Of a DNA stretch of 64,000 nucleotides, positions 1 to 64,000 are shown piece by piece. The stretch comes from Escherichia coli (lineage in GTDB: Bacteria > Pseudomonadota > Gammaproteobacteria > Enterobacterales > Enterobacteriaceae), in NCBI RefSeq assembly GCF_036507355.1, contig NZ_AP027877.1. One strand, given 5' to 3'. The stretch's first letter is position 1. Each line of letters starts with the position of its first letter. Position numbers and translations under genes: made by a program. Below the pieces are notes generated by a model. That model had not been told where the DNA came from. It was given only the letters and a program-made list of their open reading frames with translations, and ran no database searches.

Positions 1-10923: not shown

Positions 10924-11100
10924 TTAGCGACAGACATCTTCTGTATGCAGCAAGGCAAAAAATTCTGTAACTCCATTGTTATTAACCGCATTGGTTACTA
11001 ACACGTTGTGCGCTCCGGCTTCCCGTAACCAACATTTCACCAAAGATATTTGTTCCATGCTGGCTAAATCTGCTTTGGTGACTACTCCAATGATCGGACG
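10924..11100 (-). pseudogene. Possible C-terminal remnant of a small P-loop GTPase (EutP/PduV-like)
   Basis: 58-codon fragment RPIIGVVTKADLASMEQISLVKCWLREAGAHNVLVTNAVNNNGVTEFFALLH with TKxD G4 motif, immediately preceded by an in-frame stop. Confidence 0.3.
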
Positions 11101-11281
11101 TTAACACGAGGAAGTCTGGCTATTCCACAATGCCATCTTCTTTCGTAATGGATTGAGAATGCTGGATTTTTAATTATATTACGCGCAGTATTAATCGCGT
11201 AAATGTTTTGTGGTCAGCAACGGTGGGGGATCCATTGTTCTGTTCAATGAATACCATCATACAATTGAATCAGGAGTCGGT

Positions 11282-11827
11282 ATGATGATTTTGGTGACAG
11301 GTGGAGCACGGAGCGGGAAGAGTCGCCACGCAGAGGCGCTTATTGGGGACTCTTCACAGGTTCTGTATATCGCCACCTCGCAAATCCTTGATGATGAGAT
11401 GGCTGCACGGATAGAACATCATCGGCAAGGCCGCCCGGCGCACTGGCACACAGTGGAGCGCTGGCAACATCTTGATGAATTAATTCATGCAGACATTAAC
11501 CCGCATGAGGCTGTGTTGCTGGAATGCGTTACAACAATGGTGACTAATCTGTTGTTTGATTATGGCGGCGATAAAGACCCTGATGAATGGGATTATCAGG
11601 CGATGGAACAGGCGATTAATGCTGAGATTCAGTCGTTGATTGCTGCCTGCCAACGTTGCCCCGCAAAGGTTGTATTAGTGACTAACGAAGTGGGAATGGG
11701 GATTGTGCCGGAGAGTCGTCTGGCACGTCATTTTCGTGATATTGCCGGGCGGGTAAATCAGCAGCTGGCCGCTGCGGCTAATGAAGTATGGCTGGTGGTT
11801 TCGGGTATTGGAGTAAAAATCAAATGA
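11282..11827 (+). CDS. cobU: Adenosylcobinamide kinase / guanylyltransferase
   Basis: 181 aa from [14 protein letters not shown] (P-loop); ATGA overlap with cobS. Confidence 0.95.
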
Positions 11828-12567
11828 GTAAATTATTTTGGGCGATGCTCTCATTTATTACGCGTCTGCCTGTACCGCGTCGCTGGTCCCAGGGACTGGA
11901 TTTCGAGCATTATTCTCGCGGTATTATTACTTTTCCTTTAATTGGATTATTGCTTGGCGCGATTAGCGGGCTGGTCTTCATGGTGCTGCAGGCATGGTGT
12001 GGCGTACCACTGGCGGCACTGTTTAGCGTACTTGTGCTGGCGCTGATGACCGGGGGATTCCACCTGGACGGCCTCGCCGATACCTGTGATGGCGTATTTT
12101 CTGCACGTAGCCGCGATCGCATGTTGGAAATCATGCGTGATAGCCGTTTAGGCACCCACGGCGGTCTGGCATTGATTTTTGTTGTACTGGCAAAAATTCT
12201 GGTGTTAAGCGAGTTGGCTCTGCGTGGCGAACCGATCCTTGCATCGCTGGCGGCAGCATGTGCGGTCAGCCGCGGGACTGCCGCATTATTGATGTATCGT
12301 CATCGTTATGCCCGGGAAGAAGGGCTTGGCAATGTATTCATTGGCAAAATTGATGGGCGACAAACCTGCGTCACACTCGGCTTGGCCGCTATTTTTGCTG
12401 CCGTATTATTGCCGGGTATGCATGGTGTGGCTGCTATGGTGGTGACGATGGTGGCGATTTTCATCCTCGGTCAGCTTCTCAAACGTACGCTGGGCGGGCA
12501 AACCGGCGATACGCTGGGAGCTGCTATAGAGCTTGGTGAACTGGTCTTCCTGCTGGCACTGCTATAA
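11824..12567 (+). CDS. cobS: Cobalamin synthase
   Basis: 247-aa membrane protein; operon position. Confidence 0.95.
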
Positions 12568-12578
12568 AGAGACGTGAC

Positions 12579-13658
12579 ATGCAAACACTTGCCGATTTAC
12601 TGAATACGATCCCTGCTATCGATCCTGCCGCTATGTCGCGTGCACAACGGCATATTGACGGGTTACTCAAACCTGTTGGTAGCCTTGGAAGGCTGGAGGC
12701 GCTTGCCATACAACTGGCAGGAATGCCGGGGTTGAATGGCATACCGCATGTGGGCAAAAAAGCGGTACTGGTTATGTGTGCCGATCACGGCGTCTGGGAG
12801 GAAGGGGTCGCTATTTCCCCAAAAGAAGTGACAGCCATTCAGGCTGAAAATATGACCCGCGGAACAACCGGCGTGTGTGTGCTGGCAGCACAAGCGGGCG
12901 CTAACGTCCACGTAGTTGATGTTGGTATTGATACTGCTGAGCCTATCCCCGGGCTTATCAACATGCGTGTCGCACGAGGTAGCGGCAATATTGCTTCAGC
13001 TCCGGCAATGAGTCGCCGTCAGGCTGAAAAGTTGCTTTTGGACGTCATATGTTATACGCGGGAGCTGGCAAAAAACGGTGTCACGCTGTTTGGTGTAGGT
13101 GAACTGGGGATGGCAAACACGACACCGGCAGCAGCAATAGTCAGCACAATCACTGGCCGGGATCCTGAAGAAGTGGTTGGGATTGGCGCAAACCTGCCGA
13201 CAGATAAACTGGCTAATAAAATTGATGTTGTGCGCCGGGCGATTACGTTGAATCAACCAAATCCGCAGGATGGCGTTGATGTTCTGGCAAAAGTGGGTGG
13301 ATTTGATTTGGTCGGAATGGCTGGCGTGATGTTAGGCGCTGCTTCCTGCGGTTTACCCGTGTTGCTGGATGGATTTCTTTCTTATGCTGCTGCGCTCGCA
13401 GCCTGCCAGATGTCTCCTGCAATCAAACCGTATCTCATTCCTTCTCACCTGTCGGCAGAAAAAGGGGCGCGTATAGCGCTGTCGCATTTGGGGCTGGAGC
13501 CTTATCTCAATATGGAGATGCGTTTAGGTGAGGGGAGTGGCGCAGCTCTGGCGATGCCCATCATCGAAGCTGCCTGTGCGATATATAACAACATGGGCGA
13601 ACTTGCTGCCAGTAATATTGTTCTACCGGGGAATACGACTTCTGATTTGAACAGTTAA
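12579..13658 (+). CDS. cobT: Nicotinate-nucleotide:dimethylbenzimidazole phosphoribosyltransferase
   Basis: 359-aa ORF recognised as CobT. Confidence 0.95.
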
Positions 13659-13722
13659 AAACGAAAAGTCTGATAAAAGCTATACTTAACGGATAGCTTT
13701 CGCGACTTAGGAAAGGGACATG

Positions 13723-14655
13723 ATGCGTCGTGTAAATATTCTTTGCTCATTTGCTCTGCTTTTTGCCAGCCATACTAGCCTGGCGGTAACTTATCCATTA
13801 CCTCCAGAGGGTAGCCGTTTGGTGGGGCAGTCGCTTACTGTAACTGTTCCTGATCACAATACCCAGCCGCTGGAGACTTTTGCCGCACAATACGGGCAAG
13901 GGTTAAGTAACATGCTGGAAGCGAATCCGGGCGCTGATGTTTTCTTGCCGAAGTCTGGCTCGCAACTCACCATTCCGCAGCAACTGATTTTGCCCGCCAC
14001 TGTTCGTAAAGGGATTGTGGTTAACGTCGCTGAGATGCGTCTTTATTACTACCCGCCAGACAGTAATACTGTGGAAGTCTTTCCTATTGGTATCGGCCAG
14101 GCTGGGCGAGAAACCCCGCGTAACTGGGTGACTACCGTTGAACGTAAACAAGAAGCTCCAACCTGGACGCCAACGCCGAACACTCGGCGCGAATATGCGA
14201 AACGAGGGGAGAGTTTGCCCGCATTTGTTCCTGCGGGGCCCGATAATCCCATGGGGCTGTACGCGATTTATATTGGCAGGTTGTACGCCATCCACGGTAC
14301 CAATGCCAATTTTGGTATTGGGCTCCGGGTAAGTCAGGGCTGTATTCGTCTGCGCAACGACGATATCAAATATCTGTTTGATAATGTTCCTGTAGGTACT
14401 CGTGTACAAATTATTGATCAGCCAGTGAAATACACCACTGAACCTGATGGCTCGAACTGGCTGGAAGTTCATGAGCCGCTGTCGCGCAATCGTGCAGAAT
14501 ATGAGTCTGACCGAAAAGTGCCATTGCCGGTAACCCCATCTTTGCGGGCGTTTATCAACGGGCAAGAAGTTGATGTAAATCGCGCAAATGCTGCGTTGCA
14601 ACGTCGATCGGGAATGCCTGTGCAAATTAGTTCTGGTTCAAGACAGATGTTTTAA
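13723..14655 (+). CDS. ldtA: L,D-transpeptidase (ErfK)
   Basis: Signal peptide, YkuD-type domain with catalytic HGT...SQGCIRL motif. Confidence 0.9.
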
Positions 14656-14710
14656 GAGCGTTGGTAATTAGAAAGCAAAAAGCCTGCTAGAAAGCAGGCT
14701 TTTTTGAATT

Positions 14711-14786
14711 TGGCTCCTCTGACTGGACTCGAACCAGTGACATACGGATTAACAGTCCGCCGTTCTACCGACTGAACTACAGAGGA
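14711..14786 (-). tRNA. asnV: tRNA-Asn (GUU)
   Basis: 76-nt exact tRNA-Asn sequence (reverse complement), ends in CCA. Confidence 0.97.
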
Positions 14787-15040
14787 ATCGTGTGAACGGG
14801 GCGCATATTAATGGCAGTGCATGGTGATGTCAAAGGGTGAAATGCATTTTTTTGTTTGTTTGCTGTCAATTTCAACAAAGTGGTGAGCTTTCAATCTTAT
14901 TGGCAATGAACCATCGTGGTGCATACCCTCCTTTTATTGGGCAGGGGAACGCGACTGCTGATAAAAAGTACCTATGACGAATCTATCATAATCTCTTATT
15001 TGACAGTTGGTTAGCTTGTACATCAACGCCAAAGCAAAAC

Positions 15041-15056
15041 TGGCAAGCATCTTGCA
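15041..15056 (+). promoter_or_regulatory. Sigma-54 promoter of nac
   Basis: TGGCAagcatcTTGCA matches -24 GG / -12 GC spacing, 55 bp upstream of nac start. Confidence 0.6.
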
Positions 15057-15111
15057 GTCTGGTTGTAAGTAATGGCGGCACTTGGGCCGATTCTCAAAAA
15101 CCGGAGGCAAC

Positions 15112-16029
15112 ATGAACTTCAGACGCCTGAAATACTTCGTAAAAATTGTAGATATTGGTAGCCTGACTCAGGCTGCTGAAGTATTGCATATCGCACAACC
15201 AGCGCTCAGCCAGCAGGTTGCCACACTGGAAGGTGAGTTAAATCAACAACTTTTGATTCGCACAAAACGGGGCGTTACGCCAACAGACGCCGGAAAAATT
15301 CTCTATACCCATGCGCGGGCCATTTTACGTCAGTGTGAGCAGGCCCAACTGGCGGTGCATAACGTTGGTCAGGCATTATCGGGGCAAGTCTCGATTGGCT
15401 TTGCGCCAGGAACCGCTGCGTCATCTATCACCATGCCCTTATTACAAGCGGTTCGCGCTGAATTCCCGGAGATCGTTATCTATCTTCATGAAAATAGCGG
15501 TGCAGTGCTTAACGAAAAACTGATAAATCACCAACTCGATATGGCGGTGATTTATGAGCATTCCCCTGTGGCTGGTGTATCCAGTCAGGCTTTGCTGAAA
15601 GAAGAGCTTTTCCTGGTAGGAACTCAAGATTGCCCGGGGCAAAGCGTTGATGTTAATGCTATTGCGCAAATGAACCTCTTTCTCCCCAGTGATTACAGTG
15701 CTGTTAGACTTCGTGTTGATGAGGCGTTTTCCCTACGGCGACTCACGGCGAAAGTCATTGGTGAAATTGAGTCTATTGCCACGCTTACCGCAGCGATTGC
15801 CAGCGGCATGGGCGTTGCAGTATTACCCGAATCGGCCGCGCGTTCGTTATGTGGCGCAGTAAATGGGTGGATGTCACGCATTACCACGCCTTCCATGAGT
15901 CTCTCTTTGTCATTAAATTTACCCGCCAGAGCGAACTTATCGCCACAGGCACAGGCAGTGAAAGAGTTGTTAATGTCAGTGATTAGTTCTCCAGTGATGG
16001 AAAAAAGGCAGTGGCAATTGGTGTGCTAA
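15112..16029 (+). CDS. nac: Nitrogen assimilation control protein (LysR family)
   Basis: 305 aa from MNFRRLKYF with N-terminal HTH; SD ggagg upstream. Confidence 0.95.
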   Translation: MNFRRLKYFVKIVDIGSLTQAAEVLHIAQPALSQQVATLEGELNQQLLIRTKRGVTPTDAGKILYTHARAILRQCEQAQLAVHNVGQALSGQVSIGFAPGTAASSITMPLLQAVRAEFPEIVIYLHENSGAVLNEKLINHQLDMAVIYEHSPVAGVSSQALLKEELFLVGTQDCPGQSVDVNAIAQMNLFLPSDYSAVRLRVDEAFSLRRLTAKVIGEIESIATLTAAIASGMGVAVLPESAARSLCGAVNGWMSRITTPSMSLSLSLNLPARANLSPQAQAVKELLMSVISSPVMEKRQWQLVC

Positions 16030-16130
16030 GCGTTATATCGGGATGGAATAAGATGCGGGTTTTTATTATTTGTTATGCCGGGCGTTAGACTTTAACAATA
16101 ACGGGATATCAGAACTGCCCGGAGTTTACC

Positions 16131-17081
16131 GTGAATTTCCAACAACTAAAGATAATCCGCGAAGCTGCACGTCAGGATTACAACCTGACAGAGGTTGCGA
16201 ATATGCTTTTTACCTCACAGTCAGGCGTCAGCCGTCATATTCGGGAACTGGAGGATGAGCTTGGCATCGAAATATTTGTTCGACGAGGTAAGCGACTGCT
16301 GGGCATGACTGAACCGGGCAAAGCATTACTGGTCATTGCAGAACGTATTCTGAATGAAGCCAGTAATGTTCGTCGGCTTGCAGACCTGTTTACCAACGAT
16401 ACGTCTGGCGTTCTCACTATTGCAACGACGCATACTCAGGCACGTTATAGCTTGCCAGAGGTCATTAAAGCTTTTCGCGAACTTTTCCCGGAGGTTCGGC
16501 TCGAGCTAATCCAGGGGACGCCACAGGAAATTGCGACGTTGTTGCAAAATGGTGAAGCTGATATTGGTATCGCCAGCGAGCGTTTGAGTAATGACCCGCA
16601 GCTCGTCGCCTTCCCGTGGTTTCGTTGGCACCATAGTTTGCTTGTTCCACTCGATCATCCCTTGACGCAAATTACACCATTGACGCTGGAATCAATAGCG
16701 AAGTGGCCATTAATCACTTACCGACAGGGTATTACGGGGCGCTCACGCATTGATGACGCATTTGCCCGCAAAGGTTTGCTGGCAGATATTGTATTAAGTG
16801 CGCAGGATTCTGATGTCATTAAAACCTATGTTGCTCTTGGGCTTGGGATCGGAATAGTTGCCGAACAATCCAGCGGCGAACAAGAGGAAGAGAATTTAAT
16901 CCGCCTGGATACGCGGCATCTTTTCGATGCTAATACTGTCTGGTTGGGACTGAAGCGAGGACAACTTCAGCGTAACTATGTCTGGCGCTTTCTGGAACTT
17001 TGTAATGCAGGACTGTCAGTTGAGGATATCAAGCAGCAGGTGATGGAAAACAGTGAAGAGGAAATTGATTATCAGATATAG
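16131..17081 (+). CDS. cbl: CysB-like LysR-family regulator
   Basis: 316 aa, GTG start, N-terminal HTH; followed by stem-loop terminator. Confidence 0.9.
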   Translation: MNFQQLKIIREAARQDYNLTEVANMLFTSQSGVSRHIRELEDELGIEIFVRRGKRLLGMTEPGKALLVIAERILNEASNVRRLADLFTNDTSGVLTIATTHTQARYSLPEVIKAFRELFPEVRLELIQGTPQEIATLLQNGEADIGIASERLSNDPQLVAFPWFRWHHSLLVPLDHPLTQITPLTLESIAKWPLITYRQGITGRSRIDDAFARKGLLADIVLSAQDSDVIKTYVALGLGIGIVAEQSSGEQEEENLIRLDTRHLFDANTVWLGLKRGQLQRNYVWRFLELCNAGLSVEDIKQQVMENSEEEIDYQI

Positions 17082-17113
17082 CAAAAAGCCCGCTATAAAA
17101 GCGGGCTTTTCAG

Positions 17114-17135
17114 AAATCTGGCTCCTCTGACTGGA
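17114..17135. repeat. attL of asnU island: 22-nt direct repeat containing the tRNA-Asn 3' end
   Basis: aaatctggctcctctgactgga identical to 25212..25233; the tRNA body does not continue here. Confidence 0.8.
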
Positions 17136-17239
17136 TGCGGATTTTGTTGTAGTTTATTGAATTTAAATGATTTTTATGAGTAGAATAAAAATAAGGCCCT
17201 TAGAAAGGCCCCTCAGATATTTTTGCTTAAAAAGATGAT

Positions 17240-17500
17240 GTAAGTCACATTTTCAGGGGCTGTTACCTGGAGGTCTTAAAACCAACGAGAGGTCGTCATT
17301 CCTGGCGTATAGCGGGAATGCACCAGACATACAGAAACAGGGACTTGCACCAGCTTTAATATAGCTGGCTGCACCAGATCCTGGCGCTGCAAAAGTCCAT
17401 GATTGCGCCAGATTCTGAGGGATTACATCGATCTGAGCCAGAGTTGTCCCTTTGGGTTATAGCCTTTTCAGGTCAGGTGCTGTTACCCTTAGCTGGCCTT
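17240..17500 (+). ncRNA. Structured ORF-free leader upstream of the reverse transcriptase (candidate RT-associated ncRNA)
   Basis: Nested inverted repeats at 17341..17398, three copies of tgcaccag, direct repeat ttttcagg..gctgttacc at 17250 and 17465; no convincing ORF. Confidence 0.25.
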
Positions 17501-17793
17501 TACCCTTTTCCTTTTGACCGTCGGCTATGTGCCAAAAGCGGAATTCCAGTGGTTCTAGAAAAGCTATCATTCCATGGTCAAATTTTGTCGATCACTGCAC
17601 TTATGGAACCGCCATAACATAGGTAGATAGTTGAAGATAGCTAGAACGATGATAGATGATTTTCTTTACAGGGCTGACTTCTAGTCTATCTCATGTAATA
17701 CTCTATATTATATCTAATGTACAATATTAATAGCATTGTGATGTATCGACAACATGGATAGTCCACTGCTATTAAAACTATAATGACATTTAA

Positions 17794-18826
17794 TTGAGAA
17801 ATATAAAAATGACTCTATTAGAAAAATTGTTATCAAAAGGATACTTTCCTAAAGAAGCTCTCCCTCCTTTCTCTACGGAAAAATATGCACGCGCAATTGT
17901 GAATGGATACGATAATCTTCCCCAATTATTTAGAACCGGAAAATTCATAAGTAAGTGCGCTATTCATAATATTTCCAGAAAAGGTACATTACGGAGAAAA
18001 CTTGGAATACCTAATCCCATCAACTTCTTTAGATTAAGTGAGGCAATAACTGAAAATTGGTACGATATATATGAATGCGCAAGTGAATCAACAATATCGT
18101 TGACAACTCCAGACCCTGCCAGCAATGGCGGAAGAGCATTCAACCCAAAGCATTCATTAAATGAGCTTCCAGATATTCATGCAAAACTTAGAAGTAAACA
18201 TAAATATATACTTAAAACCGATATAAGCAGATTTTACCACTCAATATACACTCATAGTATTGCATGGACTTACCATACAAAAGATATTTCAAAAAGAAAC
18301 AGAAGCAATAGTTTATTTGGCAATGTATTAGACAAGCATTCGCAAGATTCGCAAGATGGACAAACAATAGGGCTCCCCATTGGTCCAGATACATCACTTA
18401 TCATAGCAGAGTCTCTGTTATCAAATATTGATCTTAAGCTTAGCGAAAAAGGCATTAGCAATGGCTTACGTTATATAGATGATTATTTCCTAGGGTTCAA
18501 TACAATTGGGGAAGCAGAATCTGCATTAACAATAATGCAGGAACTGTTAAACGAATATGAGTTAGCATTGAACCCCTTGAAAACAGAAATCATACAATTA
18601 CCAATTGAATTCGAGCCATTAGCAATTTCAGAACTAAGGGCATTTTCATTTAGAGATACAGCTGGCGGTCAGAAATCAGATTTAATGCATTATTTCAACA
18701 TAGCTTTCAAGGCAGCAAAAGATTTACCAACGGAACCAATATTAAAATATGCAGTATCAAGGACATTTGAAGTAAATGTTACTGCTGAAAACTATCCTGT
18801 TTTTGAAAATTTTATATTACAATGTG
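17794..18826 (+). pseudogene. Reverse transcriptase (stand-alone UG/DRT-like), 5' portion, interrupted by IS1
   Basis: RT motifs in order: RKLGIPNP (fingers), KTDISRFYHSI (motif A), GLPIGPDTSLIIAE (B'), LRYIDDYFLG (C, YxDD); TTG at 17794 or ATG at 17809; ORF runs into IS1. Confidence 0.8.
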
Positions 18827-18881
18827 GGTGATGCTGCCAACTTACTGATTTAGTGTATGATGGTGTTTTTGAGGTGCTCCA

Positions 18882-19157
18882 GTGGCTTCTGTTTCTATCA
18901 GCTGTCCCTCCTGTTCAGCTACTGACGGGGTGGTGCGTAACGGCAAAAGCACCGCCGGACATCAGCGCTATCTCTGCTCTCACTGTCGTAAAACATGGCA
19001 ACTGCAGTTCACTTACACCGCTTCTCAACCCGGTACGCACCAGAAAATCATTGATATGGCCATGAATGGCGTTGGATGCCGGGCAACAGCCCGCATTATG
19101 GGCGTTGGCCTCAACACGATTTTACGTCACTTAAAAAACTCAGGCCGCAGTCGGTAA
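18882..19157 (+). CDS. insA: IS1 protein InsA
   Basis: 91-aa ORF inside IS1. Confidence 0.95.
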
Positions 19158-19579
19158 CCTCGCGCATACAGCCGGGCAGTGACGTCATCGTCTGCGCGGA
19201 AATGGACGAACAGTGGGGCTATGTCGGGGCTAAATCGCGCCAGCGCTGGCTGTTTTACGCGTATGACAGGCTCCGGAAGACGGTTGTTGCGCACGTATTC
19301 GGTGAACGCACGATGGCGACGCTGGGGCGTCTTATGAGCCTGCTGTCACCCTTTGACGTGGTGATATGGATGACGGATGGCTGGCCGCTGTATGAATCCC
19401 GCCTGAAGGGAAAGCTGCACGTAATCAGCAAGCGATATACGCAGCGAATTGAGCGGCATAACCTGAATCTGAGGCAGCACCTGGCACGGCTGGGACGGAA
19501 GTCGCTGTCGTTCTCAAAATCGGTGGAGCTGCATGACAAAGTCATCGGGCATTATCTGAACATAAAACACTATCAATAA
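19076..19579 (+). CDS. insB: IS1 transposase InsB reading frame (made as InsAB' by frameshift)
   Basis: 167-aa ORF overlapping insA in the -1 frame. Confidence 0.9.
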
Positions 19580-19603
19580 GTTGGAGTCATTACCTACAAT
19601 GTG

Positions 19604-19881
19604 TTACAGCTGACAGTAGCACATTAAAATACACCGTCAATCAGCTTATAAAATACAAAAGAATAGGTTATGTTCAGAACGTTGAGAACATTTCGCATAT
19701 TTTGAGACAATTAGCAATAACTGAAAGCTCACTTGGCCATGGACACGAAGTTGCTTATTGCCTATGGCTTTATTTGATACTACGCATCCCCATACCAGAA
19801 GTCGTCGTTAAAAATGTGGTACCAATGAGAGATCCATTTGTTGCAATTTTGTTATGCGATTGCAGGCAAAAAACCTCATGA
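19604..19881 (+). pseudogene. Reverse transcriptase, 3' portion (C-terminal 92 codons)
   Basis: Reading frame of 17794..18826 resumes after IS1 minus one TSD copy and stays open to TGA at 19879..19881 (translated by hand). Confidence 0.7.
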
Positions 19882-20171
19882 CTTTTATACCTGATTTCTC
19901 AATTTATGAGCAAATGATGGTGATGGAAGAGCTATCGGGCGATATGTAGATTTTTGTCTATGAGATGCTTGCAAAAGGATGGTTTCAACCATTATCAAAC
20001 CAAAATCCAATTAGTCAAAATGAGTGTTATAGGTTCCTATTGAATTCAGGTGTTTTTTTCTATAATGAACATCTCTCATTAACTATTATGGCTGAAAGTC
20101 CAATTGATACAGATGGCTCGGCAGAGGGATTCAGTGGTTGAAATTAAAAATTATCTGTAAATAACTAACCC

Positions 20172-20201
20172 CCCTCCCTTTAATTTAATATTAAGGGAGG
20201 G
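20172..20201 (+). terminator. Stem-loop terminator downstream of RT region
   Basis: ccctccctt / aagggaggg inverted repeat with 12-nt loop, followed by ttgtgtttcg. Confidence 0.5.
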
Positions 20202-20449
20202 TTGTGTTTCGATATACATATATGGGCTTTGGTGAATAAATCAGATTTGGGATAAACATCCCTGGAGACAGTTGCAGCTGTCAGGTAATACGCACGCTTT
20301 TTGCTCAGAACCCCATCAATGCGCCGCCAGCACTTTTGCAGCCAGCCCAGTCGGGTTACGCCGTCTGGACTCCCAACTTTTGATGATATCGACGCTGGTT
20401 CCTTAGGGTTATTGCGTAACGATTTATTCTGCGCCAGTCATGAAAGCCG

Positions 20450-21409
20450 TTATTCCTTCTTCCATTCGTGCGCGTAAACCTGCTTCACCCAGCGACCGCG
20501 CCCGTCGCCATGCCCCAGGTCCATCGCCACCATTGCCAGCGCCTCTTTTTCGCTGAATCCCTGCGCCAGATACCGGCGAATATCGTCCTGCGCCAGATAC
20601 CGGCGAATATCGTCCTGCGCCCAGGCGTAACGCAGCGAATGTGGGGAGTATTTGCCCGTCAGCCCCATACGCAAAGTCTGGTTGCGCCAGTATTTCATTG
20701 CCTGTTTAAGGCTTGCCGCATCAATCAGCCTGCCGTTGCGCAGTCCTGCCACCACAATGGCATTATCGAGCGCCCGTTTAACTGCGCCAGCATTCTGAAT
20801 AAGGGTATCGCGGGGCCGCCCGCCTTTGGTGCCAAACACGATGGTTAGCCGGGTGGCTCCACGTTCAAGCGACTGCCGCCACGTCAGCAATGAACGTGAA
20901 CAGCGTACCGCCTCCTGTGAACGTAACCCCATCAGCCGCGCCAGCTCCAGCGCTGCCGCCAGTCCTGCGTCTTTCAGCCGGGCAGTCTCTGCCATCTGTT
21001 GATAATATTCCGGCGTGATGGCTTTCCGTGTACCATTGCGGGATACGCCAGCCAGCCCCAGCGATTTATTCGATATCCGCTCACTCTGCGCCAGTTTTTC
21101 GCGCCCGGCCTGCGTCAGTATTTTACGGATAGCCGCCGTTTCGTTATGCAGCGTCTGTTTCTGAATACCCTGCGCCAGTCGCATCTGAATATACGCCTCA
21201 ATATGCTTCGCCTTTAAATGATGGACATAGCGTATCTGAACGTTCAGTTCCGTCAGTCGTTCGCAGAACCGTTCTGCCATGGCGATACGGTCATGGACAG
21301 TCTTGTGCGCCCCGCCAGCCTGCCGCGCCAGGTTTTTCATCTCTCTTTCCAGCATACCCATTTTGCTTTTCCTCTTATCTCGCTCCTGATTTTCACAAAA
21401 CCACAACAC
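20450..21409 (-). CDS. Tyrosine recombinase-like protein (second recombinase of the island)
   Basis: 319 aa; box II-like HSLRYAWA and downstream LGHGDGRGRWVKQVYAH with candidate catalytic Tyr; contains in-frame 9-aa tandem duplication. Confidence 0.65.
   Translation of the reverse strand: MLWFCENQERDKRKSKMGMLEREMKNLARQAGGAHKTVHDRIAMAERFCERLTELNVQIRYVHHLKAKHIEAYIQMRLAQGIQKQTLHNETAAIRKILTQAGREKLAQSERISNKSLGLAGVSRNGTRKAITPEYYQQMAETARLKDAGLAAALELARLMGLRSQEAVRCSRSLLTWRQSLERGATRLTIVFGTKGGRPRDTLIQNAGAVKRALDNAIVVAGLRNGRLIDAASLKQAMKYWRNQTLRMGLTGKYSPHSLRYAWAQDDIRRYLAQDDIRRYLAQGFSEKEALAMVAMDLGHGDGRGRWVKQVYAHEWKKE
20565..20618. repeat. Perfect 27-bp tandem duplication inside the recombinase gene
   Basis: gccagataccggcgaatatcgtcctgc repeated twice, giving DDIRRYLAQ-DDIRRYLAQ. 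Confidence 0.9.
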
Positions 21410-22253
21410 ACAACGGATACAGCTTTCCCCGGCGCATAGGCCGATAGCCCCTGATTTTTGTCGGGGCTGCGAGCAGTACCTGAGCGCCGGGGCGACGGCT
21501 GTTGAGGTTTTGCGGGGTATCGGTTGTGCTCTCAGAGCAGCCGCCAGCGTGAGCTGGTCATCCCCCGGACCGTCCTGGTGGTCCCCCTCCGGTACTGGCT
21601 CATGTTCTCCTTTGGTGAATGAATGGTTGAAATAAATGCTGAAAAGCGACGTCAGAAGCTCGCCTGTGGCTGGAACAGTTGATATGACTGGTGCAGATGA
21701 AAATTTCTGCGGGCGTCAGTCTCTCACTCTGCGTGAGCGACTGACGCCCTGGTCTGGCGCAGGCGCTGAAAATTACACTCTGGTGCAGGATGGCGGCCAC
21801 GCGGCAGCAAATGCCTTCGGCAAATGCAGGCCGCAGCCCGTCATGTAAAGGGCGCTGGTAATCAGCAGGGTATAAGTGGGCCGGAGAAATTCCGGCAAAG
21901 AGAAACCGTGCAGCCGGTGAAGGCTGTTGCCGTTAAGCGATGACGATGAAGCCGTCCAGTGTATGTACTCTTAGCCTCAAACGCTTTCGCGTTCCGGTAT
22001 TGCGGAGGTCGTACCGGTAGCAGGGGGCTGGTCGTCCTGATAAATCAGGGGCTTCTTGCAGACCATGAAGCCAAAGGGGCTGTCAACCGACAGCTTATTG
22101 CAGGAGAGAGATTACACCGTAATTTCTGGCGCAGAAAGGGGAAACTCATTTTTCTGGAAATTGAGTTTCCCCCTGAATTTATGGAAAGTTTGTGAATGGA
22201 ACACTGCCGCGCTTCGCTTGTCGTCTCCCGGTGTGCGATTTGCTGTATCAGGA

Positions 22254-22502
22254 TCATCGCTTTCGCATGAACCTTTCCAGGCGATTACCTTTGCCGTCGA
22301 AGTATCTGGAAGGCCAGATGATCTCTGGAGCTATCTCCAGCGCATCTGCAATAAGTTTTTCTCCGCGCGGCCACGGGCGGGAAAGTGCATTTGCCAGTGT
22401 GGAAGAACTCAACCCTGCTTTACGCGATACCTCAGCCAGTGAGGTCCCTTTCTTTCTTAATCCGGCAATGATATCTGCCGGATGCCAGTCATCTTTATTC
22501 AT
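22254..22502 (-). CDS. Ner-like DNA-binding protein (Nlp/SfsB family)
   Basis: 82 aa; WHPADIIAGLRKKGTSLA...GLSSSTLANALSRPWP closely resembles Nlp/Ner. Confidence 0.8.
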   Translation of the reverse strand: MNKDDWHPADIIAGLRKKGTSLAEVSRKAGLSSSTLANALSRPWPRGEKLIADALEIAPEIIWPSRYFDGKGNRLERFMRKR

Positions 22503-22614
22503 TGTTTTCCCCTGTTTCCAAATCTGGTTTTTCTGACTTTAGGAACTCTAAAGGCAATGAATCTTAAGGAATGCTAAAGATGGTGTCAATGTAACTATTA
22601 ACCAAACAGGTTAT

Positions 22615-22914
22615 ATGATCCCTGAACGACTCAAGGCAGCGAGGTTGCGGGCTAATCTCACCCAGGAACAACTGGGCGTTCGTGCAGGCATCGCCGAAGA
22701 TACGGCCTGCTCCCGGCTTTCTCAGTACGAAAGTGGAACACACAAGCCCACATTCAAAATGGTTTGTGCCTTTGCTCGTGTTTTGCATGTTCCTGAATGT
22801 TACTTCTATGCACAGGAAGACACTTTCGCCGAAGCGATTTTAAGGCTGTATGACGGTGAAACTGTGCAGTGGAATATAAAAACAGAGATCGTTCATCATA
22901 CTGAACGGGTATAA
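22615..22914 (+). CDS. XRE-family HTH regulator (copy 1)
   Basis: 99 aa; HTH LTQEQLGVRAGI; paralogue of 23014..23283. Confidence 0.7.
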   Translation: MIPERLKAARLRANLTQEQLGVRAGIAEDTACSRLSQYESGTHKPTFKMVCAFARVLHVPECYFYAQEDTFAEAILRLYDGETVQWNIKTEIVHHTERV

Positions 22915-23013
22915 ACCTCTTGCCTCATCCATCCTCTTTATGAACTCTAAAGAAAAATGCTCTTGAGGAATGCTAAAGATTACCGTCATAAATTCAAACT
23001 GATGGTAATTTCA

Positions 23014-23283
23014 ATGATCCCCAAACGCTTAAAAGAAGCCAGATTGCGGGCTAAACTCACTCAGGAAAAATTGGGGGTACTGGCGGGTATTGAAGAAGCC
23101 ACGGCTTATTCGCGTCTGTCACATTACGAGAGTGGTACGCATAAACCAACTTTTGATCTCGTTTGTGAGTTTGCCCGAGTACTCAATGTACCAGAATGCT
23201 ATTTCTATACGGTGGATGATGATTTCGCGCAGGCGGTGTTGGATCTTCATGCCAGGTGGACAAAGAGAACTACGGAAAGATAG
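23014..23283 (+). CDS. XRE-family HTH regulator (copy 2)
   Basis: 89 aa from MIPKRLKEARL; about 70 percent identical to copy 1; similar upstream sequence. Confidence 0.7.
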   Translation: MIPKRLKEARLRAKLTQEKLGVLAGIEEATAYSRLSHYESGTHKPTFDLVCEFARVLNVPECYFYTVDDDFAQAVLDLHARWTKRTTER

Positions 23284-23299
23284 ATCGCAGAAAATAAAA

Positions 23300-23400
23300 A
23301 ACCCCGCTGGTGAGGCAGGGTTCTTTATTTTTCGTTCTCAGACTGCTTATAGCGACCTGAGCAACGTTGCGCGACAATACAATCCTAGCAGAATAAGTTT
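23300..23400 (-). ncRNA. Candidate antisense sRNA antitoxin (Orz-like) with 20-nt match to toxin 5' UTR
   Basis: gacaatacaatcctagcaga (23373..23392) repeats 19/20 at 23545..23564 in the toxin leader; stem-loop with flanking T-run near 23290..23330 could terminate a minus-strand transcript. Confidence 0.3.
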
Positions 23401-23634
23401 AACCCGCTTTGTTTCCCGTTGCAAACAAACGCTCCCGGTCTTTATAATGCCAGACGCTGGGTTTATCACGTTTCAGGCCAGACCGATTTCAAGCCCTGAC
23501 TGCCGGACGGGTGGTGCCGCAGGCAGTGCCCCGGTCTGGAGCGTGATAATACAATCCTAGCAGATGTGATCCTGCGCCGACAGGCAATGTAAGGGTAAGG
23601 TGCAGGCGTTGCGCTCCTTTCATAAGGAGAGCGG

Positions 23635-23724
23635 ATGGACATGTTGACGCGAAAGCTGATCGTGCTCATCGCCGTACTGGAGCTTTTGCTGGCTCTGCTG
23701 CGGTTGATTGATCTGTTGAAATAA
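23635..23724 (+). CDS. ShoB/ZorO-like type I toxin, 29-aa hydrophobic peptide
   Basis: MDMLTRKLIVLIAVLELLLALLRLIDLLK; SD aaggag 7 nt upstream; single TM helix; followed by terminator. Confidence 0.6.
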   Translation: MDMLTRKLIVLIAVLELLLALLRLIDLLK

Positions 23725-23744
23725 TTCTCAGATTGAAACGCACC

Positions 23745-23770
23745 AAAGGGGAAACACCCGTTTCCCCTTT
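23745..23770 (+). terminator. Rho-independent terminator after toxin ORF
   Basis: ggggaaac-accc-gtttcccc stem-loop followed by ttt. Confidence 0.6.
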
Positions 23771-23788
23771 AATAAATACGCTGCTTTG

Positions 23789-25066
23789 TTACGACGCCTG
23801 TTTCAGGCGGCGGGCATACTGGTAAGCTGAAACATACCCGTCACTGTTTGCATCAAGATAATCTGACCACCATTGCATCATCTCGATCCGCTCTTCCAGA
23901 TATTCAGCCTTGTGAATATACGCAGCGCGGACGCTGTTTCTTTCCTGGTGACTCATTTGTTTTTCAATCGCTTCTTTGCTCCACAGCCCCGATTCACTCA
24001 ACGCACTACATGCCATCGCCCGGAAGCCATGCCCGCAGACGTCTTTTTTGGTGTCATAGCCCATCACCCGCAGCGCTTTATTCACGGTGTTGTCGCTCAT
24101 GCACTTATCCTGGTCGTACTCGCCGGGAAAGATAAAGGCCAGATGACCGGAGAGGGCTTCGATCTGTTTCAGGATCGCAATTGCCTGATCCGACAGCGGC
24201 ACGATATGTTGAATTTTCATTTTCGACCCCCGGTAAGAGAAGCGCACATTTTCGATCTGCTCGCGTTCTTCCGCGATCACCCACAGCTTTTGCTGCCAGT
24301 CGATTTCACTCCAGCGAGCAAAGCGTAGCTCGCTGGAGCGCACAAAAAATATCAGTGACAACTTAAGGGCGTATTTCGTCAGCAGCCTGCCGCAGTAGTT
24401 ATCCGTACGGGTTAAAAGCTCTGGCAGCCTGTCCAGCGACAGGGCCGGGTAATGATTAGTCTCTGGCGCAGCAAATTCACCATCCAGATACAGCGCGGGG
24501 TTCGCTTTGAGCAACTGCTTTTTCATCGCGTAGTGCATGATGTCGGTGACATAGTTTTTCAGCCGGGCGGTGATCTCCAGAAAGCCTTTGCTCTCCACCT
24601 TACGCAGCGTGACCAGCAAATCCTCTGTTTCGATCTCCCCGATAAGGCGATCCCCGATATCCGGGAAAACATACATTTCCAGTCTGCGCATAACCGTTTT
24701 CGCGTAATGTTCAGACCAGCGTTTATGCTCGCCATGCCAGTTAGTGGCGACCTGGCTGAACGTCTGTCCGTTTTTCTTCTTCTGTTTCTCCGTCTGCTTC
24801 ACCGCAGCAGGATCGACGCCTGCATGAATGTTATTGCGTGCCGCTTCCCGTAAACGGCGAGCCTGCAACAGCGAGATCCCCGGGTAGGGGCCAAAGGCCA
24901 GCTTTTTCTCTTTCCCGTCGATACGGTACTTCATGTACCAGAGTTTTGAGCCATTAGGTTTGATCAACAGGTACAGTCCGGAACTGTCTGTCATTTTGAA
25001 AGGTTTGTCGGAGGGTTTGATCTTGCGAATCGTGGTATCTGTTAATGCCATAGCGGGGGGCTCCAT
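23789..25066 (-). CDS. P4-type tyrosine integrase
   Basis: 425 aa (or start at MALTDTTIRK, 25051); arm-binding N-terminus and C-terminal catalytic domain (HGFRAMA); adjacent to tRNA-Asn. Confidence 0.9.
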   Translation of the reverse strand: MEPPAMALTDTTIRKIKPSDKPFKMTDSSGLYLLIKPNGSKLWYMKYRIDGKEKKLAFGPYPGISLLQARRLREAARNNIHAGVDPAAVKQTEKQKKKNGQTFSQVATNWHGEHKRWSEHYAKTVMRRLEMYVFPDIGDRLIGEIETEDLLVTLRKVESKGFLEITARLKNYVTDIMHYAMKKQLLKANPALYLDGEFAAPETNHYPALSLDRLPELLTRTDNYCGRLLTKYALKLSLIFFVRSSELRFARWSEIDWQQKLWVIAEEREQIENVRFSYRGSKMKIQHIVPLSDQAIAILKQIEALSGHLAFIFPGEYDQDKCMSDNTVNKALRVMGYDTKKDVCGHGFRAMACSALSESGLWSKEAIEKQMSHQERNSVRAAYIHKAEYLEERIEMMQWWSDYLDANSDGYVSAYQYARRLKQAS

Positions 25067-25211
25067 TTGCTCACCGAACCGTGAGGCCCCCGATTAAGCC
25101 CACAAAAACTATGGATGTCAAGAAACCCGGTAGCCTCTTGTGAGACAACCGGGTAAAGATAAGTTCTTGTTTTTTAACTATCTCGAGACTCATAGAGATG
25201 TCTCAAAACTA

Positions 25212-25233
25212 AAATCTGGCTCCTCTGACTGGA
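25212..25233. repeat. attR of asnU island (overlaps 3' end of intact tRNA-Asn)
   Basis: 22-nt perfect match to 17114..17135. Confidence 0.8.
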
Positions 25234-25292
25234 CTCGAACCAGTGACATACGGATTAACAGTCCGCCGTTCTACCGACTGAACTACAGAGGA
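25217..25292 (-). tRNA. asnU: tRNA-Asn (GUU)
   Basis: 76-nt exact tRNA-Asn sequence; position between cbl and yeeO. Confidence 0.97.
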
Positions 25293-25452
25293 ATCGCTGT
25301 TGAGGCACATCTTAACGGCGAAAAATCTTTTGTCAAACCCGATTTTTAAATTCCCCAACTGTTTGCCGTTTCTATCAACAGTTTGTTGCATTTGCAGACA
25401 ATTTGTTGGCGAAAATCTTTGCAGCTTTGCTGATTCTCCCTCATTATTTGAA

Positions 25453-26940
25453 ATGTGGTTTCACTTTCTGCAATTAAGGTCGGCTTTGAATATCTCCTCT
25501 GCTTTACGCCAGGTTGTTCACGGCACTCGCTGGCACGCTAAACGCAAGAGCTACAAAGTGTTGTTCTGGCGCGAGATAACCCCGCTTGCTGTTCCTATCT
25601 TCATGGAGAATGCCTGTGTCCTGTTGATGGGGGTTCTGAGCACTTTTCTGGTCAGCTGGCTGGGAAAAGATGCGATGGCCGGCGTGGGATTGGCGGACAG
25701 CTTCAATATGGTCATTATGGCTTTTTTTGCTGCTATCGATCTTGGTACTACTGTCGTTGTGGCATTTAGTCTCGGTAAGCGGGATCGACGACGAGCGAGG
25801 GTGGCGACGCGGCAGTCATTGGTGATCATGACGTTGTTTGCCGTACTGTTGGCAACGCTTATTCATCATTTTGGCGAACAAATTATTGATTTCGTCGCGG
25901 GTGATGCCACGACAGAAGTTAAAGCACTGGCGTTGACTTATCTGGAGCTGACGGTACTCAGTTATCCAGCAGCTGCCATCACTTTGATTGGTAGCGGGGC
26001 ACTTCGTGGTGCAGGGAATACGAAAATACCGCTACTGATTAACGGTAGCCTGAATATTCTTAATATTATTATTAGCGGCATATTGATTTACGGCCTTTTC
26101 TCCTGGCCGGGACTGGGATTTGTCGGGGCTGGGTTGGGTTTAACCATTTCTCGTTATATTGGCGCAGTTGCAATTTTGTGGGTGCTGGCGATTGGTTTTA
26201 ATCCTGCGCTAAGGATTTCGTTAAAGAGCTATTTTAAACCGCTGAATTTTAGCATTATCTGGGAAGTCATGGGGATTGGTATTCCCACGAGTGTCGAATC
26301 AGTGTTATTTACCAGTGGTCGGTTATTAACCCAAATGTTCGTTGCCGGGATGGGGACCAGTGTTATTGCCGGAAATTTTATCGCGTTTTCAATTGCGGCT
26401 CTTATCAACTTACCCGGAAGTGCGCTCGGCTCTGCTTCTACGATCATTACAGGCCGAAGGTTGGGGGTAGGGCAGATAGCGCAAGCAGAGATTCAGTTGC
26501 GGCATGTGTTCTGGCTGTCCACTCTTGGATTAACGACCATCGCCTGGCTAACGGCTCCCTTTGCCGGGGTTATGGCATCGTTTTACACCCAGGATCCACA
26601 GGTTAAACATGTCGTTGTGATTCTGATTTGGCTAAATGCTTTATTTATGCCTATTTGGTCCGCCTCATGGGTGCTACCCGCTGGATTTAAAGGTGCTCGT
26701 GATGCCCGTTACGCCATGTGGGTTTCGATGTTGAGCATGTGGGGTTGTCGGGTTGTCGTCGGTTATGTGCTGGGAATCATGCTTGGCTGGGGTGTGGTTG
26801 GTGTCTGGATGGGAATGTTTGCCGACTGGGCTGTGCGGGCCGTGCTGTTTTACTGGCGAATGGTTACTGGACGTTGGCTATGGAAATACCCTCGATCCGA
26901 GCCGCAAAAGTGTGAAAAAAAGCCAGTTGTGTCGGAATAA
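25453..26940 (+). CDS. yeeO: MATE-family efflux transporter
   Basis: 495 aa from MWFHFLQ (ORF track opens at 25300); 12-TM hydrophobic profile. Confidence 0.85.
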   Translation: MWFHFLQLRSALNISSALRQVVHGTRWHAKRKSYKVLFWREITPLAVPIFMENACVLLMGVLSTFLVSWLGKDAMAGVGLADSFNMVIMAFFAAIDLGTTVVVAFSLGKRDRRRARVATRQSLVIMTLFAVLLATLIHHFGEQIIDFVAGDATTEVKALALTYLELTVLSYPAAAITLIGSGALRGAGNTKIPLLINGSLNILNIIISGILIYGLFSWPGLGFVGAGLGLTISRYIGAVAILWVLAIGFNPALRISLKSYFKPLNFSIIWEVMGIGIPTSVESVLFTSGRLLTQMFVAGMGTSVIAGNFIAFSIAALINLPGSALGSASTIITGRRLGVGQIAQAEIQLRHVFWLSTLGLTTIAWLTAPFAGVMASFYTQDPQVKHVVVILIWLNALFMPIWSASWVLPAGFKGARDARYAMWVSMLSMWGCRVVVGYVLGIMLGWGVVGVWMGMFADWAVRAVLFYWRMVTGRWLWKYPRSEPQKCEKKPVVSE

Positions 26941-27040
26941 ACGACAAAATGCAGATTATTTCAGCAAACGATTTCAAATTTAAAAAACAGGCTTTGACAT
27001 TGTGGGTGGGCATCGCTAATATTCGCCTCGTTCTCACGAT

Positions 27041-27116
27041 TCCTCTGTAGTTCAGTCGGTAGAACGGCGGACTGTTAATCCGTATGTCACTGGTTCGAGT
27101 CCAGTCAGAGGAGCCA
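27041..27116 (+). tRNA. asnW: tRNA-Asn (GUU)
   Basis: 76-nt exact tRNA-Asn sequence, plus strand. Confidence 0.97.
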
Positions 27117-27177
27117 AATTTTAGTTTTGAGACATCTCTATGAGTCTCAAGGCAGTTAAAAAATAAAAATTATTTTT

Positions 27178-27214
27178 ACCCGGTCACTTTGTAAAAAAGC
27201 GACCGGGTTTTTTG
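27178..27214 (+). terminator. Rho-independent terminator
   Basis: acccggtc / gaccgggt stem followed by tttttt. Confidence 0.6.
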
Positions 27215-27564
27215 ATATCTGTGTTTCGTGCGCTTAATCGAGCCTCACGCTTCAGTGAGCAAATTGCCCTCCCCAACAGACATCACGATTTGCAAGGTCA
27301 AAATCTCTGTTCCATGAAGTACCGTACAAAGATAAAGAGAACAATGCTTTATGCGGGATGTTGCTGTCGTGTCTTTATCGGGAAACTATACGTAATTACC
27401 ACTTGCCTTCTGTAATCAGAAAAAGAAGACCTGGAATTTTAATAAATATTATTTCTCTGGGGGAATTTTTATAATCAATATGACGAGTTGAATATTATAT
27501 TTTTTATAAGGATTATATGAGATTAAAGAAATCTGCCATAAAGACAGATTTCTTTAAAATATAA

Positions 27565-28281
27565 TTAGAGATTTGCGACGTTATGATAAACTTTTTGTAC
27601 ATCGTCGTCATCTTCAAGGGCATCAACAAGCCCTTCAAAGATTTCTAAATCTTCTGGGGAAAGCTCAACTTCTGATTGAGCAATCATTTCTAATTCTGTT
27701 GTTGAGAACTCAGTGATTCCAGCTGCTTTTAGAGCCGCGATTCCTTTATGAAGGTCAGTAGGTTCAGTATAAATAACAATGTTACCTTCTTCTTCAGTCA
27801 CATCACGAACATCAACTTCAGCTTCAAGTAAAATTTCAAAAATATGGTCAGGGTCTGTTCCTTTAAATACAATCACACCCGTATTGTCAAACATATAGCT
27901 GACAGAACCTGCCGCTCCGATATTGCCGCCTTTTTTATTGAAAATTGTGCGAACGTTAGCAATCGTACGGTTAACATTTGAAGTTAATGTCTCAGCGATA
28001 ATCATTGAGCCATTAGGACCAAAGCCTTCATAACGTCCCTGCACGAACGTTTCATCTCCGCCGCCTTTAGCTTTATCAATTGCTTTATCAATAACGTGCT
28101 TTGGAACTTGTGCCTGCTTTGCTCGTTCAATAACGAATTTTAAAGATGTGTTTAATTCTGGATCGGGTTCACCTTGTTTGGCAGCAGCATAGATTTCTAC
28201 ACCGAATTTTGCATAAATTTTAGACGTTGCACCGTCTTTAGCCGTTTTTTTAGCAACAATATTGGCCCATTTACGTCCCAC
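27565..28281 (-). CDS. yeeN: YebC/PmpR-family transcriptional regulator
   Basis: 238-aa ORF recognised as YeeN. Confidence 0.9.
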
Positions 28282-28623
28282 TGGAATGATCTCCTCGAAA
28301 ATTTATTTACATTACTGGTAAATCGTTAACATGTGTTAATTCGGCATATTATATCATAACAGGAAAAATCTCGTCTATTAGAAATAAAAATATTCTAAAG
28401 TCATAATCTCATATTTAATTTTATAAAAACTTATATTGTTGGCGGGATTTTTTATAATTGTGTTTTGAAAGCATACTTGCTTTTAATATGTGGAAATCAT
28501 TAAGACGATAATAAAACTCGTATCCGCCCAAGGAAGCAAACAGCCCGCGTTTATTGCGGGCTATTTGCCAGATGTCTTACTTAATCCTTCACATCTATTT
28601 TTGATAAGAAGGTTCAGAACTTA

Positions 28624-30078
28624 TTATCGGAACGGCGGCTCATTAAAGGTTCGTAATTTACGTGAATGCAGTCGGTCGCCTTCTGCGCGCAGCAAATCGA
28701 TCGCCCGAATGCCAATTTGCAGGTGTTCGGAAATAGCACCTTCATAAAAACGGTTAGCCTGGCCGGGAAGTTTAATCTCGCCATGCAACGGTTTATCTGA
28801 AACACACAGTAGTGTCCCGTATGGCACGCGGAAACGATATCCTTGCGCGGCAATGGTTGCACTTTCCATATCAATTGCTACGGCCCGGCTTAAGTTAAAA
28901 CGAAGTGCAGAAGCTGAGTAACGTAATTCCCAGTTCCTGTCATCAGTGGTTACTACAGTGCCAGTACGTAGCCGCTGTTTAACTTCCTCACCGGGCCTGC
29001 CGCTCACCAGCTTGGTGGCGTCATAAAGCGCACGTTGCACTTCAGCAATGCTCGGAATAGGAATATCGGGCGGCAGAACCGCATCAAGAACGTGGTCATC
29101 GCGTAAATAAGCGTGTGCAAGTACATAATCGCCAATGGCCTGACTTTCACGTAATCCGCCACAGTGACCAATCATCAACCAGACATCCGGGCGTAGCACT
29201 GCCAGATGATCGCAGATGGTTTTAGCATTTGACGGTCCCACGCCAATATTCACCAGAGTAATACCCTGACCATCGGCGGTAATTAAATGCCATGCTGGCA
29301 TCTGGTGTTTTTTCCATGCAAGGTCGGAAATGGCTTCTTCTGGCGCTTCGGTTTCGGCGGTGATCCAGTTCCCGCCAGCACAAGAAAGGGCAATGTAGGG
29401 ACTATCAGGATCGAGGATCTGGCTGCATCCCCAACGAACGAATTCATCCACATAACGTGTGTAGTTGGTAAACAAGACGAACGGCTGAAAATGTTCAACT
29501 GGCGTACCGGTATAATGGCGCAACCGTGCGAGGGAAAAATCGACGCGGCGCGCATCAAAATGCGATAGCGGGGAGAATTCAGTTGGATGATAAATGCCGT
29601 CTGCAGTTTCATCGCCAATTTGCGCCAGTTCTGTTGTCGGGAAGTAGCGAGTTAACCCAGCGCTCATTGAGCGATCAAGTGTCAATTCAGAGCCATCGAT
29701 GACATAAGGATAAGGGATTTCATGCTGCGAGGGTTGCACCGAGATATGCGCACCATAATCCTGATACAGCAACGTAAGTTGTTCATTAAGATACGAACGA
29801 AAGAGAGTAGGGCGAGTAATCGTGGTGGTGTAGCTGCCTGCGTGAGTAAAACGACCAAATGCGCGCGTTTTGGGGGGATTGGTTGTGCTACCGTCCCAGG
29901 TTACGGTCAGTGATGGATAGACAAAAAGACCTTGTTTGCGGGCGTTTTCATCAGGTAATTCGCCACTTGTAATATAGTTGCCAATGGCGTTGCGTAATGC
30001 GACTACAGATTGCTCATACAGCGCGTCGAGTTTATCCAGTGCCTGAGCTGGGGTCAGACCGGAGCCCTTATTATTCAT
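28624..30078 (-). CDS. amn: AMP nucleosidase
   Basis: 484 aa from MNNKGSGLTPAQ; ORF track opens further upstream. Confidence 0.95.
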   Translation of the reverse strand: MNNKGSGLTPAQALDKLDALYEQSVVALRNAIGNYITSGELPDENARKQGLFVYPSLTVTWDGSTTNPPKTRAFGRFTHAGSYTTTITRPTLFRSYLNEQLTLLYQDYGAHISVQPSQHEIPYPYVIDGSELTLDRSMSAGLTRYFPTTELAQIGDETADGIYHPTEFSPLSHFDARRVDFSLARLRHYTGTPVEHFQPFVLFTNYTRYVDEFVRWGCSQILDPDSPYIALSCAGGNWITAETEAPEEAISDLAWKKHQMPAWHLITADGQGITLVNIGVGPSNAKTICDHLAVLRPDVWLMIGHCGGLRESQAIGDYVLAHAYLRDDHVLDAVLPPDIPIPSIAEVQRALYDATKLVSGRPGEEVKQRLRTGTVVTTDDRNWELRYSASALRFNLSRAVAIDMESATIAAQGYRFRVPYGTLLCVSDKPLHGEIKLPGQANRFYEGAISEHLQIGIRAIDLLRAEGDRLHSRKLRTFNEPPFR

Positions 30079-30179
30079 GTGTGTCTCCTGTTCCATACAA
30101 TTACCGCACATCCGATAGTATGTCACAGGAATGTGAAACAAAAGTGTAAGGCGAAGATCGGATGATCTTCGCCAGGCTA

Positions 30180-31496
30180 TCAAGCGCGTTGATTGTCTTT
30201 CATCAACAAAGCGGTTATTGCGGAAATCAGGCATCCAGCCAGCAAATAAATGGCGACGCTATGCCAGTTCCCGGCAAAGTAAGTGATGAGTGCAGCGGCA
30301 ATAAAAGGTGTAAATCCACCACCAACCACACTGGCAACCTGATAACCGACTCCAGCGCCACTATAGCGATAACTGGCACCAAACATTTCGGTAAACATCG
30401 GTTGTTGCACACACACCACCATGTCATGCGCAATGTTTGCCAGCATTATGGAGAAGAAAACTATCCAGAAAATAGATTGTGCTTCAAGCGCCATAAAGAA
30501 AGGAAATGCGCTCAACGTTCCGATCAACGCGCCTGTGATATAAACCCTGCGGCGACCAAAACGATCGGCAAGCCAGGCAAAACAGGGAATTGTCAGGCAG
30601 CTTAATCCACCTACCAGCAAACCAATATTAAGGAAAAGTTCGCGCGGTAACCCCATATTCTGAGTTGAATAATTAAGTGCAAAGGCGGTAACGATGTACA
30701 TTGTCAGCAACTCGCACAGTCGTAGCGCAATAATCTTCAGGAAAGCACCGGGATGTCGTAACAGAGCTTCGATAACCGGGATACGTTTTTTCGCGGCCGC
30801 TTGATTATGTTGCTGTTGTTCGAATTCCGCGGACTCCTCCATGCCATTGCGCACCCACAATGCTCCCAGTACCAGTACGATGCTAAACAGGAAAGGAATA
30901 CGCCAGCCCCAGCTTAAAAACTGTTCGTCAGTCGTCATCATACTGATCAATGAAACTAGTCCGGTTGAAAGCAGTAAACCTACACCGTAGCCAACTTGTA
31001 CACCGCTACTGTAAAAGGCTTTTTTATTTTTTGGTGCACTTTCAACGGAAAGCAACGCCGCGCCTCCCCATTCGCCGCCGACGGCAAATCCCTGAATGGC
31101 ACGCAGCGTCACCAGTAAAATAGGTGCCCACCACCCAATGGTCGAGAATGAAGGAAGAATACCAATCAAGGCTGTCGCGATGCCCATCATCCAGACGGTC
31201 AGCATTAACATGCGCTTACGTCCCAGTCGGTCGCCAAAGTGACCGAAAATGACACCGCCGAGCGGACGGAAAAGGAATCCGACGCCAAAGGTAGCAAATG
31301 CGGCGAGCGTTCCCATCGCCGGGCTTACTTGCGGGAAAAACTCGCGATTAAACACCAGTGCGGCGGTAATGCCATAGAGTAAAAAATCATACCAGTCGAC
31401 GACGGCACCAGCGAAACTGCCTAACGCAGCTCGTCGGGCGCGACTTAACGAAACCGTCCTTTCATCGGGACGAGTGGAGATGAGCGTGGAGTCCAT
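30180..31496 (-). CDS. shiA: Shikimate:H+ symporter (MFS)
   Basis: 438-aa MFS transporter. Confidence 0.9.
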   Translation of the reverse strand: MDSTLISTRPDERTVSLSRARRAALGSFAGAVVDWYDFLLYGITAALVFNREFFPQVSPAMGTLAAFATFGVGFLFRPLGGVIFGHFGDRLGRKRMLMLTVWMMGIATALIGILPSFSTIGWWAPILLVTLRAIQGFAVGGEWGGAALLSVESAPKNKKAFYSSGVQVGYGVGLLLSTGLVSLISMMTTDEQFLSWGWRIPFLFSIVLVLGALWVRNGMEESAEFEQQQHNQAAAKKRIPVIEALLRHPGAFLKIIALRLCELLTMYIVTAFALNYSTQNMGLPRELFLNIGLLVGGLSCLTIPCFAWLADRFGRRRVYITGALIGTLSAFPFFMALEAQSIFWIVFFSIMLANIAHDMVVCVQQPMFTEMFGASYRYSGAGVGYQVASVVGGGFTPFIAAALITYFAGNWHSVAIYLLAGCLISAITALLMKDNQRA

Positions 31497-31587
31497 AATG
31501 ATCCTGTTTGTACTGTCTTTTTATAATTAGTATGGAAAAGGTAACTCACATTGCCGTCGATCTATAAACTGAATCGCCACGGATAAT

Positions 31588-32400
31588 CTAGACACTTCCG
31601 AGCCGTTGATAATACTGGTTTTCATATTCTGTCGGTGACATCTGATCGCTGGAACCATGCCGACGCTTACTGTTATAAAACATTTCGATGTAATCAAAAA
31701 TATCGCTGCGGGCTTCTTCCCGCGTTCCGTAGATCTTTTTCTTTATCCGTTCGCGTTTCAACAACTGGAAAAAGCTTTCTGCAACCGCATTATCATGGCA
31801 GTTACCGCGACGGCTCATGCTGCCCTCCAGGCCGTGTGATTTCAGGAACGACTGCCACTCATGGCTTGTGTACTGACTGCCCTGATCCGAATGAACCAGC
31901 ACCTGTTTTTGGGGATTACGGCGCCATACAGCCATCAGCAGTGCGTTCAGGACAATGTCCTTTGTCATCCGGGATTGCATGGACCAGCCGATAATTTTGC
32001 GTGAGAACAGATCAACAACCACGGCAAGATACAGCCAGCCTTCGTGGGTCCTGATGTAGGTTATGTCCGTTACCCAACGCTTATCCGGAGCATCCGGATT
32101 GAACTGTCGCTGGAGCCTGTTGGGCGACACGATACTGGCCTCGCCTTTACGTGCCCGCGGGCTCCGGTATCCGACCTGAGCCTTTATCCCGACACGTTTC
32201 ATCAGTCGCCAGACTCTGTTCACTCCGCACTGTTGCCCGCTGTCCCGCAGATCCAGATGGATTTTGCGATAACCATAGACGCATCCCGATTCCAGCCAGA
32301 ACTGTTTAATCTGCCCTGTCAGCCTCAGGTCTGCCTGATGGCGTTGTGAATGCGGCTGCTGAAGCCAGGCGTAAAAACCACTGGGATGAACATCCAGCAC
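31588..32400 (-). CDS. IS3-family transposase OrfB (DDE domain)
   Basis: 270-aa ORF with DITY...D...E integrase-core-like sequence. Confidence 0.85.
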   Translation of the reverse strand: MLDVHPSGFYAWLQQPHSQRHQADLRLTGQIKQFWLESGCVYGYRKIHLDLRDSGQQCGVNRVWRLMKRVGIKAQVGYRSPRARKGEASIVSPNRLQRQFNPDAPDKRWVTDITYIRTHEGWLYLAVVVDLFSRKIIGWSMQSRMTKDIVLNALLMAVWRRNPQKQVLVHSDQGSQYTSHEWQSFLKSHGLEGSMSRRGNCHDNAVAESFFQLLKRERIKKKIYGTREEARSDIFDYIEMFYNSKRRHGSSDQMSPTEYENQYYQRLGSV

Positions 32401-32456
32401 CCGACAGAGCAGGCGAACAGGCCAGCAACAGGTGTTGTCACGGATAAAGGCGTACC

Positions 32457-32741
32457 TCAGTCGGACAGCTTTGCGAAGTACGCCGCGGCTTTTTTTAATA
32501 TGTCCCGTTCGTCGGTAACCCGCTTCAGCTCTTTCTGGAGACGGCGGATCTCGGCCTGAGCATCTGACTGTTCTTTATTAGCGGAAGAATCCGGACCGTA
32601 CTTCTTTATCCAGGCGTAAAGGCTGTGGGTGGTGATATCGAGACGTGTTGCAACGCTGGCAACAGAATAACCGCGATCAACAACCTGTTTGACTGCTTCA
32701 ATTTTAAACTCTTCGGGATAACGCTTACCGCTCATGGGCAC
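32457..32741 (-). CDS. IS3-family transposase OrfA (HTH)
   Basis: 94-aa ORF with HTH and leucine-zipper-like C-terminus typical of IS3 OrfA. Confidence 0.85.
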   Translation of the reverse strand: MPMSGKRYPEEFKIEAVKQVVDRGYSVASVATRLDITTHSLYAWIKKYGPDSSANKEQSDAQAEIRRLQKELKRVTDERDILKKAAAYFAKLSD

Positions 32742-32798
32742 CTCTCTTTAAGCCATCTTAAATGACTCTGAGGTGTCTGTTAAACCCGTGGCGATTCA

Positions 32799-35114
<2,316 letters not shown>

Positions 35115-35427
35115 GCTTACCTTCCCTGAACGAGCTAACATAAATGCGCCCTTTCTAGCACAGCGAAAAAATGTAAATCCTGATAGCAATATGATTGAAA
35201 ATTAATAACTTTTCGTTAGGCAGTTTTGGGTGTGAGTTGCAAGAGGGGAGACTACTGAATAACTCAAGTTTTATAATCGAGGGGAAAATGGTGATGGCGT
35301 TCATAGCAAAACGCCCTCAACCATAAAGGTCGAGGGCGCTTAAGATGTTAAAAACCCGCTATCCGTTAAAAAACAATGTTCAACTAAGGTCAGTGACATT
35401 GCACTAAAAAAGCGAATTTTTAGAATT

Positions 35428-35503
35428 TGGCTCCTCTGACTGGACTCGAACCAGTGACATACGGATTAACAGTCCGCCGTTCTACCGACTGAACTACAGA
35501 GGA
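35428..35503 (-). tRNA. asnT: tRNA-Asn (GUU)
   Basis: 76-nt exact tRNA-Asn sequence. Confidence 0.97.
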
Positions 35504-35603
35504 ATCGTGTGAACGGGGCGCATATTACTTAGCGGTACCTTGTCTGTCAACACTAAATTTCATAAGTCATTTCAATTGGTTAATTAATCTGCAACGTTGT
35601 TAA

Positions 35604-36401
35604 TTAATGAACATTCGTCGCCGAAAACGAGTCTGTATCATTAGCGTGATGCAGTCTCTGCAAAGGATCTTGTTGATAAAATTGGCAGAAACGTTGCCAC
35701 AATGAAGGGAAACGAGGAGCAAAAAGTTCTGGGGCGCTAAAGAAATATTCAGAAAGTACGGCAAAACATTCAGCAGGATCACTGGCAGCATAAGCATCAA
35801 TGCTCGCCGCATTCTCGCCAACCAATTCGATTTCTTCCTGAATGTTGTTCATTGCAGCATGAAGATCGTGTTCCCAGCCAGCAACCTCACGCAACGGAAT
35901 AAAGGGAACTCCGCTGGCGCGATCGCCGTTACGGGTGTCCAGCTTATGAGCGACTTCATGAATAATCAGGTTAAAACCAGAAGCATCAAAAGAATCTTGT
36001 ATATCCAACCAGTTCAAAACGATAGGCCCTTGCTGCCAGCTCTGACCTGACTGAACAATACGTTGGTTATGCACCAGACCGATATCGTCTTCCCATTCAT
36101 CATCGACCACAAATGGCGCAGGATAAATTAAGACTTCATGAAAACCATACAGCCATTCCAGTCCTAACTCCAGAACGGGTAGGCAAAATAGAAGTGCTAT
36201 CCGGCAGCTTCTTAATGAATCCAGTTCAAAGCCCTGTAAAGGAACAAGCCGCTTTTGCTGTAAAAAACGTTCGGCAAGAGTGACTAATTTGCTTTGTTCC
36301 TGTTCCGTCAGACACGTTAAAAGGGGGATCGATAGTGCTTCCTGCCAGGGAAGGGCAGTTTGATGTGCTGATTCTTGTACTTTCCAGGGCCACTTAATCA
36401 T
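35604..36401 (-). CDS. mtfA: Mlc titration factor A (zinc aminopeptidase-like)
   Basis: 265 aa from MIKWPWK; HEVAH zinc motif. Confidence 0.9.
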
Positions 36402-36494
36402 CGTTTTGCTCGCAAACTCGTCACTTGAACAAAATTGCACGGACAGGGACTGTTAAAATGCCAAATTTCCTGGCATCATGGCAACCATCTGAAC

Positions 36495-36584
36495 GGAGAG
36501 ATGCCGGAGCGGCTGAACGGACCGGTCTCGAAAACCGGAGTAGGGGCAACTCTACCGGGGGTTCAAATCCCCCTCTCTCCGCCA
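36495..36584 (+). tRNA. serU: tRNA-Ser (CGA)
   Basis: 90-nt sequence GGAGAGATGCCGGAGCGGCTGAACGG...CTCTCCGCCA with long variable arm. Confidence 0.95.
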
Positions 36585-37153
36585 CTTTATCAATGACTTA
36601 TCTCCCGACTTCCCGCCTTGCTTTTCCTAAACAGAACAATCGTAGAATATTCTTGAAGGGTTAGATCGTCACTGTTTTCTGTTCGATACTGTGACATTCA
36701 GCACTTGATTCGCTATGGATCTGACAGGAAGCTTTCGAGCGAAAATGTGCAGTTATTCAGTCGTTTTCTTATCGCTCACCATTATTCTTTTAGACATTCA
36801 TCCTATGAAACTGCCGCAAAGTTGGTGGTGGGAACTGAAGTTGCGTAGAGAAGGGGTCAATAATTAAGTCAAAAAAGGAACGCGGCCGTCAGATTAAAGC
36901 CGCGGGACAAAGTCCATAATTTCCAAGAGTTGTTGAATTTCCCAGCTTTTTTGAAAGCCTTTGTATCATACTAACAAGTAAAAAAGGTTTAAATACCAAA
37001 ATTAACCTGTATTTTTGATAAGTCTTACCATTGTACGATTTACACAGTTTCTGCTCCTCCTTGTTGATAGTGGAAAGGGTGCATTGTGCACTTGCGTAAA
37101 CATTTATGACGCGTTGATGTCCATGGTTCACATTTCCTTGTCAGGGGATCGAC

Positions 37154-37684
37154 TTATTTGCGGCGAGGCATCATTCGTAACAGAGTATTATCTTTCTGAA
37201 TGTAGTGATGAAAGAGTGCTGCGCCAGCGTGAGCTGCGATTAAAAAGTAACCTATATTTGCCCAGGTTTCGTGAATATTTTTTATCAGTGCTTTAATTTC
37301 GCTGTTTGGGGTAACAAAGGGAGACACATTGAAACCAAGGAAACTCCACGATTTTCCACTGTAAGCCATCAAAGCAATCCCCAGCAGAGGAAGTGCAAGG
37401 AAGGTTATATAAAGCATGATGTGCATTAGCGAAGCCGCTTTCATTTGCCAGGCAGGTGGCGGTGGCACAATAGAAGGACCACTATAACGGTGTTTTATAA
37501 TCAGGCGTGGAAACATTAACACCCAAACGAATATACCCGCATTGTAATGTGTTTCTCGCATCAGCAGATAAGTACTACTACCTTTAGGAAACCAGCCACG
37601 GAGTTCCATCGCGGCATAGGTTATTGCAACGAAAAGCAGCGTTATCCAATGTAAATAAATTTGAGTTTTTGAGAATCGGTTCAT
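37154..37684 (-). CDS. yodB: Cytochrome b561 homologue
   Basis: 176 aa from MNRFSKTQ; four TM helices with conserved His. Confidence 0.85.
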   Translation of the reverse strand: MNRFSKTQIYLHWITLLFVAITYAAMELRGWFPKGSSTYLLMRETHYNAGIFVWVLMFPRLIIKHRYSGPSIVPPPPAWQMKAASLMHIMLYITFLALPLLGIALMAYSGKSWSFLGFNVSPFVTPNSEIKALIKNIHETWANIGYFLIAAHAGAALFHHYIQKDNTLLRMMPRRK

Positions 37685-38026
37685 TTTTGTAGCTCCTGTA
37701 ATTTTCACAGTCAAGCTATCCCACGAACCTTAAAAATTCCTTATACAGATGTGGTTTTAAGAATTTGTTATTTAAAAAATTGATAGTGCATATTGTAACC
37801 AGCCAATATAAGCAATGGCGTGAGCACAGGTATCTTTCTCTGTTGGCCGTATTGTGTATGGAATCCGTTATTGGTTAACTCAATGCGGGTTAGCTTATTA
37901 ATATACAGACACGTCATAGTGATGAGCGTGTCTGTAGCTAGCTTGCGTTCAGTGGCGTTTGTGGATGGACCAGTGGCAGTTATGATGACTTACTAAAGCG
38001 GCATCGAGGCGTTATCATGAGAATAC

Positions 38027-38698
38027 TCAATGAGACATCATTTCCTCGACCACTTCTTCGCTACTCAACTGATATGGATAATACGTTGGCCAGTTTTCCA
38101 TTTCATTTAATAAAGATTGCTGTGAATCATTACCCATAAAAATGTGAAAATGAGATGATTTTCGTGGTGCAATTATATGATCGCTAAATTGTATATATTT
38201 AGGGGCTTTGCTTTCAGGATCTTTACATTCGAATAAGTAACGAACGCCTTTCTTGCCTGATTTATAGGTGAGTATTTTGTATCCATCGTAATCATATTTA
38301 CAGGATGTTGTTTCATTATTTCTATGGAATTCAACAATGCCGTCCTCAATGCCAATCATCTCGATATCTGTTGCATAACCTTTGTGATAATAATCTTTAA
38401 TTTCAGCAAATGTTTTAGTTTTATCTGCATCCGCTTTCTTCTGAAAGACGGGGTCAAGTTTGCCACTTTGCAGTAAAGGATAAACGGATTGCCAGACTCC
38501 ATCCCAGTCACTGAGCGTTCGGTTTTGTACATTGGCATCATCAAAAACACCATTAGCAGCTTTTTGTTCGACCTCTGTTAAGGGTTTGCCGTGTGAGTGA
38601 TGACCATGCGAAAAGGCAGGAGCGCTAACAATAAAGACACCTAAAGCAACAGCCAGTTTGTGAAGACGAATCGCCAAAACAGTTTCCTCCAGAGTCAT
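38027..38698 (-). CDS. zinT: Periplasmic zinc/cadmium-binding protein
   Basis: His-rich N-terminus (HGHHSHG) after signal peptide; start ATG 38698 or TTG 38677. Confidence 0.9.
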
Positions 38699-38713
38699 TG
38701 TATATGATGTGTA

Positions 38714-38730
38714 ATGTTATATTGTAACAT
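38714..38730. promoter_or_regulatory. Putative Zur box in zinT promoter
   Basis: Palindrome atgttata-t-tgtaacat resembling Zur operator, 16 bp upstream of zinT start. Confidence 0.6.
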
Positions 38731-38865
38731 ATGACAAAATGCAACAACTCTTAGGAGATGAGAGCATAGTTTTCTCAGGTGTACTTATCTATCTTATTGA
38801 AATAAAATGAATTATGTTGATAATTTGAGGTTGATGACAAACGAAACATAACCTGATGTGATCTG

Positions 38866-38903
38866 CGTAGGCCGGATAGGGCGCTCGCGCCGCATCCGGC
38901 AGG
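38866..38903. repeat. REP (repetitive extragenic palindromic) element
   Basis: gtaggccggatagggcgctcgcgccgcatccggcagg, typical REP consensus. Confidence 0.6.
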
Positions 38904-38933
38904 GATAACGCGTACTTTGTCGGCAATATGAAG

Positions 38934-39569
38934 TTATAGAGATAATTTGTTGTGAACCTGCTTGCGTAACCGGTTGAAAAAGGAAAGCAACTTCTTATAC
39001 CGTAAGGCTAAAAGCAGTACCGCCAGCCCAGCGTAGATGAGTGGCTGCGGTGAAATAATCTTCACTGACCACAAATAATGTATTGGGGCCAGGATCGCGA
39101 CAAGATAGACGAAGTTATGCAACTGTTGCCAGTGCTTGCCGAGTTTTCGCTGCATCGCCTGGGTTGAAGTGAACGCTAAAGCAAGCAAAATTACCCAGCT
39201 GATAATACCTAACGTTAAATAAGGCCGGGTAATTAACTCCTTACCTAATAACGCCAGATTATTCACGCCCAGCTCCAGCAATGCGTAACTTGTTAAATGC
39301 AGTGTCGCCCAGGCAAAGCACCATAATCCTAACAGGCGGCGAGTGCGTATCAATAACGGCTGTTTTGCGTAGCGTGCCATAGGTGTGATTAACAAGGTCG
39401 CCAGCAAAAATTTCAGTGCAGTGCGACCGGTAAAATGCTGAATATCTTTCACCGGATCGGCACCCAGTCCACCGTGATTGATCGCCCAGACCAGCCAGAG
39501 AAACGGCAACAATCCGGCAAGATGCAGGCAAACTTTCAGCCATGTCACCTGTTTTGCTGTCAGACGCAT
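38934..39569 (-). CDS. msrQ: Methionine sulfoxide reductase haem-binding subunit
   Basis: 211-aa membrane protein downstream of msrP. Confidence 0.9.
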
Positions 39570-40580
<1,011 letters not shown>

Positions 40581-40682
40581 TCACACTTTTTTGTCGTTAG
40601 CCAGCAAGAGCCGTTTACTGTTAATCTGTCAGGGAGTGTCCTCCCTAACAGTAGCAGAGATCTGCTTTTACATATTTATGCA

Positions 40683-41096
40683 TTAACTGCCACGATAGGT
40701 TGAATACCCATATTGGCTAAGTAATAAAGGCACATGATAATGCTCGTTCACTTTATTAATATGAAATTCAACGGGGATCTCAGGGAAGAAACTTTCAAGA
40801 TTTTGTTTCTTGAAATAGTCCCCGGTTTTAAATACGACACGGTAATCGCCCGTAGTTGCAGTTTGCTCGGGCCACAGTGCCTTAATTCGTCCATCCTTAT
40901 CTGTTTTGGCGGTATTAAGTTGTAACCAGCCGTTGTCCGCTTTCTTTTCAAGAGTGACTGTCACGTCGGCAGCGGGTTTTCCTGTTTGCTGGTTCAAAAT
41001 GTGCACGCTAAGAATGTTTTGTTGTGCAGCATAGACCAAAGAAGGTAATGAAAATGCAGCCGTTACTACGGAGAGTACTAAATAACGCTTTAACAT
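40683..41096 (-). CDS. hiuH: 5-hydroxyisourate hydrolase (transthyretin-like)
   Basis: 137 aa, signal peptide, C-terminal YRGS motif. Confidence 0.9.
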
Positions 41097-41228
41097 GTTT
41101 ATATCCTTGTCATGTGAATGAGTTTTGAGGATAGCGAAAAAGCGTCCAGGGTAACCTTACAGCAGCATTACAATTTTGTAATGAACCAGGCTGTTTCTAT
41201 AACATATGATTTATGGCATATTATTTTC

Positions 41229-41900
41229 ATGAAGATTTTACTTATTGAAGATAATCAAAGGACCCAGGAGTGGGTAACGCAGGGGCTTTCCGAAGCGGGT
41301 TATGTCATTGATGCCGTTTCTGATGGCAGAGATGGGCTTTATCTTGCGCTGAAGGATGATTATGCATTGATCATTCTGGATATTATGCTTCCGGGTATGG
41401 ATGGCTGGCAGATCTTACAAACGTTAAGAACAGCAAAGCAAACCCCTGTTATTTGCCTTACTGCAAGGGATTCTGTCGATGACAGAGTCAGAGGGCTGGA
41501 CAGTGGGGCAAATGATTATCTGGTAAAACCTTTTTCATTTTCTGAGTTGCTGGCAAGGGTTCGGGCACAATTAAGGCAACATCACGCTTTGAATTCAACA
41601 TTAGAAATCAGCGGCTTAAGAATGGACTCTGTTAGTCAAAGTGTGAGCAGGGACAATGTCAGTATTACACTGACGCGCAAGGAGTTTCAGTTACTTTGGC
41701 TACTGGCCTCCAGAGCTGGCGAAATTATACCCAGAACGGTTATTGCGAGTGAAATTTGGGGAATCAACTTTGATAGTGATACCAATACGGTGGATGTCGC
41801 CATTCGCAGGCTCCGCGCAAAAGTTGATGATCCTTTTCCTGAAAAGCTAATTGCCACAATCCGGGGGATGGGGTATTCATTCGTAGCGGTAAAAAAATAA
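41229..41900 (+). CDS. hprR: OmpR-family response regulator
   Basis: 223 aa from MKILLIEDNQ; receiver plus winged-helix domain. Confidence 0.9.
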   Translation: MKILLIEDNQRTQEWVTQGLSEAGYVIDAVSDGRDGLYLALKDDYALIILDIMLPGMDGWQILQTLRTAKQTPVICLTARDSVDDRVRGLDSGANDYLVKPFSFSELLARVRAQLRQHHALNSTLEISGLRMDSVSQSVSRDNVSITLTRKEFQLLWLLASRAGEIIPRTVIASEIWGINFDSDTNTVDVAIRRLRAKVDDPFPEKLIATIRGMGYSFVAVKK

Positions 41901-43258
41901 TGAAAAGATTATCTATAACCGTCCGTTTAACCTTGCTTTTTATATTGCTGCTGTCTGTTGCTGGCGCCGGAATTGTCTGGACTCTCTATAATGGCCTGGC
42001 AAGTGAGTTGAAATGGCGCGATGATACAACACTCATTAACCGGACAGCGCAGATCAAGCAGTTGTTAATTGATGGGGTAAATCCAGATACGTTACCTGTA
42101 TACTTTAACCGGATGATGGATGTTAGTCAGGATATCTTGATCATTCATGGTGATAGCATCAATAAAATTGTTAACCGGACAAATGTCAGTGATGGCATGT
42201 TAAATAACATACCTGCTAGTGAGACAATCAGTGTAGCTGGCATTTACAGAAGCATTATTAATGATACAGAGATAGATGCTTTACGAATTAATATTGATGA
42301 AGTTTCGCCATCATTAACGGTTACTGTGGCTAAATTGGCTTCAGCCAGACATAACATGCTTGAACAGTATAAAATCAATAGCATTATAATTTGCATTGTC
42401 GCCATTATACTGTGCTCAGTATTAAGTCCGCTGTTAATCCGAACGGGGTTACGAGAGATCAAAAAGTTGAGTGGTGTAACGGAAGCGCTGAATTATAACG
42501 ATAGCCGAGAGCCTGTTGAGGTTAGCGCATTACCGAGAGAACTAAAACCTCTTGGGCAGGCGTTGAATAAAATGCATCATGCTTTAGTCAAAGATTTTGA
42601 GCGTCTAAGTCAGTTTGCTGACGATCTCGCTCATGAACTTAGAACGCCAATTAATGCATTACTGGGTCAGAATCAGGTTACGCTCAGTCAAACCAGAAGT
42701 ATCGCTGAATATCAAAAAACAATTGCCGGAAACATTGAAGAGCTGGAAAATATTTCGCGGTTAACAGAGAACATACTGTTTCTTGCCAGGGCAGATAAAA
42801 ACAATGTTTTGGTGAAGCTGGACTCGCTTTCTCTCAATAAGGAAGTCGAAAATTTGTTGGACTATCTTGAATATCTTTCAGACGAGAAAGAGATTTGCTT
42901 TAAGGTCGAGTGCAATCAGCAAATCTTTGCGGATAAAATTTTACTGCAACGAATGTTATCGAATCTTATTGTTAACGCTATTCGATATTCGCCAGAAAAA
43001 TCGCGTATTCATATAACCAGTTTTCTTGATACCAACGGATCTCTTAATATTGATATCGCCAGCCCTGGAACGAAAATTAATGAGCCTGAAAAACTCTTCC
43101 GTAGATTTTGGCGGGGAGATAATTCGCGTCATTCCGTAGGTCAGGGACTAGGCCTTTCTTTAGTCAAAGCGATTGCCGAATTACATGGGGGAAGTGCTAC
43201 GTATCACTATCTCAATAAGCATAATGTGTTCCGGATTACGTTGCCGCAAAGAAATTAA
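41900..43258 (+). CDS. hprS: Sensor histidine kinase
   Basis: 452 aa; two TM helices, H-box (LAHELRTPIN) and ATPase domain. Confidence 0.9.
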   Translation: MKRLSITVRLTLLFILLLSVAGAGIVWTLYNGLASELKWRDDTTLINRTAQIKQLLIDGVNPDTLPVYFNRMMDVSQDILIIHGDSINKIVNRTNVSDGMLNNIPASETISVAGIYRSIINDTEIDALRINIDEVSPSLTVTVAKLASARHNMLEQYKINSIIICIVAIILCSVLSPLLIRTGLREIKKLSGVTEALNYNDSREPVEVSALPRELKPLGQALNKMHHALVKDFERLSQFADDLAHELRTPINALLGQNQVTLSQTRSIAEYQKTIAGNIEELENISRLTENILFLARADKNNVLVKLDSLSLNKEVENLLDYLEYLSDEKEICFKVECNQQIFADKILLQRMLSNLIVNAIRYSPEKSRIHITSFLDTNGSLNIDIASPGTKINEPEKLFRRFWRGDNSRHSVGQGLGLSLVKAIAELHGGSATYHYLNKHNVFRITLPQRN

Positions 43259-43365
43259 CATAGGGCTTCAGTACGCCATAAATTAACCGTGAAAAAACGC
43301 AGCCACGTCGTTAATACTAACGCGGCTGCGATTGATTATGCGCTTACATTAAAACGTAACAGGGA

Positions 43366-44217
43366 TTAACCCGCGTAAGCTGCCAGCATTTCCTGCGCCG
43401 CCAGTTTACCCAACGCATTCGCTGCGAAAGGACTGTCGCCGGTGAGAAGTTTACGGTCCTTATGTACTCGCCCGGTGATGTCGTCATTAATGATGTTCAT
43501 GCCCATTTTCTTCAGTTCTTCGCCGAAGTACCAGGTGAGATGACCCGGCATATAGCCAATCTCTGGCGTTTGTTTGTCTGCGGCGTCTGGGAATGCGCAA
43601 ATGGAATAACCATTCAGTGGGTTATCGCCGTGGCGAAGCGCCAGAAAAGCCGCCGGGCCGTGGCAAAGGGAGATAACAAAACGGTCATTTTTGATTGCCC
43701 ACTGTAAAGCGGCAGCTACGTCCTGGCTTTCAGGTAAACCAATAAGTGCGCCATGACCACCAGGAACAAAGATTGCTGCATATTCGCTATCAGCGTTGAG
43801 GCTGGCGACAACCTCCGCGAGTTTCTTCGGATTGCGGAACAACGATTTATGCTGCTCAAAGAATGGCATTACTTTTTCATCTTTGTGCGGCATAGCCCAG
43901 TATTCAAACTTGGTCATCAGACCGGAAATGGTCGCCACTTCGAATTCGAAACCTGCAGCATGGAGATGATACAACGGCAGCAACGTTTCAATCGGATGGT
44001 TACCGGTCGAGAACAGTTTTCCGTTATCGGTCGGCAAATAACGTTCGTCCGCGGCGATCACCAGAATTTTATGTTTACCGCGATACGGTTTTGGATAGTC
44101 CACGCCATCAAGATCAGAGACAGGACTGGTATATTGGCTAAGCGAATATTCTGAAGGGAAGAATGCATTATCTTCAGCAATATCGACCTGCGGATTTTTA
44201 CTTGTTTGAACAGTCAT
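43366..44217 (-). CDS. hchA: Hsp31 glyoxalase / protein deglycase
   Basis: 283-aa DJ-1/PfpI-family protein with catalytic Cys (ISLCHGPAA). Confidence 0.95.
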   Translation of the reverse strand: MTVQTSKNPQVDIAEDNAFFPSEYSLSQYTSPVSDLDGVDYPKPYRGKHKILVIAADERYLPTDNGKLFSTGNHPIETLLPLYHLHAAGFEFEVATISGLMTKFEYWAMPHKDEKVMPFFEQHKSLFRNPKKLAEVVASLNADSEYAAIFVPGGHGALIGLPESQDVAAALQWAIKNDRFVISLCHGPAAFLALRHGDNPLNGYSICAFPDAADKQTPEIGYMPGHLTWYFGEELKKMGMNIINDDITGRVHKDRKLLTGDSPFAANALGKLAAQEMLAAYAG

Positions 44218-44808
44218 AGTGTATTCCTTATTGTTGCTTAGTTAGGGTAGTCACTATATTTGCGACTGAGCTGGTCGCTATTTTTAACCAGGCTAGAAAA
44301 TTGAGTCAATATATCGAAAGCGGTAGTCGGCGGGTGTAAGTATGTAATGATGATGCTGCACTGGTGTTGAATATTATTCACGCCAAATTTTCCTTATTGA
44401 GCAACGTCGTCGCAAGTGGCCTCAATGATTTTAGACCATTATCAAAGGTACGGGGCGGCGGGGAGAGATTTAGTGCTGTGGAATATTGTGGTGCTGATGA
44501 ATATTTATATCCAGGATTGGCAGAGAAAAAGCTTTTTTCATGCACTATTTTTGCAAATATTTCTATATGGGAGGCGGTTTTGTTGCAGATTAATTCATAA
44601 AGAAATGCATTTGGGTCTTGGTTTGAAGAGTAGCTGGTTGATGTTATTGTGCCAGGAGGTGCAGGATAAGGGGCTGTATCGATATGCTTTGGCAATTGCG
44701 CGTGCCGCAGAGGGAGATGAAATGCCAATAAAAAAGCCTGAGTTCGATGAGGGACGAACTCAGGCTAGTGTTAAGTTTTACAGTAACACGCCGCAGCGAG
44801 TTGGCTGA

Positions 44809-45996
44809 TTAGAACTGGTAGACTAAGCCCACAGCAACGATATCATCGGTAGCGATGCCGTTTTCTTTGTAGAAGTCGTCGTCGTTGTCCAGCAGGTTGA
44901 TTTTGTAATCAACATAAGTGGACATGTTTTTGTTGAAGTAGTAGGTCATACCAATATCAACATATTTAACCAGATCTTTGTTGGTGTAATGATGATTACC
45001 CTGGCTGTCGAAGTTATCACTATTTACACCGCCTAAATCCTTACCTTTAGATTGCAGGTAAGCGATGGACGGGCGCAGACCGAAGTCGAACTGATACTGA
45101 GCAACAACTTCAAAGTTTTGGGTTTTGTTAGCGATGGCATCAGCATCACCGTAACCAGTCATGTTACGGGTTTCAGCATACATAGCTGCTAAGTAAACGT
45201 TATTAGCGTCGTATTTAGCACCAACGGTCCATGCTTCTGCTGTTTCACCGCCAGCAGTTGCATCGAAGCGATCTCCATAACGAGTGTTATGAGTACCTTT
45301 GTGAACCTGATTGTCGGTACGGTCAGAGTTAGAGTAAGCAGCGCCCAGACTTAAACCAAAGTCAAAGTCATAGGAAGTGGACATACCGTAACCGTCGCCG
45401 TTCTCTTTAGCAAGTTTACGTCCATTACCGTTACCTGAACCTTCTTGATCAAATAATCCGCTTTTCTCGTTGTTACCCTGATACTGGAGTGCAAAGTTCA
45501 GACCATCAACTTGACCAAAGAAACCATTGTTACGATAGGTTGCTACGCTGTTAGCACGACCGTTCATGAAGTTGTCAGCGCCAGCATAGGTATCTCCACC
45601 AAATTCTGGCAGCATATCGGTCCATGCTTCTACGTCATATACGACACCGTAGTTACGACCATAGTCGAAAGTACCATTCTGACCAAAGCCGAAACCTGCA
45701 AATGCCAGACGCGTTGCGGTATTACCCTTGTCGCTTTCAGGACCGTTTGCGCCAATGTTAAATTCCCACTGACCATAACCAGTGAACTGGTCAGCGATCT
45801 GGGTTTCACCTTTGAAACCGATACGGGCATATGACATGTCGCCATCACTGCCAGAGTCATCAGAGAAGTAGTGCAGACCCGCTACTTTTCCGTACAAATC
45901 CAGTTTATTGCCATCTTTATTATAGACTTCAGCCGCATTTGCTGCGCCAGCAACTAATAACGCCGGGACCAGCATTGCCAGAACTTTTCTTTTCAT
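44809..45996 (-). CDS. yedS: OmpC/OmpF-family outer-membrane porin, apparently intact
   Basis: 395 aa from [21 protein letters not shown]; C-terminal ...VGLVYQF; uninterrupted reading frame. Confidence 0.8.
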
Positions 45997-46315
45997 TATG
46001 TATTCCCTTGTGATTATAATCTTCATGAATATATCAATAAGTGCCGTTATCCAAAAAAAAGCACATTTGGATACTATTCTATGAAGTTCATTTTATTTTA
46101 AAGATTACATGTAACAAATGTATTTAAAAGACTTCAAAATGTTTCTAATCTATTTAATATGATTCATAATTATGAATTCTAAATATAAATATTCATGAAA
46201 ATTATAAGTATATATCAATATGTTATGAGTTGAGCGGAAAGATAGGGAGTATCAATGATTGTTACGCCAAACACCTGGTGTGATCACGCGCACATTAATG
46301 AAGGCATAAAAAAAA

Positions 46316-46332
46316 GCCGGCATCATGCCGGC
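46316..46332 (-). terminator. Stem-loop terminator, possible 3' end of a small RNA between yedS and yedR
   Basis: gccggcatcatgccggc palindrome flanked by A-run (plus strand) and T-run (minus strand). Confidence 0.45.
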
Positions 46333-46562
46333 CCAAAAAATATAAACAAGACGATAAAAGGCTAATAACGGAAGCATCATGACACAGAATAATAAAAAGG
46401 TATAATTGTAATCAGTGCTAATATATTGATTGAATGAATTAATAAAGCCGATATCAAAGATAAATAAAATCGCTCAAAACGATTTTTCCTGTATTCACTG
46501 CCGTTGCGCAAAAATTATCTATTTGTTCAAAAAATGAGTGAGTCTTGACTGGCTCATTCAAT

Positions 46563-46928
46563 GTGGAAAAATGTGACTTTTATCACATAATAGTACTAAG
46601 TCTGAATTTTCCGGGTTATCTCAAAATGGAATACGGTTCGACAAAGATGGAAGAGAGACTCTCTCGCAGCCCTGGCGGCAAACTGGCTTTGTGGGCTTTC
46701 TATACATGGTGTGGCTATTTCGTCTGAGCAATGGCGCGTTACATCTGGGTGATGAGCCGGATCCCCGATGCCCCCGTGTCGGGATTTGAAAGCGATTTAG
46801 GCTCTACCGCGGGAAAGTGGTTAGGGGCACTGGTCGGATTTTTATTTATGGCTCTGGTCGGGGCATTGTTAGGCAGCATTGCCTGGTACACCCGACCTCG
46901 TCCCGCACGTAGCAGACGCTATGAATAA
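46563..46928 (+). pseudogene. yedR: Inner-membrane protein YedR interrupted by in-frame TGA
   Basis: Two same-frame ORFs separated only by TGA at 46725..46727; GTG 46563 to stop 46928 gives 121 codons. Confidence 0.55.
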
Positions 46929-46967
46929 AAACTGCTAAGGTTGCGACTCTTTGGCAACGGAGCGCGT

Positions 46968-47663
46968 ATGGACTTACAACACTGGCAGGCACAGTTCGAA
47001 AACTGGTTGAAAAACCATCATCAGCACCAGGACGCGGCCCATGACGTGTGTCATTTTCGCCGCGTCTGGGCTACGGCACAGAAGCTGGCGGCAGATGATG
47101 ACGTCGATATGCTGGTGATTTTAACCGCCTGTTATTTTCACGATATTGTGAGCCTGGCGAAAAATCATCCGCAAAGGCAGCGTTCTTCAATCCTGGCGGC
47201 AGAAGAGACGCGTCGCCTGCTCCGTGAAGAGTTCGTGCAATTTCCGGCGGAGAAAATTGAGGCCGTTTGTCATGCAATTGCCGCTCACAGTTTCAGCGCG
47301 CAAATTGCCCCCTTAACAACGGAAGCTAAAATCGTCCAGGATGCGGATCGGCTGGAAGCCCTGGGAGCGATTGGCCTGGCGCGCGTGTTTGCCGTTTCAG
47401 GGGCATTGGGCGTGGCGCTGTTTGATGGCGAAGATCCGTTCGCACAGCATCGCCCGCTTGATGATAAACGTTACGCGCTGGATCATTTCCAGACTAAGTT
47501 GCTGAAGCTACCGCAAACCATGCAAACCGTAAGAGGCAAGCAGCTGGCGCAGCACAACGCGCAATTTTTAGTCGAGTTTATGGCGAAGCTCAGTGCCGAA
47601 CTGGCGGGGGAGAATGAAGGTGTCGATCACAAGGTGATAGATGCGTTTTCACCTGCGGGCTGA
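46968..47663 (+). CDS. yedJ: HD-domain phosphohydrolase
   Basis: 231 aa from MDLQHWQ; HD motif (CYFHDIV). Confidence 0.85.
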
Positions 47664-47729
47664 GCGCGTGGCCCTAAATGGCTGTAATTATGTTAACCTG
47701 TCGGCCATCTCAGATGGCCGGTTAAATCT

Positions 47730-49148
47730 ATGCAGGAAAATATATCAGTAACCGATTCATACAGCACCGGGAATGCCGCACAGGCAATGCTGGAGAAACT
47801 GCTGCAAATTTATGATGTTAAAACGCTGGTGGCGCAGCTTAATGGTGTGGGTGAGAATCACTGGAGCGCGGCAATTTTAAAACGTGCGCTGGCGAATGAC
47901 TCGGCATGGCACCGTTTAAGTGAGAAAGAGTTCGCCCATCTGCAAACGTTGTTACCCAAACCACCGGCACATCATCCGCATTATGCGTTTCGCTTTATCG
48001 ATCTATTTGCCGGAATTGGCGGTATCCGTCGCGGTTTTGAATCGATTGGCGGACAGTGCGTGTTTACCAGCGAATGGAACAAACATGCGGTACGCACTTA
48101 TAAAGCCAACCATTATTGCGACCCGGCGACGCATCATTTTAATGAAGATATCCGCGACATCACCCTCAGCCATAAAGAAGGCGTGAGTGATGAGGCGGCG
48201 GCGGAACATATTCGTCAACACATTCCTGAACACGATGTTTTACTGGCCGGTTTCCCTTGTCAGCCATTTTCGCTGGCTGGCGTATCGAAAAAGAACTCGC
48301 TCGGGCGGGCGCACGGTTTTGCCTGCGATACTCAGGGCACGCTGTTCTTTGATGTGGTGCGCATTATCGACGCGCGTCATCCGGCGATGTTTGTGCTCGA
48401 AAACGTCAAAAACCTGAAAAGCCACGACCAGGGTAAAACGTTCCGCATCATCATGCAGACGCTGGACGAACTGGGCTATGACGTGGCTGATGCAGAAGAT
48501 AACGGGCCGGACGATCCGAAAATCATCGATGGTAAACATTTTCTGCCGCAGCACCGTGAACGCATCGTGCTGGTGGGTTTTCGTCGCGATCTTAATCTGA
48601 AAGCCGATTTTACTCTGCGTGATATCAGCGAATGTTTCCCTGCACAGCGAGTGACGCTGGCGCAGCTGCTGGACCCGATGGTCGAGGCGAAATATATCCT
48701 GACGCCGGTGCTGTGGAAGTACCTCTATCGTTATGCGAAAAAACATCAGGCGCGCGGTAACGGCTTCGGTTATGGAATGGTTTATCCGAACAATCCGCAA
48801 AGCGTCACGCGTACGCTGTCTGCGCGTTATTACAAAGATGGCGCGGAAATTTTAATCGATCGCGGCTGGGATATGGCCACGGGTGAGAAAGACTTTGACG
48901 ATCCGCTGAATCAGCAACATCGTCCACGTCGGTTAACGCCTCGGGAATGCGCGCGCTTAATGGGTTTTGAAGCGCCGGGAGAAGCGAAATTCCGCATTCC
49001 GGTTTCGGACACTCAGGCCTATCGCCAGTTCGGTAACTCGGTGGTCGTGCCGGTCTTTGCCGCGGTGGCAAAACTGCTTGAGCCAAAAATCAAACAGGCG
49101 GTGGCGTTGCGTCAGCAAGAGGCACAACATGGCCGACGTTCACGATAA
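47730..49148 (+). CDS. dcm: DNA cytosine-5 methyltransferase
   Basis: 472 aa; motifs FAGIGG and PCQPFS. Confidence 0.95.
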
Positions 49149-49599
49149 GGCCACTCGCAGCAAAAATATGCGCGCGATTGCCACGCGTGATACGGCGATT
49201 GAGAAGCGCCTCGCCAGTCTGTTAACCGGGCAGGGCCTGGCGTTTCGCGTTCAGGACGCCAGTCTGCCCGGACGCCCGGATTTTGTCGTTGATGAATATC
49301 GCTGCGTGATATTTACCCATGGCTGCTTCTGGCATCATCATCACTGCTATCTGTTTAAAGTGCCTGCGACTCGAAGCGAGTTCTGGCTGGAGAAGATAGG
49401 TAAAAATGTTGAGCGCGATCGCCGCGATATCAGTCGCTTGCAGGAACTCGGCTGGCGCGTATTGATTGTCTGGGAGTGCGCGTTACGTGGGCGCGAGAAG
49501 CTGACGGATGAAGCGCTTACCGAGCGTCTGGAAGAGTGGATCTGCGGCGAAGGTGCCAGCGCGCAGATCGACACGCAGGGGATACATTTACTCGCTTGA
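49129..49599 (+). CDS. vsr: Very-short-patch repair endonuclease
   Basis: 156 aa from [14 protein letters not shown]; overlaps 3' end of dcm. Confidence 0.95.
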
Positions 49600-50508
49600 T
49601 GCGTCCTGAATAACTGGCGCAACTACGGGTTTTGCCGGGAAGAGATATTTTCCCAACGTGACCAGTACCACCGCGAAGACAATTACGCCGAGCGCCAGCC
49701 ATTCAATCTTCGACAGCGTCTCTCCGCCCAGTCCCGTACCCAGCAAGACCGCGACCACCGGGTTAACGTAGGCGTAGCTGGTGGCGAGAGCCGGACTGAC
49801 ATTACGGATTAAATACATATAAGCGTTGATGGCGATAATCGAACCAAACAGCGCCAGATAGCCGACCGCAAGGAAGCCTGAAAGGGAAGGGAGCGCCGTC
49901 AGTTTTTCACCCGCAATCATCGACGCGATCATTAACACCACGCCTGCCGCCAGCATCTCAATCGCACCCGCCATCATCCCTACAGGTAAGGTAATGCGCG
50001 AGCCATAAACTGAGCCAAACGCCCAGCTAATCGAGCCGATTAAAATCAGAATCGCGCCCCACGGATTGCCGCTTAAATTTCCACCGCTATTGAGCATGAT
50101 GATTCCGGCAAGCCCAATGGCAATACCCACCCATTCCAGTTTGCGCGTTTTAATGCCAAACAGGCGGCTGAAGCACAGGGTAAAGAGGGGCACGGTTGCA
50201 ACCACTACGGCGGCGATGCCGGAAGGAACATTTTGATGTTCGGCAACCGTCACCATGCCATTACCGACAGCCAGCAATAACAGGCCAATCAGCGCGGCAT
50301 TGAGCAGCGGACGTAGCGGGGGGAGTTTGTGTCCGCGCAGTAGCAAAAATGCCAGCAATAAAATACCGGCTACCAGGAATCGAACGCCCGCCATCATTAA
50401 CGGAGGCCAGCTTTCCACGCCAATCCGAATGACAAAATAGGTTGAGCCCCAAATGATATACAACGCAAACAGCGCGCCAAAAAGCGGTAACAACTGGCGG
50501 AAACGCAT
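49588..50508 (-). CDS. yedA: EamA-family (DMT) transporter
   Basis: 306-aa 10-TM protein. Confidence 0.85.
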   Translation of the reverse strand: MRFRQLLPLFGALFALYIIWGSTYFVIRIGVESWPPLMMAGVRFLVAGILLLAFLLLRGHKLPPLRPLLNAALIGLLLLAVGNGMVTVAEHQNVPSGIAAVVVATVPLFTLCFSRLFGIKTRKLEWVGIAIGLAGIIMLNSGGNLSGNPWGAILILIGSISWAFGSVYGSRITLPVGMMAGAIEMLAAGVVLMIASMIAGEKLTALPSLSGFLAVGYLALFGSIIAINAYMYLIRNVSPALATSYAYVNPVVAVLLGTGLGGETLSKIEWLALGVIVFAVVLVTLGKYLFPAKPVVAPVIQDASSE

Positions 50509-50680
50509 AATCCCTCACGGTGGAAATAAAAAGGTGGTTCATAGTAAACGTGAAAATCATTCTGCTGGCGAGAGATATAATTGCACTTGATTGTTAAAAA
50601 AATGTTGACCTGTGAAGCAAGTATCAGAGCTGCCGTTTTTGCTTCATACTTACACCCTTCAACAATAAAAATGAGAGGGA

Positions 50681-51598
50681 ATGCTTTTGGCCGGGAGTAG
50701 TTTACTGACGTTGCTCGATGATATCGCCACACTGCTGGACGATATCTCCGTGATGGGCAAACTGGCGGCGAAGAAAACCGCCGGTGTATTAGGGGATGAC
50801 TTATCGCTCAATGCGCAACAAGTTTCAGGCGTGCGGGCCAACCGGGAACTTCCCGTGGTCTGGGGCGTGGCGAAAGGATCGCTGATTAATAAAGTGATTC
50901 TGGTGCCACTGGCGCTGATCATCAGTGCGTTTATCCCGTGGGCGATTACGCCTCTGTTGATGATTGGTGGCGCGTTTCTCTGCTTTGAAGGGGTAGAGAA
51001 AGTGCTGCATATGCTGGAGGCGCGTAAACATAAAGAAGATCCGGCGCAGAGTCAGCAGCGTCTGGAGAAGCTGGCGGCGCAGGATCCGCTGAAGTTTGAA
51101 AAGGACAAAATAAAAGGGGCGATTCGTACCGATTTTATATTGTCTGCCGAAATCGTCGCCATCACGCTGGGGATTGTGGCCGAAGCGCCGTTGCTTAATC
51201 AGGTGCTGGTGCTTTCAGGCATCGCGCTGGTAGTGACCGTGGGCGTCTACGGTCTGGTAGGGGTTATCGTTAAGATTGATGACCTGGGGTATTGGCTGGC
51301 GGAAAAATCCAGCGCGCTGATGCAGGCATTAGGTAAAGGGTTATTGATTATCGCGCCCTGGCTGATGAAAGCGTTATCGATTGTCGGCACGCTGGCGATG
51401 TTCCTCGTCGGCGGCGGGATTGTGGTACATGGTATTGCGCCGCTGCATCACGCCATTGAACATTTCGCCGGGCAGCAAAGTGCAGTGGTGGCGATGATAT
51501 TACCGACTGTTTTAAATCTGATTCTTGGATTTATCATCGGCGGCATCGTGGTGCTGGGAGTGAAAGCCGTAGCGAAAATGCGCGGTCAGGCACATTAA
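50681..51598 (+). CDS. yedI: DUF808 inner-membrane protein
   Basis: 305-aa ORF; synteny. Confidence 0.85.
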
Positions 51599-51676
51599 TA
51601 CTCGCACAGGCTATTATGCAAAATTCGCCATCTTCAACTAAGGTGAACAAGTTTCACTCGAAAAAAGGAGGCGAGT

Positions 51677-51859
51677 ATGAGCTTTATGGTTAGTGAGGAA
51701 GTTACGGTTAAAGAGGGCGGCCCGCGGATGATTGTCACTGGATACTCCAGCGGTATGGTTGAGTGTCGTTGGTATGACGGTTACGGGGTCAAGCGGGAAG
51801 CTTTTCATGAAACCGAGCTTGTTCCGGGGGAGGGGAGTCGTTCTGCGGAAGAAGTTTGA
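51677..51859 (+). CDS. yodC: Small protein YodC
   Basis: 60-aa ORF with SD; synteny. Confidence 0.8.
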   Translation: MSFMVSEEVTVKEGGPRMIVTGYSSGMVECRWYDGYGVKREAFHETELVPGEGSRSAEEV

Positions 51860-51875
51860 AAGGGAATCATTAACG

Positions 51876-51900
51876 CCAGGCCGGATCACATCCGGCCTGG
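51876..51900. terminator. Palindromic stem-loop after yodC (terminator or REP-like)
   Basis: ccaggccggat-cac-atccggcctgg perfect inverted repeat. Confidence 0.4.
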
Positions 51901-52029
51901 TGTGCCAATGCCTGAAATGAATGATAGTCGCGTCTTATCATGCCACCATTATAAAATTATCGCTGTTTTGCGGTACGCTATCGCCAGGTTATGCCAGAAT
52001 CATAAAAAAGCAGGTGGGGAGTCGTCAGG

Positions 52030-54555
<2,526 letters not shown>

Positions 54556-54734
54556 TTACCAGGATGATTCTCAAAACAGCACAAATTATCAAAGATGATT
54601 TTTTCGGGAGCGATCCCGCTGACGCCAGAGCCACCAAGGGGTGACGTGCGTCACATTTCTATTCATAAGTAGCGTTAATCATTCATATGGCGAATATTTT
54701 CTTGTCAGCGAAAAAAATTGCGGATAAGGTGATG

Positions 54735-54822
54735 AACACATCAGATTTCCTGGTGTAACGAATTTTTTAAGTGCTTCTTGCTTAAGCAAGTTTCATCCCG
54801 ACCCCCTCAGGGTCGGGATTTT
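54735..54822 (+). ncRNA. dsrA: DsrA small regulatory RNA
   Basis: AACACATCAGATTTCCTGGTGTAACGAATTTTTTAAGTGCTTCTTGCTTAAGCAAGTTTCATCCCGACCCCCTCAGGGTCGGGATTT matches DsrA including terminator hairpin. Confidence 0.9.
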
Positions 54823-54834
54823 TTTATTGTGCAT

Positions 54835-55062
54835 TCAACGATTCACTTCAGAGACGCTGAAGTCATGAATATCCAGTTCGAAGGCATCCGCCAATTCACG
54901 CCATGTATGATATTCACGTCCATCGACGCTAACGTGTTCAGAATCGTTCTGGCTGCGATGAACTTCGCTTTCGCTAATTTCATTGATCGCCGCCAGCAGG
55001 GCATCGACATCGACGCTGACCTCACGTTTTGCGGTATCGCTGTACTCTTTTGCGGTTTTCAT
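54835..55062 (-). CDS. yodD: Stress-induced small protein YodD
   Basis: 75 aa from MKTAKEYSDT. Confidence 0.8.
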   Translation of the reverse strand: MKTAKEYSDTAKREVSVDVDALLAAINEISESEVHRSQNDSEHVSVDGREYHTWRELADAFELDIHDFSVSEVNR

Positions 55063-55134
55063 CATCTTTCCTCGCAACCGTTACTCTGTTGTTGCCGCCA
55101 GTCGTTAAGTCCGCCTGGCATCTCTTAAGTATAG

Positions 55135-55413
<279 letters not shown>

Positions 55414-55456
55414 TCTAATTCAGCCTGACTGGTGGGAAACCACCAGTCAGAATGTG

Positions 55457-56080
55457 TTAGCGCATGTTGACAAAAATACCATTAGTCACATTATCCGTCA
55501 GTCGGACGACATGGTAGATAACCTGTTTATTATGCGTTTTGATCTTACGTTTAATATTACCTTTATGCGATGAAACGGTCTTGGCTTTGATATTCATTTG
55601 GTCGGAGATTTGAATGGTTCCCTGACCTGCCATCCACATTCGCAACATACTCGATTCGGTTCGGCTCAATGATAACGTCGGCATATTTAAAAACGAGGTT
55701 ATCGTTGTCTCTTTTTTCAGAATATCGCCAAGGATATCGTCGAGAGATTCCGGTTTAATCGATTTAGAACTTATCAATAAATTTTTTCTGACCAATAGAT
55801 ATTCATCAAAATGAACATTGGCAATTGCCATAAAAACGATAAATAACGTATTGGGATGTTGATTAATGATGAGCTTGATACGCTGACTGTTAGAAGCATC
55901 ATGGATGAAACAGTCCTCATTAATAAACACCACTGAAGGGCGCTGTGAATCACAAGCTATGGCAAGGTCATCAACGGTTTCAATGTCGTTGATTTCTCTT
56001 TTTTTAACCCCTCTACTCAACAGATACCCGGTTAAACCTAGTCGGGTGTAACTACATAAATCCATAATAATCGTTGACAT
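55457..56080 (-). CDS. rcsA: Capsule synthesis regulator RcsA (LuxR-type HTH)
   Basis: 207-aa ORF recognised as RcsA. Confidence 0.95.
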
Positions 56081-56369
56081 GGCATACCCTCACTCAATGC
56101 GTAACGATAATTCCCCTTACCTGAATATTTCATCATGACTAAACGGAACAACATGGGTCACCTAATGCGCCACTCTCGCGATTTTTCAGGCGGACTTACT
56201 ATCCCGTAAAGTGTTGTATAATTTGCCTGGAATTGTCTTAAAGTAAAGTAAATGTTGCGATATGTGAGTGAGCTTAAAACAAATATTTCGCTGCAGGAGT
56301 ATCCTGGAAGATGTTCGTAGGTATTATTTTTCGGATAATCCTTAGGATAACATGATAAACGTTACGGAA

Positions 56370-57155
56370 TTATATTAATGGCAATTCACTAATAATATCA
56401 GCCAGCAAATTAAAAATTTCACTGAATAAATGTTCGCAAAAAGGCGCAATTAACGGCATTAATGCCGCCATTAAAGAGATGCCGACAGTCAGAGTTAATG
56501 GAAATCCAATAACAAAAATGGATAATTGCGGGGCCATACGATTAAGTAAACCTAATGCCAGATTCAGTGTCAGCAGCAGAGTAATGAGCGGTAACGCCAG
56601 CATCAGCCCGTTAAGGAAAATCAAACTCCCTGCTTTGGTGAGTGCCAGAAACGCATTGCTGTTCAACGGTTCGCCACCAATCGGCAGGGTGTGAAAGGTA
56701 TCGACCAGCAGTGAAATCAACCATAAATGACCGTTAAATGTCAGGAACAGCAGTAACGCCAGCATATCCATGATACGCGCTAAAACGGGCATATTAAGAT
56801 GGCTGGCCGGATCGACAAATGTCGCAAATGACAGCCCCATTTGCAGACCGATAATTTCGCCAGCGGTTCGCACAGCGGCAAAGGCAAATTGCATGGTAAA
56901 ACCAAGCGCAATGCCGATCAGGATCTGCTGCACGGCCAGCCACAGAGCAAAGAACGAAAAAACAGGAACATCGTTGGCAGGTAATGATGGAGCAATGGCG
57001 AATGTGATCATCATTGCCAGACCCAGTTTTACCCGTTTCGGTACGCTGCGTTCGCTCAGAATCGGCGCGGTGGAGATCAGCGCCAGCACGCGCAGTAACG
57101 GCCAGAAGTACAGGCTTAACCAGGATAGCCATTGTTCGCTTGTCACCTGCAACAT
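56370..57155 (-). CDS. fliR: Flagellar export apparatus protein FliR
   Basis: 261 aa from MLQVTSEQ; polytopic membrane protein. Confidence 0.9.
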
Positions 57156-57162
57156 AGTACGG

Positions 57163-57432
57163 CTACCCGATGATATACGGCAGGTTAGTGAACAAGGTGC
57201 GGACGTAATCCAGCAACAGATTGAGCATCCACGGTCCGGCAATAATAATGGCGATAAATACGGCGATGATTTTCGGAATAAACGACAGCGTCATTTCGTT
57301 AATCTGCGTGGCGGCCTGCAAAATACTGATGATAAGGCCCGTGACCAACGCTACCAACAATAGCGGGGCAGCCAGTGCCAGCGCGACTTTCATCGCTTCA
57401 GTCCCCATCATCATGACCGATTCAGGTGTCAT
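57163..57432 (-). CDS. fliQ: Flagellar export apparatus protein FliQ
   Basis: 89-aa two-TM protein. Confidence 0.95.
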
Positions 57433-57441
57433 TTTGCCTCT

Positions 57442-58179
57442 CTAGCTGTAAAAGCTCTGCGCCAGCGAACCGACCAGCAATTGCCAGCCATCCACCAGTA
57501 CAAACAGCATCAGTTTAAAGGGCAGAGCAATGGTGGCTGGGGGAACCATCATCATCCCCAATGCCATCAACACGCTGGCTATCACCAGGTCGATAATCAA
57601 AAAAGGGATGAAAATCGTGAAGCCTATCTGAAATGCGGTTTTCAACTCGCTGGTCACGTAGGCCGGGAGCAAAATGCGCATCGGCACGGCTTCAGGTCCC
57701 TGCAACGGGCCGGTATTCGCCAGTCTGGCAAACAACCCTAAATCTGCCTCACGGGTCTGACGCAGCATAAACTCACGCAGCGGCTGCGCCCCTTTTTCCA
57801 GCGCCTCCTGCATTGATATTTTCTCTTCACTGAATGGCTGGTACGCATCGACATAAATTTTGTCGATCACTGGCGACATAATAAAAAAGGTCAAAAACAG
57901 TGCCAGCCCCAGCAATACCTGGTTAGGTGGCGCGGAGGGTGTTCCCAGTGCGTTACGCAATAAACCAAAAACAATGATGATGCGGGTGAAACTGGTCATC
58001 ATCAGTAAAATTGCCGGAATAAACGTCAACGAGGTGATGAACACCAGCGTCTGCACCGGGAGCGACCAGCTTTGTCCACCGCCAGGCAGCGGCTGGCTGG
58101 TGATACCCGGCAGTTGCGCGAAGGCGAGGGGCGTAATCAGCCAGAGAAGGACAGGTGCGACAGACAATAAACGACGCAT
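57442..58179 (-). CDS. fliP: Flagellar export apparatus protein FliP
   Basis: 245 aa with signal peptide. Confidence 0.95.
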
Positions 58180-58547
58180 CAGGATCTCCCACTACGCTTA
58201 AGCAAATTTTTCATGACCGACTGAAAATCGGTCTGCGGTATCTCTTCTGTTGGTGCTGAAGGGGGAAGTTTATGCAGCAGATTGATTTGCCCTGCGGTAA
58301 CGCCGAGCACCAGCCGTGCATCTTCCACATCGACCACCACAACCCGTTCACGCGCGCCCAGCGAAGCACTGGCGCTAATTTTCAGACCGTTAACGCCAGT
58401 GCGTTTAGGGGCAAATCCCAGCCGTTTTACCAGCCAGGCAGCAGCGAGGATCAGGGCAATAATGGCGATGAGTGCGCCGCTCACCTGCAGCAGTGGCGCA
58501 GCAGAAACCGGCGCGGAAGATTGCACAGTAGCGTGGTTATTCATCAC
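58179..58547 (-). CDS. fliO: Flagellar protein FliO
   Basis: 121-aa single-TM protein between fliN and fliP. Confidence 0.9.

Positions 58548-64000: not shown

Follow-up and report, generated by a model that had tools for sequence, protein, structure and literature searches.

In the micF–ompC and micC–ompN pairs, porin genes are linked to small RNAs directed against porins. The Salmonella porin OmpS1 is quiescent: it is repressed by H-NS and StpA, derepressed by LeuO and dependent on OmpR. Regulation of the E. coli porin gene yedS by MicF has reportedly been described, and Warner et al. 2013 (AAC 57:1935) are said to have implicated YedS in the carbapenem susceptibility of a clinical isolate that had a functional YedS. 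The small RNA RseX is 91 nt long and H-NS-repressed, and its targets are OmpA and OmpC and also fimB and ihfB (PMC8313858; PMC7648144). Control of fepA by RseX through the terminator loop has been described as well (PMC11979758). Native RseX was long undetectable in wild-type K-12 cells, and a band of approximately 91 nt was seen on the Northern blot in an hns mutant (PMC8313858).

The window, that is, the entire analysed stretch of 64,000 nucleotides from E. coli contig NZ_AP027877.1, very probably carries two known genes, yedS and rseX, which lie in tandem on the minus strand as independent transcription units. Since both genes were already known, the observation is correct but ordinary; it brings no new biology and confirms that K-12 is atypical at the yedS locus. 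Nothing was found that contradicts the identification of YedS or RseX.

The porin gene at the yedS locus

The gene order in the window is hprS-hchA-yedS-rseX-drpB(yedR)-yedJ-dcm, the same as in annotated E. coli records. In drpB, a TGG-to-TGA nonsense change was observed at position 46727. The yedS CDS occupies 44809..45996 on the minus strand, between hchA and rseX/drpB(yedR) and on the strand shared with rseX, and consists of 395 codons plus TAA encoding the precursor of a general (OmpC/OmpF-type) porin. The preliminary description had reported an uninterrupted 395-codon porin ORF at this locus, which was borne out by the ORF itself, the synteny, the alignment with OmpK37 and that with the NCBIfam porin OmpC model, unbroken over positions 1-368/368. 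The same description had allowed for an overlooked frameshift in the porin gene, but neither a frameshift nor an internal stop was found in the 1188 nt, and both the profile and the OmpK37 alignments were continuous. Counted from the first in-frame ATG, the minus-strand ORF extends over 44809..46026 and has 405 aa, a length also given for YedS in some database entries. The ATG at 46026 was rejected as the start, as it lacks a Shine-Dalgarno sequence, would place 10 extra residues before the canonical signal peptide and is not the one used by RefSeq. The start codon at 45996 (MKRKVL...) has a Shine-Dalgarno GGGA (46007..46004) 7 nt upstream, it is identical to that of the 1188-nt RefSeq CDS at the yedS locus of the closest genome, L001, and the resulting N-terminus agrees with OmpC in the porin alignment. 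Downstream of the gene, the terminator scan predicted an intrinsic terminator at 44735..44766 (minus strand) with a 12-bp stem followed by TTTTT. These sequence data support the reading of 44809..45996 as an intact OmpC/OmpF-family porin gene at the yedS locus.

The deduced protein matched Pfam PF00267 (Porin_1) with 470 bits (cutoff 23.7; residues 27-395, model 1-337/337) and NCBIfam NF007841 'porin OmpC', which is a 'subfamily' model and not an equivalog, with 540.7 bits (cutoff 484). Its top match among solved structures was OmpK37 (PDB 6v78, E=7e-145), aligned over residues 21-395. A signal peptide and a C-terminal Phe had been noticed earlier, and both can be read in the protein: a signal peptide of 21 residues (45934..45996, minus strand) ends at the predicted cleavage site ANA|AE, and the C-terminus is ...AVGLVYQF, of which V392-F395 are invariant in 17/17 aligned porins. 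Residues 9-22 are likewise invariant across all 17, genuine OmpC included, the mature chains in the PDB start at YedS residue 22, and the mature N-terminus, AEVYNK, fits the pattern AE(V/I)YNKDGNK. The loop-3 motif LPEFGGD, with the PEFGGD core, is at residues 129-135, and K37, R58, R96, R147, D121 and D127 are conserved in the 17-porin alignment and align to OmpK37. Because the AlphaFold2 model built from the 17-sequence alignment was poor (pLDDT 49, pTM 0.48) and unsuitable for a fold search, support for the predicted 16-stranded beta-barrel comes from full-length homology to solved porins only. YedS belongs to the OmpC/OmpF/PhoE family and would be a general-diffusion porin with 16 strands. 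Exported by the Sec pathway and cleaved at ANA|AE to a 374-residue mature protein, it would reach its place in the outer membrane with the aid of the BAM machinery, via the C-terminal ...VYQF signal. There it would probably form a water-filled channel constricted by loop 3 (PEFGGD) and the basic residues K16, R37, R75 and R126 (mature numbering).

The intergenic region upstream of the gene (45997..46544) was measured at 548 bp and 29.0% GC compared with 47.8% for the whole window, in agreement with the AT-rich region of about 550 bp described before. The part proximal to yedS, about 165 bp at 45997..46160 (minus strand), which contains the presumed leader and promoter, is approximately 90% conserved from Escherichia to Citrobacter amalonaticus, and the conservation does not continue farther upstream. 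Within this leader, the promoter scan detected a promoter-like TTGTTA-16-TAAAAT at 46117..46090, there is an alternative −10 box, TAGAAT, at 46081..46076, and phased GAAACA/AATACA/GTTACA motifs resembling OmpR boxes lie at 46145..46110 (all on the minus strand). The predicted start of yedS transcription is near 46083 or 46069. The 10-mer ACATTTTGAA is common to the yedS leader and the ompC upstream region, where it falls in the part that we take to be OmpR box C1; the local alignment of the two regions is otherwise weak. One common 10-mer and the phasing of the motifs are suggestive of an OmpR box in the leader, not demonstrative of it; OmpR may control yedS, and the leader may have a regulatory role. 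The gene stands behind a 29%-GC leader of a type silenced by H-NS, and its codon bias is only moderate. In all likelihood yedS is quiescent and encodes a minor porin that is made under certain conditions only; in this strain it would presumably be kept low by H-NS silencing. The gene, named 'yedS (ompS1)', was repressed upon sigma-E induction (PMC2731931).

The statement that yedS is a pseudogene in K-12 proved right: RefSeq flags the K-12 gene as 'frameshifted; internal stop', and in the alignment its codon 162 reads TAG and one nucleotide is missing near nt 663. The window copy has neither lesion. Ten of 13 complete E. coli genomes, sampled at even spacing along the match ranking, contained an intact yedS, the disrupted copies being those of K-12, YZ22PE106 and OkiPb01689. 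The gene was also intact in all six species representatives (6/6), so that intact copies span five Escherichia lineages and Citrobacter. The exact window protein is present on 557 public contigs, and it differs from WP_029396139.1 in 1 residue. Compared with alleles of E. coli, E. albertii, E. whittamii, Escherichia sp. and Citrobacter, dN/dS was 0.03-0.21 at dS values up to ~1, and yedS is kept intact by purifying selection. In E. coli as in its sister species the intact gene predominates, and therefore K-12 is the exception. Where YedS is intact, it bears on antibiotic resistance that depends on permeability: a minor porin could in principle alter beta-lactam entry in cells that have lost OmpC and OmpF.

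The alleles are highly diverse. The segment encoding the mature porin behaves like a swapped cassette, with 59-99% identity between alleles. On one side it adjoins the conserved leader and signal peptide and on the other the conserved 3′ end, and some cassette alleles are common to several Escherichia species. Because of this diversity, YedS is also relevant to surface variation.

The rseX gene and its predicted targets

The preliminary description had proposed that a minus-strand RNA of about 90 nt ending at a hairpin upstream of the porin gene would fit RseX, located between yedR and yedS. The Rfam search identified rseX (RF01401) at 46309..46398 on the minus strand with 97.7 bits, the gathering score being 50 (E=2.5e-13, model 1-94/94), and sequence comparison showed this segment to be 100% identical to K-12 and O157:H7; the 91-nt K-12 RNA corresponds to 46308..46398. 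The gene indeed lies between drpB(yedR) on one side and yedS on the other, at distances of 227 bp from drpB M22 and 312 bp from the yedS ATG, and is transcribed towards yedS. All yedS alleles examined, pseudogenes among them, had rseX some 310 bp upstream, and 18 other loci show the same arrangement. The core segments CUGUGUCAU and CGUUAUUAGCCUUUUAUCGUC are invariant in 7 species or strains.

The hairpin at 46316..46332 has the sequence GCCGGCATCATGCCGGC, as described, and it is a strong one; its supposed bidirectionality did not hold, because the scan found a terminator on the minus strand only and the continuation on the plus strand is CCAAAAAA. The terminator scan and the RNA fold placed the intrinsic terminator of RseX at 46308..46334 (minus strand), with a stem of GGGCCGGCA/UGCCGGCUU, a UGA loop and U8. 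At the DNA level this is a 9-bp GC-rich stem (46334..46314) followed by T8, and the U-tail is of the kind expected for an Hfq-binding 3′ end. A putative sigma-70 promoter was read from the sequence at 46405..46434 (minus strand), with a −10 box TACAAT (46410..46405) and a weak −35 box TTCAAT (46434..46429); as the latter fits at 3/6 positions only, the promoter scan missed it. A sigma-70 rseX promoter supported by 5′-RACE has been cited (PMC8313858). The expected start of the RNA is 46398, and on the plus strand there is a promoter-like site at 46379..46406. With a promoter and a strong terminator to itself, rseX would be transcribed separately from yedS. A 42-codon ORF overlapping rseX (46252..46380) was not accepted as a gene, since a Shine-Dalgarno sequence is absent, the ORF crosses the terminator and conservation downstream of the terminator is poor.

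RseX is an Hfq-dependent small RNA that down-regulates ompC and ompA by pairing with their mRNAs where translation is initiated, and in K-12 its own gene is silenced by H-NS/StpA. The duplex search was carried out with 24-nt windows; as ompC and ompA are outside the window, their target sequences came from other E. coli strains. The search recovered the known sites, with pairing of RseX nt 23-44 with ompC −14..+9, including a 14-bp run, and of nt 37-58 with ompA −30..−7, and both predicted sites fall in the invariant part of RseX, although duplex energies alone do not separate true targets from background. Whole-sequence duplexfold of RseX and leader gave long duplexes without meaning. The best RseX-yedS duplex, at −56..−33, had −14.8 kcal/mol, which equals the median of 47 background leaders, and thus gave no support for direct targeting of yedS by RseX. 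In Citrobacter this candidate site has A in place of G, and RseX shows no change that would compensate for it. The best duplex of MicF with the yedS leader had −9.3 kcal/mol and lent no support to targeting either.

Alternative readings of the locus

The RefSeq/PGAP name of the orthologous CDS, 'ompC: porin OmpC', together with the above-cutoff match to NF007841, would make the porin gene the OmpC of the strain itself. Such an assignment has hardly any probability, as NF007841 defines a subfamily only, the gene lies between hchA and drpB whereas the genuine ompC lies between apbE and micF/rcsD, the identity with genuine OmpC is 66%, and the best solved relative is OmpK37 rather than OmpC. Neither a position beside micF/rcsD nor near-identity to OmpC was found for YedS, and a median of 3 matching places per E. 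coli genome was obtained, therefore yedS is a paralogue. Hardly more credible is that 46309..46398 is a mere terminator or leader fragment of a neighbour and no small RNA gene of its own. The years during which native RseX escaped detection in wild-type cells (PMC8313858), the absence of rseX annotation from the RefSeq records and the single-sequence fold, which was no more stable than shuffles (z = −1.3), could be taken in that sense. Nevertheless, no minus-strand gene precedes rseX, as drpB is read in the opposite direction, and the hairpin is no terminator for plus-strand transcription; moreover, the window sequence is identical to the RNA seen by Northern analysis in the hns mutant, its non-terminator core is invariant across species and the Rfam score is high. 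A silent gene that happens to be intact here and is decaying as in K-12, without selected function, would account for the three disrupted copies, the AT-rich leader resembling an H-NS target, the only moderate codon bias (ENC 41 for yedS compared with 30 for ompC) and the undetectable native expression of the region in wild-type K-12 (PMC8313858). This is improbable in view of the low dN/dS at considerable dS, the strong conservation of the 165-bp leader, the intact copies across five Escherichia lineages and Citrobacter and the intact gene in most sampled strains. Considering these points, we favour two genuine and separately transcribed genes, a porin paralogue and a small RNA gene. As for annotation, yedS is the proper name rather than the ompC of RefSeq, and rseX should be annotated where the RefSeq records are blank.

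Of a different kind is the proposal that the two genes form one module, in which relief of H-NS repression would let RseX remove OmpC and OmpA and the untargeted YedS replace them, or in which RseX would regulate yedS directly. The tandem arrangement with its constant ~310-bp spacing, kept in all allele types of Escherichia and also in Citrobacter, speaks for it, as does the analogy with micF-ompC and micC-ompN. The strong terminator between rseX and yedS speaks against co-transcription, and rseX is unchanged where yedS is a pseudogene, while direct regulation is opposed by a duplex energy at the background median and by the uncompensated G to A change in Citrobacter. We regard the module as unlikely. 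Somewhat more doubtful still is its extended form, in which the locus is a fixed 'porin slot' for an exchangeable cassette, framed by rseX, the ~165-bp leader and the signal peptide on one side and by the 3′ end on the other, combined with the RseX/porin swap. If this were true, an antigenically different YedS replacing OmpC and OmpA would change permeability as well as recognition by phages or the immune system.

Comparison with known porins and RseX

The small RNA gene of the window agrees in sequence, position and orientation with RseX as known (RF01401; Douchin et al. 2006, cited in PMC8313858), and no difference was detected. Its pattern was absent from the Salmonella representatives in a scan of 100,044 species, thus the small RNA partner of yedS seems restricted to Escherichia and Citrobacter. 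The E. coli K-12 YedS (b1964-b1966) has the same position (hchA to rseX/drpB), signal peptide, N-terminal third and C-terminus as the window copy, with ~91% DNA identity of the loci over 2 kb; the window copy differs in having another central allele, in segments between ~nt 440 and ~nt 1060.

Among the paralogous and related porins, E. coli OmpC belongs to the same family, shares the PGAP name and is identical to YedS at 20 of the first 22 residues. It differs in its locus (apbE-ompC-micF-rcsD), in its much stronger codon bias and in being a target of RseX, whereas yedS has no convincing RseX site. The Klebsiella OmpK37, which presumably groups with E. coli OmpN and Salmonella OmpS2, has the same loop-3 motif and the same barrel strands over the whole mature protein. 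Its locus is different, however, and its mature form has 356 residues compared with 374 in YedS, which carries insertions at 232-243 (12 residues) and 324-333 (10 residues), in segments that vary between alleles. The best 120 matches in the homologue search with YedS were all from Escherichia and Shigella. Some annotations name the gene ompS1, database entries use 'outer membrane protein S1', and yedS has been equated with ompS1 (PMC2731931); orthology with the Salmonella OmpS1 is putative, being based on the naming in databases and in that paper only. It is worth noting that Salmonella OmpS1 and YedS are both minor OmpC-type porins encoded behind AT-rich regulatory regions (PMC4264507).

Locus and reading frame of the porin gene

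The porin gene is flanked on one side by hchA (43366..44217, minus strand) and hprS (41900..43258, plus strand), and on the other by drpB (yedR), yedJ and dcm, all on the plus strand. Since this order is that of annotated E. coli chromosomes, the gene is yedS despite its PGAP label 'ompC'. In RefSeq records, PGAP calls the yedS orthologue 'ompC: porin OmpC', thus such genomes carry two 'ompC' genes. The genuine ompC, however, sits between apbE and micF/rcsD, and YedS is only 66% identical to OmpC.

The ORF listing of the window gave a minus-strand ORF at 44809..46026, within which the ATG at 45996 (MKRKVL...) is the biologically sensible start. GGGA lies 7 nt upstream of it, and RefSeq uses the same start for the orthologous 1188-nt CDS of the closest complete genome. 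Read from 45996, yedS has 395 codons, and their uninterrupted frame, claimed in the preliminary description, was confirmed by end-to-end matches to Pfam Porin_1 (470 bits) and to the NCBIfam 'porin OmpC' subfamily model (540.7 bits against a cutoff of 484; model positions 1–368 of 368). YedS could also be aligned to solved porins over its whole mature length, the best being Klebsiella OmpK37 (6v78, E=7e-145). The signal peptide (21 residues, followed by AE) and the C-terminal Phe (...VYQF) are both present as described, along with the loop-3 motif PEFGGD and the conserved residues of the pore, both basic and acidic. As the porin matches run end to end and all expected porin features are there, yedS contains no overlooked frameshift. 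The K-12 gene differs in this respect: it is indeed a pseudogene, flagged 'frameshifted; internal stop' in RefSeq, and its alignment with the window revealed that codon 162 is TAG and that 1 nt is missing near nt 663, and its central segments represent a different allele from that of the window.

The small RNA gene rseX upstream of yedS

The RseX sRNA, proposed in the preliminary description, was identified at 46309..46398 on the minus strand by a full-length match to Rfam RF01401 (97.7 bits, E=2.5e-13; gathering score 50), which was still a top match when the whole window was scanned. Comparison with known rseX sequences was likewise positive, the window copy being 100% identical to those of K-12 and O157:H7. 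RefSeq records, one of MG1655 included, have no annotation under the match. The hairpin proposed at 46316..46332 is found at exactly this position as the palindrome GCCGGCATCATGCCGGC, and the RseX 3′-end consists of a 9-bp GC-rich stem followed by U8. Its description as bidirectional proved wrong, because the terminator scan called the site on the minus strand only and the sequence after the hairpin on the plus strand is CCAAAAAA. A −10 box, TACAAT, is located at 46410..46405 with the right spacing from the rseX 5′-end (46398); the −35 box is weak, and the promoter scan did not call this promoter.

According to published work, the 91-nt sRNA RseX down-regulates both OmpA and OmpC (PMC7648144). 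It escapes detection in wild-type cells, is derepressed in hns mutants and has fimB and ihfB as additional targets (PMC8313858); it also represses fepA via its terminator loop (PMC11979758). In a windowed duplex search, RseX nt 23–44 paired with ompC −14..+9 and nt 37–58 with ompA −30..−7, and these segments coincide with the RseX core that is invariant across species. When one genome from each of 100,044 species was scanned for the core pattern, it occurred only in E. coli, E. albertii, E. whittamii, two Escherichia sp. and Citrobacter amalonaticus. Rfam confirmed rseX in 6/6 of these species, and all six keep the order dcm-yedJ-drpB, rseX and full-length porin, with hchA too where the contig reaches it. 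Within E. coli, 4878 of 5426 complete genomes matched a 121-nt rseX query at megablast sensitivity, and every yedS allele fetched, pseudogenes included, has rseX about 310 bp upstream.

A near-consensus sigma-70-like site directed toward drpB (ATGACA-16-TATAAT, 11/12 positions) was noted on the plus strand at 46379..46406, identical in K-12. Its span takes in the first 20 nt of rseX, and the −10 boxes of the two overlap. The site could be a competitor of the rseX promoter or the source of an upstream transcript for drpB, or it may be a spurious AT-rich promoter. In place of the TGG (Trp) seen in eight comparison loci, the drpB gene itself (start at 46626 for M22 or 46647 for M29, stop at 46928) has TGA at 46725..46727. 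Its predicted product would stop after 33 residues (counted from M22) or 26 (from M29), without the last part of TMH1 and the whole of TMH2. The TGA could mark a true pseudogene or stem from a sequencing error. In E. coli FY26, drpB is interrupted by another nonsense mutation, W16* in M29 numbering, which RefSeq flags as 'internal stop'. DrpB is non-essential (PMC7648144).

Prevalence and variation of yedS, and other features of the window

An intact yedS is not unusual. Among 13 complete E. coli genomes taken at even steps along the similarity ranking, it was intact in 10 (352–404 aa) and disrupted in K-12, YZ22PE106 (frameshift) and OkiPb01689 (IS3-family insertion). The exact 395-aa YedS of the window is catalogued on 557 contigs, six of six further loci encoding it showed the same synteny, and its 90%-identity cluster has 1201 members. 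The best 120 homologues were all full-length and from Escherichia or Shigella, some of them named 'outer membrane protein yedS' or 'outer membrane protein S1'. Over 20 kb (36000..56000), the best match among the 5,426 complete E. coli genomes reaches only 99.0% identity, and loci encoding the identical YedS are 98.3–98.8% identical over 6 kb (42309..48496). The window may thus derive from Shigella or from an E. coli lineage that this genome set lacks. The dN/dS values of 0.03–0.21, obtained against alleles from E. coli and the other rseX-bearing species, show that yedS is under purifying selection. Codon bias is moderate (ENC 41 vs 30 for ompC), in keeping with a minor porin, or one expressed conditionally, and less so with a major porin.

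At the protein level, alleles in the yedS position are 1% to 41% different from that of the window (59–99% aa identity; 352–404 aa in E. coli). In comparison with the yedS locus of other E. coli strains, DNA identity stays at 96–100% from rseX through the leader to about nt 120 of the CDS, a stretch that includes the signal peptide and the first ~20 mature residues, falls to 20–85% in the mature-porin segment, and returns to 85–100% in the last ~60 nt and downstream. Given these sharp boundaries, the variation of the mature-porin segment resembles cassette-type replacement. E. albertii, E. whittamii and cryptic Escherichia clades have the same allele type as the window (95–99% aa). A locally diverged patch, where substitutions cluster and a 1-nt indel occurs in comparison with both the closest complete genome and K-12, lies downstream of the yedS terminator in the hchA–yedS intergenic region (44560..44690); the 44500–44749 bin has 19 and 17 differences, respectively, compared with 1–5 in bins over hchA.

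Elsewhere in the window, a 345-aa ORF at 17794..18831 (plus strand) is similar to reverse transcriptases of the defence type (NCBIfam Drt4 at 195 bits, under the cutoff of 450), and an EFASI RNA (Rfam RF02957, 112 bits) lies ~2.6 kb from it at 21470..21603 (minus strand); the two may belong to an accessory island near asn tRNA genes. The minus-strand region 28624..35189 looks like a fragmented large adhesin gene, our guess being yeeJ: the match of its 797-aa ORF to inverse-autotransporter adhesin models (IatC N-terminal domain and intimin-like) is confined to their N-terminal part, and three more same-strand ORFs follow (31588..32400, 30180..31496 and 28624..30234). The DsrA sRNA (54735..54821, plus strand; Rfam 102.5 bits) and four tRNA genes at 14714, 25220, 27041 and 35431 (Rfam 72.6 bits each), which we take to be asnT/U/V/W of the region, are known features.

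The yedS leader and comparison with known systems

The upstream region from the yedS start to 46544 is 548 bp long with 29.0% GC (47.8% for the window), in agreement with the AT-rich stretch of about 550 bp initially noted. The ~165 bp preceding the ATG (45997..46160, minus strand) are ~90% conserved from Escherichia to Citrobacter amalonaticus, far above the adjacent spacer and the porin itself (64% aa), and conservation does not extend farther upstream. The leader contains GAAACA/AATACA/GTTACA motifs with roughly 10-bp phasing and the 10-mer ACATTTTGAA, which also occurs upstream of ompC, presumably in OmpR box C1. From these phased motifs and the shared 10-mer, it is reasonable to infer OmpR control of yedS. 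MicF control of yedS was reportedly described by Warner et al. in 2013; in our windowed duplex search, neither RseX nor MicF paired with the leader beyond background. The conserved leader is likely OmpR- or sRNA-controlled.

The pseudogene status of YedS in K-12 and its functionality elsewhere, the position of RseX between yedS and yedR, and the H-NS silencing of the yedS/rseX region are already described, and the window contributes only one more intact yedS allele, itself already in databases. The best-supported reading is that of two independent, known genes, with YedS as a general-diffusion porin that is probably quiescent in laboratory conditions. This quiescence is suggested by the AT-rich leader, by the H-NS silencing published for 'RseX and surrounding areas' in K-12 (PMC8313858) and by a conditional analogy with ompS1. 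Salmonella ompS1 is repressed by H-NS/StpA and this repression is antagonized by LeuO (PMC4264507), an analogy that applies to yedS only if the naming 'yedS (ompS1)' in PMC2731931 denotes orthology.
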